IMG/VR virus record: IMGVR_UViG_3300037502_002518 | Coordinates: 69,712-116,838 of that record | DNA: 47,127 bases | Source: a virus | Taxonomy: Duplodnaviria; Heunggongvirae; Uroviricota; Caudoviricetes | Reading direction: 5' to 3' (one strand) | Shown: piece by piece, positions 1 to 47,127 of the stretch | Layout: every line of letters begins with the position of its first letter | How positions within the stretch are numbered: the first letter of the stretch is position 1 | Notes under the pieces: generated by a model | Databases searched by the model: none | What the model was told of the DNA's origin: nothing | The model's input: the letters and a program-made list of their open reading frames with translations, nothing else | Translations under genes and position numbers: made by a program

Positions 1-14
1 CAGGCGACCAAGTG

Positions 15-341
15 CTAAATTTTTCTAATCTCTGTTATATCAAAATATTTTTTTAAGTCAATGGTTGTACTAAACTTTAATCCTACACCTAATGTTCCAT
101 CATTCGTCATGTCTTGCGTAAAAGTAGTTGACGTTCTATTTAGAACAGAAACATCGTCAATTCCATCTGCTTCAAACTGAGATTGACTTGGTAACGTAGT
201 TGATACTGTTTGCCAGCCATTGTTATACGTTTTGTAATCGCCTTCATTTGCGAATGAAATAAGTGTTTTATTTTTCGTAAAATTGTACTCATGTGTCCAT
301 GTATCTGGAGTTCTACTCCACCTTGCTATTGCATAAGGCAT
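15..341 (-). CDS. Hypothetical virion/tail-fibre-associated protein
   Basis: 108-aa ORF with upstream RBS (AAGGGTGA). Resembles C-terminal segments of Bacillales tail-fibre accessory proteins. Sits at the end of the tail-tip operon. Confidence 0.45.
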   Translation of the reverse strand: MPYAIARWSRTPDTWTHEYNFTKNKTLISFANEGDYKTYNNGWQTVSTTLPSQSQFEADGIDDVSVLNRTSTTFTQDMTNDGTLGVGLKFSTTIDLKKYFDITEIRKI

Positions 342-345
342 TTAA

Positions 346-549
346 TCACCCTTTCTTGATATTCTTTCTATAATACTCATTCACATAAGGAGTTAGTGGG
401 TTGATATATTTTTTTGTTAAATTAAACCCATTGCAATACATTACCCATCCCTTGTATGAGCTGATACTACACCACTCAGAATAAGACATTTCTTTTCCAG
501 ATTTACACTTGTTTAAAATATTTCTCATTATCTTTATTAGATTAACAAA
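346..549 (-). pseudogene. C-terminal (thumb) remnant of a DGR reverse transcriptase
   Basis: (FVNLIKI)MRNILNKCKSGKEMSYSEWCSISSYKGWVMYCNGFNLTKKYINPLTPYVNEYY matches the recalled C-terminus of Bacillota DGR RTs (M.YSEWCSI.SYKGW...C...L..KYI.P...Y...YY). There is no YxDD core. The open frame begins directly after the stop codon of the CLec target gene. Confidence 0.8.
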
Positions 550-699
550 TTAATACACAAGCCGACAGGCGACAGACGAAATAGCAGCCGAAGCGGAATT
601 GTCCAAGAGGAGATTGAAAACTCCAGCATTCGAAGTATACGACCAATGACTACCAAAAAAAGCAACACGAGCAGAATAGAGAATACCATAATCGTACAG
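550..699 (-). repeat. DGR variable region (VR); no template repeat found in this window
   Basis: Only 1 of the last 49 sense codons ends in A (gga), in a genome rich in A-ending codons. Codons at expected variable positions are NNT/NNC (agt, cat, tat, ctc, gac, gct, att, tct), consistent with an AAY origin. Confidence 0.75.
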
Positions 700-1575
700 T
701 TTGCTACTGTCTGTTCCACCACCTGTTTTTATAATAAATCCTAAATCGCTATTATCATGTACATCTCCAATGTGTCCTAATACATCAGCACTTATTCCAG
801 TCGCATATACCTCATAACCAGCTCCACTGTCATTAAATCCAACATTTCCAATTAACACATTATAACTACTATCCGTTGCAATTCCATCCAACCAATAAAA
901 AGTATTCCCCCACAAATCTTCAATACCTCTATAACTTATTTGTTGCTTTCCAGTTGTTTCTCCAAATGTATTATTACCATACTGGAGTGTACTGCCTGTA
1001 CTTGTAGAACTACTGTTACCATCAACATAACCTCTACCAATCATCGTTTGACTGTCTGGATGTCCAAATTCAGTGATATATAATATCTGAATAGCATAAA
1101 TAAGGTTATAATCTGCTAGTCCCCAACCAGTTCCTCTATTTTCACAATATGTCCTTGCTGTACCAATATTAACATTACCTGCTGGTAACTTATTAGGTAA
1201 GCTTGTAGTAGTTGTCTCGCCACTGCCTACACCCATAAATGCTGACATATATCTATAGTCTACTTCTTCTGCAATACCATCTCCATTACGGTCTCTGTAG
1301 AATGCTGGGTGCAGTTCTAGGTCTGCTTCTTCTTTGTCAGAAATCTTAAAAACTACATCATCACCATCAATTTCTTTCTTATACCAAAATTTTGGTATCT
1401 CAACCATTACCTGCCCATCTGTTCCATTTAAAACAGCAGGACTTCCATCCTCTTTTAATGTAGAATCATTAGGGTCTAAATAATAGTTTACTGTCCCATC
1501 ATCCAGTAAGAGGCAACGTCTCATACCTCCCCACAATGTCTTTATGTCACTAAATTCATTTTGAATTATTGGCAT
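550..1575 (-). CDS. DGR-target-type receptor-binding protein (C-type-lectin/FGE-like fold, Mtd-like)
   Basis: Motifs GQVMVEIPKF, HPAF, YRGIEDLWGN and C-terminal GSHWSYTSNAGVFNLLLDNSASAAISSVACRLVY, typical of the G.W...S.AG.F.L.L...S.....G.RL variable-region end. RBS AAGGATGGTGG. Confidence 0.85.
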   Translation of the reverse strand: MPIIQNEFSDIKTLWGGMRRCLLLDDGTVNYYLDPNDSTLKEDGSPAVLNGTDGQVMVEIPKFWYKKEIDGDDVVFKISDKEEADLELHPAFYRDRNGDGIAEEVDYRYMSAFMGVGSGETTTTSLPNKLPAGNVNIGTARTYCENRGTGWGLADYNLIYAIQILYITEFGHPDSQTMIGRGYVDGNSSSTSTGSTLQYGNNTFGETTGKQQISYRGIEDLWGNTFYWLDGIATDSSYNVLIGNVGFNDSGAGYEVYATGISADVLGHIGDVHDNSDLGFIIKTGGGTDSSKLYDYGILYSARVAFFGSHWSYTSNAGVFNLLLDNSASAAISSVACRLVY

Positions 1576-1670
1576 TTTACCACCATCCTTTGATTTTATC
1601 TAAATTTTGACCCAGTAAATTACTGGGTCAAAAGGGTGTCATTTTGTAAATAAAATATCTCTTTTATCTT

Positions 1671-2018
1671 TTAAACAGTTACTGGCTCTTCTGGTAGACC
1701 AACAATGGTACTTGCTCCAGAACAAACAACAGTTAAGCTTTCGTCAAAATCAATTGCCACCCTTATGTTTCTATTGATTCCTCTTTGTATTTTTCCTGTA
1801 CTGACATCAATTCTTCCTTCTGGTAACAAAGCTGTTTTAATCTCTTCAATAATAGAGCTTTTCCACTGTCTGTCGTTAACATAATAGCTGTCTACCACCA
1901 AGTTTATATTCACAACTCTGTCACCTTGACCACTCTCTGATATTGTTAAAGACAGCGTATCTGGGGTTGGGGATTCTTTACTTAAGTCTTTGTCAAACCA
2001 TATTCTTTTTAGGCTCAC
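1671..2018 (-). CDS. Hypothetical protein (tail-tip operon)
   Basis: 115-aa ORF, co-oriented and closely packed with neighbours. Confidence 0.5.
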   Translation of the reverse strand: MSLKRIWFDKDLSKESPTPDTLSLTISESGQGDRVVNINLVVDSYYVNDRQWKSSIIEEIKTALLPEGRIDVSTGKIQRGINRNIRVAIDFDESLTVVCSGASTIVGLPEEPVTV

Positions 2019-2021
2019 GTC

Positions 2022-2288
2022 TTACACCGCCCTTTCTAAATCAAATGTTCCATCCATCTTATTCATAGAATCATCTAAAATATAAAATCTAACAAACATT
2101 TTGTTTGATTCTCTCTCTTGTGTTCCACCTAGCGATGGACTGGACTCAACAACAGGTTTAAACCTATCAGAATTTTTATATCTGTTGTTATTCTTTCCAA
2201 TTTTAATCATTTTTATGATTTTCTTTATTCCTGTTTTGTTAAAAGATTCAAAGATGCTACCACCTTTTCTTCTTTCAAATAAGCTCAT
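2022..2288 (-). CDS. Hypothetical protein
   Basis: Likely start is the ATG at 2288 (MSLFERRK), just after the upstream stop at 2290-2292. Confidence 0.45.
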   Translation of the reverse strand: MSLFERRKGGSIFESFNKTGIKKIIKMIKIGKNNNRYKNSDRFKPVVESSPSLGGTQERESNKMFVRFYILDDSMNKMDGTFDLERAV

Positions 2289-2289
2289 T

Positions 2290-2553
2290 TTACATCCGTC
2301 CAATCCACTGGTATTCTACCCCAGCTTCAACAATGACAAAACTACTGACTGGCTCGTCTTCGTGTGCTTCAAAGCCTTGTTCAACATCTAAGAAAATTGG
2401 TTCGCTACCATTAATCTTAACTGTACAGGCTGTTTTATTTATAAAACTAAAGCTTTCAAATGAATAGCCATATGTCCAACTTGCTGGTGGATTTGGCATA
2501 ATCTCGTCCATCTCTGTGGAAATTTTTATACTATTCGTTCCCACATATGTCAT
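2290..2553 (-). CDS. Small conserved hypothetical virion protein
   Basis: 87 aa, RBS AGGAGATGA, beta-rich. Confidence 0.55.
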   Translation of the reverse strand: MTYVGTNSIKISTEMDEIMPNPPASWTYGYSFESFSFINKTACTVKINGSEPIFLDVEQGFEAHEDEPVSSFVIVEAGVEYQWIGRM

Positions 2554-2564
2554 AATTTCATCTC

Positions 2565-3125
2565 CTAACTTATATTTATACTGTCAATCCTTTTGTATTT
2601 TAACCTATCTATTGTATATCTATGAAGGTCTCCTGTCTCTACCCATGCTTCATTGTTCATTGTATAATTATAATTTGTTCTTAACCTTAGACCACTTTCC
2701 GATTGAACAAATTCATTTTCTAAAATTTCTGATTGTGTTGCAAAGCCTGAGTATAAAATAGGAGTTGATGTTGTAGTACCAGAAAATAATTCAACCTTTA
2801 CTTGAACATATACTTTAGGAACAGATTGCATTTTCCCTGTGCCATAATTAATCTCAACATATTCTCCCCAAGATAATCCATCATCTGAAGTCCTTGTGTA
2901 TGCTTTGTAGGACTGACCTACTCCAATTGTAGCTGTCAATGCAAGATTTTCTAAAGATGTGTACTTTCCATCAAGTTTAAGAACTTCTGACGTCCAGACT
3001 CCTTGATTTGTATAAACCCCAGTTCCAACCTCTTCTAATTGTAAACTCCCACCTGCTGTTGCCATAGTCATATCATGAATTCCTGTTGAAAAATCTATAG
3101 GAAAACCTATATTGTGCGTTGCCAT
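2565..3125 (-). CDS. Tail-tip/baseplate accessory protein (beta-sandwich with RTSDDGLSWGEY motif)
   Basis: 186 aa. Shares the G...S.....RTS.DG..WGE[YW] pattern with the N-terminal part of 10681..11328. Confidence 0.55.
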   Translation of the reverse strand: MATHNIGFPIDFSTGIHDMTMATAGGSLQLEEVGTGVYTNQGVWTSEVLKLDGKYTSLENLALTATIGVGQSYKAYTRTSDDGLSWGEYVEINYGTGKMQSVPKVYVQVKVELFSGTTTSTPILYSGFATQSEILENEFVQSESGLRLRTNYNYTMNNEAWVETGDLHRYTIDRLKYKRIDSINIS

Positions 3126-3144
3126 TTCAAAATCACCTTCTTTT

Positions 3145-3759
3145 TCATTTTACCTTCCAATGACAAAAGCCTGCATAATTCTTTTTAAGTGGAGCTTTTA
3201 GTCTTTCTTCTCCTACTCCTAATCTCTTTATTACAAGTTCTCCATCCAAGTCAGTATTGGAAACTATCTTAATTTCAAGATAGGCAGGATTATTCTTTGG
3301 AATCATTAAAATATTTTGAAGAGAAAATTGAACTCCATTTTCAAAGCTAATTTTTGTCTTATATCCCAAATTATATTGGTTGATTCCACTTGAATATCCC
3401 TTTCTTGGATTGTGTAAACTTGCATCTGTATACGCATCTTTATAAGTAATCACATCTGTAAATGTTGATTTTGACCTCATTCCAGACAAATCATATGTTC
3501 TGTCTTTTGTTTCGTATGTTGCATAAACTTTTGAGCCATTTAGGTTAAACACACCTGTTGCTGTATCAAAGTAGAATAAGAAACCTTGACCAGACAAACC
3601 AAATGTAATCAAATTTGATTTATTTATTTTATAAAAATCTGTTTTGTCTCCATTATATTCAGAGAACTCTGTAATGTGAGTTCCATTTACATATTCTCCA
3701 AACCACATAAATGCTTGGTTTTTATTGAAACACTTGCCATTTAATTTATCTTTTATCAT
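3145..3759 (-). CDS. Conserved hypothetical protein of SPbeta-like phage tail region
   Basis: 204 aa, RBS AAGGAG. W..EY..GT...EF and QYNLGYK motifs recalled from related Bacillus phages. Confidence 0.55.
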   Translation of the reverse strand: MIKDKLNGKCFNKNQAFMWFGEYVNGTHITEFSEYNGDKTDFYKINKSNLITFGLSGQGFLFYFDTATGVFNLNGSKVYATYETKDRTYDLSGMRSKSTFTDVITYKDAYTDASLHNPRKGYSSGINQYNLGYKTKISFENGVQFSLQNILMIPKNNPAYLEIKIVSNTDLDGELVIKRLGVGEERLKAPLKKNYAGFCHWKVK

Positions 3760-3789
3760 ATCCTTTGTCTCCTTTTTTGTAAAATAACA

Positions 3790-3823
3790 AAAAATATGAA
3801 GAGGTTATCCTCTTCATATTTTT
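3790..3823 (-). terminator. Intrinsic terminator
   Basis: AAAAATATGAAGAGG-ttat-CCTCTTCATATTTTT, with a T-tract following on the minus strand. Confidence 0.75.
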
Positions 3824-4625
3824 AAACAAATCTATAACTTGTTCTAACTTTAATGTCTTGGCGACCTGCTCTTGCACTTGATGGAACAACAATCTTCATT
3901 GTTACATGTGCAAAGTTTGCTTTTGCTTCCGCATAAGACCCATTATTCTCTCCACCCAAAATTCTATCTTGGTTATTTGTTGGAGCGCTACGCTCTTTTT
4001 TTACAGTTCTATATTGTAAATTCCCTAATTCTTCCTCTTTGAACTCTGCCAAATCTTCTGTAGACCAAGTTGGCTCTGTAGGTAAAGTTGTTCCTGCACT
4101 AATAACTTCATAAACAAATCCATTGTCTACAGTTGGTGCAATAATGTCTCCAATGTTGTACGCAACACTTGCTGACCATGTTGTAGTTGTTCCACTTAAA
4201 ACATCTGGATGTGTTGTAATGCCTGTTCCAGAGCCAATTGGATGTGTAATATCTGCTCCAATTTGTGCAAAGTTTGTACTTGTCTCTCCTAGTGTTGGAG
4301 AGAAAGCTTGAAACCATTTTGTATCACCATTGATTGCCCAAACTTCTTTGCCTGTAATATCACCATTGTCACCTTCACTATCTTTAATCCCAATGGTTAC
4401 ATCTTCCATTGTTGGCGCATAATCCATTGAGTCTTTATTGTTCCAAACTAGAAAGTGGTGAAAATCTTCTTCAGATGGGACATAACCTGCATCTACAATC
4501 CCAAAATCATAAGGGTCTCCTGTTATTCCATATTCAATTGTGTTTGTTGTATTGCTTGGGTCTGTCACTAACGTCTCTGCATCATAATTCCACCAAGTTA
4601 CTACTGGGGCTGTTAATTTAGCCAT
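3822..4625 (-). CDS. Tail/baseplate protein with a W..S.AY.IGD carbohydrate-binding-like repeat
   Basis: Contains WSASVAYNIGDIIAPTVDNGFVYEVISAGTTLPTEPTW, paralogous to repeats in 11342..11992. Confidence 0.55.
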   Translation of the reverse strand: MAKLTAPVVTWWNYDAETLVTDPSNTTNTIEYGITGDPYDFGIVDAGYVPSEEDFHHFLVWNNKDSMDYAPTMEDVTIGIKDSEGDNGDITGKEVWAINGDTKWFQAFSPTLGETSTNFAQIGADITHPIGSGTGITTHPDVLSGTTTTWSASVAYNIGDIIAPTVDNGFVYEVISAGTTLPTEPTWSTEDLAEFKEEELGNLQYRTVKKERSAPTNNQDRILGGENNGSYAEAKANFAHVTMKIVVPSSARAGRQDIKVRTSYRFV

Positions 4626-4640
4626 TTAAATCTCTCCTTT

Positions 4641-5795
4641 TTAGTTGTCTATATTTACTATAATTTCTATAGTTACTCCTTCAATTGTTCCCGATAAAAC
4701 TTTTACATTTAATCTAAATACTTCATCTTTCACGACAGAACGAATCAACATTTTTTTATTTCCGTCATCTTTTACTTCTAGTGGTTGAAATTTTAAAATG
4801 TCTGTTCCATCAAAAACTGATGTCCAATCTGCCATATTTAAAGATTTCTCAACATCAATTTCTGTTGCAATGTCTTGACCTGCTTTAAAACAAATCCCTC
4901 TTACATCTACAATTTCTCCATCATATGGAAAATTTACCAGCACGTTATTTGCTCCAATGTTTAAATATGGAATGACAATGACAATGACTTTTTCTTTTGG
5001 AAGCTCTCCTAAATGCTCTAGCTTTTGAAAAGACTCTTTGGACATTAGTCCATCTTCCGTTTCTGAGGCATTTAATATAGACCCACCAAACAAATCAATA
5101 GGAATCCAATCGTTCCCATCATATCTGTACCTTATCCCAGAGTCGTAAACTTGAGTTGTCCACCCAATTGCTGGACTGGGGTAATTATACATAATGTCAT
5201 CATATGTTTGGACATAAGGTTTAAACACAAGCCTTGTTGTTTCATATGCATCCAAAGCTCTTTCTGTAGCATTGTCAGCTCTTTCTGTCGCAATGTTCGC
5301 ACTGTCTGTTGATACTTGGGATGCTTGTAATGCATCTTCTAACATCAACTTTAAAGATTCATAATCGTTTAGTTTTCCCTCAATATTTTTAAATTCATTT
5401 AGGGCTTTTTGAATAATTTGCTCTAAAGTCATTACAACATCATTGTTTTGGTCTTGATGAAAAATTCTAGAAGATGGGTACTGGATTAGACCCCTGCCTT
5501 TATAAGACAGGTTAACTGTGTCGCCTTCTTTATCTCTGCTAAATTGAATTATCCCTGTTGCATAGTCTACAGCAAAAGTTGTTGATGTTAACTCTCTTGC
5601 ATGATATTTTTCATAATTAACTTCTTGCATCCCTTGAATTATAACCCTATCGAACTTTGATGGAATTTCGCTCAAAACTACTTTCTGATTAATTACTTTT
5701 AAATGTTCAACTCTATCTGTATATGGGTCTTCCTCTGTTCCTGCTCTCCATATAATACGTATAGGGTCTAAGAATCCATAGTCGCTATATGCCAT
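4641..5795 (-). CDS. Baseplate/fibre adaptor protein (SPbeta YomF-like N-terminus, coiled coil, C-terminal beta domain)
   Basis: DP.....G...DPY, FAVDYATGIIQF and YKGRGL..YP.SRI motifs (recalled). Central coiled coil. Confidence 0.6.
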   Translation of the reverse strand: MAYSDYGFLDPIRIIWRAGTEEDPYTDRVEHLKVINQKVVLSEIPSKFDRVIIQGMQEVNYEKYHARELTSTTFAVDYATGIIQFSRDKEGDTVNLSYKGRGLIQYPSSRIFHQDQNNDVVMTLEQIIQKALNEFKNIEGKLNDYESLKLMLEDALQASQVSTDSANIATERADNATERALDAYETTRLVFKPYVQTYDDIMYNYPSPAIGWTTQVYDSGIRYRYDGNDWIPIDLFGGSILNASETEDGLMSKESFQKLEHLGELPKEKVIVIVIPYLNIGANNVLVNFPYDGEIVDVRGICFKAGQDIATEIDVEKSLNMADWTSVFDGTDILKFQPLEVKDDGNKKMLIRSVVKDEVFRLNVKVLSGTIEGVTIEIIVNIDN

Positions 5796-5810
5796 TTCTT
5801 CACCTCTATT

Positions 5811-6866
5811 CTATTCAAAAGTTACTCTTACTCTTACATTTCTATTAAAGTGCAAGTATCTTGTTTCGATTCCAGATGGTATATGGAAGGCTACCCCTGT
5901 CATGTCACCATTTGAGAGTAAATCGTTATAGGCAGGGGGCAATGTCATCCATTTTTCTTCACTTCTTTGCCAGCCTGTGCCATCTTGACCTACTCTATTA
6001 GTGTACTGATTGTATAAAGGTGGCTCATTCATTGGTAATCCTGTGTTTGGCTCTGGTGATAATCTTGTCAATTTGTGAGTCCACACATCTAACTTTATTT
6101 CATGAGCATAACCTTGTGAGTCATTTCTTTTTAGATAAAGTTCAATAGACTTGACATTTTTACCAAGGGCTTCTGCCCTAACTTGAGATGGGAATAAAAT
6201 ACAACCCTTATGATTACCCCAGTTTGTTCCTACATCTGCTCCATCAAGCTCTGTCCATGATGATTGGTATACATAATATGCATCCTCTGGTGTTGAACCA
6301 CTTGATTCGGTTCTCCATCCCCAATTATCCCTCCAAGAGCGTGTTTCTACAAATACCCCTGTTCCATCTCCAACTTCAATTGGGTCTGGAACAGGAATAG
6401 GTTCTGGTGTTTGGTTTGAATAGTCACCATCTGGCAATGACTCTCCCTCAGTACCCACATAAACATTTGTTGCCCCTGTTTTTATGTCTGTTTTAAAAGA
6501 ACTGGCATGAGTTTGAACTTCGCTATTTACAACAGCAGATAAAGTGTTGTTTACATATACATTAGATAAATTTCCTTCAGTCACTTGACCTGTTGCACTT
6601 GTATGACCATTATCTCCAACAGGAGAGTCATTTTCTGTTGTTGAAGCTCCAACTGTAACTGCTTTGCCTGACTCAACATATACATTTGATGAATTTCCAT
6701 TGACATGTCCAGATATTTGTGTGCTATAGTATTCTGTATACCATCCTCCAACACAATTTCCATTACTGTCCAAATATTTACAAGTGTCCCATTTTTGCTC
6801 TTTTGTGTGATTTCCTGCTGTTATTGTAGTTAAAGCTCCACCATCTTTAGCTATTTTATTTCCCAA
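5811..6866 (-). CDS. PAAR-like spike-tip protein with Pro-rich linker and C-terminal extension
   Basis: Likely TTG start at 6866 (RBS GAGAGGCGG) giving MGNKIAKDG. Repeats SSNVYVESGKAVTVGA, SNVYVNNTLSAVVNS, TGATNVYVG. His residues in GNHT, NGHT, QTH. The ORF caller start at 6923 overlaps a regulatory motif. Confidence 0.65.
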   Translation of the reverse strand: MGNKIAKDGGALTTITAGNHTKEQKWDTCKYLDSNGNCVGGWYTEYYSTQISGHVNGNSSNVYVESGKAVTVGASTTENDSPVGDNGHTSATGQVTEGNLSNVYVNNTLSAVVNSEVQTHASSFKTDIKTGATNVYVGTEGESLPDGDYSNQTPEPIPVPDPIEVGDGTGVFVETRSWRDNWGWRTESSGSTPEDAYYVYQSSWTELDGADVGTNWGNHKGCILFPSQVRAEALGKNVKSIELYLKRNDSQGYAHEIKLDVWTHKLTRLSPEPNTGLPMNEPPLYNQYTNRVGQDGTGWQRSEEKWMTLPPAYNDLLSNGDMTGVAFHIPSGIETRYLHFNRNVRVRVTFE

Positions 6867-6901
6867 AAAAACACCGCCTCTCGCAATTATTTTCCAAATT
6901 G

Positions 6902-6953
6902 CCCCTCTACTAATAATAGTCACTTCTCCTAAAAAATGTGACGGTTTTTATCC
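6902..6953 (-). promoter_or_regulatory. 52-bp conserved motif, copy 1 (candidate late promoter/activator site)
   Basis: 44/52 identical without gaps to 37724-37775. Contains a GTCAC-N-GTGAC dyad next to an AT-rich -10-like segment. Confidence 0.6.
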
Positions 6954-6985
6954 GCCACATTAGATAGGAAAATCCTTTACAAATC

Positions 6986-9900
6986 CTAGTTTAAGTCGAT
7001 TCTGCTACCAACAACTTTTACTCCGCTTGACGATATTTCAATATAATTGTTTGCATCTGCTCTTAGCCTTAAAACGTCTCCGCCAGATGATAATTCAACT
7101 CCAGTAAATGTCGCCAGTCCAGAATCATTAAAAGTTAAATGCTTTTCTTTTGCATATGAGTCTATATATTTAAACATAAATTTATCACTAGTCTTTTGAA
7201 TATAACCTCTGTCGTTTCCGTTATGGTCTCCTACTCCCCAAATCATTTCGGGGTAAGAGGTTTGAGCTGCTCCATTCAGTCTTATTATTAATTTTTCAAT
7301 ATCCGTAACACTTGTGTCTCCTGTCATTAGTTTCACAAAATTACTTCTGATATAAACATAATTTCTATATGTTGTAGGGTCAGCAGACTTAGGAATAGAC
7401 TTTAAACTGTTAACCATCAAATCAGAAATAAAGGCATCCGTTTCTTTGTCAAGAACTAGCTCTGACTCTCCGCCTTCTGGTTCAACAATAAGTTTCCTTG
7501 CTCTAATAGTTCCATCCATTGCAATCCAAATTCTTTTTTCTCCACCTACATCAATGGCGAACCCTTCTTCTTGATTTAATCTAATTTCTTCTCCATTTGA
7601 CCCAAAGACTGTTATACCTGTCTCTGCATCTAAAAGAATATTATTACCTAAATCACCATCAATAATTTTTAACCTTTTAGCAACTAAATCCTCTGCAATC
7701 AATGTTCCATCTGGAATGTCTGGATTCCCGATTGAACCATATATTTTATTCTCCCAATATACTCCATTCCATTTTTGTAAAGCTAGTCCATTTGTTGCAT
7801 TTAAAATAGCTCTATATTTCCCATCATCTCTAACTGCAACAAATCCTGCATCGCTCATCATTAAGTTGTTATAATATCCACCCATATTTATTCCAGAATA
7901 AGCCATAGAGTCTTCAATTTTATTTCTTAGTTTTTCTGCTTCGTCATAATATGTTTTGAATTTAAGAATAAACTCTGCTCTGTCGTTTACAGGTGTTGTT
8001 TGTTCTGTCAGTTCATCTGTTACATTAATCAATATTGGCTCATGAGGAGGTAGTGAAGTAACTTTAATGAAGCTACTAATATAAGAGACAAGCGAAAGAT
8101 ATGCATTTCTTAATGGTGCAATAGAATATAAATCTATATTACTCGCTGTCTCTGGGAATCTTTGAGTGTAAATGTCAAAAGCTCCATCAAGGTTTATATC
8201 TTTATCTCTACTGCTTCTTTGATATTTTTCAGCTTGAACTTTTAATGATTGATATTGAGAGCTTATTTGGTTCATTTCTTTTATAATTAACAGTTTTTCA
8301 TCTGTTGTCATCTTCCCGTCTTTTACAATCTTATTGAAGAACCCTAAGTTGAACTCTCCCGTTTCTGCATCAAGAATAATGTTGTCAAATTCATCATTGC
8401 TTACAATTTTAATGTTGCTCGCAATCATGTCTCTGCTGTATAATATTCCTGTATTTGGGTCTGTCCAAAAAATCTTTTTCCATCCGTCTGGATGTTTTAG
8501 GGTGTCAGTTGTTAATTGCTCAACAGCAAATCCTTCTAAGTCAGATATTGTGACCTTGTTGACATTGTTAAATGCTGTCAGACCAAATTCATCTGGGGTT
8601 TCATCAATAAGACCTAATTTCATTACCAGATTTCCTTCTCTGTCGAAAATCTCACCTTTAGAGCCTTGGAATTTCAAAACTCCGTCTTCGTCTTCTAGTG
8701 CAAGGTTTACACCCATGAAAATTTTTCCATACACACGCTCCCCAATAATTCCCTCGCTCGTTATGGCATGCTTCCAAGTATTCCCACCATCGTTGGTGAT
8801 AGCAATCATACCATTAATACCAACAAGATAAACATTTGGGTCATTAGGGTCTCTAATTATTAACCCTCTGTCTGAGATTTCAACAACTTGGTCTTTTGCT
8901 CCAACAATTGCCTGTTTGTTGGCATCCCATATACCATTAATAATTTCATTAATTTTACCATTGTTTTCTTTAGATAAGTCCCACTTCCAACTATCAATAT
9001 CAACAACAGAAGATGAGCTATATGACTTATAAAGCATTTCTAAGAATTTGTCTTGGTCGTTCTTTAAAGCTTCAACATTACTAATTGTTAAACTAATGTC
9101 ATCTGTTTCAAAGTCGTGTTCAATTTCAGTAATCTTAGCTTTGTAATTCATCTCTAATCTTTCATACTCTATTCTAAACGAATCTCCCAATACAACCTTG
9201 TCCCAGTTGTGCTGTTCTGTTATAGCAGAGAATAAATTAAACAATGAAACTGTAAGAGTAATTCTTTGTTCTTGCATTTGGTCAAAAACTTTGTGACCTT
9301 CTTCAAATAAATCATCTGGGTCAGTAATATTGGTATCTTCCCATTCCTCATCGTGAATGAAAGAATTCCATTCTGTTATCTCATCGTTAGTGAAGTTGTT
9401 GTGAATTGCAAGCTCTTCTCTAAGCAATTCAATCTCATAGTCCACTTCTGCAACATCTTGCTCATAGTATATATTCTCATTCTCTTGGCTATCAATTAAA
9501 CCTTTTTGAATTTGAATTTCGTTTAATATAGAATCTCTTTGTGAAACCAAGTCATTCATTTCGTCTTCTAATATTGGTTTCATTGTTTCATCATATCTAT
9601 TGTCTGCACTATCTATTTCATCAGACTTTTTCGCAATCCTAGTGTTTAGAGCATCTCTTTCATCAAGTAAGGTAGCAAGATGTGACTTTAGTCCAAATAG
9701 GTTGCTATCTTCATTATTTAATATCTCTTGCAGAGTCCTCTTTTGTCCAAGTAGCGTATTGAATTCATCTTCTTTACCTCTAACTTTATCACGATATTTT
9801 ATAATAGCATGAGCAAGTTCATCACTCATGTAATCACTTTTAGTTATTACTGTATAAGTCCCATCTGGATGTAATTCTTCTTCATATGGCTGAAGGTAAA

Positions 9901-10666
9901 CAGAATAATCTTCGATATATGGCGCTCCTGTTGGATTGACCGACTGAACACTCATTCCTTCTTTTCCATATAGATATAATCTTGTAATGATATTATCTGC
10001 ATTGTCATTTTCTTCTACATTTTCAAGTAGCTTGCCATACTTAATTTTAAATCCTTTATCTTGACCAATATTTGATGGCATATAAAAGCTTACTTTTCTA
10101 CTGTTTGTGTCCCACACAATCAATGCATTGAATGTTTTTGCAATATTGACTATTGTTTCTAAAACTGTTGCCTTAGAAACTTCCATAGAGCGATATTTCA
10201 TCACGAACTCCGAGTCTACATATCCCACGTTCCAATTTGTTTTCTCAAGAACAAATTCTAGTTGCTCTTGTGCATTCATTGAATCTTCTTCAATCTCTCT
10301 TAATAGCTTTGAATTTAATTCAAACCCTAAAGAATAAGCCTCAATGTCTAAATATTCTTCATCTCCACCATTTTTTGTAATGCTACTAATTATAAAGTAT
10401 TCTTCATAATTTTCTAGCACAAATTTAATTAAGTATTTCCCTTTGATAAGTCTTGAGCTATCTATTTTTACAATCTCATGTCTTCTGTTTATAAAATTTG
10501 GTATTCTAAATGTTAATTCATCTAATGCACCCAGTTTTTGATTAAACTTTATATCATAAGCGTTGTTGATATTATCAATAATTTCTCTATTTGGTTTACA
10601 TAGCTTTAACTTTGGCTTGGAGGACTCTTTCTTTAAGTCTATCTTTCCTAATTTTGTGTCAATCAT
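6986..10666 (-). CDS. Tail tip hub/central fibre-spike protein (Tal/YomG-like) ending in a gp5-like beta-helix motif
   Basis: N-terminal prophage-tail hub motifs (WNVGYVD, IKYGKLL, ITRLYLYGKEG), coiled coil, beta-rich repeats, C-terminus YIEISSSGVKVVGSRIDLN. Follows the Dit genes. Confidence 0.8.
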   Translation of the reverse strand: MIDTKLGKIDLKKESSKPKLKLCKPNREIIDNINNAYDIKFNQKLGALDELTFRIPNFINRRHEIVKIDSSRLIKGKYLIKFVLENYEEYFIISSITKNGGDEEYLDIEAYSLGFELNSKLLREIEEDSMNAQEQLEFVLEKTNWNVGYVDSEFVMKYRSMEVSKATVLETIVNIAKTFNALIVWDTNSRKVSFYMPSNIGQDKGFKIKYGKLLENVEENDNADNIITRLYLYGKEGMSVQSVNPTGAPYIEDYSVYLQPYEEELHPDGTYTVITKSDYMSDELAHAIIKYRDKVRGKEDEFNTLLGQKRTLQEILNNEDSNLFGLKSHLATLLDERDALNTRIAKKSDEIDSADNRYDETMKPILEDEMNDLVSQRDSILNEIQIQKGLIDSQENENIYYEQDVAEVDYEIELLREELAIHNNFTNDEITEWNSFIHDEEWEDTNITDPDDLFEEGHKVFDQMQEQRITLTVSLFNLFSAITEQHNWDKVVLGDSFRIEYERLEMNYKAKITEIEHDFETDDISLTISNVEALKNDQDKFLEMLYKSYSSSSVVDIDSWKWDLSKENNGKINEIINGIWDANKQAIVGAKDQVVEISDRGLIIRDPNDPNVYLVGINGMIAITNDGGNTWKHAITSEGIIGERVYGKIFMGVNLALEDEDGVLKFQGSKGEIFDREGNLVMKLGLIDETPDEFGLTAFNNVNKVTISDLEGFAVEQLTTDTLKHPDGWKKIFWTDPNTGILYSRDMIASNIKIVSNDEFDNIILDAETGEFNLGFFNKIVKDGKMTTDEKLLIIKEMNQISSQYQSLKVQAEKYQRSSRDKDINLDGAFDIYTQRFPETASNIDLYSIAPLRNAYLSLVSYISSFIKVTSLPPHEPILINVTDELTEQTTPVNDRAEFILKFKTYYDEAEKLRNKIEDSMAYSGINMGGYYNNLMMSDAGFVAVRDDGKYRAILNATNGLALQKWNGVYWENKIYGSIGNPDIPDGTLIAEDLVAKRLKIIDGDLGNNILLDAETGITVFGSNGEEIRLNQEEGFAIDVGGEKRIWIAMDGTIRARKLIVEPEGGESELVLDKETDAFISDLMVNSLKSIPKSADPTTYRNYVYIRSNFVKLMTGDTSVTDIEKLIIRLNGAAQTSYPEMIWGVGDHNGNDRGYIQKTSDKFMFKYIDSYAKEKHLTFNDSGLATFTGVELSSGGDVLRLRADANNYIEISSSGVKVVGSRIDLN

Positions 10667-10680
10667 CTTACCACCTCACT

Positions 10681-11328
10681 TTATCCTTGAATTGTTTTAA
10701 ACTCTAATTTAATTGCCATCTCAAAGTCGCCTTCTCCAGAAAGGAGATTATCTCCAACTTCTAATTCTAAAAATACATCATTATGATTGTTGTAACGGTA
10801 TGTCATAGGCAAATCTGTAACAATATCTTCATTCTCACAATCGACATAAATTGTCTCTCCATTGTTAATCATTCCAAAAATCATTTCTTTTCCAGTCGTT
10901 TCATTTTTTAGCTTTATATCTCCACTGCCATTGATTTTCTTCAGCCAAACCTCTGGCTTTAGTGGGACATCACCTTCATTTTTTATATTGAATGCTCCAA
11001 TCAAGCTGAAGTCAATAGAATTGAATGTTGGTGAAGCCCCTCCAATGTTAGTTCCTAAGTCAAACTCCAACATATATTGCATCTTTAAATTCTCAAGATA
11101 AAAACCATTATCATAAAAGAATCTATAGGGGAATCCATAACTGACATCAATCCACTCACCCCAGTCAATCCCTCCATTGTATGACAATCTGGAAAGGACT
11201 CTCATTGAACCTCCACCATTTGAACTGTCAATGTTAACATCAGAAAAGTAATGATTGTAGTTTGAACTTACATCTATTTCCTCGGAAATATACGAGCCAT
11301 TAAGATTGTAAATGTCCGTCCATTTCAA
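10681..11328 (-). CDS. Distal tail protein, C-terminal half (second piece of split Dit)
   Basis: TTG start with RBS AGGAGGTGA. C-terminal NEGDVPLKPEVW...GETIYVDCENEDI...YRYNNHNDVFLELEVGDN is the usual C-terminal part of YomH-type Dit. Confidence 0.7.
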   Translation of the reverse strand: MKWTDIYNLNGSYISEEIDVSSNYNHYFSDVNIDSSNGGGSMRVLSRLSYNGGIDWGEWIDVSYGFPYRFFYDNGFYLENLKMQYMLEFDLGTNIGGASPTFNSIDFSLIGAFNIKNEGDVPLKPEVWLKKINGSGDIKLKNETTGKEMIFGMINNGETIYVDCENEDIVTDLPMTYRYNNHNDVFLELEVGDNLLSGEGDFEMAIKLEFKTIQG

Positions 11329-11341
11329 GGGCTTTCACCTC

Positions 11342-11992
11342 CTATTCTATTTTTCCAAAGCCTCTAAAATTTGAAGCATCTCCGCTTTCTTGCCATCTTG
11401 CCATTTTATATGTTCTCCATTGGACAGACCCATCAATAACTTCTGTCGTTGGTGTTTGTGACCAAGTTGGAGAGTTTGAACCAGATACACCTGCTGTTGT
11501 ACATCTGTAATAATAATATGGATTTTGCTGACCTGCTGGTACAACAATGTCACCAACATTGTACGCATAATCTGCAATCCACTCTTGAACGTCTCTCATG
11601 TCTAAAACTGTCGAACCACTTGCAACAGTAAACATAGGTTCGTTCAAAACAGAAGTTCCACTTTCAATACATTGGTAAACATGACCATTGTGTGTTGTTG
11701 GCATTCTTAAATCTCCAACAGAGTATTCTGTATTCGCTTCCCACTCTGGAGCATAAGTTCCTTCTTGAACATTAATCCATCCTGCATACTCACCAACTAA
11801 TGGAGTTAAATTCCAAAGTCTCATACCTCTTGGGTACGAGACTCCCTCTGTTAAGAAATATTCTAAAGTCATTGTTTCATTATCTATTAAATCATCAATT
11901 TTTTGAAAGTTTTCACTTAAATGATTAATTGTATCGATTACATCATCTGTAATTTCTGGCTTTTTTAATAAGTGCTTACTTGTTTCTATCAA
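11342..11992 (-). CDS. Tail-fibre-like accessory protein with nested W..NT.Y.VGD repeats
   Basis: N-terminal LLKKPEITD...INHLSENFQKID anchor-like motif, two W.A..[EA]Y.VGD repeats, terminal W..FGKI motif. Confidence 0.6.
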   Translation of the reverse strand: MIETSKHLLKKPEITDDVIDTINHLSENFQKIDDLIDNETMTLEYFLTEGVSYPRGMRLWNLTPLVGEYAGWINVQEGTYAPEWEANTEYSVGDLRMPTTHNGHVYQCIESGTSVLNEPMFTVASGSTVLDMRDVQEWIADYAYNVGDIVVPAGQQNPYYYYRCTTAGVSGSNSPTWSQTPTTEVIDGSVQWRTYKMARWQESGDASNFRGFGKIE

Positions 11993-12582
11993 TCGAAATC
12001 ACTCCATTTCATCCCATTTAACATGCTCCAATTAACATTTGCCATATCTATTTTTAAAGTTCCGTTGTCTAATGTTAGTGTGTCAAATTTTGTAATATCT
12101 AAGTCATTGGCTGTAGATAAATAATTTTTTACAAACCTCGTATTATCAAAATACATATTATCAATTACTTGCTGTTTTGAATAGCTATATGGGCTATCAC
12201 ATCTCATCCTTACAGAGAAATATCCTTGACCTGCACCAGTATGAGTTAAGGTTGAGTCTCCAATCGGCATACAGTAAAATATCCTATTGTTATTTGAGAC
12301 AGTGTAGAATGGTTTGTAAAAATCTTGGTTGAACAACCTAGCAACTCTTCTTATTTTATCTTCATCATAATCAAACTCAAAAGCAAATGACAAATCAAAT
12401 TCCAGAGGGGATTTTTCTACCCTCTGGAAATATGGTGTGCCTTTACCTGCTACTTTAACTTCTTTAATTTCCCTATCTGGGAGGAATGCTTCTTCAAACA
12501 TTCCTCCATCAAGCTTTACATTGAACAGTCCTAAGTCATTAGACTTTATTCCATCGTAACTAAAATGAATACCTTCTAGCAC
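11989..12582 (-). CDS. Distal tail protein, N-terminal half (Dit/YomH-like)
   Basis: HFSYDGIKSNDLG, PLEFDLSFAF, RIFYCMP and GYFSVRMRCDSPYSYS are Dit N-domain motifs. Immediately downstream of the TMP. Confidence 0.8.
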   Translation of the reverse strand: MLEGIHFSYDGIKSNDLGLFNVKLDGGMFEEAFLPDREIKEVKVAGKGTPYFQRVEKSPLEFDLSFAFEFDYDEDKIRRVARLFNQDFYKPFYTVSNNNRIFYCMPIGDSTLTHTGAGQGYFSVRMRCDSPYSYSKQQVIDNMYFDNTRFVKNYLSTANDLDITKFDTLTLDNGTLKIDMANVNWSMLNGMKWSDFD

Positions 12583-15500
12583 TACACCCTACCTCCTTTT
12601 TCTCTTTTTAGTTTTGTCATTAATTGTCTTGATACTGCATCCAATTCTTTTCTATCACCACTGAAGTTATCAACATTGACATCAAGGTCATAGTTGTAAT
12701 TCACCACTTGTGGCTCACTACTTCCACCTACAGCATTTTTAATGGCATTTTGTAATTTTATATAATCAATACTGTTCAATTTTGAAGAGATTGATTTCAT
12801 AATATCACTTTGTCCTCCACCTTTAGGCAGAATATCTTTAATGCCATCAACAATTTTTGCTGTTTTAAGAATGTCTTTTGTTTGAACTTTGTTAGCAATC
12901 ATCTCTTGTTCATGTAGCATTGCAATTTTTCCACCGCTAAACTTAGGTGTAATTCCACCCTTGTTTAATTTTGCAATCCACTTTCCAGAAGACCAACCTG
13001 TTTTATTTCCATACTTAACATTGTACCATCCGTTTTTTTCACCCATTATTTGCATTTCTGAGCCTTTTTTCATAACTCCAACAATTCTGTTTTGTGTTCC
13101 AATACCTGTTCTGATAAACAGGTCTCCTATTGTTTTCCCTTTTTGGGTTTTTGGTTTGCTTGGCTCTGAAGATTTATTTGATGAAGAAGATGAGCTTGAG
13201 CTAGATGTTTTGTTTGTATCATAGTTCTCTGCATCAGTAGGGTCTGTTTTTACACTATCGCTTGCTCTCTCTTCGGACACATAATCTTTTTCTCCTGCTA
13301 GGTCTTTTCCTTTAATGCTGTCATAGTCTGGAATTGACATGTTTTTAAGTCCTGTTAGTTCGTCTATTGCTTCTCTTATTTTAGATGTTAGATTTCTTTC
13401 AACACTGTTCCCTAAACCTTCCATTCTAGAAGATACATCTTTATCCCAAGCTGTTAAGTCTTCTAACATATTTGAGAAGTGACCGTTCATTATATTTTCT
13501 CTCATATGTGAGAATTTTTCTTCGTCATTGAGCATATCTTCCCAATGTTTTTCTCTTTCTTCTCTTAACTCTTCTTGATTTTTAGTGAAATTCTCGTAAT
13601 CTTCTTCATAACCTTCTCTTTTGGACTCTACTTTTTCTATCTCTTCTTCTTTTAAGTCTTTAAGGTTTTCTTTTCTTAGAGTAAGCTCTCTTTGATACTT
13701 TAGTTCTTCGATTTCTGACAGTTTGTCTGACAGTTGTTCTTCCAGTTCTTCTCTTTCTGCTCTGGCTCTATAAGAATCATCTAGAGATAAGATATTGATT
13801 CTCTCTCTAATTTTCCTCTCTTCTTCTTGGAGACCTTGTAAGTCCATATTAAACGTTCTTTCAGCATCTTCCTTGTCAAGCTCATCAATCTGCTTGTCAT
13901 AAATATCTGAGATTGCATCCATTTGCTCATCGAGGTGCTTCATTCTCTTTCTATGAGCCTTATCTTCTAACTTCATCGTTTCTTCGTATTTTTTTTCTTC
14001 AGCTCTTCTTTGAGACTCTAATTGTTCTTTATAAATCTCGACATATGTGTCAGCAATTTGAGAATAATAATTTTCCATTTCTTTCTGATTGTCTTTAATA
14101 GCCATATTCGAGTCATACAAGGCATCTTCTTGTTTTCTAATCTCTTCATTTATTTTCGCTTGAGCTTCATGATTTCCTTCAAACTCTTTTCTTTGCTGTT
14201 TTAGTTTTTTTATATTTTCTTCTATATCTTTTGATTGACCTTTGTTGTACTGCATTATTTCTTTTAATGCAGAAATGTTTCCTTTGTAATCGTCCTCGTC
14301 AATATCATATTCCATTTTGTCTCTTATTCTTGTAATTGCTTTGCTATAGGCTTCTGCTTCTCTTGCAATTTTTTCAAATGTTTTATTCATTTCTAATTCA
14401 TGAAGCAAATTTATCATTTCTCTTGTTTCTTCATTTGTACTAAGGAGAGCTTCTTCCGTAGCATTTAACATTTTTACAATTTCTTCTCTTTGTGCTTGAG
14501 TTAAATTTTTATTATTTTTCAATTGGCTTTCTAATGCTCTAATTTCATCTCTATATGTTTTTTCTGCCTCTTTAGATTTTGTAATTTTCCGATTAACTAA
14601 TCTTTCATATGCTTTAGATGATTCATTGTATAGACCCATTGAATATTCAATATAGTTAATCTCATTGTCCAGTGTATCTCTTTGTTTTTCAAATCCTGCG
14701 CTTATGGCACTTACAAGTTCCATATTTAAAGATTCTATTTGAGAACCTATAGAATAAGACTCACTATATAATGAATTTAATCTCTTTGTTGCTTCATCAA
14801 TTTCTTGTTGAATCTCTGCTCTTTTAGCTCTAGCTGTCTTGTTGTCTGAATCATCATCTAGTCTAATAAGACCTGTTTTTTGAATGTTTTTATTCTTGAT
14901 TTGCTTTTCTAGAGATTTAATTTCATTGTTTATAGCTTTCTCTTTTGCTTCTGTTAGTCTAATTTCTTCTTTTATGCTGTTTTGGTATTGTTTACTTCCT
15001 TCTGAATATTTACTTTGGATTGCTTGTTGTTCCGCAATCTTTCTATTTAAGTTGTCAATTTTATTTGTATATTCATCTGTTACATAAATTGCATCTTGAA
15101 GCTCTTTTGTGGCATCAGATTTTCCAGATTTAGAGCCACTAGAACTAGAGCTTCCACCAGTTATACTACCAAGGTTGCTAGTGAAATCGAAATTTAATAA
15201 TTTTGTTAAACGTGCCTCTTCTGCGCCAAGGTCTTGGTATGCTCCAATGAGGCTTCCAACTTCATGTTTCGCATGCATAGCTTCAGAATATCCCCAGTAA
15301 TTACCTTGTCTTAGCTGTTCTTGACCTTTTTGTTCTAACTCCTTTAGGTCTATGTTGGCAACTTTTTGTTTTGCATCTATTAAAACTCCATATGCATTAA
15401 CTCGTGTCAATATAGCCCTAATGTCTGTTTCTGCCATAGCCTTAGCGTTTTTTGCCTCTTGTCTTTTTGATTCAAGGTCTGCTTTGAAGGCTTTTTCTTT

Positions 15501-18500
15501 TATACTTGCCAACTCTCTTATTGACTCTCCAGTTATCTTAATTGTTCCATTTTCTATTTCCATCTGGTCAATCAACTCTGGGTGGGCATCAATTAAGTCA
15601 AATGTTTGACTTAATGACATTTCTTGACCATCTGCCAAATCTCTATAAGCTGAATCCAAATCGCTAATTTCATCAACAAAACCTGTTAAAATAGGGTTAA
15701 CATCTCTTGCCCAATTAAATGAGCTTGCTACCTCTTTATTTTTTTGTGCAACTTGGATTAAAGAGTCTCTTATTGACCTTAATACTGAGGCTAATCTTTC
15801 TCCTTCGCTTGAACCATCATTAACTTTACTAATAAGGGTGTTGAAGGTTTGCTCCATTTCTTCGGATGTACCAGTCATATTCATCAAGCTGTCAAGGTCT
15901 ACATCGTATGCTTCTAAACTGCTAAAAGCTTCTGACATAAGTGATGGTAAATCATCTTTGATAAATCCTGCCAAATCACCATTTGCAAAATCTTCTAGAT
16001 TGTTGACTATTTCATCCTTAAATGTTGTCAAGAAAACAAACTCATTAGAATCTGTTTCTACATCCATATCTTTCAATATAAATCCAAACATTTCATTCAC
16101 ATCTGCTGTAAATGATTCCATATTTGATTGAATGTCTTCTTTGTTGTCATTTATTTTTTCATTTATTTCATCATTTGTCACTTGAAGAGAGTCTATAGCC
16201 CTATTTAAGAAGTTTTTTGCTGAATCAACATCCCCTTGAATTAATGCACTGTCTACATTCATATCAAATTCCATCATTATTGATGAAACCTCTCCAGCGC
16301 CAAGGTTTGACTCTTCCAGTCTTCTCTGAAACTCTTTTCTAAGTTCGATAGCTTTTTTATCCATCTCTTCAATTGGAAGATTCATTCCTGCTATCTGTTC
16401 TTTTAGAAAGTCTTCTGCAAATTCAAGCGCTTCTATTCTTGACTGATTTAGATTGCTATCTCTTACTAAGCCTGCTCCAGCTCCAACAGACCTCTCTAGT
16501 TCAGAATAATCAGCTCCATCTAACTCTTCTTCAAACAGTTTTCTTTTATTCTTTTCATATTCTTCATCTTTCGCCTTGTTCATTTTTCTGATAGCTTCTG
16601 CTGTCTTTAATACTGCTTCTCTCTCGCTATCGTAATATGCAATCATCTCTGGCATTGCATCAATAACATCATCTCTTAATCCAATGTATCTTTCATATTG
16701 AGATGTGTCTAATTCTTCTACATTTTTTGAATGAAGGGACATAAATTCGTCAAAGTTTACGCTTTCTTTTGCTGTTTGTAATCTTTCATATGCTGTTATT
16801 TCATCCTCTAGTCTCTCTATGTTTCTTTCTCTTGCTTCTTTTTCTCTGTTTGCTAATTTTATAACTAGATTTGTAGCTGTTGAAATAACTGCTATCCATG
16901 CTGTCATTTTCAAAATACCAGATATTACATGTTTCCCAGCTATACCAAATCCTCTTAATGACATACTTGCACTTTTTGTTGCTTCTCCTGTTCTTCCCAT
17001 TTCTCTTCCGAGTATTGTTGTTTGGGTTGCTGTTGTTGCTATATCTCTACCAGATTTCTCTGCTGGAATAGAAGCAAGCCCATCTCTCATTGCTCCAATA
17101 TTAAATACAGACTCCCTTAACTGTTTTGAACCCATTACGGAGAACAGTGTTGCCCCTGTTGTTAATATTGCTGTAGAGCCAAAGGCATCTACAAGTTGTG
17201 TCATAACATTTACCAAGTCTGTCAATAGGTCGATTCCCAACTTTAGAGCATCTTTATCGAGCAATGTGTTCCAGAAAGTCTCTGAAGCAACTCTAAGTTG
17301 ATTCATTCTGTACTGAATGCTTTCCATGTACTTTTCCATTTCTCGTGTTGCTGAACCTGCTGAGTTTAGACCAGCTTCATATGAACCCTCAGCATCATCC
17401 CAGTTTTGAATCATGGCAGATACGATTGCCCCTTGTCTTTTACCCCCAAGTTTTTCTGTAATGTTTGCTTGTTCAATATCTGACAAATCTTCCCAGTTGT
17501 CTTTTAATGATTGCATAATGTCAAATGTTGATTTGAATGTGTCTTCATCAAGCATAATTGTTTCACCAAAACTATTGAACATGCCCTCTAGTTCTGGAAT
17601 AAGCTCTTTGATTTCTTCCCCTTCTTCATCAACACCTCTTATTCTCATAGCAACCGTCTTAAGTGCATTCCCAACCTTTTGTGGGTCTTGAACACTGGCA
17701 TTTGCAGATGTAACTAAAGCTACCGATTGCTCTAATGTGTTACCTGCTTGATAAAGTGTTGATGCCGAACGTTGTAATGCTTCACCAATACCTTGTTGCG
17801 AGATGGCAAAGTTATTACTTACTTCGTTAAATACATCGACTACTTTTCTTACTGATTGCCCAGTGCTATCTACTTCAATTCCAAAGCCTTTGATTGTTGA
17901 AATGATACTTGTTGTGGCATCATCAATGTTCATGTCACCAACGTTAGAGTATAAAATTGCGTTCTTACTCAATTCTGTTGACTCTTGAAGTGTATAACCT
18001 AATTTTTGGAACTGTGTAGCTGAATCAATAGCTTCTTTTGTTAATACCCCTAATGTATTCCCAATGTCTGTAGCTGTTTGTTCAAACTCTCTCAGTTCTG
18101 TTGTTGTTCCAGATGTCACCTTTCTTAAGTTGGTCATGGATGCATCAATATCAAGAACACCTTGGAACCCTTGTTGGATTTGTCTCATTCCTGCATAGAA
18201 CATTGTCATTGCTGACATCCATACTGGAATTTTCTTCATTGCTTCTCCAAGTCTACCAAACATAGAGTTGTGTCTATCTGTTACATCATTTCTTCCAGCA
18301 AGAACCATCTTATCAAATTCTGCAATTTCTTTTTTGACATTGTTTAAACCATCATCAAAATCTCTACCACTCAATGTTGTTAAACGTTCTAACTCTTCAT
18401 TGATTCTCTCAATTTCAACTCTAGCTTTTCTAAATTCATCCCTAGCATCTAATGAATTAAATGCACGAGATGCACGAATAGATTTTGTATCAAATCTGTC

Positions 18501-19727
18501 AACAAGTTTTTCTAAATCTAATTGCTGTTTCTTTCTTTCTTTTAATGTGTCTTCGTGAACACGACCAACATTTTTTGCTACAGCTATTTGATTCTTTAGC
18601 TCATCCTTTTGAAGTTTGGATAGTTTTGCTCCGTTTTGACGATGATTATTGATTAACTGCTCTGCTCTTTCAACTTCTTTTGATGCATACAGGTACTCTT
18701 CTTGAGACATATTTAAGCTGTCAAGATATTGTTTTGCTTCTGATAACTTTTGGTCTTGACCTTCTAAGAACTGAATGTCTGGTTGATTTGCAACGATTCT
18801 ATTCAGTGTATTCTCAGCATCTTTTAGCTTGTCGTCAAACTCTACTGTTGTTCCACCAATTGATGCAGATACTTCATTTATTTTTTGATAAACCTTGTTT
18901 ATATCTTCCTTGCCTAACACATCTTCAAATATTTTTGTATCAGCATTAGTTTTTAACTTATCTATTTTAGATTGTCTGTCTCTTTCTAAACCAATCTCTT
19001 TTTCTAAATTAAGTATTGTTTCATATTGAGACTTTAATGATTCAACTCCAGATATTTGCTCTTTAATATCTTTCGTTCCACCATCTCTTATCGAATCAAT
19101 CTCTTTTAGAACTTTATTATACTGACTTTCTTCTTGAAGACCTTTGCTTTTCAAGTTGAGAATATTAGACTCTATCCCTTGAATAGCTGTCAATATACCC
19201 TCTCTAGCTTTCAAATGGTCATTTTTTATTTTTTCATGGTTAATTTCTGTCTTTATTGTACTAGAGCCTTTGTCGCCTTCTTTTACCGTCATTTTTCTGT
19301 AGTCATTACCAGCGACTTTTGTAGTCTCTTTCGACATCTTACCTGTTGAGCTTCTTTTTACCGTCTCTATTTCTTTCAATAAGCTTATTTCACTGCTTAG
19401 AGATTTTAAATACTCATCTGATTCCTGCTTCGTTTCTCTGTAGCTCTTCTTTGCTTGCTCTTGAGATTTTTTAGCTACATCTCCTGCTTCTTTTGACTCT
19501 TTTTTAACTTTTGAAAAGTCTACGTCTGAACCTAAAGATTTTAGCTTGTTAGCTAAATCGGAAATATCCTTGTTTGCTTTTTCTAGTCCTTCAATGTTTA
19601 ACTTGATTTTAATTGGATAGTCTTTTGCAACCTTTGATACAACTTCACTAACTTCTTTGTCAAGATGATTTTTAAAGTTGGTTATATCAGCACCAATTAA
19701 AATATTATAAGCGTTCTTATTTGCCAA
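12582..19727 (-). CDS. Tape measure protein with C-terminal SH3b domain
   Basis: 2381 aa, mostly coiled coil. TP901-type TMP core (LRKVT...SATQFQKLGY...VSNNFAIS...VGNALKT). SH3b LFIRTGIGTQNRIVG...NGWYNVKYGNKTGWSSGKWI. Confidence 0.95.
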   Translation of the reverse strand: MANKNAYNILIGADITNFKNHLDKEVSEVVSKVAKDYPIKIKLNIEGLEKANKDISDLANKLKSLGSDVDFSKVKKESKEAGDVAKKSQEQAKKSYRETKQESDEYLKSLSSEISLLKEIETVKRSSTGKMSKETTKVAGNDYRKMTVKEGDKGSSTIKTEINHEKIKNDHLKAREGILTAIQGIESNILNLKSKGLQEESQYNKVLKEIDSIRDGGTKDIKEQISGVESLKSQYETILNLEKEIGLERDRQSKIDKLKTNADTKIFEDVLGKEDINKVYQKINEVSASIGGTTVEFDDKLKDAENTLNRIVANQPDIQFLEGQDQKLSEAKQYLDSLNMSQEEYLYASKEVERAEQLINNHRQNGAKLSKLQKDELKNQIAVAKNVGRVHEDTLKERKKQQLDLEKLVDRFDTKSIRASRAFNSLDARDEFRKARVEIERINEELERLTTLSGRDFDDGLNNVKKEIAEFDKMVLAGRNDVTDRHNSMFGRLGEAMKKIPVWMSAMTMFYAGMRQIQQGFQGVLDIDASMTNLRKVTSGTTTELREFEQTATDIGNTLGVLTKEAIDSATQFQKLGYTLQESTELSKNAILYSNVGDMNIDDATTSIISTIKGFGIEVDSTGQSVRKVVDVFNEVSNNFAISQQGIGEALQRSASTLYQAGNTLEQSVALVTSANASVQDPQKVGNALKTVAMRIRGVDEEGEEIKELIPELEGMFNSFGETIMLDEDTFKSTFDIMQSLKDNWEDLSDIEQANITEKLGGKRQGAIVSAMIQNWDDAEGSYEAGLNSAGSATREMEKYMESIQYRMNQLRVASETFWNTLLDKDALKLGIDLLTDLVNVMTQLVDAFGSTAILTTGATLFSVMGSKQLRESVFNIGAMRDGLASIPAEKSGRDIATTATQTTILGREMGRTGEATKSASMSLRGFGIAGKHVISGILKMTAWIAVISTATNLVIKLANREKEARERNIERLEDEITAYERLQTAKESVNFDEFMSLHSKNVEELDTSQYERYIGLRDDVIDAMPEMIAYYDSEREAVLKTAEAIRKMNKAKDEEYEKNKRKLFEEELDGADYSELERSVGAGAGLVRDSNLNQSRIEALEFAEDFLKEQIAGMNLPIEEMDKKAIELRKEFQRRLEESNLGAGEVSSIMMEFDMNVDSALIQGDVDSAKNFLNRAIDSLQVTNDEINEKINDNKEDIQSNMESFTADVNEMFGFILKDMDVETDSNEFVFLTTFKDEIVNNLEDFANGDLAGFIKDDLPSLMSEAFSSLEAYDVDLDSLMNMTGTSEEMEQTFNTLISKVNDGSSEGERLASVLRSIRDSLIQVAQKNKEVASSFNWARDVNPILTGFVDEISDLDSAYRDLADGQEMSLSQTFDLIDAHPELIDQMEIENGTIKITGESIRELASIKEKAFKADLESKRQEAKNAKAMAETDIRAILTRVNAYGVLIDAKQKVANIDLKELEQKGQEQLRQGNYWGYSEAMHAKHEVGSLIGAYQDLGAEEARLTKLLNFDFTSNLGSITGGSSSSSGSKSGKSDATKELQDAIYVTDEYTNKIDNLNRKIAEQQAIQSKYSEGSKQYQNSIKEEIRLTEAKEKAINNEIKSLEKQIKNKNIQKTGLIRLDDDSDNKTARAKRAEIQQEIDEATKRLNSLYSESYSIGSQIESLNMELVSAISAGFEKQRDTLDNEINYIEYSMGLYNESSKAYERLVNRKITKSKEAEKTYRDEIRALESQLKNNKNLTQAQREEIVKMLNATEEALLSTNEETREMINLLHELEMNKTFEKIAREAEAYSKAITRIRDKMEYDIDEDDYKGNISALKEIMQYNKGQSKDIEENIKKLKQQRKEFEGNHEAQAKINEEIRKQEDALYDSNMAIKDNQKEMENYYSQIADTYVEIYKEQLESQRRAEEKKYEETMKLEDKAHRKRMKHLDEQMDAISDIYDKQIDELDKEDAERTFNMDLQGLQEEERKIRERINILSLDDSYRARAEREELEEQLSDKLSEIEELKYQRELTLRKENLKDLKEEEIEKVESKREGYEEDYENFTKNQEELREEREKHWEDMLNDEEKFSHMRENIMNGHFSNMLEDLTAWDKDVSSRMEGLGNSVERNLTSKIREAIDELTGLKNMSIPDYDSIKGKDLAGEKDYVSEERASDSVKTDPTDAENYDTNKTSSSSSSSSSNKSSEPSKPKTQKGKTIGDLFIRTGIGTQNRIVGVMKKGSEMQIMGEKNGWYNVKYGNKTGWSSGKWIAKLNKGGITPKFSGGKIAMLHEQEMIANKVQTKDILKTAKIVDGIKDILPKGGGQSDIMKSISSKLNSIDYIKLQNAIKNAVGGSSEPQVVNYNYDLDVNVDNFSGDRKELDAVSRQLMTKLKREKGGRV

Positions 19728-19760
19728 AATTAATCACTCCTTGTATTTTATCAAAAAAAT

Positions 19761-19787
19761 AAAGTACAAGGAGTCACCTTGTACTTT
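19761..19787 (-). terminator. Intrinsic terminator-like hairpin upstream of the TMP gene
   Basis: AAAGTACAAGG-agtca-CCTTGTACTTT, followed by ATTTTTTT on the minus strand. Confidence 0.65.
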
Positions 19788-20218
19788 TAGCCTTCAAATT
19801 CAATAGTTTCTGCAACATCACACCATCTATCATAGATAAGTGCCTCTTCCCCTTTGAAAGTTTTATCACAATTTAAAATAATCTCTTTTATCAATTTCAT
19901 CATTTCTTCCCTATCTTTTGTCTCTTCGATGAAAAATTCTTCATTCATTAACAAAAAATACTGTCTTTGAAATTCTTCTTTGTCTCTCATTTTGTAAATA
20001 TATTGGTCAGAAAAAGATGATTTTTCCTTTTGTAATTCACCGTTCTCATCTAGTTCTGCATATTCTTTAAGTAGCTCAAAATGCTCCTGTTGTATCATCT
20101 CTTGTCTCTTCATTAAAAGTTTAACAAATCTTGTTCTCAACCTGTTATCTTTTCCTTTTAATTCAAAATCAAGAATAAAATCTGAAAATCTCTCTATTTC
20201 TGCATTCTTCAAATTCAA
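19787..20218 (-). CDS. Hypothetical protein (DUF1617-like)
   Basis: L..K..R.RTRF.KLL...KEYAELDENG pattern recalled from DUF1617-like phage proteins. Confidence 0.5.
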   Translation of the reverse strand: MNLKNAEIERFSDFILDFELKGKDNRLRTRFVKLLMKRQEMIQQEHFELLKEYAELDENGELQKEKSSFSDQYIYKMRDKEEFQRQYFLLMNEEFFIEETKDREEMMKLIKEIILNCDKTFKGEEALIYDRWCDVAETIEFEG

Positions 20219-20238
20219 AATAACCTCTCCTTTTTTCT

Positions 20239-21240
20239 CTAAATTTCTAACTTCTTCTTGTCCTCTTGGATTTTATCATAGTTTTCTTGTAGGTAGTGCG
20301 CTCTTGTTACATCTGTACCAGAGTGATTTAACAAAGTTGAGACATCTTCTAATTTCATGCCTTTTTGATAAAGTAAGTTAGACCCACTATGCCTCAAGTC
20401 ATGAACATGCAAGTCCTCATCAACATAATCCCCAATGTCTTTTATCCATCTCGTTTGGATTGTGACTTTACTAATCTTTTCTCCCTTTTTGCTTAAGAAT
20501 AAATGGTCTGAATTGAACCCAATTTCTTCTCTTTCTTTTATCCAAGCCTTAATAGCCTTTAATGCTCTGTCTGACGGAAACAAGTTTACAACCTTTCCCT
20601 CTTTCTCCAAAACCTCTTTTATGATTCCATTATCAAAATCTATTTGACTAATTTTTATATTTGATAAAGCGTTTACACGAGCCATGGTTGAAAGTGCAAC
20701 CTCAAAGAATGCTGTTAACTGCAACTCTTTACCTTTTTTAAGCTTCCTTCTAATTGTTTCTACTTGTTCTTTTGTTAAATAAGTTTGTTTTACTTGAGGT
20801 TTTTCATTTGGTCTGATTCTAATTCTCTCAATGAAATCCATAGGGTTTACTTTAATTTTTCTTTTTTTTAAAAAATAACCAAATAAAGATGATAAGGTTG
20901 CCATTCTTCTTTGCATTCTTCTTTCATTATTGCCTAGCTTTTCAATACAAAAAGTGATATAGTCTTCTAAAATGTCTACCATGTCATCAATGCCAATATC
21001 ATCTTTCATAATTTCTAATAAGTCTTCTTCTTCAATAATTCCCTCATCATACCTGTCTTTTAAAAACACAAAGAACTGGTCTAAATCATTTTGATAGGAT
21101 TTTTTTGTTGACTCTGACAAGTTTAAACTTTTATAATTAAAGAACCTCTTGGCATATATTTTATTTTCTTCACAAACTTTATCCAATTTTGATTTTGTTG
21201 TATATTTTACATATTTCCTTTTTTCTTTCATTCTCGTCAC
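20239..21240 (-). CDS. Tyrosine recombinase within the tail operon (YomM-like)
   Basis: Full catalytic set: ARVNA (R), HDLRH (HxxR), LLNH...TRAHY (H, Y), plus a SAM-like N-domain. Confidence 0.9.
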   Translation of the reverse strand: MTRMKEKRKYVKYTTKSKLDKVCEENKIYAKRFFNYKSLNLSESTKKSYQNDLDQFFVFLKDRYDEGIIEEEDLLEIMKDDIGIDDMVDILEDYITFCIEKLGNNERRMQRRMATLSSLFGYFLKKRKIKVNPMDFIERIRIRPNEKPQVKQTYLTKEQVETIRRKLKKGKELQLTAFFEVALSTMARVNALSNIKISQIDFDNGIIKEVLEKEGKVVNLFPSDRALKAIKAWIKEREEIGFNSDHLFLSKKGEKISKVTIQTRWIKDIGDYVDEDLHVHDLRHSGSNLLYQKGMKLEDVSTLLNHSGTDVTRAHYLQENYDKIQEDKKKLEI

Positions 21241-21725
21241 CTTTCCATTCCTTTTGCGAAAGCTCTTTCAATTCTGCCTTCTCTCTGTATTTTGCTAAAT
21301 GCATGGGTCATATAGTCCCTCGGCTTCCAGAAACTATTGCTATATGTTACACCTCTTCTTTTTGCCTTCTCTATGAAAGCATCGGTATAATTAGCAACTC
21401 CGTCTAACCCTTTTGATTTTGACTGACCTTCAATAATTAGAGAAGTTAAATCCTTGCCCTCTGATGTTTTAGCCATATGAGTATATGAACCATATAACGT
21501 ATTCGTTGATGCATATGTGTAACTTCTCATATTTTTGTCTGCTTTAAATTTGGCAGGGTTTCTTTTGTAAACTCTGGGAGCATAAGATTTATAAACAACC
21601 TCGTCTATACTTTCTCTAATTGCACTATAAACTTCTTCTTTTACCTCTGTTTTTAAAGCTTTATTTACATCTTTTCTAACTTGATTCTCTAGCTCTTTTA
21701 AGCTACCGAATGAATTCATGTCCAA
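21237..21725 (-). CDS. Tail completion protein (HK97 gp10-like, tentative)
   Basis: 162 aa. VY..Y.P..YKR and PRDYM..A motifs. Tail operon position. Confidence 0.5.
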   Translation of the reverse strand: MDMNSFGSLKELENQVRKDVNKALKTEVKEEVYSAIRESIDEVVYKSYAPRVYKRNPAKFKADKNMRSYTYASTNTLYGSYTHMAKTSEGKDLTSLIIEGQSKSKGLDGVANYTDAFIEKAKRRGVTYSNSFWKPRDYMTHAFSKIQREGRIERAFAKGMER

Positions 21726-22240
21726 TCAACTAAATCTTTATTTCTGACGTATTTTTTAGCTTCGCCTTTAACTTCTTCTAGATGCTCTTGATTAGCTTCA
21801 AATACGCTCAATGAAATCTCAATTTCCTCATTGATTTTCTTAATTTCCCGTTCTTCAAAGTTCATAAAAATTTGAATTAAAGCAGATGTATCAACCATCT
21901 TATCCATCAAATTAATCTGTTTTTCTAAGTCTACTGGGAAATATTCACCAACATCTGAAAAATGTTTTACCATTAAAAACATTAGATAAGGCTCTAAAAT
22001 GTTCTCGTAATCTTCTTTCTTGACTTGATTTTTTAACTTGTTCGAGTTAGTATAAAACTCGTTCATCAATTTTGATATTTTTTTTGGACTGAAAATTCTG
22101 TCAACTAAAATTTCTGCCTCTTCAATTTTCGATTTTCCATCATTTTGTAGCACTTCACCCTTGATTGATACAGGCTTTTGCAACTTGAACTTGCTGTTAG
22201 ATTTTTCTACTAAATCCAAAAAGCTGTTTTGTCTAGTCAT
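21716..22240 (-). CDS. Hypothetical tail-operon protein (possible assembly chaperone)
   Basis: 174 aa, helical, downstream of the major tail protein, RBS AAGGA. Confidence 0.5.
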   Translation of the reverse strand: MTRQNSFLDLVEKSNSKFKLQKPVSIKGEVLQNDGKSKIEEAEILVDRIFSPKKISKLMNEFYTNSNKLKNQVKKEDYENILEPYLMFLMVKHFSDVGEYFPVDLEKQINLMDKMVDTSALIQIFMNFEEREIKKINEEIEISLSVFEANQEHLEEVKGEAKKYVRNKDLVDWT

Positions 22241-22346
22241 TTCCTTGTCATCTCCTTTGTCTATTTATGTAAATTTTGTAGATAAAACTCTGGTTTTATT
22301 TCATAGTCATTTTTTAAAGAGGGGAATTTCTTCCCCTCAATTTTTA

Positions 22347-23120
22347 TTACTCAGTGTAACGAATCATCTTAACCATTTCAGAGTCACGACCATCTTTAAA
22401 TACATCGACATTAAAGTCAAATACAGATGGGTCTCCGTCTGGTTGCATAGTTAAAGTGAAGGCTGTTGAAATCTTCGCTTTAGGAATATAGATTTGAACC
22501 ATTTCATCAACACCAGTTTGTTCATTTCTCCAAACCATGTCACCAACGATTTCATAGAATGCTGGGAATTTGTTTGAATCAATTGTAATAACTGATGCAT
22601 CTTGAACTGTTTCAAACTTGTAGTACACAATAACAAGTTCACCTTCAGCTAAATCTGCTGTAGGGAATCCAATTACATTATTTGTTACTGTTGCATTTGT
22701 CATGTCAACTTTTACCCCTTGACCATAACCATCTTCTGTTTTGAAGATTTGAATGCCAGTTGCTAGAGGTGTGCGAGCAAGAGTAACTAATGTCTCTGTT
22801 CCCGTTCCTGAATCTACTGTGGTTAATACTTCACGATTACGAACAATTTCTTTCTTTGTCTCTAACTCTGTACCAGATTGAATAGAAATTGCTTTTGGAT
22901 TTAACAATGCATCTTGAATTGCAAAGGTTACTGTACGACCAAAATCCCAACCAACTAAACGGTTGTTGCCTTGTCCACCTGTCGCATAAACTGTTTCTGC
23001 AGTGTTCTCCATGTTTGTCATTTTTAATGTGTCTAAATATAGTTCAGCTTCACCAGTCAACTTGTTGTATAAAGTGATATTGGCAACGTCATGAACTCCA
23101 AAACGTTCTGCTTTGCTCAT
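22347..23120 (-). CDS. Major tail tube protein
   Basis: FGVHDVANIT, VYATGGQGN.RL.GWDFGR, I.IDSNKFP, LTMQPDGDPSVFDF. Highly-expressed codon bias (cgt, gct). Strong RBS. Confidence 0.9.
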   Translation of the reverse strand: MSKAERFGVHDVANITLYNKLTGEAELYLDTLKMTNMENTAETVYATGGQGNNRLVGWDFGRTVTFAIQDALLNPKAISIQSGTELETKKEIVRNREVLTTVDSGTGTETLVTLARTPLATGIQIFKTEDGYGQGVKVDMTNATVTNNVIGFPTADLAEGELVIVYYKFETVQDASVITIDSNKFPAFYEIVGDMVWRNEQTGVDEMVQIYIPKAKISTAFTLTMQPDGDPSVFDFNVDVFKDGRDSEMVKMIRYTE

Positions 23121-23204
23121 TAAAATCTCTCCCTTTTTGTCTTAGCCTTTTATTTGGCATTATAATTAATTATTTTTAAGTGATTTGTAATCAACACTTA
23201 TATA

Positions 23205-23954
23205 TTAAATCTTGCTGTAGTAAGATTTAATTTTTACATCTTTAGCACCTGCTAGTAAACTCTTAAGACTTAGGTCATACTCTTCAATTTTTTCAACTCT
23301 TCTAAACTTCGTATAAAGTTGATATAGAGTTAAATCAAAAATCTTCTCTTCACTTATGTTAGACTTAGAAGATAGTGCAGATATAATTGAGAATAAATCA
23401 ATATCTTCACCCTCATCATTATCTTTACTTCTGTACTTCTCTCTTTCTTTCTTAAGCTCTCCAATTCTCTTTTTTAGTGCTTTTGCCTGTTCTGTTGCTG
23501 GAGCTTCATCTTCTTGAGATTCTTCTGTATCCAGAATGTAATTCTGAAGCTTGACAACTTTTTTGATTCTGTCAAAGTTATCTCTGTCAACCTCTTTAAC
23601 TGTTTTTTCTCCATTATCTTCAGACTCAACTAAAAATCGTGAAGATTTTCTATCTATATAGATATTATCTTCACTCAAAAAGAAAGAAAGTGCTTCTTCC
23701 ATCATAGAGTAGAATTCATCATCTCCGACTAACATAAATACATCAAATATATTGACCTCTTTGTCTAAGTCTGGTAACAAATCTGTGCTATTAAGATTAA
23801 AAATATTAAGATATGAAAGGTATTTTGAATAACCTAATCTAATAATATCTTTTATTGTCCTTGGCTTTATATGTCCATATCCATAAACAACTATTGGCTC
23901 ACCTGCAAGCAACCTCAAATTGAGTTCTACTTCTTCTAGTTTTTTGTCTTCCAA
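23205..23954 (-). CDS. Putative tail assembly chaperone (single-frame G/GT-like)
   Basis: LLAGEPI...I.PRTIKDI N-domain, acidic/basic linker, C-terminal IFDLTLYQLY motif. Confidence 0.5.
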   Translation of the reverse strand: MEDKKLEEVELNLRLLAGEPIVVYGYGHIKPRTIKDIIRLGYSKYLSYLNIFNLNSTDLLPDLDKEVNIFDVFMLVGDDEFYSMMEEALSFFLSEDNIYIDRKSSRFLVESEDNGEKTVKEVDRDNFDRIKKVVKLQNYILDTEESQEDEAPATEQAKALKKRIGELKKEREKYRSKDNDEGEDIDLFSIISALSSKSNISEEKIFDLTLYQLYTKFRRVEKIEEYDLSLKSLLAGAKDVKIKSYYSKI

Positions 23955-23963
23955 TTAAAACAC

Positions 23964-24455
23964 CTAGAAGTCTGTCAGTTTGGCTGTTAACCTAACTGCT
24001 TCAAATTCAGAATTAATCATTACATGTGCGCCATCTATAAAGTGTAATTTTCCAAGCCTTTGGACATTTCTATGTTTAAAATGTTTGAATATTTCGTCTG
24101 CAATGACATAAGGTCTTATCACCTTTTTGCCATCATTAGACATAAGCCAAATATCTTTGTGAACAATTATGTCTACAATTACAATTGTTTCATTTACATG
24201 ATTGTTGTTTAAGAATCTAAACTCTGGATAATAGATACGCAATTCAGTTCTAACATCACCCAAATAGTCTATATCAAAAGGATAAGCTGTAATCCTTTGA
24301 TTTTTTGACATTGGAGCAATTGATGCTGGGGGAACATCTTCTGTCAATGGTAAGCTTTTACTTGAACCAACAAGGTTAACAATTTTTTGGTTCTTTAATA
24401 TCTCATCTATCATTACTACAATCGATTCTGACATTCTAGATAAATCCATTACCAA
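23964..24455 (-). CDS. Neck/tail terminator-type protein
   Basis: 163 aa. Position between head-closure and tail genes. DIIVH..W....RPY motif. Confidence 0.55.
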   Translation of the reverse strand: MVMDLSRMSESIVVMIDEILKNQKIVNLVGSSKSLPLTEDVPPASIAPMSKNQRITAYPFDIDYLGDVRTELRIYYPEFRFLNNNHVNETIVIVDIIVHKDIWLMSNDGKKVIRPYVIADEIFKHFKHRNVQRLGKLHFIDGAHVMINSEFEAVRLTAKLTDF

Positions 24456-25123
24456 TCACCCCATCCCGAGTTATCGCTTCCATCAGAAACACCATTATCT
24501 AAATCATCAGACGTATAGTTCGCAACACTTTTCATGTAAACGCTCATAAGACCATCTTCTTCATAAACCTCAGAAATTGTGTCAAGCTCAATAACTTCAT
24601 ATGACTGACCAGATATAAGAAATCTATCTGTTAGTTTGATTTCTTTTGTGTCAGAATTATATTGAATTAGAGCCATAATTTCTGCTTCAGAATTTAAGAT
24701 TAATCTTTCTTCTCTTGCTATATTTTGATTTAAACTTAGTGTTTTTCCCTTTATCGCACAAGGATAACTAACCAATGTCCCATCAGATTTTTTCCAACTT
24801 AATTTTTGTGGGCATATTTCCATCGTTACTTTTGGATATATCTCATGGTCTACTGCTTCTGTTGAAATGTAATTTGTATCTTTATATTTTAAATAAATTC
24901 CTTTTCTTGCAACATAACTTGGTTTAAAGGTAATAGAATAAATACCATATTTTTTTGTTGGTTTTATATGAACATCTGTTGGGTCAACTTCATCATTGAC
25001 AACTAGCATCTCATGTTGAGGACTATCAGAGAAATATTCACTGACAGCAAGTGCTGTATCATAGTTAATTGCTTTTCCAACATTTGTTTGACCTAGCCTA
25101 TTTTTATAGTTTGTCAAATCCAT
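24449..25123 (-). CDS. Head-tail joining (stopper-like) protein
   Basis: 224 aa, beta-rich, C...LSWK...RFLI.G..YEV..LD pattern, neck position. Confidence 0.55.
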   Translation of the reverse strand: MDLTNYKNRLGQTNVGKAINYDTALAVSEYFSDSPQHEMLVVNDEVDPTDVHIKPTKKYGIYSITFKPSYVARKGIYLKYKDTNYISTEAVDHEIYPKVTMEICPQKLSWKKSDGTLVSYPCAIKGKTLSLNQNIAREERLILNSEAEIMALIQYNSDTKEIKLTDRFLISGQSYEVIELDTISEVYEEDGLMSVYMKSVANYTSDDLDNGVSDGSDNSGWGDW

Positions 25124-25401
25124 TATTCATACCTTCTTTGTAATTCTTCTACAATCTTACAAGAGTCTAGAATATCTTTTCTAACTTTGTGATGGCTAGT
25201 TTTGTCAAGACCATTGATGACTCCAACAATTCTAATCAGTTCTTCATCTTTAAAATATAAAGCACTTCCTACCATTTCCCTTGATAAAGACTCAATATAA
25301 CTATCTAATGTCTCTGCTTCTTCTTCATACATGTAAAGAATTTTAATGACTCTCCCATAAAGTCTATCAAAATACTTCTTTTTAACTGACTCTAATGTCA
25401 T
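25123..25401 (-). CDS. Hypothetical neck-region protein
   Basis: 92 aa, translationally coupled to neighbours. Confidence 0.55.
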   Translation of the reverse strand: MTLESVKKKYFDRLYGRVIKILYMYEEEAETLDSYIESLSREMVGSALYFKDEELIRIVGVINGLDKTSHHKVRKDILDSCKIVEELQRRYE

Positions 25402-25820
25402 AGCTCATCTATCGATTCATACAAATTATATGTCGATTGCAAGGAAGATGCTTCTTTCGAAACTTCTTGTCTATGGGAGATTAAAGCATTTAAATTGCTT
25501 GCCTTTGAGCGTGAGTTGTAATCTGCTTCAGAAAGATAAACTTCTAAGTTTTTCACATTGTTAACTTTTGTAGTAATATAGTAATATGTCATCCAAGTTG
25601 CTAAAATTTCTTTTTCATAAAAGTTTAAATCTTCATTGAATTCATTTGTTGTTTCATCATAAGATAGGTCTTTGTTACAATTTACGAACCTAACAATGGC
25701 GCTATTAAGATAGTCTTTCAATGTGTCTTCTAATAGCCCTTGTTCATTAAGTTCTATAAATCTAAAATCTGTAACCTTTCCCATGAATTTACCATAAACA
25801 TCTTCTAGAGGTGTTCCCAT
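25398..25820 (-). CDS. Head-tail adaptor/connector protein
   Basis: MGTPLEDVY..FM.KVTD and F...L...EKEILA.WM motifs of SPbeta-like adaptors. Confidence 0.65.
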   Translation of the reverse strand: MGTPLEDVYGKFMGKVTDFRFIELNEQGLLEDTLKDYLNSAIVRFVNCNKDLSYDETTNEFNEDLNFYEKEILATWMTYYYITTKVNNVKNLEVYLSEADYNSRSKASNLNALISHRQEVSKEASSLQSTYNLYESIDEL

Positions 25821-25826
25821 TTAGGA

Positions 25827-26567
25827 TTACCCCCTTTGTCCAATTTCAATTTTGAACTTGTTATTTAAGAAGTTAATCATTCTTAATGAATCTAGTTCCC
25901 CTCTACTAACTTTGTCTTTTGCCATAGAAACAATTGTTGATTGAACTCCTTTTGGAGCATTGTCAACAAAATCTTTGAATCCGTCAAAAGGAAGTTTGAA
26001 AGATTTTTCAATAGAATCTTTAGAAATGTTTTCATATTTTTTGTTTAGGCTGAAGTAATCTACAACTTCTTCGTCTAAAATTAAAATGAATGGCTCATCA
26101 AAGAATCCACGAGAACTACTTTTCATTGTGATAAGCTCTTGGAACTCAATATATTCAACATCTCCATATTGACCCCAAATTGTCTCTAATCCACTTTTCT
26201 TTGAACGATACACTAAACTACCAAAAGTAATATTCATAACTGGGACTTGCTCATATCTGTCAATTTTTGGCTTTGATGTCCTTTTTGGTGCTACTTCATT
26301 TTTTTGCTCTTCTTCTACCTGTTTACGAGCTTCTTCTTTTAATTCTTCTAGCATCTGTGCTTTCAAAGCTTCTAAATCGACTTGAGATGTTTTAACTTCC
26401 TTAACTTCATCAGATACGTCCTCCACTACATCTTCCTTTTGGTTCTTTGCTTTCATTTCTTTTAGTTGTGACTCTAATTTTTTCTTTCCTTTTTTCTTCA
26501 AGTTAGAGTACGTGTCTACCTCTTCAATCGACAATATTTCCTTGATAATTTCATCTACTGTTGCCAT
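25827..26567 (-). CDS. Conserved head-region protein (YonA-like)
   Basis: Directly after the capsid gene. W...GD.EYI...EL motif. Confidence 0.6.
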   Translation of the reverse strand: MATVDEIIKEILSIEEVDTYSNLKKKGKKKLESQLKEMKAKNQKEDVVEDVSDEVKEVKTSQVDLEALKAQMLEELKEEARKQVEEEQKNEVAPKRTSKPKIDRYEQVPVMNITFGSLVYRSKKSGLETIWGQYGDVEYIEFQELITMKSSSRGFFDEPFILILDEEVVDYFSLNKKYENISKDSIEKSFKLPFDGFKDFVDNAPKGVQSTIVSMAKDKVSRGELDSLRMINFLNNKFKIEIGQRG

Positions 26568-26645
26568 ATAATAACATTCTCCTTTTTCTCATTTTTTTTA
26601 AGGCTAGACATAAGCCTAGCCTTGTGATATTATTTATGTTGTTAA

Positions 26646-27623
26646 CTATGCGATTTTGTAGATACCATATTTAGATGAAGCTAATACAGCCACACCAGCT
26701 TTTTTGATGAACTTGTAATCACGTTGTAAGTCATTACGTTCTTCACTTGTACCTTCAATAATCATTGATTCGCCTTCAAGAACTAATTTAACAAACTTGT
26801 CTGGATTCTTTGGAACAACAAGCAAGAAGTTAGGGTCAATAGCAAATTCATCTGTACCTGCTTTATGAGCTTGGCGCACTTCCATCATGTCAGTACCTTG
26901 GAAGTTACCATAGTAACCGAATTGGTTCTTAGCATCTAAGCTGTTGTTAGATTCTGAATCATAAGTGATTTTACCAAGTGCCTGCTTAGTACCGATAATC
27001 ATTGCTTCCATGCCAGTACCAGCTTCTACGTGAGCAACTAAGTCTGCAAGAGCTGACTCTGTAAATGTACCAGATACAGCATAAGTTTGATTTAATGCAT
27101 TGTAAGAAGCGTAAACAGCTTGATAAATTTCATTTTTAATCTTAGCTTCGTAAGATTTAGATACGTTTTGAACTAGGTCGATAAAGTCTACACGACCTGC
27201 AAGTAAACGAGCAAGCTCTTCATAAACACCAACAGAGTAAATCTTAGTCTTAACAGTTAATTCACCACTGTCTAGACGGTCTCTACGAATATCTTGATTA
27301 CCATCAGAGATGACTGCAACGTCAAACAGTCTGTTTTCACGAACTGTAAACACTTGTGTGTCACCGTGGTCTAACACTACTGTATCTACTAACATATCAA
27401 ATTGGTCTTTAAGACCTTCTTCTACTAAAACATCTAATGCTTCCTCTAAGATAGCAAAGATTTGTGGGTTATCACGTAAAGACTTTGGAGATAACTTTGT
27501 ATTACCACCATTCGCCTCGATTAATTCTTTTCTTAATACTTCCATGCTGTCTGAACGAGAATAATTCGTTACTGAGCCTTGTTGTTTGTAAGCATCAATT
27601 GCTAATTTTGCAATTTCATTCAT
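26646..27623 (-). CDS. Major capsid protein
   Basis: 325 aa, strong highly-expressed codon bias, canonical position after decoration and protease genes. Confidence 0.9.
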   Translation of the reverse strand: MNEIAKLAIDAYKQQGSVTNYSRSDSMEVLRKELIEANGGNTKLSPKSLRDNPQIFAILEEALDVLVEEGLKDQFDMLVDTVVLDHGDTQVFTVRENRLFDVAVISDGNQDIRRDRLDSGELTVKTKIYSVGVYEELARLLAGRVDFIDLVQNVSKSYEAKIKNEIYQAVYASYNALNQTYAVSGTFTESALADLVAHVEAGTGMEAMIIGTKQALGKITYDSESNNSLDAKNQFGYYGNFQGTDMMEVRQAHKAGTDEFAIDPNFLLVVPKNPDKFVKLVLEGESMIIEGTSEERNDLQRDYKFIKKAGVAVLASSKYGIYKIA

Positions 27624-27671
27624 TATTATTTTCCTCCTTGATTTTACCTAATTTTTATTTTTTTATTTTTA

Positions 27672-28160
27672 CTATGCTTTGATTACACGTAAAGCGTAAG
27701 CTGTTGTCATATCATAACCAAGAGTTGTCTCTTCGATTACTTCAAATACTAACGATGGTTCTGGATTAAGACCGTCTGTCTTGTCTACTGATGCATCTAA
27801 AGTCATTGAATTAACTTGCGGAATAGCATATTGACCAACTACTGGTGTACTAGCAAATAAATCTCCTGTTAAAGTGATTACATCACCTTTTGTTAAGTGG
27901 TACGCACGACCAACATCTCCTGCTTCTAAAACAAAGTCTTTAAGACCTGCTTTACGTGGGTCATACATAACTTCTGGAGTTGCATGTAATACAAATTCGT
28001 CTCCAAGAGTTGCTACTGTAGCCTGTTCTGCATTGTAAGTTTCACGAGAACCCTCTACTAAATCACCTAACTGTACAAACAATCCGTTTGTCATGTCTGT
28101 TGCGCCTACGATTGAGGCTAAATGTGTACCTGCAATTTTGTCTAATCTTACTACTGCCAT
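27672..28160 (-). CDS. Capsid decoration/minor head protein (YonC-like)
   Basis: 162 aa. NG.FV.LG, PEVMYD and RAYHL..GD motifs. Highly-expressed codon bias. Confidence 0.7.
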   Translation of the reverse strand: MAVVRLDKIAGTHLASIVGATDMTNGLFVQLGDLVEGSRETYNAEQATVATLGDEFVLHATPEVMYDPRKAGLKDFVLEAGDVGRAYHLTKGDVITLTGDLFASTPVVGQYAIPQVNSMTLDASVDKTDGLNPEPSLVFEVIEETTLGYDMTTAYALRVIKA

Positions 28161-28187
28161 TTGTTTTTCCTCCTTGATATTTCTTTA

Positions 28188-29759
28188 TTATTTTTTATTA
28201 TTTGGTTTAAAACCATGTTTTTCAAAAATCTTACTAATCATATCTAGCCCTTGGTCATTACCTTTAGCATTTACATTGATTTGAACTGAAGGTTCAGTTG
28301 CTTTCTTTGTAAAACTAGCTTTTTTTCGACCTAAGACTTCATATAATTTAGATTCGATTTCTTCAATAGTAAAGTTGTGAACATTTTCTTTAAATTCTTT
28401 GATGTCATCTTCTTCTAATTCTTCAAATGACTCAAATAATTCATTTGCTTTTTCTTCATGTTCTGACTCTAAAGACTTACGTTTAAACTCTTTGAGTTCT
28501 TCATTTTCTTTCTGTAGAGACTCAAAGTTTGCACGTAACATTTCTAAAGCATTTTTCTCATCTTGTGTGAGATATTCTGCGAAAACTTCTCCTAGACTTT
28601 CTACTAATTCTACTTGTTCTTCAACAACTCTGTAAGAGAATTTGTAGTGCTTGTTTTCTTCATAGCTATAAGTAATGAATGTATCTTCAAATACTTCTGT
28701 TACATACATGTCACCATATTCATCTAGCAATCCATAAATTGAAGAGCGAATATCATCATGTGACAACTCAAAAGTTTTAGAGAATGTATTATCTTCTGCA
28801 TCTGATTCTTCTGAATCTTGATTTTCTTCATTTAATTCTTCATCTGATTCATCATCTTCATCTGCATTGTTGTTCTCATCTTCTACAACTTCTTCGTCCT
28901 TAACTTCTTCATCTTTATTCTCTTCTTCTTCTGGCTCATCACCTTCTTCAAATTCAGTGGTTGTCTTGATTGCTTCTTCTACTTTAGAGTCTAATTCTTC
29001 AATAGAAAAATCTTTATAGTCTTGAACTAATTCGGAAAGTTTTTCTTCAGAAATTTCATATTTTTCTAAGATTTTACTTAAATCCATTCCACTGTCCACC
29101 TCCTTTTTCTTTTGTGAAAACGTTGAATAAAACTCATCAAGCTTTCGATTAATCTTCTCATTTATATTATTGTTTGAGAATACAACTTCAACTGTACTTC
29201 CATTCATTGCTGGTAGTACATCTTCGCCAAGTAAACAAGCTCCATCGAATTTGAAGTCTGTAAAGTGGAATAATCCATCATCTTTCCATTCTCCATCAAA
29301 TTCATCGCTTAACTCCATAGATTGGCTAACTTTTCCTTCTTTATTGATGATTTTAATTGCCTCATCAAACTTAGTCCACATAATGGCATCTACAACAAGA
29401 TATTCTCTTATTTTCCCATCAGTTCCCTCACGATGTTTAAATCGTGGGTTACATGACTCTGGAATTACTCCATATGCACTACCTAAGTATTTGATTTTAA
29501 AACCTCCATCTTCAACAACAAGTTCCATTTCATGACCTGCGAAATCTTCTCCTGCATATGTGTCTCTTACAAAACCAAGAATTGGAGTATTTTTTAAGCT
29601 ATCTAATGCATCTAATACTGATTCTTTACTAAAGTAACTTCCATTATAGTTTTCCTCTAGGTGCATAAGCCAAATTTCAACCTCTTGGAATCTTGAGTCA
29701 TGACTCTCGACATTGTTAAAATGGACTTTGATATTTTTTGAAATATCTTCCTTTTTCAA
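28188..29759 (-). CDS. Prohead protease-scaffold fusion (YonD-like)
   Basis: N-domain N.NGSYF...SLKNTPILG...QSMEL...F.GACLLG..V.PAM, followed by an acidic linker and coiled-coil scaffold. Confidence 0.8.
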   Translation of the reverse strand: MKKEDISKNIKVHFNNVESHDSRFQEVEIWLMHLEENYNGSYFSKESVLDALDSLKNTPILGFVRDTYAGEDFAGHEMELVVEDGGFKIKYLGSAYGVIPESCNPRFKHREGTDGKIREYLVVDAIMWTKFDEAIKIINKEGKVSQSMELSDEFDGEWKDDGLFHFTDFKFDGACLLGEDVLPAMNGSTVEVVFSNNNINEKINRKLDEFYSTFSQKKKEVDSGMDLSKILEKYEISEEKLSELVQDYKDFSIEELDSKVEEAIKTTTEFEEGDEPEEEENKDEEVKDEEVVEDENNNADEDDESDEELNEENQDSEESDAEDNTFSKTFELSHDDIRSSIYGLLDEYGDMYVTEVFEDTFITYSYEENKHYKFSYRVVEEQVELVESLGEVFAEYLTQDEKNALEMLRANFESLQKENEELKEFKRKSLESEHEEKANELFESFEELEEDDIKEFKENVHNFTIEEIESKLYEVLGRKKASFTKKATEPSVQINVNAKGNDQGLDMISKIFEKHGFKPNNKK

Positions 29760-29774
29760 ATTTATCCCTCCCTT

Positions 29775-31256
29775 CTATTGCCTACTATCATTGTCTGCTC
29801 TGTCTCTTTGTAACTCTCCACCTTCTGTTAGTTCATCATCCTCAACTTCTGGTCTCCCTGCTTCAGAAGAAGCCGATTCAGTTTGAGTGTGAGAACTTTT
29901 TAAAGGTTTAAATTTATCTGTAATTCCCAATATGTCTTCTTCTAGGAAGTTCATAGAAACTCCAGCACTAGGAGACAGACCATAAGAAGCAAGCAATCTA
30001 AGTTTTACAGGAAGCCCATACTGAGCGCCTTTTAACAACATCTCTGTCTTTTCTTTTGAATTAAATACAGTAGTGTCTAAAATGACAGCCCTAAATACAT
30101 TTGTTCCCTTGATTGAATTTTTAATCTTAGAGTTGATAACCCTCTCTACTTGTCTCAGTAAGGCAAATACTTCAGCCTCATCAATTTTTATTGACTTTTC
30201 AAGAATACCATTTGTTGGTTTATCAATATTGAATAGGGCTTGGTTTGAACCCCCTGCGGAGTAAAAGCTTCTCTCTGCTTCCCTTACACCATCTTTATTT
30301 GAGTTGTCTTTTGAAAATTCAACTGTATCAATCTCAAATGGTGATGCAATAAGACCAATCTCTTCTGGAACAACATTTGCTGTTTTTCCATGGAAGGCAT
30401 TAACTGTTTTTAAATCAATTAAGAAGTCATTATTTTTATCTGACTCTTTTCTCATTGGAATTTTTTGAATTAAAAATTTATAGTTTTCAATGATTGAATT
30501 TACTTTCCCCAATGCTTTATATTCTTCAATGTCAAAAATATCTGCAAACAATCCAGCGAAAGGAGGTATATCATAATACAACTCTTCATCTATCTTTAAA
30601 CAAATAGACTTTTCTGGTTCAACTTCTTGAAAAGCATTCCCTGTTGTGTTATACTCTCTATACATAGACTGAAAAATCTCTGGGTATCTTTCTAAATCTT
30701 CTGGGGTACTATCAAAGTAACTCATGTCAAAACTAAAGGTAAAAACACCATCAGATATACCACTTATTTGACAATATTGAAATGGCAACTCAAATATAAA
30801 ATAGCTATTGTCTATTTCCATTTCATATCCGTAAAATGTCCCAACTTTCCAAGCTTGCTTTAGAACTTTTTGAAATTCATGCTTTATGTTCATGTTTTCA
30901 ACTTTTTTAATAGCCTTAATATAATTATTTCTTAATGTTTTCTCATTAATATTTTTTGAAGTATCAAGCTCTTTTAGTTCTACATAATGGTCTAATGTTG
31001 GCATTTTTGCTAAGAAATTTATAAATCTTCTGTAGTGGGTGCTATTGTTATAAATAAATGAGCTTAAGCTTTGAAGCTCCTTTGAATATCTGATAGGATT
31101 ATTAAGATATGTTTGAACGTTATCTCTATTGTAAGTTGAATACCTTGCTCTTGTTTGTGAATTCAAATCCTTTATGATAAAATCTGAAAGCTGAGCAAAA
31201 TTCCATTTTACCATATCCCTTTTAAAATCCTCTTCTTTTTTTAATGCTTTACTCAA
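29775..31256 (-). CDS. Portal protein (YonE-like)
   Basis: 493 aa, downstream of terminase. YC.ISG..DG.F.FSFDMSYF and LKGAQYGLP motifs. Confidence 0.85.
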   Translation of the reverse strand: MSKALKKEEDFKRDMVKWNFAQLSDFIIKDLNSQTRARYSTYNRDNVQTYLNNPIRYSKELQSLSSFIYNNSTHYRRFINFLAKMPTLDHYVELKELDTSKNINEKTLRNNYIKAIKKVENMNIKHEFQKVLKQAWKVGTFYGYEMEIDNSYFIFELPFQYCQISGISDGVFTFSFDMSYFDSTPEDLERYPEIFQSMYREYNTTGNAFQEVEPEKSICLKIDEELYYDIPPFAGLFADIFDIEEYKALGKVNSIIENYKFLIQKIPMRKESDKNNDFLIDLKTVNAFHGKTANVVPEEIGLIASPFEIDTVEFSKDNSNKDGVREAERSFYSAGGSNQALFNIDKPTNGILEKSIKIDEAEVFALLRQVERVINSKIKNSIKGTNVFRAVILDTTVFNSKEKTEMLLKGAQYGLPVKLRLLASYGLSPSAGVSMNFLEEDILGITDKFKPLKSSHTQTESASSEAGRPEVEDDELTEGGELQRDRADNDSRQ

Positions 31257-31270
31257 TAAAACTCACCTCC

Positions 31271-32953
31271 CTACCATTTTTTCTTTCTCTTATTGAAGTT
31301 TACACTCCTACCAACAAAATACTTTGATGGGTCTCCCATATCTTCATCTTTGATTAGTTTGTTTTTCTTTTCTTCAAGATAAATCCAAAATAAACCATAT
31401 TCTAAAGCTGAGAACCTATCTTTTTGTATTCCATTTGATATTCTTTTTACATCCGTATTTATACCAGACTGCTTATATTCAAGGTTCATGACCTCTTCTT
31501 GTAAGAAGTCTGTCATTGTAAATGGTCTTAAATGTTCAGCTATGTTTTCATCTTTTCCTTTGTAATTCATTTTTGCATTTGATTCTGATTCTAAAAACTT
31601 AACTTGGTTGTTACCAACCCATCTAATAAATAAGTTGTGAATGTCTGAAGCCTTTTGCTCTTTTGTTTGAGACTTAACAGCATAAATCATAGGTACACTT
31701 TCTGATGTTTTATATCTTTTGTACCTGTCGTCATTTATAACTTCATATGGTGGATTTGTATCCAAGTCTGGAGCAACTAGATAATCAACTAAACCTTGCC
31801 CTAAACCATTAGCATCCAAAACTAAAACTCTTGCTCTAAAGTCATTTACTTTTTCTTTTAGAAACATCGCCTGTTCTCTGAAGTGAGTACCTTCAAAAGT
31901 GTATATATTGACAACATGCTTGGAGAATGTTCCATCTCCTCTTTTTCTTATCTTTATAACCACTAAAGCACTTTGAGCGTTTGCACTGCCCTCAGACCTT
32001 GCAACGTCATAACTTAAAATGTACTCGAAATCCTTATCCTTAACTGCCTTGGTTTCTGCTGTTTTTAAAATTCTAGATTTTCTAAAAGATTCTAAATCAA
32101 CTAAAGAGCTTTCACTAGAACCCGACCAAACACTTCCGTACTCTCTTAAGAAAGAAACTGGATTAAAGTTTGGGGAGTCTTTTAGTTCGTTAATGTAAGA
32201 TATATCTAATAAGTCTACTGATGTAGGAAGTTCATATGATGAACCCAAAACAAAAGCTGACTTTCCTTCTACCATATCTTGAAAATATTCTTGTAAAAGG
32301 TTGTAAGCAAAAGACTGCTTCGTACCGGCTGTTGTGACTATAGTCACCTTTTTCGATAATTCATATGGGTCTTGACCCCCACAACTTGCCATTCTATTAT
32401 TCGCCATAATAGGTAATAATACCTTTGTATAGTTCTCTTCATCAAATCTTTCGTGAATAATCTCCTCTACTGAAAGCCCATGTCTTCTTAAACCACGAGA
32501 AGATTCTCTATTGGCTACAACATCGAGTATTGCGCCATTCCAAAAAACAAGTTTTGTATAATCTTTGTCAAATTTAAAAGACTTTACTTCATTTTTTAAC
32601 AAAGGAATAAAATCCCATATTGCTTCAATATTTTGTTGAGCAATATCACTTGCCATTTGTTTTTGTGGAGCTGTAATCATTATCTTTATGTTTGGATATA
32701 ATATACACTCTATCATTTTTGCTAATACTTCCAAGAACGACTTAGAAGCACCACGAGTTAAGGTAAAATATGTTCTTCTGTATCTGAACATTATTCTCAA
32801 AATAATCCTCTGATAGAAGAATAACTTAAATTTTGATTTTTCTGGAAGTAAAAAGTCAACAAAAAGGTCTGGATAAGACCTAAACAGAGATAAATACTCT
32901 GTCCAATCATCCATCATGGCATCTAGCATCTTACTTCTTTTTGGCTTATTCAT
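31271..32953 (-). CDS. terL: Terminase large subunit
   Basis: Walker A-like TRGASKS, RGLRRH..VEE (Walker B), nuclease YDVAR...D.NGLG...KDRFSAL. Confidence 0.93.
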   Translation of the reverse strand: MNKPKRSKMLDAMMDDWTEYLSLFRSYPDLFVDFLLPEKSKFKLFFYQRIILRIMFRYRRTYFTLTRGASKSFLEVLAKMIECILYPNIKIMITAPQKQMASDIAQQNIEAIWDFIPLLKNEVKSFKFDKDYTKLVFWNGAILDVVANRESSRGLRRHGLSVEEIIHERFDEENYTKVLLPIMANNRMASCGGQDPYELSKKVTIVTTAGTKQSFAYNLLQEYFQDMVEGKSAFVLGSSYELPTSVDLLDISYINELKDSPNFNPVSFLREYGSVWSGSSESSLVDLESFRKSRILKTAETKAVKDKDFEYILSYDVARSEGSANAQSALVVIKIRKRGDGTFSKHVVNIYTFEGTHFREQAMFLKEKVNDFRARVLVLDANGLGQGLVDYLVAPDLDTNPPYEVINDDRYKRYKTSESVPMIYAVKSQTKEQKASDIHNLFIRWVGNNQVKFLESESNAKMNYKGKDENIAEHLRPFTMTDFLQEEVMNLEYKQSGINTDVKRISNGIQKDRFSALEYGLFWIYLEEKKNKLIKDEDMGDPSKYFVGRSVNFNKRKKKW

Positions 32954-33869
32954 CTAAATCACCATTTTTTGTCAACTTTTCTTCTCTAAGCAATTCTTCG
33001 CCATGAAGAGACTCTCTGACTTCGTTCGGCAATTTATCCATTTTCCCATGACCAACGAGTTGTCTTGTGTAGTTTAATATAGATAATATAGCAACATCTA
33101 CAATGTCCATCTTTTCTTCAACAGGTTTTGGCTCAACATAACCTCTTTTTTCAACCTCTTCAAAGATTGTACTAAAGTTACGAATACCAACTGATTCATC
33201 TGATGATTTTCTATCTTTTGGCTTAAAACCAGAAGAGTCTAAGATTTTCTCATACCTGTCATTATAATTCTTAAATGCTGTATGGTCTCCTTCTTGAAGC
33301 GCTCTATCCATCAAAATTTGGATTTGACATAGTAGCTTTAGTTGCTTTTTGAGCTGTGGAGTGTTAATATCGTGTGAAATTTCCATATCTTGATAAAACT
33401 TCTCCATCTCAAGGTACTCCCTATTGGAATATCCTGCTCCATACTTTATAATCAAATCTTTTGACATTTCTATTTTGCCATTCTCTGTCTCAAGCTCTTC
33501 CATCAATTCAACATTTATTGGATTGTCTTCGATTGACTCAACTTCTTCATCAAGAGTGACATCACTGTCCTTAAAAGTTAAACTCTTATATCTCATCAGT
33601 GACGAAATAGCCTTTAAATATTGACCAAAAGCACTTTCTTTTTCTTTAGATTTCTTCCAAACATCAATAATGAAAGGTCTGTCCAAAATCATAAGCATGT
33701 TTTTTACTGAATCTAAATCTTTTGGGTCTACACTCCAGTTAACACATGCCTTACAAAATGGAGAATATCCATCTTTATACTTGCTTGAACTAGTTGTGTA
33801 AAAATTCCTTACTGACTTTGACTTTCTACATTTTTCACATGTTTTTCTCTCTGTTTTATTATTTGACAT
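32946..33869 (-). CDS. Putative terminase small subunit (N-terminal Cys4 zinc finger; YonG-like)
   Basis: CEKC...FY...CKAC, YGAGY...EY and DIVD..I motifs. Overlaps the terL start. Confidence 0.65.
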   Translation of the reverse strand: MSNNKTERKTCEKCRKSKSVRNFYTTSSSKYKDGYSPFCKACVNWSVDPKDLDSVKNMLMILDRPFIIDVWKKSKEKESAFGQYLKAISSLMRYKSLTFKDSDVTLDEEVESIEDNPINVELMEELETENGKIEMSKDLIIKYGAGYSNREYLEMEKFYQDMEISHDINTPQLKKQLKLLCQIQILMDRALQEGDHTAFKNYNDRYEKILDSSGFKPKDRKSSDESVGIRNFSTIFEEVEKRGYVEPKPVEEKMDIVDVAILSILNYTRQLVGHGKMDKLPNEVRESLHGEELLREEKLTKNGDLDE

Positions 33870-33997
33870 ATTCTCAACTCCCTTTACTCAAACCTCAATA
33901 ATATGTCTGTGGCTCAAAATTAGGGCTTCTGATAAATTTTAATAACAATCTAGTATGATTGCACCTAAGATGTTAAAAACTTCTCTATCGCCTTTAT

Positions 33998-35236
33998 TTA
34001 GCGTTTAAATGATATGTTAATCGGAATAACTTCATTTTCTCCGATTACGATAATTCCTTGACTTGCAGGGCTATCAAATTTTAATGTTTTTCCAAACTCT
34101 GTAGCTCCCTGTAGACAACCAGATTGGTAAACCATTCTATTATGATTCTCTGTAGTCACCTTAAAGTTGTGGAAATGTCCCATGCAAACAATGTCAATTA
34201 ATTTATTTTCAAAGGAGATATGTTTTGATACAATGTTTCTATCATTTTGACTATCTCTATCTCCATGTACAACCTTAATTGTCTTCCCTTTAATATCAAA
34301 AATTGCTCTTTCTACATCATAGCCACTGTCATTTACAGTAATATTTGGATTTTTAACTCTAGAAATAATTGACTTGATAGATTCATGAATGATATATTCT
34401 GCTGAATCTTTTTCAACAGTTTCTTTCTTATTGCTCATTCTTCCATGATTCCCTCTTACTGAGCCTCTGTAAATAACTTTTCCAAATTCAGATAACGATT
34501 CAATCATATAGAACATAAGTTCTGTTGCTTTCACAATCTGTTCTGAAAAGTTAAACTCTGCATTGAAAGATTGTGTATTTTTATGCATATATAAGTTTTC
34601 TACCATATCTCCCATATGAACAACATTGAATACATTGATATTAAAGGTCTTTGCATAATGAACAATTCCCTCAATGTATTCATCAATTCTTGAATATGCA
34701 ATGTCTAAGCTAAAATGTTCATCCAAGTATCCAATGTGCCAATCTGACGGAAGAACTAGCATCTCTCTATCTCTATTAATATCTTTAACTTCTTTAACAG
34801 ATGACTCTCTAATTTCTAAACCTTTAAAACTATCGACAATATCTTGAATTAATAAAGATTTATCAACAATACTTCTTTTAATTTTTCCAAGGTTTTGTGT
34901 TTGAAGTTGAACTTCACGTTTAGTATAATAAAGCTCTCCTACAGCCTCTTTAATTGACTCAAGCTTTTTTGAAGAGACAATCTCTGCATATTTCTCTTTT
35001 TCTGGAAGCTCTCCAATATTTTTTTGATGAGATTTAACAAGAACCCTATAATTCTCATTTTTGTCTGAATTGTCATAGCCTTCTTTTTCCATTAGCTTCT
35101 TGTGCTTTGCCCAAGAGCATCTATAAGAAGGACTAGATTTTTGCAATTCAATTTTAATTTGAACTGCAACATCTAGGTGGTCTTTTGATACTTCGACTTT
35201 TTCTCCTTTTGAATTTACATAGCTACGAAAAGTCAT
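33998..35236 (-). CDS. Calcineurin-like metallophosphoesterase (YonJ-like)
   Basis: SDWHIG, GDMVEN, GNHGR, HGD and GHFH metallophosphoesterase motifs. Confidence 0.85.
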   Translation of the reverse strand: MTFRSYVNSKGEKVEVSKDHLDVAVQIKIELQKSSPSYRCSWAKHKKLMEKEGYDNSDKNENYRVLVKSHQKNIGELPEKEKYAEIVSSKKLESIKEAVGELYYTKREVQLQTQNLGKIKRSIVDKSLLIQDIVDSFKGLEIRESSVKEVKDINRDREMLVLPSDWHIGYLDEHFSLDIAYSRIDEYIEGIVHYAKTFNINVFNVVHMGDMVENLYMHKNTQSFNAEFNFSEQIVKATELMFYMIESLSEFGKVIYRGSVRGNHGRMSNKKETVEKDSAEYIIHESIKSIISRVKNPNITVNDSGYDVERAIFDIKGKTIKVVHGDRDSQNDRNIVSKHISFENKLIDIVCMGHFHNFKVTTENHNRMVYQSGCLQGATEFGKTLKFDSPASQGIIVIGENEVIPINISFKR

Positions 35237-35430
35237 TACTGAATACCTTCGTCTAATTTAATTTTATGGGAAAAAGCCATTTTAATTTCTTGACCATCAA
35301 AATGTTTTAAAAGCTCCTCTAAGTCATGAACAATTTCTTCTTCCTCAGTTACTTCTGAAATTGTCATATTTTGAAAATCTAAAACACCTGTTAAGTTATA
35401 ACCTAAAGTTTTTGTTGATTTAATTGCCAT
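35236..35430 (-). CDS. YonK-like small protein
   Basis: 64 aa. G.LD..NM.I.E......DL.E.L..FDG..I pattern. Synteny upstream of the YonJ-like gene. Confidence 0.7.
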   Translation of the reverse strand: MAIKSTKTLGYNLTGVLDFQNMTISEVTEEEEIVHDLEELLKHFDGQEIKMAFSHKIKLDEGIQ

Positions 35431-35470
35431 TTTTCATATCTCCCTTTTCTCATTGTTATTTTAATAATAA

Positions 35471-35494
35471 AAAATCCTACAGGTGTAGGATTTT
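35471..35494 (-). terminator. Intrinsic terminator after the tRNA cluster
   Basis: AAAATCCTAC-aggt-GTAGGATTTT, with T-rich tail on the minus strand. Confidence 0.7.
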
Positions 35495-35526
35495 GATTAA
35501 ATATATTTATAATGTATGTTTATTAG

Positions 35527-35836
35527 CGCCCCATAGATGACTCGAACATCTGACCCACGCTTTAGCTTACCAACTACAGTTTTCACTGCCATTTTAGTGT
35601 TTGTGGTCTGGACTATAACTTCATCATTTCAGATGCGACACGTTTAGTCTCTACGGAATCTCAATCAATAGTCTTACCTGCATAAGCCATTCAAACTATC
35701 TCGTTTCCTCGGTATTTCCATCAGCATTACCTGTTAAGGTTTCACCGATACGGTGTCGTGCATTTCATAAGTTGCTTTTCCCTATGAAAGCTCCTATAAT
35801 TGAAGAGCGTTGCTCTATCCACTGAGCTAATGGGGC
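35527..35836 (-). tRNA. trnR: tRNA-Arg(UCU) interrupted by a group I intron
   Basis: Exons join to GCCCCAT TA GCTC AGTGGATA GAGC A ACGCT CT T|CT AA AGCGT GGGTC AGATG TTCGAGT CATCT ATGGGGC G, a perfect cloverleaf. CCA is not encoded. Confidence 0.92.
35566..35802 (-). ncRNA. Group I self-splicing intron (237 nt, no ORF)
   Basis: P CGTATCGGTGAAAC, Q AATACCGAGGA, R GTAGAGACTAAACG, S AAGTTATAGTCC. P3 CGACAC/GTGTCG, P7 GACTA/TAGTC, P9 GCAGT-GAAA-ACTGT. Terminal G, and U before the 5' splice site. Confidence 0.93.
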
Positions 35837-36149
35837 TTGATAAATTAATGCTATCTCGACTCGAAAAGCTACTTATGCCCCTTATCAAAGTTAAGTCAAG
35901 TATAGCCCTCTGCCTACTTAACTAGTATTTCAACAGAAGTTTTTTGTGGCATCTTATTTCAGCGACTCATCGCTTGATAAACTTGTGGTCAACAGTCTAT
36001 ATTCTTAACATAGCTATATTAGTTTGTTTAATTAAGAATAAGACCTACACAAGAGCGTGTGACCTATCTTGGTACGCTACTTATTGTAAGCGTGATAGGT
36101 ACTATTTGAGCCAGACCTCTTTTTAGTCGCATATCTGGTAGCGACAAAT

Positions 36150-36220
36150 CAAGAGCAATAGGATTTGAACCTATATGGCTGGTTTTTGAGACCAGAATCT
36201 TACCATTAGATGATGCCCTT
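36150..36220 (-). tRNA. tRNA with Trp-like body but CAA anticodon
   Basis: AAGGGCA TC ATCT AATGGTA AGAT T CTGGT CT-CAA-AA ACCAG CCAT ATAGG TTCAAAT CCTAT TGCTCTT G. Short variable loop, G73. Confidence 0.8.
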
Positions 36221-36224
36221 ATAT

Positions 36225-36295
36225 TGGACTCGGAGAATTCTGACATCTCACCTTTTCCCTTTTTGGGGACTGCTCTTCCTTTAAGCTACGAGTCC
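36225..36295 (-). tRNA. tRNA-like element/pseudo-tRNA (6-nt anticodon loop, atypical T-loop)
   Basis: Acceptor GGACTCG/CGAGTCC (7 bp), D-arm GCTT/GAGC, TCCC-CAAAAA-GGGA, T-arm GAGA-TGTCAGAAT-TCTC, A73. Confidence 0.6.
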
Positions 36296-36385
36296 AGAAT
36301 AGCCATGAGCCACATGGCTTAATCTAACCGATTAGTCGGTCGGTTTACTTATTATCCGATGAGGAATAACGCATTTTAACGACTG

Positions 36386-36470
36386 AGTGTAGTGCAATGG
36401 GTCGAACATTGCAACTCAACATCTATAGGCTAGCCATGATGTTGCGCTTTTCCAATTAAGCTAACCACAC
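36386..36470 (-). tRNA. tRNA-like element with extended anticodon arm and no canonical loop
   Basis: Acceptor GTGTGGT/ACTACAC, D-arm GCTT-AATTGGAA-AAGC, CAACATC-ATGGCTAGCCTATA-GATGTTG, T-arm GCAATG-TTCGACC-CATTGC. Confidence 0.65.
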
Positions 36471-36578
36471 ATGATATTATTAAAACCTCGCCCACTTTAA
36501 TCATATTATATGCCCTTGCAAGAGCCTTTGGAAAGTGGGGGAGGATTTTAAAATAAGTTATAAGTTAATTCATTTTTG

Positions 36579-37250
36579 TCACCAAGTTAGTTCATCTGCG
36601 TGATTTGCAATGTCACCTCTAAAGTTAACATTCAATTCACAAGATGATGCATAATTCTTTTGTTCATAATGTTTGATGTATGGCTCAAATCCACTTTTTC
36701 TAGGGTCTGGTAAATCACATTGACCACTGTGACCAATAACAATAACTTTACAATTATCATGGATTCTTGTTAGAATCTTTTTCAAGTCACCTCTTGTGAA
36801 GTTTTGAGACTCATCTATTACTACAACTTTATTAATTAGGTTAATACCTCTTGCAAAAACATGAGGCATTGCTGTCACCCAAGCTTTATCAAACTGTTCT
36901 TTTGTCATAAAATCTGACTTGATAGCTTGCATTGGGTTCTCATCAATATTTACTAATGCATCTTTTAAAGGTACTAGATAAGCTTCATTCTTTTCTTCTT
37001 GTCCACCTTTTCTGAATCCCATTTTGTCTTCTTCGATTGGACTAAAGATATAAACTAACTCATCTTGTGAATACCTATCATCTTGAACGATGATGTTTGC
37101 ACTAGCAATTGCTAAACTAGTTTTACCTGTTCCAGAACGTGCATTTACAAATACCATCTTTTTATCAAAGATAGCATCGACATAATGTCTTTGCTCATCT
37201 GTCATTGTCTTTGCCATTCCAAAGAACATATTATCTTTATCTAGAGGCAT
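36579..37250 (-). CDS. phoH: PhoH family ATPase
   Basis: ARSGTGKT Walker A, KMGFRKG, FARG.N, VIDESQN, IGHSGQCD. Confidence 0.93.
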   Translation of the reverse strand: MPLDKDNMFFGMAKTMTDEQRHYVDAIFDKKMVFVNARSGTGKTSLAIASANIIVQDDRYSQDELVYIFSPIEEDKMGFRKGGQEEKNEAYLVPLKDALVNIDENPMQAIKSDFMTKEQFDKAWVTAMPHVFARGINLINKVVVIDESQNFTRGDLKKILTRIHDNCKVIVIGHSGQCDLPDPRKSGFEPYIKHYEQKNYASSCELNVNFRGDIANHADELTW

Positions 37251-37319
37251 CCGCTCAACTCCAGTATGTTATTTTGTGGTTCTAGAGTTAACTAGAACCA
37301 CTTATGTTTTGATATGTTA

Positions 37320-37610
37320 TTAGTTGACTGCGTTTTTGATTCGGCTTAATGTTTTAGCACGAACACGCATTTTTTCTGGAATGTCAATCGCTTCACCAGT
37401 TTGTGGATTACGACCTGTTGTAGCTTCTGCTTTAGTTGTGATAAACTGTACAACACCTTGGAATTCAAGTTTGTCGCCATCTTCCATTTCTGATACAACA
37501 TCTACGATGTGGTCAAAAACATTGTTTGTAGCTTCCTTTGCTTCCTTGATTGTTAAACCTTTTGCCTCTGCTAAACTGCGCACGAATTGTTCTTTACCTA
37601 ATTTTGCCAT
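37320..37610 (-). CDS. hup: HU-like histone-like DNA-binding protein (YonN-like)
   Basis: K..FVR.LAE..GLT.KEA and GRNPQTGEAIDIP signature. Confidence 0.95.
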   Translation of the reverse strand: MAKLGKEQFVRSLAEAKGLTIKEAKEATNNVFDHIVDVVSEMEDGDKLEFQGVVQFITTKAEATTGRNPQTGEAIDIPEKMRVRAKTLSRIKNAVN

Positions 37611-37723
37611 AATGTTAATTTCTCCTTTTTCTCTTGTGATTTTTATAATAACCAGACTATTTTATCTGGCAACTACCTAAATAAAAACTAATTTCTTTCT
37701 TGTAGAAAATTTTAATTTTTCTA

Positions 37724-37775
37724 CCCCTCTATTACTAATAGTCACTTCTAGAGCAAAATGTGACGTTTTTTATCC
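37724..37775 (-). promoter_or_regulatory. 52-bp conserved motif, copy 2 (candidate late promoter at the head of the HU-PhoH-tRNA-structural transcription unit)
   Basis: 44/52 identity to 6902-6953, same orientation. Confidence 0.6.
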
Positions 37776-37792
37776 AAGAATTTTTTCGAGGG

Positions 37793-38902
37793 CTATTTCG
37801 ACTTGGATTTTACACATGATTTGCATGTATCCCTTAATTGACCATTTTCTCTTGTTGGGAAATTTTTATTTGTAGCCAGCTTGACTTGACTACAAATGTT
37901 GCATGTTTTGTAACTTCCCTTTAAGAAGTATGTGTAAGCCCAATCTTCTTTCATGCCTTTGTATGTTTCTACAATCTTTTCTGGAATTACTTTTGATACA
38001 ATCTTAGATATTTGGAATCGAGAATACTCTTTTCCAAACTTGCTTAATACTAAATCAATAATCTCTTTTTGTTTTAGTCCATGAGCATTTGCATCCAGTA
38101 TTTCTAAAGTTTCTTCATCAAATTCGCAATTATCTATGATATTGTCAAATGACATCATTACAAGCTTTAAATAGCCAAATGTGTCATTCTTTGAGTTTTT
38201 CTTAAACTCATGATAGTAGTTCAGCAAGACTTTTACAGTTTCTATGTCGTCAAATCTGACGAAACTTAAAGCAGAATCATCTCTTTCAGTTCGTGTTACA
38301 CTGTTGAATGAAACATATTTTTTAAGTGAGTTTTTAACTGCCAATTCGTCCTTCTGTATATCTGTTCGAATCCATTTTAATCTTTTAACTTCTGTATCAG
38401 ATATTTCTTCTCCAGATAATGTTTTCTTAGTTTTAATCATTTTTGATAAGTTCTTTATTGCCTTGCCAGTTTCTTCTAACTCTTTAAATTCTTTTCTGTC
38501 TTGCTTTGTTACTCTAAATTGTGGCTTACTATATCTTACTTTTTGCTCACCATTGAATGAGTCATAGTCTGCTTGCTTTGACATTTTTACTTCTCTTCTT
38601 TTGTTTCTAGTTTTCTTACTTTCTGTAATAATATCGCTTCTATCTTTTTGTTTTCCTTCTTTTTCTCTTTCTCTATCTTCTTTATCTTTAGCATATATTA
38701 AGTAATCTGCTACCTTTTCTAAATCTACACATACACTATTTGATTCGCTTGTAAGCGATGTTTTTTTGAGATGTGGGTTGAATTTTTCTGTAAAATAACA
38801 TCCAAACTCTTCACCATATTCTTCTGCAATATTATTTACAAGTTTTTTTCTATCTTCTAAATTATCTAGATTGTAATTCAACCTTTCTGACATCTTAAGC
38901 AT
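37793..38902 (-). CDS. Putative transcription factor (sigma-region-4-like HTH plus C-terminal Cys4 zinc finger)
   Basis: Likely start ATG 38902 (RBS TGGAG). HGLKQKEII....YSRFQISKI HTH-like segment. CNIC...CKSC. Confidence 0.55.
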   Translation of the reverse strand: MLKMSERLNYNLDNLEDRKKLVNNIAEEYGEEFGCYFTEKFNPHLKKTSLTSESNSVCVDLEKVADYLIYAKDKEDREREKEGKQKDRSDIITESKKTRNKRREVKMSKQADYDSFNGEQKVRYSKPQFRVTKQDRKEFKELEETGKAIKNLSKMIKTKKTLSGEEISDTEVKRLKWIRTDIQKDELAVKNSLKKYVSFNSVTRTERDDSALSFVRFDDIETVKVLLNYYHEFKKNSKNDTFGYLKLVMMSFDNIIDNCEFDEETLEILDANAHGLKQKEIIDLVLSKFGKEYSRFQISKIVSKVIPEKIVETYKGMKEDWAYTYFLKGSYKTCNICSQVKLATNKNFPTRENGQLRDTCKSCVKSKSK

Positions 38903-39023
38903 ATTGACAACTCCACACATTTTAATTTGTAGTAAGGAATTAGAGCTTGTAACTAAGGAGGTCACATGAGCAAAAAACAAGAAGGGTGGGGGTTTCTTAT
39001 GTCCTAACCCTTACTACAAATAT

Positions 39024-39053
39024 AGTATAGCATTTTATTTAGCTTTTGGTCAA
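39024..39053 (-). promoter_or_regulatory. sigmaA-type promoter
   Basis: TTGACC-18-TATACT with TG at -15/-14. Spacer nearly identical to the promoter at 41314-41343. Confidence 0.7.
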
Positions 39054-39059
39054 ATTTTT

Positions 39060-41270
39060 CTAAATCGACTTACTTAAGAACGTGTTTCTCTTTGATGATT
39101 TATCTGTTCTTATAGCATGGTTTAATGCTTTCAACTCAGAAACCAAGAAAAGATATTTTTCTGCTCTTGTTTTGCCAGTATATAATAACTGTCTATTTAA
39201 GAGAATGAATGACGAATAATCAACTGCAAGAACAACATTCTCCCAACTACTACCTTGTGATTTATGAATAGTTAAAGCATAACCTAAGTCAATTTGTTTC
39301 ATCTCTTCACGTTTAAACGTTACTTCCCCAACTGTTTCAAAGTTAATAACTATTTCTCCTTCTCCTGTGGCATCAATATGCTCAATGATACCCAAAGTAC
39401 CATTAAACACCCCTTTGTCATAGTTATTACCGTTAATGATGACTTTATCGTCTTCCATAAACACTTGTTTCCCCATGGTTATCTTGTTTTTGTGTGGAAC
39501 ATATTCTGGGTCTCTGTTAAAAATGACCTGTAATTCTTTGTTTAAATTACTTGTTGACAAGTCCCCACGCTTCTTCATTGCAACTAAAACTTGAAAGTCC
39601 ATTATGTCACCCTTGTATTTTTTTGCAATCTGGATAACTTTCTTGTAAACATTATCTGGATTTTGATACGGAAAATGATATAAATCTTTTAAATCACCAA
39701 TAATTTGAGAGTCATAATTGTCTTTGTCTGTAAAGTGCTTACCATCTCTCACTTTATTTGCTGATGATAATATTCCAGAGGCTTGAGCCTGTCTGTGAAC
39801 CTTTGTTAGTTCTACAGATGGAATCAAATCGCTATTTATTAAGTCATTCAGTACATTCCCTGCTCCAATGGCTTCTAATTGCCCTGTGTCACCTGTAATG
39901 ATTAACTTAGCACCGTCTTTAACAGCTCTAAGGAGAATGTAAAACAGCTCTGTATTCACCATTGATGCTTCATCTAGGAAGATAATATCGAAAAACGTTT
40001 TATTATTTGCATCGTATCCCCAACCTCTTGTTGGATTATAAGCTAACATTCTATGAATTGTCATAGCTTCTAGGTCTGTTGCCTCTTTGATTCTTTGAGA
40101 TGCTTTACCACTTAAGGCACAAGCTCCGTACTCTTTAGCTTCTGGCTTTGTTGATGCTTGTAATACAGCCATAATGCCACGAACGAGAGATGATTTACCA
40201 GAACCTGCTTTACCACTTACAACTACAACATTGTTTGTGATTGACATCTTAATTGCTTGTATTTGCTCCTCTGTGAATTCAAACCCTTGAGCTTTTTCTG
40301 CCCCTTTAATGGCTTCTAAAGTCTTATCCTTATCAAACTCAAAATGTGACTCTGAGTTAAGCAATCTTTCTAGGTTTGACTTGATTTCATCTTCGTAAAA
40401 CTTATATTTTTTTCGATAAACAATGTTTCCATCTACTTTAAAATCTGTGAATTTATCACCCTTGAGGAAGTCTTCAATCTCTTTTAGACCTACACTTGTT
40501 AAATCCATAATGCGTTTCACTAGTGTCGTAATTTTAATCCAAGAGTGACCGTTGTTTGCTTCTTCTTCTAAGCTGAATGTTGCACATGATTCAAGTCTAT
40601 GTGGACTATTGTATTCAACTCCCATTGACAATGCTATTTGGTCTACTTTTTTAAATCCAAAACCATCAACTTCAGTTAGGACATATGGGTTTTCGTTAAT
40701 TTTTTGAAGTAGTATATCTGGCGAACCGTACTTGTCTGATAGTCGCTTCACTGCGCTGTATGGGATGCCATACTTAGCTGTCAGTTCAACAATCGCTCGT
40801 TGATATTTCTTGTTGTCTTTAATTTTCTGTTTGATTCTTTCAATGGTTGATTCGCCAATTCCTTTGAGCAATGATAAGTCAACTTTGTTTTGTTCGATAA
40901 GTTCAACCAAGTTGCTATCTGGATAAGCATCGATGAATGTCTCCATTTGCTTTTCTGTCAACAACGACTTCAAGAAGTTTACTTGGTCTTCGCTTGTCGA
41001 GAACATCTCTTGGTAAATGCTTTTTACTTGGTATTGTAAACCAAACTTTGGATGCTTGGTCTCTTCGACAACTGCGATGTACTGACTTGTTTGATTTAAC
41101 TTAGGCATGCTACCTACGATGTTGATTTCTCCTGTTGACAAATAATTGCTGTCGTTTATGTTTTCCTTGTTCTCAGAGTCCTCTAAGACGATTGCTGAGT
41201 AGATACCAAAGCTTGAGTCCTCTGAGTAGAACTTCTGAAAGCTTGGCTTCACCTTTAATTCAAATTCCAT
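39060..41270 (-). CDS. recD2: RecD2-like ATP-dependent helicase (SF1B)
   Basis: HhH N-domain (GIG, NPYVL..VDG.GFKK.D), GKAGSGKS, TIHRML, DEASM, GD..QL.AIGAG, YALTIHKSQGS. Confidence 0.95.
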   Translation of the reverse strand: MEFELKVKPSFQKFYSEDSSFGIYSAIVLEDSENKENINDSNYLSTGEINIVGSMPKLNQTSQYIAVVEETKHPKFGLQYQVKSIYQEMFSTSEDQVNFLKSLLTEKQMETFIDAYPDSNLVELIEQNKVDLSLLKGIGESTIERIKQKIKDNKKYQRAIVELTAKYGIPYSAVKRLSDKYGSPDILLQKINENPYVLTEVDGFGFKKVDQIALSMGVEYNSPHRLESCATFSLEEEANNGHSWIKITTLVKRIMDLTSVGLKEIEDFLKGDKFTDFKVDGNIVYRKKYKFYEDEIKSNLERLLNSESHFEFDKDKTLEAIKGAEKAQGFEFTEEQIQAIKMSITNNVVVVSGKAGSGKSSLVRGIMAVLQASTKPEAKEYGACALSGKASQRIKEATDLEAMTIHRMLAYNPTRGWGYDANNKTFFDIIFLDEASMVNTELFYILLRAVKDGAKLIITGDTGQLEAIGAGNVLNDLINSDLIPSVELTKVHRQAQASGILSSANKVRDGKHFTDKDNYDSQIIGDLKDLYHFPYQNPDNVYKKVIQIAKKYKGDIMDFQVLVAMKKRGDLSTSNLNKELQVIFNRDPEYVPHKNKITMGKQVFMEDDKVIINGNNYDKGVFNGTLGIIEHIDATGEGEIVINFETVGEVTFKREEMKQIDLGYALTIHKSQGSSWENVVLAVDYSSFILLNRQLLYTGKTRAEKYLFLVSELKALNHAIRTDKSSKRNTFLSKSI

Positions 41271-41313
41271 GTTGTTCTTTTCCCCTTCCCTGTCTTGCGC
41301 TTGTTATATTTAC

Positions 41314-41343
41314 ATCATAGCATTTTATTTGGCTCTTGGTCAA
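41314..41343 (-). promoter_or_regulatory. sigmaA-type promoter for recD2
   Basis: TTGACC-18-TATGAT with extended TG. Confidence 0.7.
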
Positions 41344-41519
41344 GTGTTTTGTTTAAAATTTATGTATTTGATTAAATTATAGCATAAATACCATCAAAAC
41401 GTCAAAAAACCAGCAAAAAACTGAATAAAACACTTGTTTTTGATGAAAAATCATGCTATAATTTATATATAATCAATAAAATATATATAAAACTTACAAT
41501 AACAAAGGAGATGTTAAGC

Positions 41520-42530
41520 ATGAACTTAGCACAAGTAACGCAATTACAAGACGATAACATTTACGAATACTACGAGAATTACCTCAGTGGCTTCTCTGAG
41601 AATACAGCAAAGAACTATCGTGTAGACATTGAGCAGTTCTTCTCTCAAATGTTCAACAAAGAAGCAAAATATGTGTCTGTTAGTGACCTAGAGAGTCTTA
41701 AAAAGCTTGACATTGCCAGATATATTAACTTTATGGGCAGTAAATATGCTGTCACAAGTGTAAAAAGAAAATTAAACTCAATCAAGGGATTTGTTAATTA
41801 TATTGCTGGTGACTATGACAGTATAAACAAAAATATGTTTGAGAATGTTAAAACACCAAAGGCTACTGAGAAGCAAAATAGTTGGGACTCACTAGAGTGG
41901 GGAGAAGCTGTTGCTATTTGGACTTATGCTGAAGATAACTTTGGCAGTGAGATAGCAATGTTGTTCAAATTGGCTACTGTAACGTCTATTCGACTATCAG
42001 CTTTGTTAAACAGTACATGGTCTAAAAACTGGGGAATTAAGACTGAAAATGGCAATGAGATTCACTACATCGAGGTTTTTGACAAAGGGTCTGAAAACAA
42101 GAAGTCTGTATCAACAGAGTTTTACCAAGAGCTTAAATCTAAATTAAACAGACAAGATAAGCTTTTTCCAAATCTTTACCCAAACAAAGTTGGTAATATA
42201 CTCAAGGATTGTGTAGCTGGTGTTGGTATTGACCCTAAGCGTAATATCGTATTCCACAGCTTTAAAAAGGCTGGTGTCATGAGAGCTTTAGACCAGACAG
42301 GCAGTATGTACAAAGCTAAAGAGCAAGGGAATCACAAGAGTATTGTGACATCTGAGAAATATTACTTGAAGTACAAAGAGTGTCTAACAGACATGCCATC
42401 GTACAGTATGGACAAGGAATTGGACATGAAACAAAAATTTGAAGATTATAGCAAAGAGGAATTGCTTGATGCAATCGACAAGATGTCAGACTCAAGTAAG
42501 TTTGAGTTATTGCGGATTATACAGGGATAA
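41520..42530 (+). CDS. Tyrosine-recombinase-fold protein (SPbeta YopP-like); integrase or repressor
   Basis: SAM-like N-domain (SENTAKNYRVDIEQFF), SIRLSAL (R), FHSFKK (HxxK rather than HxxR), GNH...EKYY. RBS AAGGAG favours ATG 41520. Confidence 0.8.
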   Translation: MNLAQVTQLQDDNIYEYYENYLSGFSENTAKNYRVDIEQFFSQMFNKEAKYVSVSDLESLKKLDIARYINFMGSKYAVTSVKRKLNSIKGFVNYIAGDYDSINKNMFENVKTPKATEKQNSWDSLEWGEAVAIWTYAEDNFGSEIAMLFKLATVTSIRLSALLNSTWSKNWGIKTENGNEIHYIEVFDKGSENKKSVSTEFYQELKSKLNRQDKLFPNLYPNKVGNILKDCVAGVGIDPKRNIVFHSFKKAGVMRALDQTGSMYKAKEQGNHKSIVTSEKYYLKYKECLTDMPSYSMDKELDMKQKFEDYSKEELLDAIDKMSDSSKFELLRIIQG

Positions 42531-42537
42531 ATTGACT

Positions 42538-42565
42538 GGACAGCATGTAGTTGCTGTCCTTTTTT
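42538..42565 (+). terminator. Intrinsic terminator
   Basis: GGACAGCA-tgtagt-TGCTGTCC-TTTTTT. Confidence 0.85.
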
Positions 42566-42634
42566 GTTTGTTTAATTTTGACTGAAGCATTGGTGCGTAT
42601 GGGTTTGTAGCCATTTTATTTGGCTTGCTTTTTC

Positions 42635-42934
42635 AAAATGTCCCCCAAACCGCCCCCCTTATAATAATAGTTTACAGTAACTCTTATATACTAGCTTTTA
42701 GTTAATAATATATATTATACTGTAAACTAATAATATAAGGTGGCGCCTCTCGGGGACATTTTTAAAAACGTAACTTTTCGACCACCCCAGATTTTTGTGT
42801 TTTTTTAAAATGTCCCCAATAGCCCGTTCCTTATATTATTAGTTTACAGTAACTCTTATATACAAGTAATACTCTGAGTAATAATATACTACTGTAAACT
42901 TTTATTATAAGGGTGCGCGCCTCGGGAACATTTT
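42635..42934. repeat. Two tandem 128-bp imperfect palindromic elements (42635-42762, 42807-42934)
   Basis: Each reads AAAATGTCCC...CCTTATA.TA.TAGTTTACAGTA-38 bp-TACTGTAAACT...TATAAGG...GG(G/A)ACATTTT. Identical internal spacing, 172-bp period. Confidence 0.9.
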
Positions 42935-43032
42935 AGAAAAGCAGACTTAAATACATGGACGTTAAACCCTTGATAGCTCTGGTTTAAGACTATATCTGGT
43001 GACTGTCAAAACCAATGTTTTACAAAAAATGT

Positions 43033-43063
43033 AAAAGCGATGCCTATAAAATAAGCACCGCTT
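43033..43063 (-). terminator. Intrinsic terminator of the wHTH gene
   Basis: AAGCGGTGC-loop-GCATCGCTT followed by TTACATTTTT on the minus strand. Confidence 0.65.
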
Positions 43064-43068
43064 CTTGT

Positions 43069-43902
43069 TTATTTTTCTAAGTCATAAAATCTTTTTGCAG
43101 GTTCTTTTCTCAAAGTCTTAAATCTATTTGTTGACCCTTTTCTGTCTGGAGATTTAATATTTTTGTAAGTTATATAACCTTTGTCTCTGAGTGTTCTAAT
43201 TATGTCACCTACAGTTGATTTTGTCATACCAAGGTCATCGACAAAATTTTGCTTTGGAATGTCTATTCCGTCTGGAAAGTGTAGCTGTTTCATCTCGATG
43301 TAGCCTAATGTGTAAACATGTCTTGCATCTAAGTTCTTGTCTGACATAAGTTTTATAAACATGTCCATCTCGATTGAGTGAGTATGAGAGAAGTTATAAT
43401 ACGTTCCAGTGTAATCTGCTGGGTCATCGTCTTTGAATCGGACGAATGATTTAACAGGTTTACGAATCTTGAATTGTTTCTTTAAGTCGATTTGGTCACG
43501 AATAATCTTGTCTAAATCGTAATACATGACAAAACCTGTTGTCTCGTTTTCTGGTTGTGTATCGATAGGGTGGTCACGTTCAGAAGTAATGTAACCAAGT
43601 TCTTGTAAGATACCTCCATTCTTTGTGTATGGAGTGAATTTACGAATGGATGATAAGACTTGAGACATGATAACCTTTTGTTCGTAATCATATACAGTCC
43701 GTTTACCGTACATAGCATTTCTGTACAGAATGTTGATGATGTGGTAGTAGACGTAAGAGTAAGCTCTGTACTGGAATGACTCGATTTGTTTAAAGTCCTC
43801 AAAAATTTCATTTGGAATCTGAGGGTTGATGTATCTTGGTGTGACTAGCCATTCCTTGAATTCTTTACCTCTTAGTTTTAATTCGTTGTTGTTTGTAGCC
43901 AT
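43069..43902 (-). CDS. Conserved phage DNA-binding protein with C-terminal winged HTH (candidate replication initiator)
   Basis: IPNEIF.D, AYSY.Y, KNGG.L..LGY, TGT.Y....TH.I motifs. C-terminal LGMTKSTVGDIIRTLRDKGYI wHTH. Confidence 0.6.
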   Translation of the reverse strand: MATNNNELKLRGKEFKEWLVTPRYINPQIPNEIFEDFKQIESFQYRAYSYVYYHIINILYRNAMYGKRTVYDYEQKVIMSQVLSSIRKFTPYTKNGGILQELGYITSERDHPIDTQPENETTGFVMYYDLDKIIRDQIDLKKQFKIRKPVKSFVRFKDDDPADYTGTYYNFSHTHSIEMDMFIKLMSDKNLDARHVYTLGYIEMKQLHFPDGIDIPKQNFVDDLGMTKSTVGDIIRTLRDKGYITYKNIKSPDRKGSTNRFKTLRKEPAKRFYDLEK

Positions 43903-44000
43903 AGTTTTTCTATCTCCCTTTTCTTTTGTGCAATATGCACAGTTATTATTTTTGCATATATAGCCTAGTTTGGCTTAGGTTATGATTGAATGGATTGTAG

Positions 44001-44069
44001 TTATCCACAGGTTATCCACAATGAGAAAACATTCTGGGAAATAATTTATCCACAGAAAAGTTATCCACA
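44001..44069 (+). promoter_or_regulatory. Cluster of four perfect DnaA boxes (TTATCCACA)
   Basis: Exact 9-mers at 44001, 44012, 44046 and 44061, all in the same orientation. Confidence 0.9.
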
Positions 44070-44104
44070 GGATAATGATATAGGCTAAATATGACGTTAA
44101 GTTA

Positions 44105-44133
44105 ATTATATCTTAAAATGTACCCTTTGTCAA
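44105..44133 (-). promoter_or_regulatory. Consensus sigmaA promoter for the wHTH gene
   Basis: TTGACA-17-TATAAT. Confidence 0.85.
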
Positions 44134-44199
44134 TAAGTTTTGGGAAATAATTTGATAAAATTTGTGATGTAGGTGAGGCGATTCATATAGACTTTTATT

Positions 44200-46560
44200 G
44201 GGGCATTCATATGTATAGGGTAAAATGTACTAATGGGGAAAGTATAGGGATTTATTGGTTAACATGTAGATGTGATTTTTTGATATTTTATGTGTAATTA
44301 TAATGGTACAAAAGACCTAAAAAAGCTGTTTTCTAAAAGTATGTAGGTTTTGTGTGGATGAAGTTGTGTTTTTGGGTGCTATTTTTTATCTTAAATTTAA
44401 TGGGTTAGGAATATACTTTATTTTTATAGAATTGGGACATTTTAGGAGTGAAAATTTTTTATTCTAAATTGAATGATTTTGAGTGTATTTGACTGATTTT
44501 TGAGTTTTTACCCGTTTTCCAAAAGTAAGCATAAGAGTGTTGGACGTATGGTTTGTATTTTTAGACTTATGATGAATAGGTCTATTTTTTTGTCATTTTT
44601 TAGATGTGTTATATGTAGGCTTTAATTGCTTAACTTTGGAAAACAGATATGACTACCGATTTTATGAGTCATTTTTAATGCTGGGAATAGATTTTAATTG
44701 GGTGTAGGGACTACCGATTTTGTGGTAAAAATTTATGGGAAATAATGTGTTTTTTAGGTGGGTATGAGTGATGTGTATAGGTGTTCATTTGGGAAATGAA
44801 GTTTTGTACTTGGGAAATAATGTATTGATGTGTAAATGGAGTTGGTTATGTATGGGGAAATGAAGTTATTGTGATGAAAAGTAGGTGAATGTTATGAGAG
44901 TTAAAAATGGAGTGTAAATGGGTGTTAAAAATGATGTTAGGACTTTTGTAATGGTGGTAGTGATTGGGGTAGGTATTTGTTGGTTTAAAAGGGTGTGCAT
45001 TTTAGGTGGATTGATGATGGGTGAATGAAGGGTGTGTTGTGAGAAGCGATTTTAAGGGAATGAGATAAGGTTTTGTTGGTGATTGGTTGAGTGGGTTGAC
45101 GTTGGTTTGGATGATGGTTGAGATGATGTTGTTGGATGAGGTTGGTTTTGATGTGTGTACATATAGAGAATATATGAGTGAACGTGTGAATGAATGTGCA
45201 GATGTTATGGTTTTGTAACATGCGGTTAGGTTGAGGCAATGACTGGATGAGTTGGGTGATGGGTTGAATTTTGTTTAGATTGAATGATTGAATGGTTGAA
45301 TGGTTGATGGGTTGGAAAATGAGTTGGGAAGTGGTATGTAGTTTTGGTGTAGGTTTTTAGTGCTTAAAATTGGTTTGAAAATTGGTTATGAGTTTTGGTG
45401 TATATGTCACTAGGGGTTTTGTGAAATGGCAGGAATTTCCAAAGTTGTAAAATATCCCCCACCTACGAACAACCATACGAACAGTTTATATATAATTGGC
45501 GTTATATATAACGAAGGGGAACACCAGTTTTTAAATGGAGTAAACTTCCATATTTACCATAGGTGAGGACATTTACCTATTTTTTGACAATTTTATAATC
45601 TGGGAAAATTTTTAAAATTATGGAAGATTTCTTCCAGTTCTAGACTGGGTGAAATATGGATATTTTTTGGGACTACTGGGACAAATTACCTATGGCACTT
45701 ACTTTTTGTAAGTTAGTTATAAAAAGATAACTAACGTTATTAAAATTAATTTATTAAGTTTTTAACCTTAATCTAACTTTTTATAACCTTAATTTTAACT
45801 TAATACTAACTTAATTTAATCCTACAATCTAACTTTATTTTACTAACAATCTAACTTAATCCTATCACTTTTATAACTTTAATTCTCTTCCACTTTTAAC
45901 TTAATAAAGTTATTTTATTAAGTAATTTTAACTTAATAAATTTATTTAATTAAGTTCTTAATTATAATCATTCTAATCTAATAATCATTATAATCTAACC
46001 TATCACCTTCCATATACTACCATTTTATCCTTATGCATATTTATTCATTACATTGTATATCTATACACTTACTTCCTTTCATTTCCTTTCATTAATCTTC
46101 CATATTCTACCACCATACCTTCCATATTTTAGGTGATTATTCACTATGTCAAGTAATTTTACTTGATATTTGTAAGGCAAAATAAAGCCCGTAGAGACGT
46201 TTTAAGCTTTTCAGGTATATTTACATTCAAGACCACCTTAAAACAAAAAGCATACTTTTTTAAAAAAGTCAATACATTTATTTTTCTTTTTACTATTGAC
46301 AAGTTTATTGTTCGATGCTTTCCGAACGTTTTCACCGACCACGTTGAAATTGTTCGTGTTTTCATTTTACTTCCACTATCTACTATTTATTCCACTATCT
46401 GCCATTTATTACATTTACTTACATTACTAACACTTCCTACCATTTACCATTTACTTCCATTTAATTACCATTTAATTTCCATAAAACTTTCTATTGACTT
46501 TCATCATCATCTATGTTATTTACACGTGTGCGCACACGTGCGCATGCACATGCACGTTTT
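44200..46560. other. Long non-coding, strand-asymmetric region (G/T-rich left arm, C/A/T-rich right arm); candidate genome terminus/packaging region
   Basis: C-free runs 44810-44942 and 45244-45362, G-free run 45759-45908, no credible ORFs. Confidence 0.6.
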
Positions 46561-46733
46561 TTGCCATATAATGAAGAAAAAAAATATTTGCGATTTTTTA
46601 AAGTTTTTTTAAAAAAGTGGTTTAAACTATCTCTTTTCTGGTTATATACAAGTATAGCAAGTTACTAATAAGCAAGTTAAAACTTATTACAATAGTATTT
46701 TAAAAGTTTTTTAAACTTTTTTAAAAAAGGGGG

Positions 46734-46763
46734 TTTACAATAACATTGTTATCATGATATATT
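46734..46763 (+). promoter_or_regulatory. sigmaA-type promoter (tandem cluster, 1)
   Basis: TTTACA-18-TATATT, TG in the spacer, A/T-tract UP element. Confidence 0.6.
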
Positions 46764-46833
46764 AAATGTGTCGAAAGCAAACGACGTTAAAAAATTCCCA
46801 GTAATTACCAAAAAAATAAATTGAAAAAAGTTA

Positions 46834-46863
46834 TTGACAATAACTAATCTTTCGATTTATAAT
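46834..46863 (+). promoter_or_regulatory. sigmaA-type promoter (tandem cluster, 2)
   Basis: TTGACA-18-TATAAT with A-tract UP element. Confidence 0.8.
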
Positions 46864-46932
46864 AGGGACGTACCCAACAAGGGGACAAAAAAATGGTAAA
46901 CATTACCAATTAAATAAAAGTGAAAAAAATTG

Positions 46933-46961
46933 TTGACAACAACAAACCATTCATTTATAAT
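46933..46961 (+). promoter_or_regulatory. sigmaA-type promoter (tandem cluster, 3)
   Basis: TTGACA-17-TATAAT with A-tract UP element. Confidence 0.85.
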
Positions 46962-47127
46962 TGGTTTTGTAAGCAACACAGCAACACGATTTGCCAAGTT
47001 TTACCAAGTATTAAAACTTTACTTGAAGTGGTTGCCCACTTGAAAAAGTTTAGGAAGGCAGGAAAAATCTTCCATACAATCTTTAAAGATTGTTACTACA
47101 AACGCAAGCCACGACTCTTGTCAATGT

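Follow-up and report, generated by a model that had tools for sequence, protein, structure and literature searches.

Accessory-less diversity-generating retroelements (DGRs) have been described as Architecture A, and an avd-lacking Lineage 3 is recognized among them (Wu et al. 2018, PMC5758913). In Bordetella phage BPP-1, where the order is mtd-avd-TR-brt, both the IMH and a hairpin behind the variable region (VR) are needed; residual activity without the hairpin is low, and supply of the machinery in trans works experimentally (PMC3240598). The closest described system to the locus treated here is that of Psychrobacillus phage Perkons (MT325768; locus L001 below), the best match when the 341-aa target protein of this study was searched by tblastn against phage genomes (ORF176, 54% identity over the full length). 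ORF176 is followed by 381 non-coding bases and then by the annotated reverse transcriptase (RT) ORF175; the cassette occupies L001:5971-8493 (positions 90877-93399 of the record), with the VR at L001:6895-7031 and the template (TR) at 7117-7253. This 137-nt pair lies 222 nt apart and all 32 of its 32 mismatches are at TR adenines. A 24-bp hairpin follows the VR, the RT has 358 aa, and the DGR is apparently intact and avd-less. The best solved relative of the Perkons RT is 8ub7_A (E 6e-38), which bears only the PDB title 'Reverse transcriptase' and which we take to be the Bordetella DGR RT. The GenBank annotation of the Perkons cassette consists of 'reverse transcriptase' alone, and the 2026 paper on this phage never mentions the retroelement (PMC13245101).

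The window, meaning the whole 47,127-nt stretch of DNA analysed here, corresponds to bases 69712-116838 of a 116,838-bp phage record (IMGVR_UViG_3300037502_002518) which has direct terminal repeats and is rated complete; at its left end all genes are read from the minus strand. The locus at this end is very probably the wreck of a compact, avd-less phage DGR that has lost about 1.2-1.3 kb, a reading drawn from homology, synteny, the absence of TR and RT, a TR-type gene end and the recurrence of such wrecks among relatives. A first-pass annotation, made from the letters alone, had called the locus a fossil DGR, and this holds, as an RT-derived stub stands where syntenic relatives carry VR, TR and RT; its description of the layout (TAA at 550-552, the in-frame peptide FVNLIKI, an ORF from an RT end) was accurate on re-reading. 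The features are as follows:

550..1575, minus strand: DGR target gene for a 341-aa tail protein with a C-terminal CLec variable domain; the ORF is intact and ends with the stop TAA at 550-552
562..690, minus strand: body of the VR, the variable codons being -47 to -7 counted from the stop
553..561, minus strand: TR-type 3' end of the target gene (CTT GTG TAT), with the motif TTGTGTAT at 553-560
544..552, minus strand: stop TAA and the 6 nt behind it, whose origin is uncertain but is probably the TR 3' flank; in-frame alignment with three RTs locates the breakpoint here
346..543, minus strand: RT remnant, corresponding to residues 284-346 of the Perkons RT and the stop codon after them (BLASTP, phmmer, PHROG, RT-family profile)
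346-528, minus strand: the called 60-aa ORF within the RT remnant (ATG 526-528, TGA 346-348)
342..356, minus strand: ribosome-binding site (RBS) of the downstream gene, inside the last codons of the RT remnant (AAAGGGTGATTAA, then ATG 339-341)
15..341, minus strand: downstream 108-aa ORF, homologous to the N-terminus of the post-RT gene of relatives (tblastx, PHROG 10667)

The target gene sits at the distal end of the tail module, and PHROG 5302 'tail protein' matches it over residues 14-341, most of the protein (E 4.5e-65); Pfam returned nothing useful for the target, the 60-aa ORF or the 108-aa ORF, and assigned no family to the target. Its AlphaFold model (pLDDT 92.9) was compared with solved folds by Foldseek, and the top PDB folds were TaqVP 5vf4 (E 1e-12) and Mtd 1yu0 (E 6.5e-5), then FGE and TvpA; these matches bear out the earlier naming of the gene as a CLec target. 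The protein is predicted from this model to be a C-type-lectin DGR variable protein with a CLec / FGE-like fold and the VR on its C-terminal face. The signature of adenine mutagenesis is present in the VR: among the alleles of the window, locus L003 and contig L005 there are 28 variable columns, 21 of which stand at adenines of the TR of the related locus L004 (Fisher p 1e-8), an indirect test made through L004 as the window's genome itself has no TR.

Behind the target stop, 21 nt (FVNLIKI) share the target frame and lead into the ATG at 526-528. Compared with the Perkons RT by BLASTP, the 67 post-stop codons are 57% identical over 63 residues (RT 284-346, E 6e-26), and this positive check of the peptide against a DGR RT agrees with the first reading of the stub as an RT end. 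A phmmer search of the stub against 1.8 billion representative proteins returned 128 hits, 41 of them at E<=1e-10; all full-length hits that were checked carry Pfam RVT_1, with the stub match at their C-terminus. PHROG 1423 'reverse transcriptase' also matches (E 6e-4), and a profile built from 50 cassette RTs places the stub at profile positions 284-337 in the six-frame translation of the genome. The stub is the C-terminal end of a DGR-type RT, with membership of the family read from homology of the C-terminal segment only. The start Met of the 60-aa ORF is conserved in some intact RTs, including those of Perkons, L006 and L092. Against the C-terminal RT profile the stub scores 54.7 bits, inside the range of the 50 intact RTs (32-85), and no decay is visible. 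The closest RT C-terminus is that of L092 (70% identity), whose RT has its own TR and VR; a search for an intact RT with a near-identical C-terminus found none more than 70% identical to the stub. At L092:3-2506 this closest RT adjoins a target only 30% identical to that of the window, so that RT and target modules have been shuffled.

The remainder of the cassette was sought in the complete genome. Searching the VR region against the 116.8-kb genome by blastn at word size 7 gave nothing longer than 45 nt besides the self-match, and the same kind of search detects the TR in about 50 relatives. RVT_1 has no match in the complete genome and the RT catalytic core (YxDD) is absent from it; the 50-RT family profile, run on the six-frame translation of the whole genome, matches the stub alone and no second RT. 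The absence of TR and RT core that had been read from the window is therefore confirmed by blastn, RVT_1 and RT-profile searches at the scale of the genome. As there is no template and no polymerase core in the complete genome, the phage cannot rewrite its own receptor-binding tip: the DGR hypermutation system is dead in the window's genome and the VR variant is fixed there.

Relatives were retrieved from IMG/VR by an alignment query of the target; querying with the target alone or the stub alone gave no relatives. About 50 of the 80 IMG/VR loci fetched with the target alignment carry the VR/TR/RT layout with mismatches almost all at adenines; in these the distance from the stop to the start of the TR is about 30-210 nt (mostly 40-90), and roughly another 110-290 nt separate the TR from the RT start. 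L004 (target 74% identical) and L006 (60%) both have the target-VR / TR / RT layout, with 20 of 20 VR/TR mismatches at TR adenines in L006 and 21 of 24 in the BLAST alignment of L004 (25 of 32 in MAFFT columns). There is no ORF between target and RT in the intact relatives, and the avd family PF05635 is absent from the window's own genome, from Perkons and from two relatives with intact cassettes. This is the layout that Wu et al. 2018 (PMC5758913) class as Architecture A, which has no accessory gene, and avd is not part of the subfamily. Because the cassettes of the intact relatives have no avd, none was deleted in the window; the first-pass annotation had counted avd among the deleted parts, which does not agree with intact relatives that hold only a TR between target and RT, nor with the lack of PF05635 in the complete Perkons genome. 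The TR-RT spacer of Perkons, L004, L092 and L026 contains a stem-loop (GCCTTGGC, four bases, GCCAAAAC, then a CACA-rich tract; L001:7285-7310, L004:1388-1412, L092:1346-1372); this conserved element could be part of an RNA that primes cDNA synthesis in the avd-less family.

By tblastx the window is colinear with Perkons on both sides, and what is missing from it is Perkons L001 ~7060-8265. In-frame alignment with three RTs shows that RT homology starts at AAT 541-543; the TTT GTT past the stop does not fit the conserved Ala/Tyr-Lys codons of these RTs, and in the TR flank of L092 AATTT follows GTAT. On the other side of the junction the target gene ends in TTGTGTAT, a motif with 8 occurrences in the 116.8-kb genome when both strands are counted. 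TR 3' ends of near relatives read TTTGTGTAT (L001, L004, L026, L076), with variants in L006, L033, L054, L065 and L092, and the TR-flank motif was found at none of 41 VR ends. The signals of an acceptor are absent from the window, which has neither a VR-type 3' end (IMH) nor a downstream hairpin; the fold at the junction is no better than shuffled sequence (z 0.17) compared to z -7.6 in Perkons, and loss of the hairpin, as first proposed, is thereby upheld. The locus with the closest VR, L003, has flanks nearly identical to those of the window and keeps a VR-type end with a small hairpin, as does L004. The end of the window's target gene is, as judged from these alignments, TR-derived; since it carries the TR-flank motif that is absent from the VR ends of relatives, the joining of VR to TR end would be part of the loss. 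Two points of the original account need revision here: the left breakpoint had been put just past the VR, where the last codons are in fact of the TR-flank type found at 0 of 41 VR ends, and VR/TR recombination, which had been set aside, enters the event through the TR-type gene end. Breakpoints are placed to about 9 nt, the closest intact relative (L004) being only 74% identical in the target.

In whatever order and number the deletions came, the relic consists of VR body, TR 3' flank and the RT from codon 284 on, the parts being separated by 6-9 bases whose origin is uncertain, and it may have been made in one event or two. Relatives show what the ancestral layout was: the target, with the VR at its C-terminus, was followed by a short hairpin and a promoter, next came the TR, and beyond a spacer of about 110-290 nt lay the RT, whose 3' end carried the translation start signals of the next tail gene. 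Missing from this in the window are the last codons that belonged to the VR itself, together with the hairpin, the body of the TR, the spacer between TR and RT, and RT residues 1 to ~283; the VR body, with mutagenised non-template bases at every variable site, remains, joined to the TR 3' flank (GTGTAT) and, a few bases past that flank, to RT codon 284 onward, which lies in the target frame by chance. Microhomology between the TR flank and RT codons 276-296 was considered as a deletion hotspot and rejected, the longest shared word averaging 6.1 against a background of 6.04 in 30 relatives; L004 has a 9-nt repeat between the two.

VR/TR repeats and VR heterogeneity are known to break or mis-join metagenome assemblies, and an intact cassette in the true genome could in this way have been hidden. 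The same architecture is present in three assemblies made by different assemblers: besides the IMG record, the Logan assembly SRR11566350 has a 73-kb contig in which the target protein is identical and its gene is again 208 nt away from the next one, and in a MEGAHIT contig at ENA (L005) every base of the junction agrees. No repeat is common to the joined ends, and the IMG contig is complete by its direct terminal repeats. An assembly artefact at the junction is accordingly unlikely, and an intact cassette in the true genome has next to no probability.

Loss is recurrent, as the target family contains four or five independent DGR wrecks with different deletions: the window, L003, L043, L060 and perhaps L088. 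In L003 (target 87% identical) the VR-type end and hairpin are separated from the next gene by 75 nt, and only the last ~30 of these match the RT 3' end. Behind its target stop L060 has a stretch of about 85 nt with homology to the TR-RT spacer of L046, its intact sibling, and the RT resumes at about residue 285; L060:4560-4835 and L046:1900-3280 form a dead and intact sibling pair from the same metagenome (3300020576), and only the trinucleotide TGC is common to the two sides of the second L060 junction. L043 (IMGVR_UViG_3300028044_000037, 4560-4800) keeps VR and hairpin intact; the 5' part of the TR follows for about 70 nt, with many AAT codons, and past it only the last ~21 RT codons precede the next gene. 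L088 has an RT stub from the same Met as the window's, 107 nt from the contig end. In some ten further loci whose CLec end is complete, no RT occurs within 1.1-3.5 kb. The RT 3' terminus is retained in every relic, and three relics break within RT residues ~284-297. A switch-off of a special kind, as the first-pass annotation had supposed for the window, is not what this series of wrecks with differing deletions suggests.

The region shared by the relics is also where the next gene begins. The 108-aa ORF of the window starts at 341, four bases past the stub TGA, with its RBS in the last stub codons; in L046 and L060 the RBS and start of the next gene lie inside or overlap the RT 3' end, and the RT end and the ORF behind it have ~37 nt in common in Perkons and L006. 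L003 keeps the RBS-bearing piece of ~30 nt (about 26 of 29 aligned bases match), all else of the RT being lost. By tblastx the 108-aa ORF matches the N-terminus of Perkons ORF174, and it is visibly similar to the N-terminus of the L003 downstream gene. It covers only the N-terminal ~100 residues of this longer post-RT gene (at least 469 aa in L003; 450 aa in Perkons ORF174), and homology to the remainder resumes ~1.7 kb further on in the Logan contig, after a 415-aa SPRY / F5_F8-type-C gene; this split homology suggests module exchange in the distal tail genes.

A simple reason for the retention of the RT 3' end in the wrecks would be that the RBS or start of the next gene sits there. Survival of the stub in the window is probably due to this and to a young deletion, youth being argued from a profile score that is still within the range of intact RTs. 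The 60-aa ORF itself is most likely a non-functional by-product, because it has no Shine-Dalgarno sequence, L003 and L043 do without the stub, and three of four look-alikes are frameshifted RTs. Retention of the ORF as something useful, either a thumb-derived nucleic-acid-binding protein or a DNA signal for the downstream tail genes, is very unlikely: the open frame, the Met start, the undiminished profile score, the identity of the stub in L005 and the retained RT 3' end of all relics would fit such a role, but no Shine-Dalgarno sequence is seen before the ATG at 526-528, L003 and L043 have only the last 10-21 RT codons, and a promoter scan of the stub gave 11 promoter-like sites, near the 7.2 expected by chance, none of which stand out. 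Short database proteins that start from the same Met were considered as independent stubs and mostly set aside; in three of the four contexts inspected (L089, L090, L091) they are frameshifted full-length RTs, and the fourth, L088, may alone be a true stub; most of the short look-alikes whose context was inspected proved to be frameshifted or contig-edge RTs and not genes of their own.

L005, a 1,437-nt MEGAHIT contig (ENA ERZ27247966), carries a second VR allele on the junction of the window. The two are 100% identical over 240 nt from the VR end through junction, stub and start of the next gene, and their VRs differ at 21 positions, 18 of them in TR-adenine columns, with 16 codons changed and differences at codon positions 1/2/3 numbering 11/10/1; the alleles of window, L005 and L003 are about equidistant (20-23 differences). 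A receptor variant frozen by the deletion, as originally envisaged, thus describes the window's own genome; at L005 another DGR-style VR occupies the same junction, so that the annotation's other option, a target served in trans, keeps a small probability. This allele is not predicted by a single dead, frozen lineage; the undecayed stub and the three relics that end at RT ~284-297 could likewise point to constraint or mechanism. The observation of two VRs on one junction rests on one short contig; since L005 was assembled at k=141, a chimeric contig is unlikely.

Acquisition of the second VR by recombination, through a crossover or short conversion tract with a DGR-positive or VR-diverse sibling that ended in the conserved bases before the junction while the relic stays dead, has a probability only a little short of even, and it is favoured because the target gene is a mosaic in short patches elsewhere, with blocks of 100% identity between window and L005 alternating with blocks of 65-90%. 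RT and target modules are shuffled among the relatives in general. Against this, only 12-24 conserved bases lie between the last variable site and the junction on the 3' side, and no donor was found: neither an N-masked VR/TR pattern nor the exact string of the junction was matched in IMG/VR or the JGI metagenomes, which yielded no donor TR and no further alleles. A donor for the VR may be host-borne. At 761-810 of the window, a 50-nt block of the target has 15 differences from L005 with ~100 nt on either side identical; the L005 version resembles more distant relatives, the block encodes a surface loop outside the VR, and it points to short-patch allele exchange there.

That a VR with no RT, no hairpin and a TR-type end is still being rewritten, whether in trans by the retroelement of a sibling or by a recurrent 'self-deleting' cDNA junction, is unlikely as a whole. 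For the first of these, the RT-less target would be an orphan acceptor instead of a frozen relic, diversified by a co-infecting sibling phage or a host prophage. The identical junction and flanks beside VRs that differ mainly at TR-adenine columns are in keeping with this, as are the near-equal distances among the three alleles, which independent draws from one TR would give; L003, a second independent loss with a near-identical target 3' half outside the VR, speaks for recent DGR-positive siblings, and the trans supply achieved with BPP-1 is a precedent (PMC3240598). Homing in trans is disfavoured because the hairpin is lost and the gene end is TR-type, not VR-type, whereas BPP-1 needs both IMH and hairpin (PMC3240598). 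In addition, the N-masked pattern has no TR- or VR-like match in IMG/VR or the JGI metagenomes, no RT exceeds 70% identity to the stub, the IMG and Logan assemblies show the same VR, and the support is one 1.4-kb contig; diversification in trans is consequently rated as decidedly improbable.

The second possibility makes the retroelement itself the author of the junction: an aberrant cDNA, composed of a mutagenised TR copy, its flank and the RT 3' part reached by a template jump, would have replaced the segment from VR to RT, and would do so recurrently. The variable sites of the window and L060 are non-template right up to the TR-type flank, a state expected from a VR x TR crossover at the extreme 3' edge only, and the two VRs on one junction and the three relics at RT residues ~284-297 would be accounted for together. 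The idea is purely inferential, no parent with an identical RT C-terminus was found, the L060 junctions differ with ~85 nt of spacer kept, the L003 and L043 deletions are quite different, and in 30 intact relatives the TR flank and RT codons 276-296 show no more microhomology than the background; such an origin is a very long shot. Recombination with a sibling is the reading favoured here for L005.

DGRs are usually catalogued only when complete, and their loss in phages is poorly documented; in the window nearly every base of the loss can be traced, and the family offers a small series of independent wrecks with a common rule, in which all is lost except the piece of the RT gene that holds the translation start of the next gene. 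Annotation can profit from this: where a short 'hypothetical protein' follows a CLec tail gene, it may be an RT stub, and an 'orphan' VR does not by itself imply a DGR elsewhere. The locus also bears on when hypermutation stops paying, as a case of a phage confined to a single receptor variant. The second VR allele on the same junction is the only point of potentially wider importance; if the allele is real and not recombinational, either the needs of a retrohoming target would be looser than in the BPP-1 model or its side more self-destructive.

Among known systems, the target model comes structurally closest to the Thermus aquaticus protein TaqVP (5vf4; E 1e-12, probability 1.0), although sequence identity is 15%, the protein is cellular and not of phage origin, and with a TM of ~0.5 the CLec core alone is held in common. 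The BPP-1 system (mtd-avd-TR-brt) is similar in the adenine-specific VR/TR differences seen in the relatives, in a CLec variable protein at the tail tip (the Mtd fold match), in the relation of the Perkons RT to 8ub7_A and in a hairpin after the VR in Perkons, L003 and L004 (PMC3240598); it differs in having avd, in GC-rich hairpins where those of this family are AT-rich, and in possessing the TR, RT core, hairpin and VR-type end that the window lacks. Perkons resembles the window in synteny on both sides, in target (54% identity) and RT C-terminus (57%), in a target-TR-RT order without avd and in a next tail gene that overlaps the RT end; Perkons is intact, however, while the window is without TR, hairpin and all of the RT except residues 284 to the end. 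With Architecture A (PMC5758913) the intact relatives share the target-TR-RT core, the lack of avd, the CLec-type C-terminal VR and the phage tail context, the likeness being one of layout, and the window's copy differs in being non-functional. The window locus is thus a dead Architecture A phage DGR with a CLec tail target, of a known kind and fairly ordinary.

What the first reader, a model, noticed from the sequence alone, without database searches (positions are those of the whole stretch)
5811..7050. PAAR-capped, T4-gp5-like spike on a non-contractile (siphovirus-type) tail
Seen: the hub/fibre protein (6986-10666) ends ...YIEISSSGVKVVGSRIDLN*. The next gene starts MGNKIAKDG and has three PAAR-like repeats (SSNVYVESGKAVTVGA, SNVYVNNTLSAVVNS, TGATNVYVG) and three spaced His (GNHT, NGHT, QTH). 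No sheath gene lies between head and TMP, and the layout is tube-TMP-Dit-Tal. Established: T4 gp5 ends in a similar GSRIDI motif and is capped by the PAAR protein gp5.4, and PAAR caps are typical of contractile systems (myophages, T6SS, eCIS). Inference: a long flexible tail carries a metal-stabilised puncturing or presenting tip borrowed from contractile machines.
Basis: partly seen in the sequence, partly recalled or inferred. Interest (0 to 1): 0.8.

Follow-up and report, generated by a model that had tools for sequence, protein, structure and literature searches.

The report
PAAR cap on a siphophage tail
A long-tailed, sheath-less phage encodes, right after its central tail-fibre gene, a true PAAR cone protein of the kind known from contractile injection machines. 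The protein carries an extra tip domain and probably caps the fibre end.

Summary
ORF 5811-6866 (minus strand, TTG start, 351 aa) begins with a genuine PAAR domain at residues 1-139. The AF2 model has pLDDT 87 and matches T4 gp5.4 at Z 14.0 (rmsd 2.1 Å, 96/96 residues), c1882 at Z 13.3 and phiKZ gp163.1 at Z 12.7; the next unrelated hit is at Z 3.

The gene directly follows the 1226-aa YomG-type Tal. The Tal ends in GSRIDLN, and this ending is near-invariant in 63 Tal homologues. T4 gp5 really ends in GSRIDIG.

A 3:1 complex model scores 0.85 against a best control of 0.00. It places the three PAAR repeats on the last seven residues of the three Tal chains.

The complete 116.8-kb genome has no sheath, Baseplate_J or gp25 gene. 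The same PAAR family sits behind the Tal in Sundance and Perkons, both shown by EM to be siphophages, and in about five further (pro)phage loci. SPbeta and Sophrita lack it.

It also occurs at the extreme C-termini of a myophage hub protein and of a tail fibre. It is probably a single-copy receptor- or glycan-binding module, but its fold could not be predicted.

The verdict is a new variant of a known kind. Sundance gp40 was annotated as PAAR in 2016 but read as a virulence factor.

The parts
5811..6866 (-). Gene for the 351-aa PAAR-plus-tip-domain protein (TTG start at 6866, stop at 5811-5813)
   Evidence: ORF and translation. Start chosen from homologue N-termini, the RBS and the conserved upstream motif.
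6450..6866 (-). PAAR domain, residues 1-139
   Evidence: AF2 model at pLDDT 87. VIA-align gives Z 14.0 to T4 gp5.4, 13.3 to c1882, 12.7 to phiKZ gp163.1 and 11.6 to the P1 PAAR. All 17 family members match PF05488. The A1 profile hits PDB PAAR chains. hhalign to gp5.4 gives 81.5% probability, E 1e-5.
6702..6824 (-). Long beta-hairpin (residues 15-55) inserted into the PAAR cone. It is absent from canonical ~95-aa PAARs and from the short relatives P0002-4.
   Evidence: DSSP strands 15-32 and 38-55 at pLDDT >90. Only 96 residues align with gp5.4 across model residues 3-138. The stretch is a gap in P0002-4.
6645..6692 (-). PAAR repeat 1 (SSNVYVESGKAVTVGA, residues 59-74)
   Evidence: Position. 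Residues 59-66 and 69 contact Tal copy 3 in the complex model.
6522..6566 (-). PAAR repeat 2 (SNVYVNNTLSAVVNS, residues 101-115)
   Evidence: Position. Residues 99, 101-107 and 110 contact Tal copy 2.
6453..6479 (-). PAAR repeat 3 (TGATNVYVG, residues 130-138)
   Evidence: Position. Residues 132-139 contact Tal copy 1.
6357..6449 (-). Pro/Glu/Asp-rich linker (residues ~140-170)
   Evidence: pLDDT of 56-68 and no secondary structure. Variable in length and sequence among P0002-4.
5814..6356 (-). C-terminal tip domain (residues ~171-351); function unproven, probably receptor or glycan binding
   Evidence: 51-71% identical in P0002-4. 24-27% identical to the extreme C-termini of Shbh1 gp126 (hub) and phiT1 gp45 (tail fibre). 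Atlas features: viral hypothetical proteins at 0.96, CBM96 at 0.91. No Pfam hit. The fold prediction failed.
6986..10666 (-). Tal / central fibre gene (1226 aa; YomG_N + Prophage_tail N-terminal part, long C-terminal extension)
   Evidence: Pfam and PHROG hits. 49% identical to Sundance gp39 over the N-terminal part and 43% over the C-terminal part.
6989..7009 (-). Terminal docking strand GSRIDLN (Tal residues 1220-1226)
   Evidence: Consensus G-S/T-R-I-D-L-N in 52-61 of 63 homologues. These are the only Tal residues in the predicted interface. T4 gp5 ends GSRIDIG.
6902..6975 (-). Intergenic control region. A stable hairpin lies about 10-50 nt after the Tal stop and is followed by a T-run. It overlaps a 52-bp motif repeated at 37724-37775.
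   Evidence: Fold: -21.7 kcal/mol, z -4.9. Alignment of the two motif copies.

Best explanation
The phage is a large SPbeta/Sundance-type siphophage. It has a TMP of 2381 aa and no sheath. By scaling from Sundance and Perkons, the tail should be roughly 370 nm long.

Its Tal trimer extends into a long central fibre. The last strand of each chain (GSRIDLN) forms a three-sided blunt end. One copy of the 351-aa product of 5811-6866 sits on that end. Each of its three PAAR repeats pairs with the terminal strand of one Tal chain, as gp5.4 does on T4 gp5 and as PAAR does on VgrG.

The cone closes and stabilises the fibre tip. Three His residues and one Glu are placed like the canonical PAAR metal ligands, so the cone probably holds a metal ion.

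Because PAAR is a monomer on a trimer, it turns the three-fold fibre into a mount for a single C-terminal domain on a flexible ~30-residue linker. I take this domain to be a single-copy cell-wall glycan or receptor sensor at the very tip of the tail. This would be the T6SS 'evolved PAAR carries cargo' logic applied to host recognition.

Shown by computation: the PAAR fold, the gene position, the absence of contractile genes, and the co-occurrence with the conserved Tal ending.
Model-supported only: the docking.
Inferred: the metal, the virion location, and the role of the C-terminal domain.
For: Fold. Z is 14.0 over 96/96 residues to T4 gp5.4, with the other solved PAARs next and unrelated chains at Z 3 or below. 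Foldseek's top five hits are all PAARs.

Sequence. All 17 family members match PF05488. Relatives pass the curated cut-off: Sundance gp40 at 46 bits and the Lysinibacillus prophage PAAR at 50.6 bits. The family HMM finds T4 gp5.4 at 2.8e-6.

Position. The family lies immediately 3' of the Tal in the window, Sundance, Perkons, L010, L018, L013-15 and L020.

Tal ending. It is conserved in 52-61 of 63 homologues despite divergent upstream sequence. It is also present in Sundance, Perkons and L020.

Docking. The score is 0.85 against a best control of 0.00, a mark reached by 58 of 80 solved complexes and 2 of 110 mismatched pairs. The three runs share at least 97% of contacts, and partner pLDDT is at least 89. 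The interface consists of the last 7 Tal residues of all three copies and the three PAAR repeats.

Non-contractile tail. There is no sheath, Baseplate_J or gp25 in the complete genome, and none in Sundance or Perkons. The tube protein matches the siphophage 'major tail protein'. EM of Sundance shows a 404-nm tail and of Perkons a 381-nm non-contractile tail.

Ligand positions. His20 is conserved in 14/17 family members, Glu78 in 16/17, His88 in 11/17 (plus 4 Asp) and His120 in 15/17. The two sequences lacking His120 also lack His or Asp at position 88.

Tip domain. It recurs at the C-terminal ends of a myophage hub protein and a tail fibre.
Against: The protein alone is below Pfam's PAAR threshold, at 14-18 bits against 27.

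The complex resembles solved PAAR/beta-helix complexes (4JIV, 4JIW, 4KU0). The high score may therefore reflect that likeness rather than this pair's own affinity (caveat).

There are no virion proteomics or tip structures for any member.

The C-terminal domain has no Pfam match, and its model is unusable at pLDDT 37.8. The CBM96 lead is weak: feature score 0.91 with 122 shared features.

The short relatives P0002-4 lack two of the putative metal ligands, so a metal is not essential to this kind of cap.

A hairpin and a promoter-like motif separate the gene from the Tal gene, so its expression may be uncoupled from Tal's.
Confidence: 0.78

Rival explanations
1. The PAAR cap is real, but the C-terminal domain is not a receptor binder. 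It could be an enzyme acting on the cell wall (a depolymerase or hydrolase), or a protein delivered into or onto the host, as with T6SS PAAR-toxin fusions.
For: In T6SS, C-terminal extensions of PAAR are typically effectors (established knowledge: Shneider et al. 2013, cited). The Shbh1 protein that ends in the same domain is annotated as a glycerophosphodiester phosphodiesterase hub protein. The fold is unknown.
Against: There is no match to any catalytic family in Pfam or PHROGs. In Shbh1 the shared part is only the last ~150 residues of a 1511-aa protein, so the annotated enzyme domain need not be included. It also ends a tail fibre in phiT1. The nearest named feature neighbours are carbohydrate-binding modules.
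Confidence: 0.15
2. The gene is a lysogenic-conversion or 'moron' gene, encoding a PAAR-led toxin or virulence factor and not a virion part. This is how the Sundance authors read gp40.
For: PHROG 281 files PAAR proteins under 'moron, auxiliary metabolic gene and host takeover'. PMC4909266 lists Sundance gp40 as a virulence factor. The gene has its own upstream hairpin and promoter-like motif.
Against: The gene is fixed between the Tal and the YomF_N-type gene inside the tail module in every relative examined. It co-occurs with a conserved Tal ending that matches the PAAR-binding end of T4 gp5. A docking model is supported. The hosts are Bacillota, which are not known to use T6SS (general knowledge). 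Most family members are bare 137-159-aa PAARs without any cargo.
Confidence: 0.04
3. The tail is in fact contractile, with a sheath too divergent for the profiles used, so the PAAR is in its usual setting.
For: Only four Pfam families were used as probes. Several tail-module ORFs have no functional annotation.
Against: No ORF between the capsid genes and the TMP is longer than 333 aa, and that one is integrase-like. The Dit-Tal pair after a 2381-aa TMP is the siphophage layout. The closest cultured relatives with the same module are siphophages by EM. The tube protein matches the 'major tail protein' of BanS siphophages.
Confidence: 0.03

Closest known systems
T4 gp5.4 on the gp5 beta-helix (PDB 4KU0, 5IV5)
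   Same: The PAAR cone fold matches at Z 14.0 and rmsd 2.1 Å over all 96 residues. It is a monomer on a trimer. The partner ends in GSRID(I/L). The gene lies shortly after the spike gene.
   Different: T4 has a contractile tail. gp5.4 is a bare 97-aa cone, whereas this protein has a 40-residue hairpin insert and a ~180-residue C-terminal domain. The partner here is a YomG-type Tal and not a gp5 lysozyme/OB-fold protein. Only the last 16 residues are alike. Cys83 of gp5.4 is replaced by His120, and His46 has no equivalent (Glu78 lies next to that position).
T6SS PAAR proteins with C-terminal extensions, such as Tas1 (6OX6) and Tre23 (7PQ5); plain c1882 / VCA0105 (4JIW / 4JIV)
   Same: An N-terminal PAAR is followed by a linker and a cargo domain, one copy per spike. 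The family profile hits Tas1 at E 9e-5 and c1882 at 4e-4.
   Different: Those cap VgrG on a contractile secretion system of Gram-negative bacteria and carry toxins. Here the carrier is a phage fibre on a non-contractile tail of a probable Bacillota phage. The cargo resembles the ends of tail fibres and not toxins.
Brevibacillus phage Sundance gp40 and Psychrobacillus phage Perkons ORF184
   Same: They belong to the same PAAR family (E 1.8e-47 and 1.8e-38 to the family profile). They occupy the same position behind a Tal with the same ending. Both phages are siphophages by EM.
   Different: Both are bare PAARs of 148-161 aa without the C-terminal domain. gp40 was annotated as PAAR but interpreted as a virulence factor. 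ORF184 is annotated as hypothetical, and the Perkons paper does not mention PAAR.
SPbeta tail tip (YomH-YomG-YomF)
   Same: The module order is the same, as are the YOMG_N/Prophage_tail hub (about 30% identity) and the YomF_N-type gene that follows in relatives.
   Different: YomG is 875 aa, without the long extension or the GSRIDLN end, and no PAAR is found in SPBc2. The PAAR and the Tal extension are therefore an add-on of the Sundance/Perkons lineage.
T5 pb5 on the pb4 central fibre (general knowledge)
   Same: A single-copy receptor binder sits on the tip of a trimeric central fibre of a siphophage. This is the functional analogy for the proposed role.
   Different: No PAAR is involved, there is no sequence or fold relation, and the host is Gram-negative. 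This comparison comes from memory and was not tested here.

Membership tests
PAAR-repeat proteins (PF05488; Shneider et al. 2013) | Conical beta-fold built from three PAAR repeats | tested here: met
   AF2 model at pLDDT 87. Z of 14.0, 13.3, 12.7 and 11.6 to four solved PAARs, covering their whole length; the next unrelated chain is at Z 3.
PAAR-repeat proteins (PF05488; Shneider et al. 2013) | Score above Pfam's gathering threshold (27 bits) | tested here: inconclusive
   This protein scores 14.4-17.7 bits. Its family does pass: best member E 5.6e-14, Sundance gp40 at 46 bits, the Lysinibacillus member at 50.6 bits.
PAAR-repeat proteins (PF05488; Shneider et al. 2013) | Literal Pro-Ala-Ala-Arg motif in the repeats | tested here: not met
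   The repeats read G-K-A-V, N-T-L-S-A-V and a C-terminal V-Y-V-G. T4 gp5.4, a solved member, also lacks the literal motif (GIAVLV, GKKAVQ). The motif therefore names the family and does not define it.
PAAR-repeat proteins (PF05488; Shneider et al. 2013) | Binds the blunt end of a trimeric spike, one repeat per chain | tested here: met
   This is a model only: score 0.85 against a best control of 0.00, a mark reached by 58 of 80 solved complexes and 2 of 110 mismatched pairs. The interface consists of the last 7 residues of each Tal copy and the three repeats. The pass may owe something to solved look-alike complexes.
PAAR-repeat proteins (PF05488; Shneider et al. 2013) | Metal site near the apex (3 His + 1 Cys in the classical members) | not testable with these tools
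   His20, His88 and His120 fall at or near gp5.4 H14, H56 and C83 in the alignments, and Glu78 lies next to H46. Conservation is 14, 11, 15 and 16 of 17. Model coordinates and metal content could not be examined.
PAAR-repeat proteins (PF05488; Shneider et al. 2013) | Encoded beside the spike or hub gene | tested here: met
   The start lies 120 nt after the Tal stop. The position is the same in eight other loci.
Siphophage (long non-contractile tail) | No sheath and no contractile-baseplate wedge genes | tested here: met
   PF04984, PF17482, PF04865 and PF04965 give zero matches in the DTR-bounded genome, which CheckV rates 100% complete. No candidate ORF of sheath size lies in the tail module.
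Siphophage (long non-contractile tail) | TMP followed by Dit and Tal | tested here: met
   PF10145 TMP, DUF6558 / DUF6558_C / SPP1_Dit halves, and YOMG_N + Prophage_tail.
Siphophage (long non-contractile tail) | Non-contractile tail seen in the virion | not testable with these tools
   This phage is an uncultured IMG/VR record. The relatives Sundance and Perkons are siphophages by EM.
T4 gp5 / VgrG central spike | OB-fold plus (lysozyme plus) long triple beta-helix homologous to gp5 or VgrG | tested here: inconclusive
   Only the terminal 16 residues align with gp5 (50% identity, P 0.0024, probability 12%). phmmer finds no PDB relative of the Tal or of its last 140 residues. The fold of the Tal extension was not predicted on its own. 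The Tal is filed as 'works like' a gp5/VgrG spike at the tip, not as a member of that family.

The most novel reading that the evidence does not exclude
PAAR is not confined to contractile injection systems. In one lineage of large Bacillota siphophages it serves as a three-fold-to-one-fold adaptor. This adaptor mounts a single, exchangeable sensor domain on the end of the central tail fibre, so that host recognition or triggering at the very tip is done by a monomeric PAAR-borne module. The shared GSRID(L/I) terminal strand would then be a universal PAAR socket, common to T4-type spikes and siphophage Tals.
Probability: 0.4. Interest if true: 0.75.

Novelty: new variant of a known kind. Interest (0 to 1): 0.62.

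Why it matters
PAAR cones are taught as the sharp tip of contractile machines: myophages, T6SS, eCIS and R-type tailocins. The review text found here states that phage PAARs belong to myophages and are unfused. My literature searches found no paper placing PAAR on a siphophage tail.

A PAAR on a tail that cannot contract means the cone's main job there cannot be force-driven puncture. This points to capping, stability and presentation of cargo as its general roles.

It also gives a simple sequence rule that can be tested: a Tal ending in G-S/T-R-I-D-L-N followed by a small PAAR gene. The rule could be used to re-annotate 'hypothetical' or 'virulence' genes in Bacillus-, Paenibacillus-, Lysinibacillus- and Brevibacillus-type (pro)phages.

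Two cultured phages, Sundance and Perkons, are available as ready experimental systems. The fused tip domain is a candidate host-range determinant present in one copy per virion.

Tried and rejected
**Searches and predictions that gave nothing**
- phmmer of the whole protein, the whole Tal and the Tal's last 140 aa against PDB sequences found nothing useful.
- The fold of the C-terminal domain, predicted from a 4-sequence alignment, had pLDDT 37.8 and was unusable. No fold search was run on it.
- More homologues of the C-terminal domain were sought. The word-indexed search returned only P0002 and P0003. An IMG/VR scan with the fusion alignment gave no confirmed locus. PHROGs gave only the unnamed phrog_25601 and one 'tail protein' family.
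The narrower A6 returned only three Lysinibacillus loci.
- P0037 is not on record for a context look-up, and P0006 lies only on contigs of about 1 kb.
- The PDB sequence search for the putative tube protein and its neighbour gave no hit.
- The consensus terminator scan did not flag the Tal-PAAR intergenic hairpin, although it folds at -21.7 kcal/mol.

**Readings considered and rejected**
- The GTG at 6923 as the start codon. It lies inside the repeated motif, has only 2 nt between AGGAG and GTG, and would add 19 hydrophobic residues onto the docking face.
- PAAR as a general feature of SPbeta-like phages. It is absent from SPBc2 and Sophrita.
- The Tal as a gp5 homologue. Only the terminal strand matches.


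Full report
**What the window is.** The window is the last 47 kb of a 116.8-kb IMG/VR virus record. The record has direct terminal repeats and a CheckV completeness of 100%. All late genes lie on the minus strand. In gene order they are:
- terminase (31271-32953), portal (29775-31256) and the capsid genes;
- a run of small tail-completion genes;
- a 257-aa protein (22347-23120) that is the 'major tail protein' of the vB_BanS-Thrax siphophages and a structural protein of the Lactococcus 949 group;
- an integrase-like gene;
- a 2381-aa tape measure (12582-19727; PF10145 plus SH3);
- a Dit encoded in two halves (11989-12582, DUF6558; 10681-11328, DUF6558_C/SPP1_Dit) around a 216-aa CBM5_12 protein;
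- a 1226-aa Tal (6986-10666; YOMG_N plus Prophage_tail, phrog_6211 at 5e-253).

The closest cultured relative is Brevibacillus phage Sundance. More distant ones are Psychrobacillus phage Perkons, the Tsamsa/Sophrita group, SPbeta and the Lactococcus 949 group.

**Checking the observation.** The Tal ends ...YIEISSSGVKVVGSRIDLN*.

The next ORF is listed from a GTG at 6923, but four things point to the TTG at 6866 as the start (MGNKIAKDG...):
- Homologues begin MGN.../MGER... exactly there.
- GAGAGG lies 10 nt upstream.
- Residues 2 and 5 lie in the predicted docking face.

In NC_000866, gp5 ends ...SISSGQYTIDGSRIDIG*.

**Is it a PAAR protein?** Taken alone, the protein is sub-threshold in Pfam (E 0.044 for the 370-aa form and 0.0043 for the first 175 aa; 14-18 bits against a cut-off of 27) and weak in PHROGs (phrog_281, E 0.0018).

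An exhaustive phmmer search with residues 1-175 found 16 representatives. All are stand-alone proteins of 137-159 aa that align to residues 1-139. All 17 members of the resulting alignment A1 match PF05488, with a best E of 5.6e-14. The A1 profile hits solved PAAR chains: Tas1 at 9e-5, c1882 at 4e-4 and T4 gp5.4 at 6e-4. It aligns to gp5.4 with 81.5% probability. An HMM built from A1 picks gp5.4 out of a T4 locus at 2.8e-6.

The AF2 model built on A1 has a mean pLDDT of 87. An all-against-representatives structural search gave the following:
- T4 gp5.4: Z 14.0, rmsd 2.1 Å, 96 of 96 residues
- E. coli c1882: Z 13.3
- phiKZ gp163.1: Z 12.7
- the phage P1 PAAR: Z 11.6
- Pvc10: Z 7.5
- unrelated chains: Z 3 and below

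Foldseek's five best hits are also PAARs. The PAAR fold is therefore established. The model has one addition to the canonical cone, a long beta-hairpin at residues 15-55. Residues 140-175 are a low-confidence Pro/Glu/Asp-rich linker.

**Does it cap the Tal?** Three lines of evidence agree.

First, position. The same PAAR family lies immediately after the Tal in all of these:
- Sundance (gp40, E 1.8e-47);
- Perkons (ORF184, E 1.8e-38);
- two JGI contigs of 130-137 kb (L010, L018);
- three Lysinibacillus prophages (L013-15);
- a Logan contig (L020).

In those loci a YomF_N-type gene follows. SPBc2 and Sophrita have no such gene, and their Tals lack the long extension.

Second, the Tal ending. 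Sixty-three homologues were found with the last 267 residues of the Tal. Their upstream sequences diverge widely, yet they end in G(53) S/T(53) R(59) I(58) D(59) L(52) N(61). Sundance ends GSRIDIN, L020 ends GDRIDLN and Perkons ends GTVINLN. Conservation of this kind at the extreme C-terminus is what a shared docking surface predicts. The ending matches the PAAR-binding end of T4 gp5. That resemblance is limited to 16 residues (50% identity, hhalign P 0.0024, probability 12%). It does not make the Tal a gp5 homologue.

Third, a complex prediction with three copies of the last 140 Tal residues and PAAR residues 1-142. The model supports binding; it does not show it. The score was 0.85 against a best control of 0.00. 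That mark was reached by 58 of 80 solved complexes and 2 of 110 mismatched pairs. These counts hold only roughly here, because my own alignments and a 3:1 stoichiometry were used. The three runs share at least 97% of their contacts, and the partner's pLDDT is at least 89. Like complexes have been solved (4JIV, 4JIW, 4KU0), so this pass demonstrates the likeness and not the affinity of this particular pair.

**Is the tail non-contractile?**
- Profiles for the sheath (PF04984, PF17482), Baseplate_J (PF04865) and gp25 (PF04965) find nothing in the complete genome, while ringing in control genomes.
- Nothing of sheath size lies between the capsid genes and the TMP.
- Sundance and Perkons also lack a sheath profile match.
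- Both are siphophages by electron microscopy. Sundance has a tail of 404 ± 37 nm (PMC4909266) and Perkons a non-contractile tail of 381 ± 16 nm (PMC13245101).

Their TMPs (2528 and 2439 aa) give about 0.16 nm per residue. By inference, the 2381-aa TMP here implies a tail of roughly 370 nm.

**The metal site.** In the alignments to gp5.4 and c1882:
- His20 (TAGNHT) corresponds to gp5.4 His14 (TAGHEA).
- His88 lies in the loop that holds gp5.4 His56.
- His120 sits next to the invariant Thr119, which aligns with gp5.4 Cys83.
- Glu78 is the residue before the position of gp5.4 His46.

Across the family these four positions are conserved in 14, 11 (plus 4 Asp), 15 and 16 of 17 sequences. The two sequences without His120 also lack His or Asp at position 88. 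This fits a His3-Glu (or water) site, but it remains an inference. I could not inspect the model coordinates. The short relatives P0002-4 have lost two of the four positions.

Residues ~171-351 are a separate domain. Three metagenomic proteins (P0002-4, 308-317 aa) join a shorter PAAR to the same domain at 51-71% identity. One of them sits in the same slot, behind a 1546-aa Tal that ends GDRIDLN.

In cultured phages the domain appears only at the very C-terminus of two proteins:
- the 1511-aa hub protein gp126 of the myophage Shbh1 (27% identity, E 3e-12);
- the 1732-aa tail fibre gp45 of Rossellomorea phage phiT1 (24% identity, E 4e-6).

It has no Pfam match. Language-model features place it nearest to unnamed viral proteins of about 150 aa (0.96) and, more weakly, to CBM96 carbohydrate-binding modules (0.91, 122 shared features). 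Its structure prediction failed at pLDDT 37.8.

A domain that always ends tail-tip proteins, and that is here hung from a monomeric cap on a flexible linker, is most simply a distal binding module present once per virion. An enzymatic or delivered-cargo role cannot be excluded.

**How it most likely works.** The Tal trimer plugs the tube and extends as a central fibre. The PAAR cone closes the exposed strand edges of the fibre's end and probably holds a metal. The cone also converts three-fold symmetry into a single attachment point for the tip domain, which contacts a cell-wall component first. Because nothing contracts, the cone cannot act as a driven needle. 'Presenting' is therefore favoured over 'puncturing'.

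The gene has its own upstream hairpin (-21.7 kcal/mol, z -4.9) and a promoter-like motif. The cap may therefore be expressed separately from the Tal.

**Novelty.** GenBank already labels Sundance gp40 as a 'putative PAAR repeat-containing protein'. [quoted passage not shown] The 2026 Perkons paper does not mention PAAR.

Full-text searches for PAAR together with siphophage, siphovirus, Siphoviridae, Tal or SPbeta found no description of a PAAR on a non-contractile tail. A comparative review states that phage PAARs are found in myophages and are unfused (PMC7824862).

The finding is thus a new variant of a known kind. The module is known; what is new is the setting (a siphophage Tal), the conserved socket motif and, in this phage, a fused tip domain.

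Noticed in passing
L016:6001-9036 and L019:6001-9222 (Paenibacillus genomes): Proteins of about 1010-1073 aa carry the same fibre C-terminus and (G/T/S)RIDLN end as the Tal. They are encoded alone, outside any tail module. They sit in small elements with a serine recombinase, HTH/ImmA-type regulators or an AEP primase, and no PAAR gene is nearby. These look like satellite-type mobile elements that carry a replacement distal fibre for a helper phage's tail.
   Followed up: partly
window 6902-6953 and 37724-37775 (minus strand): A motif of about 52 bp (…CGTCACATTTT…AGAAGTGACTATTA.TA.TAGAGGGG) containing a GTCAC/GTGAC dyad is shared by the region upstream of the PAAR gene and an intergenic region 30.8 kb away. 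It is a likely phage-specific promoter or regulator site. It contains the GTG that ORF callers would take as the PAAR start.
   Followed up: partly
window 6925-6971 (minus strand): A stable hairpin (-21.7 kcal/mol, z -4.9) followed by a T-run lies between the Tal stop and the PAAR gene. The consensus terminator scan did not list it. It is a possible attenuator that uncouples the cap from the Tal.
   Followed up: partly
window 10681-12582; also L003, L005, L010, L017, L018: The Dit is encoded as two genes (DUF6558 and DUF6558_C), with a gene of about 215-333 aa between them. The arrangement is the same in Sundance, Perkons and three metagenomic relatives. It is therefore an old, conserved arrangement of this lineage and not a recent insertion.
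   Followed up: partly
L005:2118-7467 and L017:3624-8451: In Perkons and in one Logan contig the Tal is split. One gene encodes the hub part (YOMG_N/Prophage_tail, 639-798 aa) and a separate gene encodes the distal fibre (816-881 aa) with the conserved ending. The fibre half thus behaves as an exchangeable module.
   Followed up: no
window 11342-11992 and 3822-4625: Two tail-module proteins share a CBM5_12-like segment and match phrog_20658, which is labelled 'head decoration'. Given their position inside the baseplate and fibre region, that label is probably wrong for them.
   Followed up: no
window 20239-21240: A tyrosine-recombinase-like gene (phrog_1, E 4e-40) sits inside the tail module between the tube/chaperone genes and the TMP. 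SPbeta-type phages have a similar arrangement, and multiple integrases are reported for Perkons.
   Followed up: no

Follow-up and report, generated by a model that had tools for sequence, protein, structure and literature searches.

A predicted self-splicing group I intron of the Arg.3Ug type in a phage tRNA-Arg(UCU) gene

Introduction

We wanted to find out what interrupts the anticodon loop of a tRNA-Arg(UCU) gene in a phage genome, and whether such a gene could still supply a functional tRNA. The gene lies in a stretch of 47,127 nucleotides (positions 69,712 to 116,838 of IMG/VR record IMGVR_UViG_3300037502_002518). We refer to this whole stretch as the window and number positions from its first letter. 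The complete record has 116,838 bp with terminal repeats and encodes terminase, portal, exonuclease, PhoH, sigma factor, RecD-like helicase and integrase; therefore it represents a phage. Its portal was closest to that of Brevibacillus phage Sundance (57.8% amino-acid identity), and Bacillales is the host order of the nearest cultured relative.

All phage introns known by 2014 were located in protein genes (Hausner et al. 2014, PMC3984707), and Devoto et al. 2019 (PMC6784885) state that there was no earlier report of introns in phage tRNAs. In the literature that we searched, no later description of group I introns in phage tRNA genes was found. For bacteria, the number of known tRNA intron settings has been raised from 4 to 21, and the curated seeds include the setting named Arg.3Ug (Williams 2020, bioRxiv 10.1101/2020.01.27.920355). 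The Arg.3Ug group I intron in a phage tRNA gene described below is a fresh copy of this known bacterial element, in a phage setting that is hardly documented.

Structure of the split tRNA-Arg(UCU) gene

The gene occupies positions 35836-35527 of the minus strand, and a 237-nt insert separates U34 from C35. The same coordinates had been predicted from the sequence, with the strand left out, and both ARAGORN and the sequence agreed with them. When introns were allowed, ARAGORN called tRNA-Arg(tct) at 35526-35836 (-), which is 105237-105547 in genome coordinates, with a 237-nt intron from tRNA position 35. The exons of 34 and 39 nt (plus one extra base in the ARAGORN call) joined into a perfect cloverleaf with the anticodon loop CU-UCU-AA, as expected from the original prediction of an Arg(UCU) gene split after U34. 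The 3' exon also holds the T arm, the acceptor 3' strand and the discriminator G73, and CCA is not encoded. A20, C35 and U36, which we take to be the identity elements recognized by E. coli ArgRS, were all present in the joined tRNA. The size of the insert and its predicted lack of a reading frame were confirmed, as no ORF of at least 20 aa lies wholly within the 237 nt. The positions of all features are collected in Table 1.

Splice points given by ARAGORN are often off by one or more bases, and we corrected them by requiring U at position -1 and G at omega. A shift by one base to 35/36 was rejected; it would leave the product unchanged, but the intron would end in C. Joining of the exons into tRNA-Ser(GCU) was rejected as well, since the intron would end in A and the long variable arm is missing. 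The 7-nt loop, the U at -1 and the G at omega taken together leave only CUU/CUAA as the junction. The 23 nt spanning this predicted junction were identical in six uninterrupted tRNA-Arg(UCU) genes found with a 23-nt pattern on IMG/VR viral contigs. None of the six was a true intron-less allele (empty site), as all of them had other acceptor and T arms.

The codon that this tRNA would read was predicted to be heavily used in the phage. We calculated that 64% of its Arg codons, and 25 per 1000 of all codons, are AGA.

Table 1. Positions of the exons, intron elements and flanking signals of the split tRNA-Arg(UCU) gene. Helices are predicted; intron numbering runs from 1 to 237.
Feature	Window positions	Strand	Intron positions or pairs	Basis
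tRNA-Arg(UCU) 5' exon: acceptor 5' strand, D arm, anticodon stem 5' strand, C32 U33 U34	35803..35836	-		ARAGORN, cloverleaf
Group I intron, 237 nt, ORF-less, tRNA type, Arg.3Ug setting	35566..35802	-	1-237	model R1, ORF check, helix map
P1			C32-G12, U33-A11, U34.G10, C1-G9	
P10			C35-G9, U36-A8, A37-U7	
Internal guide UAGGAG	35791..35796	-		direct pairing
P2 hairpin, 9-nt loop	35763..35789	-	14-22 with 32-40	pairing
P3 5' strand	35753..35758	-	45-50	pairs with 35636-35641
P4-P5-P5a arm	35709..35748	-	55-94	pairing, family alignment
P4			55-60 with 89-94	
P5 / P5a			64-65 with 84-85; 70-72 with 79-81	
P6 (GGA/UCC) with P6a/P6b extension	35655..35708	-	95-148; P6 = 95-97 with 146-148	
P7 5' strand GAGACU, bulged A153	35646..35651	-	152-157; 152 and 154-157 with 189-193	within invariant GUAGAGACUA block
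P3 3' strand	35636..35641	-	162-167	P3/P7 pseudoknot partner with P7
P8 hairpin, 4 bp, loop UGAAAU	35622..35635	-	168-181; 168-171 with 178-181	pairing
P7 3' strand AGUCC, J8/7 AAGUUAU just before	35610..35614	-	189-193	pairing, A1
P9.0 (ACCA/UGGU) around P9 hairpin, GAAA loop, then AA and omega-G	35566..35607	-	P9.0 = 196-199 with 231-234; P9 = 214-218 with 223-227; omega-G = 237 (35566)	pairing, family
tRNA-Arg(UCU) 3' exon: C35 U36 A37 A38, anticodon stem 3' strand, variable loop	35527..35565	-		ARAGORN, cloverleaf
Terminator-like hairpin with T run, 32 nt downstream of tRNA	35471..35494	-		consensus scan
Promoter-like site upstream of tRNA cluster, weak (10/12 matches; regional count no higher than in shuffles)	36505..36534	-		

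Classification of the insert

Core motifs from the insert were scanned against IMG/VR, and most matching loci proved to be tRNA genes that ARAGORN called as split. We aligned 32 other phage tRNA introns (alignment A2), leaving out the intron studied here and its near-twin L008. RNAalifold recovered from A2 the anticodon stem together with P2, P3, P4, P5, P6, P8, P9.0 and P9, and 36 of the 47 pairs showed compensatory change. A covariance model built from A2 (R1) gave a single match in the 47-kb window, at 35558-35810 (-), over the full length of the model (143.3 bits, E = 4.8e-36); part of this score arises by construction, because a 15-mer of this same intron served to collect the training set. 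Among 102 aligned R1 matches from 100 sources, in an alignment that was itself fitted to R1, 94.1% of the cells were paired, compared with 70% in shuffled controls. Pairing fell to 46.5% or less when the partners were slid against each other, and 45 of the 47 pairs had changes on both sides. Further, the fold of the insert was more stable than that of its shuffles (z = -2.64). All 35 invariant columns of alignment A1 were present in this intron, including the GUAGAGACUA and UAUAGUCC blocks. On the basis of its sequence and of the covariance model, we classify the insert as a group I intron. The R1 match and the standard pairs found throughout uphold the original prediction of a complete group I core.

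Infernal with the Rfam group I models had been proposed as a check, and it did not detect the intron: RF00028 (Intron_gpI) gave no match to the window, either at the gathering threshold or at E up to 10. The same model passed gathering on three of the 32 members of A2 (L030, 75.6 bits; L057, 56.9 bits; L064, 53.4 bits), and it also missed L008, L106 and both introns of L026. Since Rfam matches members of A2 and the A2-built R1 matches the insert, the insert is tied to recognised group I introns. The sub-lineage of this intron is below the reach of Rfam, and the lack of a match is a limit of the model and not a sign of absence. The 12 Rfam seeds include no bacterial one, and with a model for bacteria 20% more introns were found (Williams 2020).

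Predicted anatomy of the intron

Every mapped helix of this copy, from P1 to P10, consists of standard pairs; the pairs of P1, P7 and P10 were counted by script, apart from those of the other helices. In the family, P2, P3, P4, P5, P6, P8, P9.0 and P9 were supported by covariation. Compensatory changes were observed at 10 of 10 pairs of P2 (family helix 2), at 6 of 6 pairs of P3 (family helix 3) and at 4 of 4 pairs of P8 (family helix 7). P6 also covaries, being GCC/GGU in the Leu type and GGA/UCC or GGG/CCC in the Arg/Lys sub-lineage. P7 is backed by pairing only, because it is invariant in the set. By analogy with other group I introns, G154-C192 would be the pair that binds guanosine.

The architecture appears to resemble that of subgroup IC3. 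The modelled helix map fits the IC3 periphery, with P2 present, the P5abc extension absent, a compact body and a GNRA loop on P9, and the L2-P8 loop-receptor contact that relatives have is absent. IC3 is also the subgroup under which the four classical types of tRNA intron are listed, and bacterial seeds share the P9.0/P9 architecture of the 3' end (Williams 2020).

Splice sites and the competing P1 register

P1 is short and consists of three exon pairs and one intron pair. Guide GAG pairs with C32-U33-U34 in P1, with U34.G as a wobble, and guide UAG pairs with C35-U36-A37 in P10; prior to step 1 the middle G of UAGGAG also pairs with intron C+1. We observed that guide GAG accompanies exon CUU throughout the family, and that the guide base before GAG tracks exon base 35: it is G where base 35 is C (all Arg introns) and U where it is A (Leu). 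This tracking supports P1 and P10 as they were drawn in the original prediction, that is, C+1-G, U34.G, U33-A and C32-G for P1 and CUA on UAG for P10. The register is conserved in relatives, and the curated seed Rba190.Arg.3Ug has P1 CUUC/GGAG in the same register (Williams 2020).

A competing 6-bp register, GCUCUU/AGGAGC (G29-C13 to U34-A8), had been predicted as a possible switch or source of mis-splicing. It is indeed present and near in energy (-66.3 vs -67.8 kcal/mol, a gap of 1.5). As a device it was not upheld, since the other Arg.3Ug introns that we inspected by eye, at their exons and intron ends, were without it. Among the introns so inspected, the alternative register occurs only in this lineage; it depends on the anticodon-stem sequence of this particular tRNA. 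We rejected it as a productive P1: it would place the cut after U33, give a 6-nt loop and unzip the anticodon stem, and the relatives inspected do not have it.

Relatives in other phages

The split gene was kept at 96% identity in L008, a twin phage contig from another sample. The two copies differed at 12 positions, 11 of them in the intron and one in an exon. Core helices were free of differences, and ten of the 11 in the intron were confined to loops or linkers (P of approximately 0.006, our own binomial estimate from these counts). Changes that fall almost only in loops are the pattern of selection for structure.

These data bear on the possibility that the insert is a decayed relic which no longer splices, so that the tRNA-Arg gene would be dead and the phage would rely on tRNA-Arg(UCU) of its host. 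Such a relic could go unmatched in Rfam and could have a short P1 with a nearly isoenergetic competitor. An endonuclease ORF is absent, as expected late in the life cycle of an intron. The 9-nt L2 has no GAAA loop and P8 is a bare 4-bp hairpin without a receptor-like motif, unlike in the Leu type, which could weaken folding. However, the short P8 also occurs in L106 and L026 and is therefore a lineage trait rather than decay. Moreover, the core helices are all intact, the invariant core positions are complete, R1 matched over its full length, the exons still form a flawless cloverleaf, and L008 has changed almost exclusively in loops. We consider decay unlikely.

The same comparison addresses an assembly artefact. 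The record is a metagenome assembly and could in principle hold a chimera, but an independent contig from another sample carries the same split gene. An insert removed by proteins (an endonuclease and a ligase) would fit poorly with the full group I core, the U at -1 and the G at omega, and neither a bulge-helix-bulge motif nor a tRNA-like insert was seen. We regard a chimera or removal by proteins as exceedingly improbable.

A survey of phage tRNA-Arg(UCU) introns, suggested together with the original prediction, identified introns at 34/35 in at least seven phage lineages on IMG/VR contigs (this phage with L008; L010; L021; L026; the L083 group; L106 with L206; L186 with L244). Two of these introns contain homing endonuclease genes: the L010 intron encodes a PF11645 PD-(D/E)XK endonuclease (E = 8e-37) and the L021 intron an HNH_3 protein. 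For the copy studied here we found no homing endonuclease, either in the intron or adjacent to it. An intron type at 33/34 also exists in phage contigs (the L030 group).

One 15-mer from the intron core matched at least 118 IMG/VR viral contigs (L029-L146). More than 90 split tRNA genes were recovered in this way; approximately 70 of the contigs carried tRNA-Leu(UAA) split at 34/35, and others carried Met(CAU) and further tRNAs. The labels Tyr(ata), Ser(gct) and SeC that ARAGORN often gave to these loci are wrong because its splice point was off by one or two bases. A scan with a 14-mer of the 3' junction returned mostly chance matches; 13 of 121 had the core motif, and eight of these were Arg.3Ug. 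In GenBank phages, blastn with the locus gave only short core matches (a 484-kb uncultured phage and crAss-like DnaB introns) and the split tRNA gene in none of the cultured phages, and R1 found no match in Brevibacillus phage Sundance. The 484-kb uncultured phage (L026; GenBank LR756508.1, 10718-13801) carries two adjacent split tRNA genes, Lys(UUU) with an insert of 193 nt and Arg(UCU) with one of 175 nt, and a strong HEARO RNA match (RF02033, 144 bits) lies just downstream of them.

Relatives in bacteria and origin of the intron

A single pattern scan with the signature of the sub-lineage matched at least 120 bacterial species. Among the matches listed, 81 were called as tRNA-Arg(UCU) with the arrangement CTT/...G/CTAA, and 16 more were added after correction of a one-base mis-split, giving approximately 97 of 120. 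The original prediction implied that an Arg(UCU) intron at 34/35 would be rare. It belongs instead to a described bacterial type, Arg.3Ug, present in approximately 97 of the species listed and in seven or more lineages of phages.

Apart from L008, the precursor had its closest relatives on chromosomes of cultured Bacillales: Chryseomicrobium excrementi, Halalkalibacterium ligniniphilum, Pallidibacillus pasinlerensis, Cytobacillus gottheilii, Alkalicoccobacillus gibsonii, Paenactinomyces and Salinithrix. In tRNA and insertion site (CUU/c...g/CUAA) they agree with the phage intron, and they likewise have U at -1, G at omega, P1 CUUC/GGAG, the core signature and the P9.0/P9 end. The guide UAGGAG is common to four of the seven (those of Chryseomicrobium, Pallidibacillus, Cytobacillus and Alkalicoccobacillus). 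Along the full precursor the identity was approximately 70%, and in its first 134 nt it was 83-85%. All seven copies have ordinary Bacillales tRNA-Arg exons, unlike the phage, whose tRNA-Arg differs from theirs in its acceptor and anticodon stems and in its T arm. The phage intron is also shorter (237 nt vs 275-306 nt in the Bacillales copies).

Since introns of this type encode homing endonucleases at the same site in other phages and the nearest relatives are in Bacillales, the intron most likely passed from a host of Bacillales type to the tRNA gene of the phage or the other way round.

Comparison with known introns

The best-known intron at 34/35 is that of cyanobacterial and plastid tRNA-Leu(UAA) (Leu.3Ug, as in Anabaena/Nostoc), of which there are many IMG/VR copies. 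It resembles the phage intron in position, in a P1 that pairs C32-U33-U34 with GAG, in keeping the anticodon stem, in its core and in its P9.0/P9 end with a GAAA loop. Zaug et al. reportedly found in 1993 that splicing in Anabaena requires a paired anticodon stem. The Leu type differs in its tRNA, in the P10 guide (UUU/AUU for AAA vs UAG for CUA here) and in the sequences of P6 and J3/4. Its P2 is capped by a GAAA loop and its P8 is receptor-like, two features that are missing here, and Rfam detects this type but not the intron of this phage.

The introns of Azoarcus tRNA-Ile(CAU) and alpha-proteobacterial tRNA-Arg(CCU) (Ile2.5Ug and Arg.5Ug; IC3) are likewise small and ORF-less. They too form P1 from three anticodon-loop bases and have a similar P9 end. 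They are inserted at 36/37 in proteobacterial chromosomes, whereas the phage intron is at 34/35. The original prediction placed the Ile(CAU) intron at 33/34, and this needs correction, as Ile2.5Ug is listed at 36/37 (Williams 2020).

With the introns of phage protein genes (T4 td, nrdB and nrdD, crAss-like DnaB and a reductase-like gene of this same phage) the intron has the CCGUAGAGACUAAACG and UAUAGUCC core blocks in common, and it shows local similarity to the crAss-like DnaB introns. Those introns lie in reading frames, mostly contain an endonuclease ORF and differ in their P9 end, whereas the present one interrupts a tRNA and has no ORF. The 'enigmatic' tRNA introns of Lak megaphages (Devoto et al. 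2019) are also inserts in phage tRNA genes, but they are short, some are tRNA-shaped and they have not been classed as group I; the insert studied here has a complete group I core.

Proposed splicing pathway and the question of function

We consider it highly likely that the phage tRNA-Arg(UCU) gene is split at 34/35 by a compact, ORF-less Arg.3Ug intron that splices and persists as a low-cost selfish element, one that has moved between host and phage. The cost would be low because the intron splices. By analogy with known group I introns, it very probably self-splices to give a tRNA for the main Arg codon of the phage. We infer splicing and its chemistry to proceed as follows. The tRNA cluster would be transcribed from the minus strand, and the tRNA body, the anticodon stem included, would fold. 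C32-U33-U34 would then form the short P1 on guide GAG, in which the U34.G wobble would define the 5' splice site, and a free guanosine held in P7 would attack after U34. Next, C35-U36-A37 would pair with guide UAG to form P10, omega-G would enter the G site and the exons would be joined. The product would be a normal tRNA reading AGA. An endonuclease may since have been lost from this copy, or may never have been present in it, and the intron would be a selfish element rather than a device.

Alternatively, the intron could be kept because it is useful, gating the supply of the AGA-reading tRNA by infection stage or guanosine pool, or sheltering the anticodon loop from anticodon nucleases of the host. 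AGA is the main Arg codon, an alternative register close in energy is present, and phage tRNAs have been proposed to counter tRNA-cutting defences (eLife 2023, PMC10264068). However, nothing ties the intron to timing or nuclease evasion, and the alternative register was missing from the other Arg.3Ug introns inspected by eye. The precursor cannot decode, and the spliced tRNA, with its normal loop, would be equally exposed. Many bacteria carry this type of intron in the usual tRNA-Arg genes of their chromosomes, where phage-specific roles cannot apply, and relatives with homing endonucleases point to selfish spread. A useful intron of this kind seems to us very unlikely.

We give similarly little credence to conditional splicing, whether it were set by the two competing P1 registers or by the guanosine pool. 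If it were true, the reading of AGA would be switched on at a set infection stage or host state, and a selfish intron would have become a translational timer. Blocking of an att site, which had been suggested along with timing and evasion of anticodon nucleases, has little logic for a phage-borne tRNA because integrases use tRNA genes of the host. None of these three roles found support. Nothing beyond splicing is indicated for this locus, and the element is ordinary in kind.

More than 90 split tRNA genes in IMG/VR, and nearest relatives in the likely host order, make phage tRNA genes seem a regular, unannotated home of group I introns and a possible route between hosts. Because standard tRNA finders and Rfam miss such genes, phage tRNA sets and analyses of codon supply undercount them.

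Genome setting and further tRNA-shaped loci

The tRNA-Arg gene is flanked by the terminator-like hairpin and a 64-aa gene downstream and by tRNA genes upstream. With standard settings, ARAGORN and Rfam reported only tRNA-Leu(CAA) (36149-36221) in the window. We observed two further tRNA-shaped loci on the minus strand. The gene at 36385-36470 has a 14-nt loop in its anticodon stem with a small GGCUAGCC hairpin; ARAGORN called it 'Tyr(ata)' with an 11-nt intron, and we read it as a mini-insert or else as a disabled tRNA. Between this gene and tRNA-Leu(CAA), at approximately 36230-36300, lies a tRNA-shaped sequence, called neither by ARAGORN nor by Rfam, whose loop is rich in A (CAAAAAG) and whose anticodon stem is imperfect.

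Outside the window, at approximately 29,940-31,310 (L002 1440-1560, L148), the phage has a second group I intron. It contains an ORF and splits a ribonucleotide reductase-like gene. Judging from the reading frame, the gene is probably an anaerobic-type reductase and the ORF a putative homing endonuclease. The 41 nt of the P4-P5 arm were 93% identical between this intron and the tRNA intron, and therefore exchange between introns within one genome is suggested. A third, weaker R1 match, also outside the window (26965-27202 (+), L149; 28.4 bits, E = 1e-5), may be another group I intron of this phage. Within the window, a 307-aa gene in the terminase/exonuclease interval (32946-33869 (-)) has an N-terminal match of HNH/endonuclease VII type (phrog_3314, weak HNH), and its product may be a free-standing homing-type nuclease.

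What the first reader, a model, noticed from the sequence alone, without database searches (positions are those of the whole stretch)
35527..36549. Cluster-level pattern: all four tRNA-shaped genes have altered anticodon loops while their bodies stay intact
Seen: in transcription order, a hairpin-capped arm, a 6-nt loop, a Trp-to-CAA swap and an intron-split loop, with acceptor, D and T arms well paired in all four and structured spacers between them. Established: many anti-phage effectors (PrrC, RloC, PARIS/AriB, some retron and toxin nucleases) cut tRNAs, often in the anticodon loop, and phage tRNAs can counter them. Inference: a possible undescribed RNA array of tRNA-shaped decoys, nuclease-resistant mimics or processing punctuation marks, co-transcribed with phoH and HU at the start of the late unit. 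Plain pseudogenisation is the null model.
Basis: inference. Interest (0 to 1): 0.7.

Follow-up and report, generated by a model that had tools for sequence, protein, structure and literature searches.

The report
Mixed phage tRNA cassette, not decoy array
The four odd tRNA-shaped genes are real, but they are a mixed bag inside one mobile phage RNA cassette: a working arginine tRNA split by a self-splicing intron, a conserved tRNA look-alike that cannot decode, and two tRNA genes that appear to be eroding, so the shared "altered anticodon" look has several causes, not one.

Summary
On the minus strand, 36470-35527, lie four tRNA-shaped genes with paired acceptor, D and T arms and unusual anticodon regions, separated by conserved structured spacers.

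They do not form one designed array:
- #4 is tRNA-Arg(UCU) split after U34 by a true group I intron. Helices covary, and 13 of 14 related introns in other viral contigs also sit in tRNA genes.
- #1 has an 11-bp capped arm and cannot decode. It is 97.6% identical in the one sister cassette found, against 80% for the adjacent spacer, and both changes keep pairing.
- #2, from a tRNA(CAU) lineage, and #3, with a tRNA-Trp body, diverge as fast as the spacer. In the sister cassette #2 has a normal CAU loop, and #3 carries UCA and is broken by a GIY-YIG gene stub.

The cassette has its own promoter-like site and terminator. It is about 95% identical between phages whose flanking PhoH and HU proteins are about 20% identical, so it is mobile.

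The closest known parallels are the T4 and T5 tRNA regions, which hold tRNAs, stable RNAs of unknown function and homing endonucleases. A decoy role for #1-#3 is neither excluded nor supported. This scan has noted similar non-decoding tRNA-shaped RNAs in other phages.

The parts
36505..36539 (-). Promoter-like site (TTTCCA, 18 nt, TATAAT; 36534-36505) nested in an inverted repeat (arms 36539-36532 and 36498-36491), upstream of #1
   Evidence: 10 of 12 consensus matches; sequence read. The arms are kept in the sister cassette L058 while the loop differs. L058 also has a consensus TTGACA-17-TATAAT just upstream.
36386..36470 (-). #1: non-decoding tRNA-shaped RNA. 7-bp acceptor stem, D arm with GG, 6-bp T stem with loop TTCGACC. 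The anticodon arm is replaced by an 11-bp helix with one bulged A and a 5-nt cap inside the palindrome GGCTAGCC. Discriminator U, no encoded CCA.
   Evidence: It is 97.6% identical in L058, and both differences keep pairing (C-G to U.G; G.U to G-C).
36296..36385 (-). Spacer 1-2: three conserved hairpins
   Evidence: 17 of 18 substitutions against L058 fall in unpaired columns, and the one in a stem keeps the pair (binomial p=2.4e-5; the structure was predicted from the same two sequences).
36225..36295 (-). #2: former tRNA(CAU) built on a phage-specific scaffold. The body is intact. The anticodon arm has a G27.A43 mismatch and a 6-nt loop CAAAAA, and the encoded CCA is lost. Probably a dead or repurposed tRNA.
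36150..36220 (-). #3: canonical cloverleaf with a tRNA-Trp-type body (A1-U72, G73, 4-nt variable loop) but anticodon CAA
   Evidence: 59.5 bits; nearest matches are annotated tRNA-Trp; L058 copy has loop ATTCAAA, anticodon TCA, and is disrupted in the T arm.
35837..36148 (-). Large conserved spacer. Block A (36148-36040, 94.5% identical to L058), a variable middle (36039-35994, 52%) and block B (35993-35837, 96.8%). Structured, with no conserved ORF and no Rfam match. Candidate stable RNAs.
   Evidence: (z -2.55).
35803..35836 (-). #4 exon 1 of tRNA-Arg(UCU), ending at U34
   Evidence: (100% identical in L058).
35566..35802 (-). Group I intron, 237 nt, no ORF. It has P1 with a U34.G10 wobble, P2-P9, an A-rich J4/5, a bulged A in P7, a GAAA loop on P9 and a terminal G237.
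35527..35565 (-). #4 exon 2 of tRNA-Arg(UCU). Together the two exons give the loop CUUCUAA.
35471..35494 (-). Intrinsic terminator-like hairpin with a T run, closing the cassette
   Evidence: Similarity to L058 ends right after #4.

Best explanation
The region is a self-contained, horizontally mobile phage RNA cassette running from promoter to terminator, about 36534-35471 on the minus strand. It is of the same general kind as the tRNA regions of phages T4 and T5. Its four tRNA-shaped genes look alike for different reasons.

1. #4 is a working tRNA-Arg(UCU). It is split after the wobble base by a group I intron that most likely splices itself out. AGA is this phage's main arginine codon.
2. 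#1 is a conserved tRNA mimic with a long closed helix where the anticodon loop should be. It is presumably cut out by RNase P and RNase Z like a tRNA and then acts as a stable, non-decoding RNA. Its partner is unknown.
3. #2 and #3 are former decoding tRNAs, of CAU type and Trp type. In this phage they have lost a usable anticodon loop, or the cognate anticodon, through a few changes to A. They are eroding or only weakly constrained.
4. The conserved spacers probably give further stable RNAs.

Shown: the anatomy, the conservation pattern, intron covariation and cassette mobility.
Inferred: splicing, processing, non-charging of #3, and any role for #1.
For: Anatomy.

Sister cassette L058. Identity by segment: #1 97.6%, #4 exons 100% and 97.4%, intron 95.8%, blocks A and B 94.5% and 96.8%. 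In contrast, spacer 1-2 is 80%, #2 85.9% and #3 83%, and the flanks are about 45-50%. Pooled differences are 20 of 121 for #2+#3 against 3 of 158 for #1 plus the #4 exons (p=1e-5). #2 and #3 do not differ from the spacer (p=0.54 and 1).

In L058, #2 has the loop CTCATAA plus an encoded CCA and scores 50.9 bits as tRNA. #3 has anticodon TCA and is cut in its T arm by an insert carrying a GIY-YIG stub.

The scaffold of #2 is used by 13 other phage tRNAs, 12 of which show a clear normal 7-nt loop.

Intron: compensatory changes in P2, P3, P4, P7, P8 and P9 against two introns in LR756508.1; an invariant U.G pair at the 5' splice site; G at the 3' end. Its core is shared with the DnaB intron of a Kolpuevirus. 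Its P4-P5 is 92.7% identical to another site in this genome. 13 of 14 further family members lie inside tRNA genes.

AGA makes up 64% of Arg codons.

Mobility: own promoter-like site and terminator. PhoH and HU are about 20% identical between the two phages.

Precedent: the T5 and T4 tRNA regions hold tRNAs, 'tRNA-like stable RNA' or small stable RNAs of unknown function, and HNH or GIY-YIG endonucleases (PMC2330249).
Against: - Only one sister cassette was found, so rates rest on two sequences.
- The faster-evolving stretch (spacer 1-2, #2, #3) is contiguous. It could be a recombination patch of different age, not a sign of relaxed constraint.
- #3 in this window has a flawless cloverleaf, and most #3 differences look derived in L058. 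It may therefore be a functional tRNA with a new anticodon.
- The anticodon loops of #2 and #3 changed more than the rest of those genes (6 of 14 against 14 of 107, p=0.012). Plain neutral decay does not predict this.
- Rfam's group I model (RF00028) does not hit the intron.
Confidence: 0.55

Rival explanations
1. Counter-defence array. #1, #2 and #3 are kept as tRNA-shaped decoys or inhibitors. They would bind host tRNA-targeting nucleases, or tRNA-sensing defence proteins, through the tRNA body while offering no cleavable anticodon loop. tRNA-Arg and the phage RNA repair enzyme would restore translation.
For: - The bodies of all three keep acceptor, D and T arms.
- #1 is strongly conserved.
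- Loop positions of #2 and #3 changed more than the rest of those genes (p=0.012).
- All three loop substitutions relative to the inferred ancestral loops (CUCAUAA for #2, CUCCAAA for #3) are changes to A.
- The phage encodes a 747-aa kinase-phosphatase-Rnl1 ligase.
- Phage tRNAs are known to counter tRNA-cutting defences (PMC10264068, PMC11464382, PMC11555353, PMC13096335).
Against: - The known cases use tRNAs that still decode. #1 and #2 cannot.
- The sister cassette has a normal CAU loop in #2 and a destroyed #3, so the altered loops are not conserved features.
- #2 and #3 evolve at the spacer rate.
- Changes to A are also what mutation bias predicts in a genome with 33% G+C.
- No defence partner has been identified.
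Confidence: 0.15
2. Processing scaffold. The tRNA-shaped elements are kept mainly as RNase P and RNase Z cleavage signals. Their job would be to release the conserved spacer RNAs (three hairpins, blocks A and B) from one transcript, so decoding ability is dispensable for #1-#3.
For: - The spacers are as conserved as, or more conserved than, #2 and #3, and substitutions avoid their stems.
- There is one promoter-like site and one terminator.
- In T4 and T5, stable RNAs sit directly next to tRNAs.
Against: - The exact 14-nt cap of #1 is identical in both cassettes, which a mere cleavage signal would not need.
- No function is known for the spacer RNAs.
- L058 tolerates loss of the #3 T arm, which would abolish processing at that site.
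Confidence: 0.15
3. Plain pseudogenisation of everything except #4. #1, #2 and #3 are all dead tRNA genes, and their apparent conservation only reflects recent transfer of the cassette.
For: - Only one canonical tRNA is called in the whole genome.
- #2 has lost U33, a loop base and its CCA.
- #3 has a non-cognate anticodon and the phage has no matching synthetase.
Against: - Divergence inside the cassette is strongly uneven: #1 at 2.4% against 20% in the adjoining spacer (p=0.0002).
- Both #1 changes keep base pairs.
- The inserted arm of #1 is a well-formed 11-bp helix, not random damage.
Confidence: 0.08
4. Homing-endonuclease footprint. The anticodon regions of these genes are DNA targets of intron-associated or free-standing homing endonucleases. 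The intron in #4 and the mutated loops of #2 and #3 would then be two outcomes, invasion and escape mutation, of the same DNA-level attack.
For: - A group I intron sits exactly in the anticodon of #4.
- A GIY-YIG stub is inserted in #3 of L058.
- The genome has at least two further RF00028 hits above Rfam's cut-off and a third just below it.
- The cassette is mobile between unrelated phages, as with SegB-driven inheritance of the T4 tRNA region (PMC2330249).
- Endonucleases specific for tRNA anticodon regions are cited in PMC3984707.
Against: - The #4 intron has no ORF and the window has no endonuclease gene near the cassette.
- No cleavage site is known.
- The idea does not explain #1.
Confidence: 0.07

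Closest known systems
Phage T5 tRNA region (NC_005859, 30.3-33.3 kb): tRNAs interleaved with RNA1 and RNA2 ('tRNA-like stable RNA with unknown functions'), RNAI, RNAIII, RNAIV and RNA2H, and the HNH endonuclease hegC
   Same: A tRNA operon mixing decoding tRNAs, tRNA-shaped RNAs with a long non-decoding central arm, other stable RNAs and a homing endonuclease. #1 has the same design idea: acceptor and T arm kept, anticodon arm replaced.
   Different: No sequence similarity was found. #1 is much smaller (85 nt against 125-144 nt) and has a simple 11-bp capped helix. T5 carries many working tRNAs, whereas here only one or two can decode.
Phage T4 tRNA cluster with segB (GIY-YIG) and the small stable RNAs rnaC and rnaD (species 1 and 2)
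   Same: tRNA-Arg sits next to stable RNAs of unknown function, with a GIY-YIG homing endonuclease inside the cluster. SegB drives preferential inheritance of the whole tRNA region (PMC2330249), a likely model for how this cassette moved between unrelated phages.
   Different: In this window no endonuclease gene remains; only the sister cassette has a stub. The T4 tRNAs are intact and have no introns.
Bacterial tRNA group I introns, e.g. cyanobacterial tRNA-Leu(UAA) (position recalled from memory: between U34 and A35)
   Same: A group I intron in the anticodon loop directly after U34, with a U.G wobble at the 5' splice site and a terminal G.
   Different: The host here is a phage tRNA-Arg(UCU). 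A 2014 review states that all phage group I introns then known were in protein-coding genes (PMC3984707). RF00028 does not detect this subfamily.
Phage tRNAs with anticodon-loop changes that escape tRNA-targeting defences (PMC10264068; T5 tRNAs against PARIS and retrons, PMC11464382, PMC11555353)
   Same: Phage-encoded tRNA genes whose anticodon loops differ from their relatives, in a phage that also carries RNA repair.
   Different: Those tRNAs keep a 7-nt loop and the cognate anticodon and still decode. #1 and #2 cannot, and #3 has a non-cognate anticodon for its body.

Membership tests
Canonical decoding tRNA (Rfam RF00005) | Cloverleaf scoring above the Rfam gathering score (29 bits) | tested here: met
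   Met for #3 only, at 59.5 bits. #1 and #2 give no hit at E<=10. The 5' half of #4 scores 11.6 bits because of the intron.
Canonical decoding tRNA (Rfam RF00005) | 7-nt anticodon loop with U33, closed by a 5-bp stem | tested here: not met
   #1 has an 11-bp helix with a 5-nt cap. #2 has a 6-nt loop CAAAAA without U33 and a G.A mismatch. The feature is met for #3, and for #4 after intron removal.
Canonical decoding tRNA (Rfam RF00005) | Anticodon matching the identity set of the body | tested here: inconclusive
   #3 has a Trp-type body (nearest matches are tRNA-Trp; A1-U72 and G73 read from the sequence) but anticodon CAA. Charging could not be tested. The phage has no class Ib synthetase.
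Group I intron | U.G wobble at the 5' splice site and G as the last intron base | tested here: met
   U34.G10 and G237 are invariant in the four aligned pre-tRNAs.
Group I intron | Conserved core helices P3-P9, supported by covariation | tested here: met
   Two-sided changes that keep the pair occur in P2, P3 (5 of 6 pairs), P4, P7, P8 and P9. The core is shared with a Kolpuevirus DnaB intron.
Group I intron | Match to Rfam RF00028 | tested here: not met
   No hit at E<=10 on this stretch. The same model hits three other sites in the genome, so the subfamily lies outside the model's reach.
Group I intron | Self-splicing with guanosine in vitro | not testable with these tools
   Needs a bench assay.
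Phage tRNA-like stable RNAs (T5 RNA1/RNA2; T4 rnaC/rnaD) | Encoded inside a phage tRNA operon, tRNA-like ends, no anticodon loop | tested here: met
   #1. T5 and T4 annotation and folds.
Phage tRNA-like stable RNAs (T5 RNA1/RNA2; T4 rnaC/rnaD) | Accumulates as a discrete stable RNA during infection | not testable with these tools
   No expression data.
Phage tRNA-like stable RNAs (T5 RNA1/RNA2; T4 rnaC/rnaD) | Sequence homology to the T4 or T5 RNAs | tested here: not met
   blastn of #1 and of the whole cluster against 50,697 phage records gave no such match. Any likeness is architectural only.
Defence-evading phage tRNAs (anticodon-loop variants) | Still decodes its codon while resisting cleavage | tested here: not met
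   #1 and #2 lack a usable anticodon loop. #3 is uncertain.
YrlA / bacterial Y RNA (RF02553) | Rfam match; ends at the base of the Ro-binding stem (permuted tRNA mimic) | tested here: not met
   No Rfam hit at E<=10. The ends of #1 lie at the acceptor stem, as in a tRNA.

The most novel reading that the evidence does not exclude
The cassette is a mobile anti-defence RNA module. #1, and possibly #2 and #3, would be non-decoding tRNA mimics kept to bind and neutralise host tRNA-targeting nucleases or tRNA-sensing immune proteins. They would work together with an intron-protected tRNA-Arg and the phage's one-protein RNA repair enzyme, and the whole module would spread between unrelated phages by homing-endonuclease-driven gene conversion.
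Probability: 0.13. Interest if true: 0.8.

Novelty: new member of a known kind. Interest (0 to 1): 0.5.

Why it matters
A striking "all four anticodons altered" pattern can arise from three unrelated processes: intron invasion, a tRNA turned into a mimic, and gene erosion. Single-genome patterns of this kind therefore need a sister sequence before a function is proposed.

Three things here merit follow-up:
- A small, strongly conserved tRNA mimic (#1) adds to the still unexplained class of phage tRNA-like stable RNAs known since T4 and T5.
- A whole RNA cassette is shared at about 95% identity by phages whose neighbouring proteins are about 20% identical. That makes it a clean example of a mobile non-coding module.
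- The tRNA-Arg intron belongs to a widespread family of group I introns that sit after U34 of phage tRNA genes. A 2014 review said no such location was then known for phages.

Standard tRNA finders miss three of the four genes here, as well as a whole scaffold family that includes amber-suppressor tRNAs. This affects codon-usage and recoding analyses of phage genomes.

Tried and rejected
- PhoH relatives: 24 viral contigs with PhoH at 41-49% identity do not carry the cassette.
- Exact-pattern scans for the T arm of #1, for block B and for the intron core found only L058 in viral contigs.
- The genome-contig scan gave four chance matches in non-tRNA sequence.
- The metagenome scan returned ordinary tRNAs that merely share the D arm and T loop.
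- Archaeal-type splicing of #1 was rejected. The arm is a continuous helix with one bulged A and has no bulge-helix-bulge motif. ARAGORN's '11-nt intron, anticodon ATA' call is arbitrary, because it places the intron differently in the two cassettes.
- #1 as an attP fragment was rejected, because both halves of the cloverleaf are present.
- A protein-coding spacer was rejected, because no ORF is shared with L058.
- An alternative genetic code to explain CAA or UCA is unlikely, because long ORFs are intact under table 11.
- Phage-encoded TrpRS/TyrRS-class synthetase and CCA-adding enzyme were not found.
- I dropped a test of whether #2 keeps 'family-invariant' body positions. It is circular, since the family was retrieved with a pattern built from those positions.
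- Polarised window-lineage changes in #2 (about 4 in the 17-nt anticodon arm against about 5 in 54 nt elsewhere) are too few to be significant.
- PF09511 RNA ligase was not found in the 51%-complete L058 record. This says little.
Full report
WHAT IS THERE

The window is the right-hand 47 kb of a 116,838-bp viral record with direct terminal repeats and 33% G+C. On the minus strand, between a phoH-like gene (37250-36579) and a yonK-like gene (35430-35236), lies about 1.06 kb of non-coding DNA.

Default ARAGORN and Rfam call one tRNA there: 36220-36150, anticodon CAA, 59.5 bits.
- #1, 36470-36386.
- #2, 36295-36225.
- #3, 36220-36150.
- #4, 35836-35527.

A promoter-like site (TTTCCA-18-TATAAT, 36534-36505) sits inside an inverted repeat upstream of #1. 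A terminator-like hairpin (35494-35471) follows #4.

THE SISTER CASSETTE

Pattern scans of viral contigs found one relative, L058 (an 83-kb IMG/VR contig). It carries the same elements in the same order, and similarity starts at the promoter hairpin and stops right after #4.

The neighbouring PhoH and HU proteins of the two phages are only about 20% identical, and PhoH has a different domain make-up, being a PIN-PhoH fusion in L058. The RNA region is therefore a module that has moved between otherwise unrelated phages.

Identity to L058 within the module is very uneven:
- #1: 97.6%.
- #4 exons: 100% and 97.4%.
- Intron: 95.8%.
- Spacer blocks A and B: 94.5% and 96.8%.
- Spacer 1-2: 80%.
- #2: 85.9%.
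- The retained 5' part of #3: 83%.

#1, the #4 exons, the intron and blocks A+B are each significantly more conserved than spacer 1-2 (p between 1e-5 and 2e-4). #2 and #3 do not differ from that spacer.

ELEMENT #4

ARAGORN restores a canonical tRNA-Arg(UCU) by removing 237 nt after U34. The insert is a group I intron, on the following evidence:
- Its P7-P3-P8 core matches the intron that splits the DnaB helicase gene of a Kolpuevirus and holds a GIY endonuclease ORF.
- Its P4-P5 region is 92.7% identical to a site at 30,001-30,041 of this same genome, about 1 kb upstream of a sub-threshold RF00028 hit at 30,999-31,309.
- It aligns with two unannotated intron-containing tRNA genes, Arg-UCU and Lys-UUU, of the 484-kb phage record LR756508.1. 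That alignment shows pair-keeping double changes in P2, P3, P4, P7, P8 and P9, an invariant C32-U33-U34/G-A-G P1 with the U.G wobble at the cut, and a terminal G.

A degenerate core pattern found 14 more viral contigs. In 13 of them the core lies inside an intron-containing tRNA call. ARAGORN names these Arg-UCU, Lys-UUU, Glu-UUC, UUA, UGA and, in three loci, Ser-GCU, and in most the insert is placed just after a wobble U.

A 2014 review states that all phage group I introns then known were in protein genes (PMC3984707). My literature searches found no later report.

AGA supplies 64% of this phage's Arg codons. #4 is therefore best read as a working tRNA, and its 'altered loop' is only apparent. 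Rfam RF00028 misses it.

ELEMENT #1

The fold is a cloverleaf whose anticodon arm is an 11-bp helix (7+4 bp with one bulged A) capped by five bases inside the palindrome GGCTAGCC. The T stem has 6 bp, giving a 13-bp acceptor-T stack. The discriminator is U and no CCA is encoded.

It cannot decode. It differs from the L058 copy at two positions, and both keep a pair (C-G to U.G in the arm; G.U to G-C in the acceptor stem). The 14-nt cap is identical in both.

No other homologue was found in phage records, viral contigs, metagenomes or 185,579 species genomes.

The architecture recalls T5 RNA1 and RNA2, annotated 'tRNA-like stable RNA with unknown functions'. Their folds show tRNA-like ends, a T arm and a long central arm. 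T4 likewise has rnaC and rnaD next to tRNA-Arg.

Another example turned up here by chance: a Leu-like class II tRNA with a hairpin-extended anticodon arm in two contigs that also hold intron-split tRNAs. Earlier notes of this scan report similar anticodon-less tRNA-shaped RNAs in other phages. I used those notes as a lead to T5 and T4 and checked the two annotations myself.

ELEMENT #2

Its body is 96% identical, outside the anticodon arm, to an unannotated gene in Exiguobacterium phage vB_EalM-132. It also resembles one in Bacillus phage Goe19. Both have the loop CTCATAA (anticodon CAT) and score 47.8 and 45.6 bits as tRNA.

The scaffold consists of a D arm TAGCTCAAAGGAAGAGC and a T arm with a U.U pair and loop GTCRGRA. 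It recurs in 11 viral contigs with anticodons CTA (seven), GTC, TGG and CAT. All but one of these parse with a clear 7-nt loop.

The L058 copy is a normal tRNA(CAU) with an encoded CCA (50.9 bits). It has a compensatory pair change in the acceptor stem.

The window copy has lost one loop base and U33, and has two loop substitutions to A. It also has a G27.A43 mismatch and has lost its CCA, and Rfam no longer sees it. It has lost decoding, while the arms outside the anticodon arm are intact.

ELEMENT #3

It is a flawless cloverleaf whose nearest database matches are all annotated tRNA-Trp. It has A1-U72, G73 and a 4-nt variable loop, and its loop is CTCAAAA, one change away from the Trp loop CTCCAAA.

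The L058 copy has loop ATTCAAA (anticodon TCA). It has lost its T arm to an insert of about 430 nt that carries a 70-aa GIY-YIG stub.

From what is known of TrpRS, which uses C35 as a strong determinant, and of LeuRS, which uses A73 (both recalled, not tested), a CAA tRNA with G73 is likely to be poorly charged. TTG is a common codon here, at 13 per thousand, so efficient charging with Trp would be harmful.

SPACERS

Spacer 1-2 holds three hairpins. Of its 18 substitutions against L058, 17 lie in unpaired columns and the other keeps its pair (p=2.4e-5, with the caveat that the structure was predicted from the same two sequences).

The 311-nt stretch between #3 and #4 has two highly conserved blocks around a variable middle. 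It folds better than shuffles (z -2.55), has no shared ORF, and matches nothing in Rfam or phage records. These are candidate stable RNAs, like the T4 and T5 species.

READING

The shared appearance has at least three causes: intron invasion (#4), a conserved mimic (#1) and erosion or weak constraint (#2, #3). I put this at 0.55.

The decoy-array idea is not excluded, for three reasons:
- The loops of #2 and #3 changed more than the rest of those genes (p=0.012).
- All three loop substitutions relative to the inferred ancestral loops are to A.

But the altered loops are not conserved in the sister cassette, the faster stretch is contiguous and could be a recombination patch, and A-ward changes fit the base composition. 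Known defence-evading phage tRNAs still decode (PMC10264068, PMC11464382, PMC11555353).

The cassette's mobility and the GIY-YIG stub fit the T4 SegB model of endonuclease-driven inheritance of a tRNA region (PMC2330249; see also PMC13096335).

LIMITS

The comparison rests on two sequences only. Splicing, processing and charging are all inferred.

Noticed in passing
L026:3001-3073 (MH884511.1), L034:1501-1572 (OM728299.1), and L055-L065: A phage tRNA scaffold with a non-standard T arm (U.U in place of G53-C61; G at positions 54 and 58; loop GTCRGRA). Default ARAGORN misses it, and it is unannotated in two GenBank phage records. Rfam still scores it at 45-51 bits. Seven of 11 viral-contig members have anticodon CTA, so amber-suppressor tRNAs may be under-counted in phages.
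   Followed up: partly
L078 (LR756508.1 11418-13101), L088-L100: A family of group I introns inserted after U34 of phage tRNA genes. ARAGORN calls the hosts Arg-UCU, Lys-UUU, Glu-UUC, UUA, UGA, and Ser-GCU in three loci. 13 of 14 pattern hits in viral contigs lie inside tRNA genes, and several introns are 600-650 nt and may hold an ORF. RF00028 does not detect the window's copy.
   Followed up: partly
L058:40-85 (minus strand), just after #4 of the sister cassette: A mini tRNA-like element: a 7-bp acceptor-like stem and a canonical T arm (loop TTCAAAT) joined by about 9 nt, with no D or anticodon arm. It is absent from the window.
   Followed up: no
L058:941-1153 (minus strand): A 70-aa GIY-YIG stub (Pfam PF01541, E=3e-8) inside an insert of about 430 nt that replaces the T arm of #3. 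The insert is bracketed by CCATATA and TATATGG, which can pair.
   Followed up: partly
L087 and L097, about 1.4 kb upstream of the intron core: A Leu-like class II tRNA whose anticodon arm is extended by a 7-bp helix and an 18-nt cap. This is another non-decoding tRNA look-alike in a cluster that also has an intron-split tRNA.
   Followed up: no
L075 (SESB01033448.1), 198-292 and 381-475, minus strand: Two tRNA genes with 20-22-nt hairpin inserts in the anticodon loop, on a 1.6-kb metagenome contig. They may be archaeal-type introns. Unrelated to the window.
   Followed up: no
window 35837-36148: Two highly conserved non-coding blocks (94.5% and 96.8% identical to L058) around a variable middle. 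No ORF, no Rfam match, no match in phage records. Candidate stable RNAs.
   Followed up: partly
G000 26218-26512, 26967-27204, 30999-31309 (outside the window): Three RF00028 (group I intron) hits on the plus strand, at 52.5, 84 and 48 bits; the cut-off is 50. A stretch at 30001-30041 is 92.7% identical to P4-P5 of the tRNA-Arg intron.
   Followed up: no
G000 34232-36475 (L083:233-2476): A 747-aa protein with AAA_33 kinase, metallophosphatase and T4 Rnl1-type RNA ligase domains (Pfam E-values 3e-19, 2e-18 and 7e-36). It is a one-protein RNA repair enzyme, already noted by this scan.
   Followed up: partly
window 36225-36295 and 36150-36220: All three base substitutions in the anticodon loops of #2 and #3, relative to the inferred ancestral loops, are changes to A. 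This gives an A5 run in both. It may be mutation bias or convergence.
   Followed up: no

Follow-up and report, generated by a model that had tools for sequence, protein, structure and literature searches.

Two AT-centred palindromes following a Rep-like gene form a probable iteron-type replication origin in a 117-kb phage genome

Two large palindromes lie in tandem between two convergent genes near the end of a 116,838-bp IMG/VR phage genome, and we propose that together they constitute an iteron-type replication origin bound by a winged-helix, Rep-like initiator. From sequence comparison we put the probability of this assignment at roughly two in three. The stretch of DNA analyzed here, termed the window, is the final 47 kb (47,127 nucleotides) of that genome, and positions are those of the window unless stated otherwise. 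The ends of the genome are identical over 127 bp, and the assembly is therefore taken to be circular. Among its genes are a portal, a large terminase and a 2,381-aa tape-measure-sized ORF, and its relatives include Brevibacillus phage Sundance, the Tyroviruses and the Lactococcus 949 group. The palindromes occupy a gap (42531-43068) bordered by a 339-aa recombinase gene (rec) on the + strand and a 277-aa Rep-like gene (rep) on the - strand. The features referred to below are as follows.

31271-32953: terminase large subunit gene, 9.7 kb from the palindromes
41511-42530 (+): tyrosine-recombinase-fold gene, 339 aa, of the YopP / Tyrovirus gp19 type (phrog_1 integrase, 5e-25)
42538-42559 (+): intrinsic-terminator-like hairpin at the end of the recombinase transcript, whose 8-pair stem includes 5 GC pairs and precedes a T-run
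42629-42679 (+): half-site 1L, with T-tract, box A AAAATGTCCCC at 42635-42645, spacer at 42646-42656 and box B CCTTATAATAATAGTTTACAGTA at 42657-42679
42680-42717 (no strand): centre 1, candidate DNA-unwinding element, 38 bp, 84% A+T, asymmetric
42718-42768 (-): half-site 1R, inverted, with box B at 42718-42740 and box A at 42752-42762
42801-42851 (+): half-site 2L, with box A at 42807-42817 and box B at 42829-42851
42852-42889 (no strand): centre 2, 38 bp, 76% A+T, polarity as in centre 1
42890-42940 (-): half-site 2R, inverted, with box B at 42890-42912 (one mismatch) and box A at 42924-42934 (GGGAACATTTT on the + strand)
43065-43033 (-): terminator-like hairpin at the end of the Rep-like transcript
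43069-43902 (-): Rep-like gene, 277 aa, proposed initiator binding the half-sites, with two winged-helix domains predicted from its model
44001-44069 (+): four exact DnaA boxes TTATCCACA in the leader of the Rep-like gene, the sole exact DnaA boxes in the 116.8-kb genome
44133-44105 (-): consensus sigma-70-type promoter TTGACA-17-TATAAT (12/12 matches), directed through the DnaA boxes towards the Rep-like gene

Counting from one outer box to the other, the two imperfect palindromes extend over 42635-42762 and 42807-42934. Each is 128 bp long, they are 172 bp apart, and the whole element (42635-42934) spans 300 bp. A first-pass annotation, made from the letters of the window, had described four half-sites in two inverted pairs, forming 128-bp palindromes with a period of 172 bp. 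Recomputation of the repeats and inverted arms showed this description to be accurate: direct repeats of 69 nt (83%) and 57 nt (79%) are spaced exactly 172 bp from start to start, and the inverted repeats have 51-nt arms that are 80-84% complementary (42629-42679 with 42718-42768, and the partner pair 42801-42851 with 42890-42940). Each half-site consists, from the outside inwards, of a T-tract, box A (AAAATGTCCCC), a variable, G+C-rich spacer of 11-12 nt, and box B (CCTTATAWTAWTAGTTTACAGTA). The inner motif TTATAWTAWTAGTTTACAGTA is present in four copies when up to three mismatches are allowed (three exact, one with a single mismatch), all of them in the element, where 0.06 copies would be expected; none of 100 shuffles reached four, and no copy was found elsewhere in the 116.8-kb genome. 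The element begins 99 bp from the end of the recombinase gene and stops 129 bp short of the end of the Rep-like gene. The convergent terminators that had been noted on both sides are borne out by terminator-like sites at 42538-42559 (+) and 43065-43033 (-). Reading the element as a promoter was rejected: no sigma-70-like promoter was found inside it, and the TATAAT-like hexamers that sit in box B have, by inspection, no correctly spaced -35. The earlier observation that the symmetry extends outwards to GGGTTT and AAACCC is correct insofar as both sequences are present, but the symmetry itself is probably due to chance, as this outermost pair is 1 bp off register with the global axis and the right copy reads AGACCC in the 95%-related contig L011.

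The centres were likewise found as first described, AT-rich and non-palindromic. Both are 38 bp long (42680-42717, 84% A+T; 42852-42889, 76% A+T), neither is self-complementary, and their polarity is the same in both copies of the palindrome. When duplex stability was computed in 40-bp windows over the 47 kb, centre 1 fell in the lowest 0.15% and centre 2 in the lowest 0.9%. An iteron origin is recognized by at least three specific repeats in excess of chance, by adjacent AT-rich DNA that is easily melted, and by tight, conserved linkage to the gene of the cognate initiator. The element presents four half-sites against 0.06 expected, two centres that are among the least stable DNA of the window, and, in 18 of 22 lineages, a place beside the Rep-like gene that does not depend on where the recombinase gene lies, as detailed below.

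The half-sites are conserved in a manner expected of binding sites. Two close relatives, L011 (Rep 95% identical) and L012 (81%), carry two palindromes each, with periods of 172 and 163 bp. Three genomes whose Rep proteins are 81-100% identical supply 11 half-sites, and in these both boxes reach at least 90% conservation; the 11-12-nt spacer and the centres vary, and left and right spacers show no complementarity. Conserved boxes combined with drifting spacers and centres argue for protein-binding sites and not for an RNA or DNA hairpin. The same grammar can be recognized across the wider family: an A-tract with a GGT/TGT box is found in 24 of 72 half-sites (background 8%) and a TACATATAATA-like inner box in 35 of 72 (background 5%), with 18-20 bp from outer to inner box. 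The outer box varies by Rep lineage (AAAAGGTTAC, AAACCCC, AAAACCT and others), and the TACATATAATA-like inner box is more widely shared. Inside the inner boxes lies an AT-rich loop of 20-115 bp; the loops of the relatives are 64-100% A+T, and at least 75% in all but two. A third half-site in direct orientation is present in Geobacillus E3, L044, L068 and L069, giving two direct and one inverted copy, so that the set of half-sites in these relatives resembles an iteron array.

A nucleotide search of the phage collection with the 2.8-kb region and with the 391-bp element gave no match, and single-protein scans of IMG/VR yielded 1 and 0 loci, so that alignment-based scans were needed. HMMs were built from alignments of both proteins, and 30, then 51 further loci were scanned for genes and palindromes, bringing the comparison set to more than 80 related loci. 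Homologues of both flanking genes occur in Sundance, the Tyroviruses, BcoS-136, Alicyclobacillus phage KKP_3916 and Geobacillus E3. The window and Sundance share the gene order ExoV/RecD, rec, gap, rep, with 44% identity in rec and 33% in rep. Each of the first relatives inspected has a large AT-centred palindrome in the corresponding gap. Across the comparison set, AT-centred palindromes of 100-290 bp are located directly 3' of the rep homologue. Among the 51 IMG/VR loci obtained with the Rep-like alignment, 50 were usable, and in 35 of these the top palindrome starts between -20 and +120 bp from the rep stop. When the Rep proteins are clustered at 50% identity so that each lineage counts once, the top palindrome is at the rep stop in 18 of 22 independent lineages (binomial P about 1e-24, with a chance of p=0.03 per locus for this interval in a locus of roughly 6.6 kb). 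Three of the 22 lineages had no palindrome at the threshold used. The position of the element is kept across lineages whose sequences have diverged completely.

The palindrome follows rep through every gene arrangement observed. A convergent order, with the palindrome between rec and rep, is found in the window, Sundance (L004), BcoS-136 (L005), KKP_3916 (L006) and Tsamsa (L029). The order is rep, palindrome, rec, all in one direction, in L022 and L025, and rec, rep, palindrome in L028. The palindrome accompanies rep alone in L003, in Geobacillus E3 (L007) and in about 40 IMG/VR loci; most of the 51 loci from the Rep-like alignment have no recombinase within 3 kb. In one contig, rec is 4.4 kb from rep, with a CRISPR-like array and other genes between them; the palindrome there stays next to rep (L037:4241-4529), and all that follows rec is a terminator. 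Conversely, none of the five rec-only loci, with no rep within 3.5 kb (Geobacillus E3 L008, phage 949 L009, L016, L019 and L020), has a comparable palindrome. Since the palindrome tracks rep in every arrangement, the element belongs with the Rep-like gene and not with the recombinase. This comparison favours one of the two proposals of the first-pass annotation, an iteron-like origin served by the flanking wHTH protein, to which the conserved boxes and the centres resembling DNA-unwinding elements also point. Its other proposal, a recombination or partition site of the recombinase-fold protein, found no support as a primary function.

Several loci of the comparison deserve separate description. 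In L025, two palindromes lie 3' of rep (2818-2967 and 3145-3274) and differ in sequence and spacing from those of the window; to judge from their sequences, this looks like an independent duplication. L016 is a related phage contig of 83.8 kb. Just downstream of its recombinase gene (4881-5254), six copies of a direct repeat of about 32-38 nt recur every 66-69 bp and constitute a CRISPR-like array inserted between rec and rep. Many of the loci L038-L072 (for example L052 and L069) are viral contigs of 13-18 kb that carry an SU10-type major capsid protein, terminase and holin. In these small contigs, of which about 6.6 kb each was examined, the palindrome comes after the Rep-like gene and immediately precedes the terminase genes. 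The gene pair is also found on plasmids. In Paenibacillus larvae pPLP3 (L085, a circular plasmid record of 128 kb) the arrangement is ParM, rep, rec, with ParM upstream, and in a circular Bacillus subtilis plasmid record of 165.6 kb (L086) rep adjoins rec; a 162-kb B. amyloliquefaciens plasmid was also among the search matches. The first two of these plasmids are phage-plasmids, and neither has a replicon type listed in PLSDB. A locus of the P. larvae type in IMG/VR (L018/L061) bears the palindrome. The presence of the gene pair on plasmids speaks for the origin assignment.

The Rep-like protein is predicted to consist of two winged-helix domains. Its model (pLDDT 88.5, pTM 0.89) shows a helix-turn-helix and wing at about residues 43-126 and 179-263, and the N-terminal part bears a PNEIF motif. 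The C-terminal wHTH scores Z 7-9 against solved structures, and Foldseek and VIA-align searches of PDB with the model returned only single generic winged helices, matching this C-terminal unit. No full-length initiator match was recovered in these PDB fold searches, a result still compatible with kinship. The only near-full-length fold match in Swiss-Prot was RepFIB RepA, and it was weak (E 7e-3, TM 0.32); viral models labelled 'replication protein O', 'replisome organizer' and 'RepA-like' matched the Rep-like model at E about 1e-3 to 1e-2. In PHROGs the protein falls in phrog_19047, with an additional weak match to the replication initiator phrog_270. No curated initiator family in Pfam or NCBIfam matched the Rep-like family at threshold; among its members, HTH_36 matched 10 of 61 and RepL 2 of 61. 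A phmmer search against PDB sequences gave only a chance wHTH match for the Rep-like protein and no match for the recombinase. The relatives of the protein number 175 at E<=1e-3, and homologues have been labelled 'replication initiator' by depositors (Thrax, Kirov, Izhevsk) and 'transcriptional regulator' in PHROGs and RefSeq. Given the weak RepFIB match, the lack of a curated family and the mixed labels, we refer to the protein as a putative initiator.

The leader of the Rep-like gene has its own distinctive features. The four exact DnaA boxes are 1.1 kb from the palindromes, on the far side of rep, and adjoin a 2-kb region free of ORFs. They are kept in the leaders of L011 and L012. DnaA boxes as a trait of the whole family were rejected, as clusters occur only in the window and these two relatives.

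The recombinase appears to be a frequent companion of the replicon. Its Pfam matches, to Phage_int_SAM_1 and Phage_integrase, are weak, and its model (pLDDT 86.5) resembles XerA, XerH, lambda Int and Cre. No protelomerase was among the best 50 fold matches, although the Xer/Int/Cre-type fold and this result do not alone settle the question of a protelomerase. The catalytic set is R161, K192, H249, K252, H275 and Y285, with Lys where Arg-II is expected. Over 36 homologues R161, K192, H249, H275 and Y285 are invariant, and K252 (motif HSFKK) is kept in at least 90%. Sequence comparison suggests that the recombinase is probably a neighbour of the element and not its binding protein. It probably serves a separate stability function, the resolution of multimers (dimers), and often travels with the replicon; multimer resolution is the most economical role because the association with the replicon is frequent but dispensable. 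The papers on the Tyroviruses, Kirov and Izhevsk (PMC9703825, PMC10454425, PMC7685451) also propose multimer resolution for the recombinase, on general grounds. The string 'palindrom' is absent from these three papers, and they mention no origin. Two other sequences related to tyrosine recombinases are present in the genome. One, a second tyrosine recombinase at window 20239-21240 (Pfam Phage_integrase, 9e-26), is inside the tail/structural module beside the tape-measure gene, the placement reported for both Tyrovirus gp50 and the Lactococcus 949 group. The other is a weak match at genome 13737-13871.

Taken together, the anatomy of the element, its conservation pattern, its linkage to rep, the fold of the Rep-like protein and the low stability of the centres lead us to infer binding, melting and origin activity as follows. 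The 300-bp element would be an origin of vegetative or plasmid-type theta replication. Its four iteron-like half-sites of about 45 bp, arranged in the order right, left, right, left, would each combine a lineage-specific outer box with a more widely shared, A/T-rich inner box, and the Rep-like protein would bind all four. Rep bound on both flanks of each 38-bp AT-rich centre may help to melt it, and the host replisome would load at the melted centre. Two unwinding bubbles, one per centre, are plausible. The convergent terminators would exclude transcription from the element, and the consensus promoter followed by four host DnaA boxes might serve to control the supply of Rep or to recruit DnaA. 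The form with two palindromes would have arisen by tandem duplication of an ancestor with one.

Some observations do not fit easily with an origin at this site. Box A and box B are about 22 bp apart, start to start, which is long for one two-domain monomer. The protein family goes by 'transcriptional regulator' in PHROGs and RefSeq, and its fold resemblance to RepFIB RepA is weak (TM 0.32). The ORF-free 2 kb beside the DnaA boxes could itself hold an origin, and in the 13-18-kb relatives the palindrome is just upstream of the terminase genes.

Each of the other explanations considered is, at the level of sequence, contradicted by at least one comparative observation. The palindromes could be the target of the adjacent tyrosine recombinase, that is, a site of multimer resolution, inversion or integration at which several subunits occupy the four half-sites. 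The end of the recombinase gene is only 99 bp away, rec adjoins rep in 21 of 24 recombinase-bearing loci of the first scan and in all 10 recombinase-bearing rep loci of the second, and in loci of the Sundance type the large palindrome is nearer to rec (about 43 bp) than to rep. Plasmid resolution sites, moreover, are often located beside origins, as are rfsF/ResD of F and lox/Cre of P1. However, the palindrome is present in about 40 rep loci that have no recombinase in the vicinity, the five rec-only loci are without one, and the palindrome remains with rep where the two genes are 4.4 kb apart. Neither the arm and crossover layout of a dif/cer/loxP-type core site nor co-occurrence with the recombinase gene is observed: no core of 11-13-bp arms and a 6-8-bp spacer is present, the nearest inverted boxes being separated by 38 asymmetric bp, and the enzyme family has Lys at the Arg-II position. 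We consider a recombinase target unlikely. No better are the chances that the wHTH protein is a transcription or partition factor, with the palindromes as its operator, silencer or centromere-like site. That possibility accords with the label 'transcriptional regulator' in PHROGs and RefSeq, with the generic nature of the wHTH matches that score well, and with the ParA or ParM genes located just upstream of rep in Sundance and pPLP3. Yet the sites are downstream of the gene, in a promoter-free gap closed by terminators, and AT-rich centres of 40-115 bp are not a trait of operators. No ParA was detectable in this genome (a ParM search was silent here and in control genomes alike), and partition is hard to motivate for 13-18-kb relatives with the same module (about 6.6 kb examined in each).

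A DNA-packaging recognition site (pac or cos) is suggested by the small relatives with SU10-type capsids, where the order rep, palindrome, 132-aa ORF, terminase large subunit puts the palindrome in the usual place for such a site. In the present genome, by contrast, the terminase large subunit gene is 9.7 kb away, and in all large relatives the element follows rep and not terminase. The Sundance palindrome is at 7.2 kb of the record, and the ends of that phage are reported as 323-bp direct terminal repeats (PMC9703825). These features make a packaging site quite improbable. Least credible, with hardly any weight in our estimate, is the idea that no protein binds here and that the element is a structured hairpin of RNA or DNA, or else a miniature mobile element. 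The element does fold far better than shuffles as single-stranded DNA (z = -12), but the left and right spacers are not complementary, the centres are asymmetric, and the position of the element is conserved across lineages of fully diverged sequence. There is likewise no internal promoter. A structured RNA was rejected on the grounds that the region has no match to an Rfam covariance model and the arm spacers do not pair, and a MITE or other repeated mobile element because the element itself is its only match in the 116.8-kb genome. A protelomerase or hairpin-telomere site was dismissed as well, the centre not being self-complementary and related replicons being recorded as circular plasmids. 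A LexA/SOS box at TACTGT...ACAGTA was set aside in view of the 38-bp spacing and because such a motif is of the Gram-negative type.

The proposed iteron origin can be compared with several known systems. Iteron theta origins (F ori2/RepE, pPS10 RepA, R6K pi, RepFIB RepA, and the lambda origin with O protein) are similar in having repeated initiator sites beside an AT-rich unwinding element, close linkage to the gene of a winged-helix initiator, and host DnaA boxes in the replicon; partition and resolvase genes are often neighbours in both. The element differs in that its half-sites are about 45 bp long, bipartite, and placed as inverted pairs around an AT-rich centre, not as a direct array beside it. 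The protein belongs to no curated initiator family, the DnaA boxes are in the rep leader, 1.1 kb off, and, unlike the lambda origin, the element is 3' of the gene and not inside it. The origin of SaPI/PICI elements reportedly also lies immediately 3' of rep, with two sets of repeats around an AT-rich stretch of roughly 80 bp; the SaPI Rep is said to be a large, helicase-type initiator with short repeats, whereas the present protein has 277 aa and two winged helices, with no ATPase domain. The dif, cer, loxP and protelomerase tel sites share dyad symmetry and the proximity of a tyrosine-recombinase-fold gene, but the element has no 6-8-bp crossover spacer, and its 38-bp asymmetric centre is not palindromic through the axis. 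The closest counterparts are the Tyrovirus module from gp19 (XerD-like) to gp22 ('replication initiator'), in Thrax1-5, Tsamsa, Kirov and Izhevsk, and gp9-gp11 of Sundance. These consist of homologous genes in the same order (rec 26-44% and rep 23-33% identical to the window), each with a homologous-looking AT-centred palindrome 3' of rep. The Tyrovirus and Sundance phages have one palindrome, and the clade of the window has two in tandem.

What is new here, as far as sequence can indicate, is the proposed origin assignment and the recurrence of one unit, rep plus palindrome, in a broad range of phages and phage-plasmids of the Bacillota. If correct, the assignment would give a large group of these phages and phage-plasmids, in which no start of replication has been mapped so far, a concrete origin with its initiator. 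Among its members are the B. cereus/anthracis-group Tyroviruses, Brevibacillus phage Sundance, Geobacillus E3 and pPLP3 (128 kb), all of which carry the palindrome. The 160-kb Bacillus plasmids, known here for the gene pair only, would probably be included as well. The assignment would also provide a rule for annotation (an AT-centred palindrome just 3' of a gene with the PNEIF motif) and a minimal replicon usable as a vector backbone in these hosts, and would move the neighbouring 'XerD-like' recombinase to an accessory role. As the mechanism, iterons with an unwinding element, is a textbook one, the value would lie in annotation and tools and not in a new concept. More tentatively, with chances we would place slightly short of even, the PNEIF Rep-like protein and the AT-centred palindromic iterons 3' of its gene may represent an undescribed, widespread initiator-origin pair in phages and phage-plasmids of the Bacillota that range in size from 13 kb to 170 kb, with the origin duplicated in the present clade and coupled there to host DnaA through the four boxes in the rep leader. 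Its scope would take in the Tyroviruses, Sundance, Geobacillus E3 and P. larvae pPLP3, and it would mean that a plasmid-style, copy-controlled replicon resides inside a 117-kb phage.

The larger organization of the genome was also noted. Genes are transcribed from the + strand at about 1-62 kb and from the - strand at about 62-111 kb. These two coding arms meet near 62 kb and run apart from the rec/palindrome/rep region, a pattern that GC skew follows. The skew switches sign at genome 110-112 kb, and the palindromic element is at genome 112.3-112.65 kb, a placement in favour of the origin assignment; the skew is flat over window 41-44 kb and is confounded by coding-strand bias, so it does not pinpoint the exact site. 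Beyond the Rep-like gene, at window 44100-46150, is a stretch of about 2 kb with no ORFs of at least 85 aa. On the + strand its sequence is strongly G+T-rich at first (GC skew up to +0.57) and turns C/T-rich further on, and short tandem repeats are numerous. The stretch could harbour early promoters, the physical ends of the genome, or a portion of the origin. The motif TGGGAAATRAWKT has six + strand copies between 44035 and 44866, out of seven in the window as a whole, where 1.5 are expected.

What the first reader, a model, noticed from the sequence alone, without database searches (positions are those of the whole stretch)
43069..44133. Candidate initiator gene controlled by host DnaA: perfect promoter, four DnaA boxes, wHTH gene, palindromic repeats
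Seen: TTGACA-17-TATAAT (44133-44105), then four exact TTATCCACA boxes within 69 bp of the transcribed leader, then the wHTH gene, then the 128-bp elements. Established: TTATCCACA is the consensus DnaA box, and the B. subtilis origin is bipartite around an autoregulated dnaA gene. Inference: an oriC-like phage or phage-plasmid replicon that couples its initiator to the host DnaA cycle, recruits DnaA for helicase loading, or titrates DnaA to stall host replication.
Basis: partly seen in the sequence, partly recalled or inferred. Interest (0 to 1): 0.7.

Follow-up and report, generated by a model that had tools for sequence, protein, structure and literature searches.

The report
Host DnaA boxes gating phage initiator gene
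A 117-kb uncultured phage has put four perfect binding sites for the bacterial replication starter protein DnaA between a very strong promoter and the gene for its own probable origin-binding protein, so it probably ties the start of its replication to the state of the host's replication machinery.

Summary
A consensus promoter (TTGACA-17-TATAAT, 44133-44105, minus strand) is followed by four exact TTATCCACA boxes (44001-44069). These are the only exact copies in the 116.8-kb genome; chance of such a cluster is about 2e-10. Then come a 277-aa gene with a C-terminal winged helix and two tandem 140-bp palindromes.

- **Conservation:** the boxes and their 15/34/11-bp spacing are kept in the only two close relatives found. 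They are absent from 55 more distant loci carrying the same gene family, so they are a lineage-specific addition.
- **Family-wide features:** a long palindrome with an AT-rich centre lies directly after the gene, and in several relatives a copy of its arm motif lies at the gene's promoter. This marks the protein as an origin-binding, self-regulated initiator candidate, and the palindromes as the likelier origin.
- **No oriC-type signal:** no DnaA-trio array above chance and no AT-rich unwinding element lies beside the boxes.

Best reading (0.42): host DnaA docks in the transcribed leader (about +30 to +98) and gates initiator synthesis. Main rival (0.28): the boxes are a working origin part, as in P1 oriR or RK2 oriV.

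DnaA binding was not tested. This scan has noted DnaA boxes in other phages before. This is a new variant of a known kind.

The parts
44105..44133 (-). Consensus sigma-A-type promoter TTGACA-17-TATAAT driving the winged-helix gene
   Evidence: One of five 12/12 promoters in the genome. Both hexamers are kept in L007 and L008.
44141..44151 (-). ATTATTTCCCA motif, 7 nt upstream of the -35 hexamer; candidate operator
   Evidence: The exact 11-mer occurs four times in the genome, all within 44035-44821 and in one orientation. It lies in a 35-nt block invariant against L007. Sundance-type relatives carry their palindrome-arm motif just upstream of the -35 hexamer.
44061..44069 (+). DnaA box 1 (TTATCCACA on the plus strand), about +30 to +38 of the leader
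44046..44054 (+). DnaA box 2, 6-bp gap from box 1
44035..44045 (-). Second ATTATTTCCCA motif, between the two box pairs inside the leader
   Evidence: In the centroid RNA fold its UUUCCC pairs with the ribosome-binding GGGAGA (weak evidence).
44012..44020 (+). DnaA box 3
44001..44009 (+). DnaA box 4, 2-bp gap from box 3 ('double DnaA box' geometry), about +90 to +98
   Evidence: The 2-3-bp spacing rule is from PMC11317965.
43926..43942 (-). Short perfect palindrome or hairpin (TGTGCA-TAT-TGCACA) just before the ribosome-binding site
   Evidence: Kept in L007 with a change in the centre only.
43069..43902 (-). 277-aa gene with a C-terminal winged helix and a weakly winged-helix-like N-terminal domain; candidate origin-binding initiator
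   Evidence: PHROG 19047, E 7e-41. Homologues are annotated 'replication initiator' in Thrax/Tsamsa-type phages. Whole-protein model pLDDT 89. C-terminal winged helix Z 9.4. N-terminal domain matches winged helices only at Z 5.7 or less.
43033..43065 (-). Intrinsic terminator ending the initiator transcript before the palindromes
42801..42940 (.). Palindrome 2 (51-nt arms, 38-bp centre with 76% A+T); origin candidate
   Evidence: The position directly after the gene is conserved across the family.
42629..42768 (.). Palindrome 1 (51-nt arms, 38-bp centre with 84% A+T); origin candidate
44434..44444 (-). Solitary fifth copy of the outer arm motif (AAAATGTCCCA), about 340 nt upstream of the start site
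   Evidence: The core TAAAATGT is kept in L007 and L008.
44736..44821 (-). Two more exact ATTATTTCCCA copies (44736-44746, 44811-44821), with shorter ATTTCCC copies at 44791 and 44855
   Evidence: Three of these lie in blocks invariant against L007.
41511..42530 (+). XerD-like tyrosine recombinase, convergent with the initiator gene; its terminator is at 42538-42559
   Evidence: Synteny with the initiator gene in Sundance-type and Tsamsa-type relatives.
39060..41270 (-). RecD2-like helicase, the syntenic neighbour of the module

Best explanation
The region is the replication-control cassette of a Sundance/Tyrovirus-related phage.

1. The 277-aa winged-helix protein is the phage's origin-binding initiator. 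This is inferred.
2. Its cis site, and the probable origin, is the pair of palindromes with AT-rich centres directly after the gene. This is inferred from family-wide linkage.
3. In this lineage alone, four consensus DnaA boxes have been added to the transcribed leader, behind a consensus sigma-A promoter. This is shown by the sequence.
4. Host DnaA docks there, most firmly on the 2-bp-spaced pair formed by boxes 3 and 4, and gates transcription of the initiator gene. Repression by roadblock is the more likely sign, because the promoter is already a perfect consensus and the sites lie downstream of it. Binding and sign are both inferred.
5. Initiator supply, and so phage origin firing, would then depend on how much free DnaA the host has. 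Each new phage copy adds four more sites, which could relieve the block as replication proceeds.
For: - Four exact boxes are the only ones in the genome; chance is about 2e-10.
- Sequence and 15/34/11-bp spacing are invariant in L007 and L008, while L007's flanking non-coding DNA is only 79% identical to the window.
- All boxes lie between the -10 hexamer and the ribosome-binding site.
- The promoter is one of five perfect ones in the genome, and the only one pointing leftward.
- The phage has no DnaA or DnaA domain IV of its own.
- The box cluster is absent from 55 other loci carrying the gene family, so it is not needed for the family's basic mechanism.
- A long palindrome follows the gene in at least 16 of 50 loci at a strict threshold, against one comparable repeat in about 550 kb of flanks. 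This includes loci without the recombinase next to the gene.
- The arm motif recurs at the gene's promoter in L020, L021, L022, L005, L066 and, less exactly, L060.
- No DnaA-trio signal above chance and no AT-rich element lies beside the boxes.
- DnaA bound inside transcription units is reported to impede RNA polymerase (Schaefer and Messer, cited in PMC10950094). DnaA is reported to control expression of lambda's initiator genes (PMC8203912).
Against:
- The sign of regulation is unknown. DnaA promotes expression of lambda's initiator genes (PMC8203912), so activation is possible.
- Tandem consensus DnaA boxes beside a rep gene are also the hallmark of DnaA-assisted plasmid origins such as P1 and RK2 (PMC4980987).
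- This phage lacks the DnaD-like gene that Sundance carries next to the module, which would fit recruitment of host primosome proteins through DnaA.
- The region lies at the divergence point of the two gene arms.
- The host is unknown, so its DnaA-box preference is assumed to be the general consensus.
Confidence: 0.42

Rival explanations
1. The boxes are a working part of the replication origin. Host DnaA bound at the four boxes helps the phage initiator open DNA, or delivers a helicase, as at P1 oriR and RK2 oriV. In Bacillota the route would run through DnaD, DnaB and DnaI. Together with the downstream palindromes this would form a bipartite origin around the initiator gene. It might serve a low-copy maintenance mode coupled to the cell cycle.
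For: - There are four co-oriented consensus boxes, the same number as at RK2 oriV. P1 has two box arrays at its origin (PMC4980987).
- The region is the divergence point of two nearly equal gene arms, and cumulative GC skew turns at the opposite point, near 61 kb.
- ATTATTTCCCA and ATTTCCC motifs form an iteron-like same-orientation array around and upstream of the boxes.
- No helicase loader was identified. No DnaD-like or ParA gene was found, whereas Sundance has both next to the module.
- Relatives are thought to have a plasmid-prophage stage (PMC9703825).
Against: - The family's conserved origin-like element is the palindrome, and it functions in relatives without any DnaA boxes.
- There is no DnaA-trio signal above chance and no AT-rich element within 250 bp of the boxes.
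- There are no weaker flanking boxes of the kind origins use.
- The phage has its own DnaB-like helicase, primase and Pol III alpha.
- No partition genes were found.
- From my own knowledge, no DnaA-dependent plasmid or phage replicon is known in Bacillota.
Confidence: 0.28
2. The boxes are a DnaA sink. As the phage genome multiplies, four high-affinity sites per copy soak up host DnaA. This blocks new rounds of host chromosome replication and shifts DnaA-controlled host genes. Any effect on the initiator gene is secondary.
For: - All four sites are perfect consensus, the high-affinity class, as expected for titration sites rather than timed low-affinity origin sites.
- Titration of DnaA by extra boxes on plasmids is established in E. 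coli (PMC8203912).
Against: - A sink could sit anywhere, but these sites keep an exact position and spacing inside one leader in three phages.
- Only four sites exist in 117 kb.
- No other box cluster occurs in the genome.
Confidence: 0.1
3. The 9-mers are read by something other than host DnaA, for example a phage DNA-binding protein with the same specificity. Alternatively the winged-helix protein is only a transcription regulator, and the cassette has no role in replication.
For: - PHROG 19047 and RefSeq call the family 'transcriptional regulator'.
- No Rep-family Pfam hit exists for the window protein.
- No experiment exists for any family member that I could find.
Against: - The 9-mer is the exact, near-universal DnaA consensus, repeated four times.
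- The palindromes lie between convergent terminators with no promoter to regulate. They travel with the gene across distant phages, which a plain repressor operator would not explain.
Confidence: 0.12

Closest known systems
P1 prophage plasmid origin oriR with repA
   Same: A phage replicon in which host DnaA boxes stand beside the gene of a phage-encoded initiator that also binds repeats near its own promoter. The DnaA-box arrays lie at the origin edges (PMC4980987).
   Different: - P1 uses 19-bp direct iterons and a Rep_3-type RepA in a Gram-negative host. Here the cis element is a pair of 140-bp palindromes downstream of the gene.
- The protein here has no Rep_3 signature.
- The boxes lie in the mRNA leader.
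- Relatives infect Bacillota.
RK2 oriV
   Same: A cluster of four DnaA boxes next to initiator-binding repeats. At RK2 the boxes serve as the helicase delivery site (PMC4980987).
   Different: RK2 has an adjacent AT-rich element with 13-mers and direct iterons, and trfA is not transcribed through the boxes. None of these was found here.
Lambda pR / ori-lambda control by DnaA
   Same: Host DnaA acts on the transcription that expresses a phage's own initiator genes and activates its origin (PMC8203912).
   Different: From my own knowledge, lambda's sites are weak and DnaA stimulates transcription. Here there are four perfect boxes behind a perfect promoter, the sign is unknown, and the initiator family is unrelated.
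Bacillus subtilis oriC with the dnaA gene
   Same: An initiator gene flanked by DnaA-box DNA upstream and an unwinding element downstream, with DnaA control of the initiator promoter (PMC6669920, PMC8203912).
   Different: - The flanked gene is not dnaA.
- There is no DnaA-trio array above chance.
- The downstream element carries no DnaA boxes.
- The exact four-box pattern is absent from 185,579 species genomes.
DnaA roadblocks at E. coli asnC-mioC and datA
   Same: DnaA bound to boxes inside a transcription unit impedes RNA polymerase (Schaefer and Messer 1988 and 1989, cited in PMC10950094). The 2-3-bp 'double box' is the preferred in vivo target (PMC11317965).
   Different: Those are chromosomal sites in E. 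coli. The reported orientation rule could not be checked because the 1989 paper is not held.
Tyrovirus/Sundance 'front' module (Thrax1 gp22 replication initiator, gp19 XerD, gp10 RecD-like helicase)
   Same: Same protein family at 23-33% identity, same synteny, and the same palindrome after the gene.
   Different: Those phages have no DnaA boxes near the gene. They carry ParA or ParM-type genes, and Sundance has a DnaD-like gene, all absent here (PMC9703825).

Membership tests
High-affinity DnaA-box cluster | Three or more consensus TTATCCACA 9-mers within about 100 bp | tested here: met
   Four exact boxes lie within 69 bp and are the only exact ones in the genome. Chance is about 2e-10.
High-affinity DnaA-box cluster | A 'double DnaA box': two co-oriented boxes 2-3 bp apart (PMC11317965) | tested here: met
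   Boxes 3 and 4 are separated by 2 bp. Boxes 1 and 2 are 6 bp apart and do not fit the rule.
High-affinity DnaA-box cluster | Bound by DnaA | not testable with these tools
   This needs a footprint or ChIP. The host is unknown.
oriC-type basal unwinding system (BUS) | At least three DnaA-trios (NAN) within 0-16 bp of a box, above chance | tested here: inconclusive
   Only three trios adjoin box 1. In this genome 37% of random positions do as well (pattern from PMC8287927).
oriC-type basal unwinding system (BUS) | AT-rich unwinding element next to the boxes | tested here: not met
   No 60-nt stretch of 80% A+T or more lies within 250 bp of the boxes. The richest stretches lie at 45.7-46.0 kb, 46.2-46.7 kb and in the palindrome centres.
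Iteron-type Rep replicon (P1, F, RK2, pPS10) | Initiator with a Rep_3 or related sequence signature | tested here: not met
   The window protein has no Rep-family Pfam hit. Among 60 family members, 11 hit HTH_36 and 2 weakly hit RepL. PHROG 270 'replication initiation protein' scores only E 1e-3.
Iteron-type Rep replicon (P1, F, RK2, pPS10) | Two tandem winged-helix domains | tested here: inconclusive
   The C-terminal winged helix is clear (Z 9.4, rmsd 1.5 A, 65 residues). The N-terminal domain matches winged helices (ORC2, DnaD N-terminal domain, TubR) only at Z 4.6-5.7.
Iteron-type Rep replicon (P1, F, RK2, pPS10) | Direct-repeat iterons of 17-22 bp at the origin | tested here: not met
   The cis element is four 51-nt arms in alternating orientation. 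The 11-nt ATTATTTCCCA repeats are direct but irregularly spaced.
Iteron-type Rep replicon (P1, F, RK2, pPS10) | Initiator site at its own promoter (autoregulation) | tested here: inconclusive
   The arm motif lies just upstream of the -35 hexamer or follows the -10 hexamer in relatives L020, L021, L022, L005, L066 and L060. In the window a similar place, 7 nt upstream of the -35 hexamer, holds ATTATTTCCCA, which is only 7 of 11 like the arm motif.
PHROG 19047 / Tyrovirus gp22-type initiator module | Sequence membership | tested here: met
   PHROG 19047 at E 7e-41. tblastn matches to Sundance, Thrax and Tsamsa genes. 175 representatives at E 1e-3 or better.
PHROG 19047 / Tyrovirus gp22-type initiator module | Synteny with a XerD-like recombinase and a RecD2-like helicase, and a long palindrome after the gene | tested here: met
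Phage-plasmid (P1-like or Tyrovirus-like plasmid prophage) | Partition genes (ParA, ParM or TubZ type) | tested here: inconclusive
   No AAA_31/ParA hit was found, and there is no homologue of Sundance ParA or gp008. ParM and TubZ types were not searched.

The most novel reading that the evidence does not exclude
This would be a chromosome-style, DnaA-dependent replicon in a phage of Bacillota. Host DnaA at the four boxes and the phage winged-helix initiator at the palindromes would together fire a bipartite origin built around the initiator gene. A 117-kb phage genome would then be under host cell-cycle control. To my knowledge no DnaA-dependent plasmid or phage replicon is known in this phylum.
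Probability: 0.25. Interest if true: 0.75.

Novelty: new variant of a known kind. Interest (0 to 1): 0.55.

Why it matters
- **A testable origin.** Large Sundance/Tyrovirus-type phages of spore-forming bacteria have no mapped origin. The comparison made here gives a concrete candidate for the whole family: the initiator gene, the palindrome directly after it, and an arm-motif copy at the promoter.
- **A natural experiment.** In this lineage four perfect host DnaA sites have been added in the initiator's leader. Box-mutant and DnaA-depletion experiments could show whether a phage reads the host's replication state before committing to its own replication.
- **Possible generality.** Tandem perfect DnaA boxes occur on at least 119 other viral contigs, some of 95-176 kb. 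Use of host DnaA by phages may therefore be common and under-described.

Tried and rejected
- **Box clusters in relatives.** None in 51 viral loci, 4 bacterial loci or Sundance.
- **Capture from a host oriC.** The exact four-box spacing pattern is absent from the species-genome and metagenome collections.
- **Phage-encoded DnaA or DnaA domain IV.** None found.
- **DnaA-trio (BUS) test.** At chance level.
- **Weak flanking boxes.** None nearby. One 1-mismatch inverted box lies at 44353, and it is not kept in position in L007.
- **Rfam on 42400-47127.** Nothing credible.
- **Fold searches.**
  - Foldseek against the PDB, and VIA on the whole model, found only the C-terminal winged helix.
  - AlphaFold DB clusters returned unnamed relatives plus one weak 'Initiator Rep' row.
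  - The N-terminal domain alone gave Z 5.7 or less.
- **PDB profile search.** Only generic HTH matches.
- **Recombinase-site reading of the palindromes.** Rejected as the main reading, because the palindrome follows the winged-helix gene even where no recombinase is adjacent.
- **Covariation in L008.** Its protein C-terminus diverges, but its arm motifs differ too little and too inconsistently to count as covariation.
- **Tools and sources that were unavailable.**
  - The genome holding L007 is not held.
  - Schaefer and Messer 1989 on orientation dependence is not held.
  - The search for related loci with the 60-sequence alignment failed on genome contigs; a smaller alignment worked.
Full report
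**Where the window lies.** The window is bases 69712-116838 of a 116,838-bp IMG/VR phage record. The record's 'terminal repeat' is an exact 127-bp overlap. That length looks like an assembler overlap of a circular or terminally redundant genome, so the right end of the window continues into base 128 of the record. This is my inference.

The genome has two gene arms. Plus-strand genes run from 0.5 to 62.3 kb and minus-strand genes from 62.6 to 113.6 kb. They diverge at a non-coding stretch of about 3 kb, which is 43.9-47.1 kb of the window. Cumulative GC skew turns near 61 kb. The finding therefore sits at the head of the leftward arm.

**The observation.**
- On the minus strand the sequence reads TTGACA, 17 nt, TATAAT (44133-44105). 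Only five such 12/12 promoters exist in the genome. The other four fire rightward into the early genes.
- Four exact TTATCCACA boxes lie at 44001, 44012, 44046 and 44061, all in one orientation.
- They are the only exact copies in the genome. About 1.3-1.5 are expected per genome, and four within 69 bp has a chance of roughly 2e-10.
- With a start site about 7 nt after the -10 hexamer (inferred, near 44098), the boxes occupy about +30 to +98 of a leader of about 197 nt.
- Boxes 3 and 4 are 2 bp apart. This is the 'double DnaA box' that E. coli DnaA prefers in vivo (PMC11317965). Boxes 1 and 2 are 6 bp apart.
- No weaker boxes flank the array.
- The 277-aa gene (43069-43902) ends at a terminator (43065-43033).
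- Two tandem palindromes follow, at 42629-42768 and 42801-42940. Each has 51-nt arms around a 38-bp centre of 84% and 76% A+T.
- The convergent XerD-like recombinase gene ends at its own terminator at 42538-42559.

**Conservation of the boxes.** A search of 5.8 billion protein clusters found only two close relatives, at 95% and 81% identity. Both contigs, L007 and L008, carry the same four boxes with the same 15/34/11-bp spacing and the same promoter. Against L007 the non-coding DNA is only 79% identical. The boxes, both promoter hexamers and a motif ATTATTTCCCA lie in invariant blocks.

By contrast, no box cluster appears in 51 viral loci carrying more distant family members at 23-34% identity. 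The same holds for four prophage copies in Paenibacillus and Heyndrickxia, and for Sundance. The boxes are therefore a real, selected, lineage-specific addition and not a family trait. The exact four-box pattern occurs in none of 185,579 species genomes and in no JGI metagenome contig, so there is no sign of recent capture from a host oriC.

**What the gene is.**
- It belongs to PHROG 19047 (E 7e-41).
- Its phage homologues are annotated 'transcriptional regulator' or 'replication initiator' in Sundance, Geobacillus E3 and the Thrax/Tsamsa group.
- The Tyrovirus paper lists Thrax1 gp22 as replication initiator, near a XerD recombinase, a RecD-like helicase and plasmid-like genes (PMC9703825).
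- That synteny (initiator, recombinase, RecD2 helicase, sigma factor) is kept here.
- A model built on 60 homologues is confident (pLDDT 89, pTM 0.89).
- Residues 193-264 form a clear winged helix (Z 9.4, rmsd 1.5 A, 65 residues).
- The N-terminal 178 residues, modelled alone (pLDDT 85), match only winged-helix domains, and weakly (ORC2, DnaD N-terminal domain, TubR; Z 4.6-5.7).
- The window protein has no Rep-family Pfam hit. Two of 60 family members hit RepL weakly. Membership of the classical Rep families is therefore not established.

**The comparative result that shapes the interpretation.** In every relative with the initiator-recombinase synteny, one long palindrome lies between the two genes. 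It has 40-55-nt arms and an AT-rich centre. It also lies directly after the winged-helix gene where no recombinase is adjacent, in L054, L068, L027, L030 and L032.

With a strict score, 16 of 50 usable loci have such a repeat at or within 520 bp after the stop codon. Only one comparable repeat exists in about 550 kb of flanking DNA. Laxer settings add five more loci. The palindrome therefore belongs to the winged-helix gene and not to the recombinase.

In addition, the outer arm motif recurs once at the gene's own promoter. It lies just upstream of the -35 hexamer in L020, L021, L022 and Sundance. It follows the -10 hexamer in L066 and, less exactly, in L060.

A protein whose site occurs both at its own promoter and, in multiple copies, around an AT-rich core follows the classical logic of an autoregulated origin-binding initiator. 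Here that core lies between convergent terminators where nothing needs regulating. This is inference; no family member has been tested, as far as I could find.

In the window each arm reads as three parts: a TTTTyAAAATGTCCCC block, a variable GC-rich 13-mer, and then CTTATAWTAWWAGTTTACAGTA. A fifth solitary AAAATGTCCCA lies at 44434, with its core kept in both relatives.

The site 7 nt upstream of the -35 hexamer holds ATTATTTCCCA. This 11-mer occurs exactly four times in the genome, all between 44035 and 44821 and all in one orientation. One copy lies between the two box pairs. It matches the arm motif at only 7 of 11 positions, so calling it the operator is a guess.

**Is the box array an oriC-like origin?** I tested the published pattern for the basal unwinding system: a box, a 0-16-bp spacer, and at least three NAN trios (PMC8287927). 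Only box 1 has three trios, and 37% of random positions in this genome reach that number. No 60-nt stretch of 80% A+T or more lies within 250 bp of the boxes.

The phage encodes its own DnaB-like helicase, primase and Pol III alpha, but no DnaA. I found no DnaD-like or ParA gene in it. Sundance's ParA, gp008 and DnaD-like genes, which flank the module there, have no homologue here.

That last point cuts the other way. A phage without its own DnaD-like organiser could use DnaA-bound boxes to draw in the host's. DnaA-box arrays also stand beside rep genes at P1 oriR and RK2 oriV, which has four boxes that act as the helicase delivery site (PMC4980987). The origin reading therefore stays a serious rival.

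**How it most likely works.**
- Shown: the sequence layout, its statistical strength, its conservation, and the family-wide link between gene, palindrome and promoter motif.
- Inferred:
  1. Host RNA polymerase fires the consensus promoter early.
  2. Host DnaA sits on the leader boxes and gates transcription of the initiator gene. Repression is more likely than activation, because the promoter needs no help and the sites lie downstream of it. DnaA inside transcription units is reported to impede polymerase (cited in PMC10950094). However, DnaA promotes expression of lambda's initiator genes (PMC8203912).
  3. The initiator binds the palindrome arms, and the AT-rich centres open for the phage helicase.
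  4. Replication then proceeds in both directions, co-oriented with the two gene arms.
- The readings of gating, origin part and DnaA sink are not exclusive. All three need DnaA binding, which I put at about 0.85.

**Comparison and novelty.** The closest known systems are P1 oriR/repA, RK2 oriV, lambda pR/ori-lambda and the B. subtilis dnaA-oriC region. This case differs from them in five ways:
- the initiator family is different;
- the element beside the gene is palindromic, not made of direct iterons;
- the boxes lie inside the initiator's mRNA leader;
- the setting is a large Sundance/Tyrovirus-type phage whose relatives infect Bacillota;
- the boxes are a recent addition to a module that works without them elsewhere.

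I class it as a new variant of a known kind. Earlier notes of this scan report DnaA boxes in many other phage genomes, mostly upstream of promoters. My own scan found tandem perfect boxes on at least 119 viral contigs. The general theme is therefore not unique to this phage.

**Limits.** The host is unknown. The orientation rule for DnaA roadblocks could not be checked.

Noticed in passing
window 44134-46520: About 2.4 kb of non-coding DNA has extreme, mirrored strand composition. The plus strand has only 4.5% C over 44134-45450 and only 5.7% G over 45701-46520. L007 has a homologous region at 76-84% identity. Divergent G-poor transcripts and an origin-related role are both conceivable.
   Followed up: partly
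window 44709-44721 and 44651-44663: A direct repeat AAAATCGGTAGTC occurs twice, about 58 bp apart. The second copy lies in a 35-nt block invariant against L007. Its function is unknown.
   Followed up: no
window 43880-44098 (minus strand, leader RNA): The leader folds better than shuffles (z -2.7). In the centroid structure the UUUCCC of the leader's ATTATTTCCCA motif pairs with the ribosome-binding GGGAGA. This may be a translational layer, but the minimum-energy fold does not show it.
   Followed up: partly
L145:413-700, L121:6299-6503, L097:6693-6712 and others (L074-L153): Tandem perfect DnaA boxes (TGTGGATAA, 2 nt, TGTGGATAA) occur on at least 119 IMG/VR contigs. Of the 80 fetched, 30 have five or more boxes within 300 bp, including contigs of 95, 116 and 176 kb. 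The neighbouring genes have no Pfam match or only DUF932/GP88. Some short contigs may be bacterial oriC fragments.
   Followed up: partly
G000:C1:1-127 and 116712-116838: The record's 'direct terminal repeat' is exactly 127 bp. That looks like an assembler k-mer overlap and not a physical end. Sundance has a 323-bp repeat and Tsamsa a 284-bp repeat (PMC9703825).
   Followed up: no
L008:1984-2793 versus window 43069-43902: L008 is about 95% identical in DNA through the upstream region and the first two-thirds or so of the gene. Its protein diverges from about residue 187, in the C-terminal winged-helix domain. This suggests a recombination joint inside the gene.
   Followed up: partly
window 12010-12363 (minus strand): Sundance's winged-helix protein gives a weak second match here (E 0.001), inside the 197-aa ORF 11989-12582. 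It may be a distant paralogous winged-helix domain.
   Followed up: no
L005:1500-2350 (Sundance, between the DnaD-like gene and parA): Sundance's divergent intergenic region holds many copies of an AAATACATGTATTTAT-type palindrome and no DnaA boxes. These may be partition or operator sites. They occupy the place where this phage has its 3-kb non-coding region.
   Followed up: no
G000:C1:13320-14279: A second tyrosine recombinase (PHROG 5830 'integrase', E 3e-75) lies in the rightward arm. This recalls the multiple recombinases of Tyroviruses.
   Followed up: no
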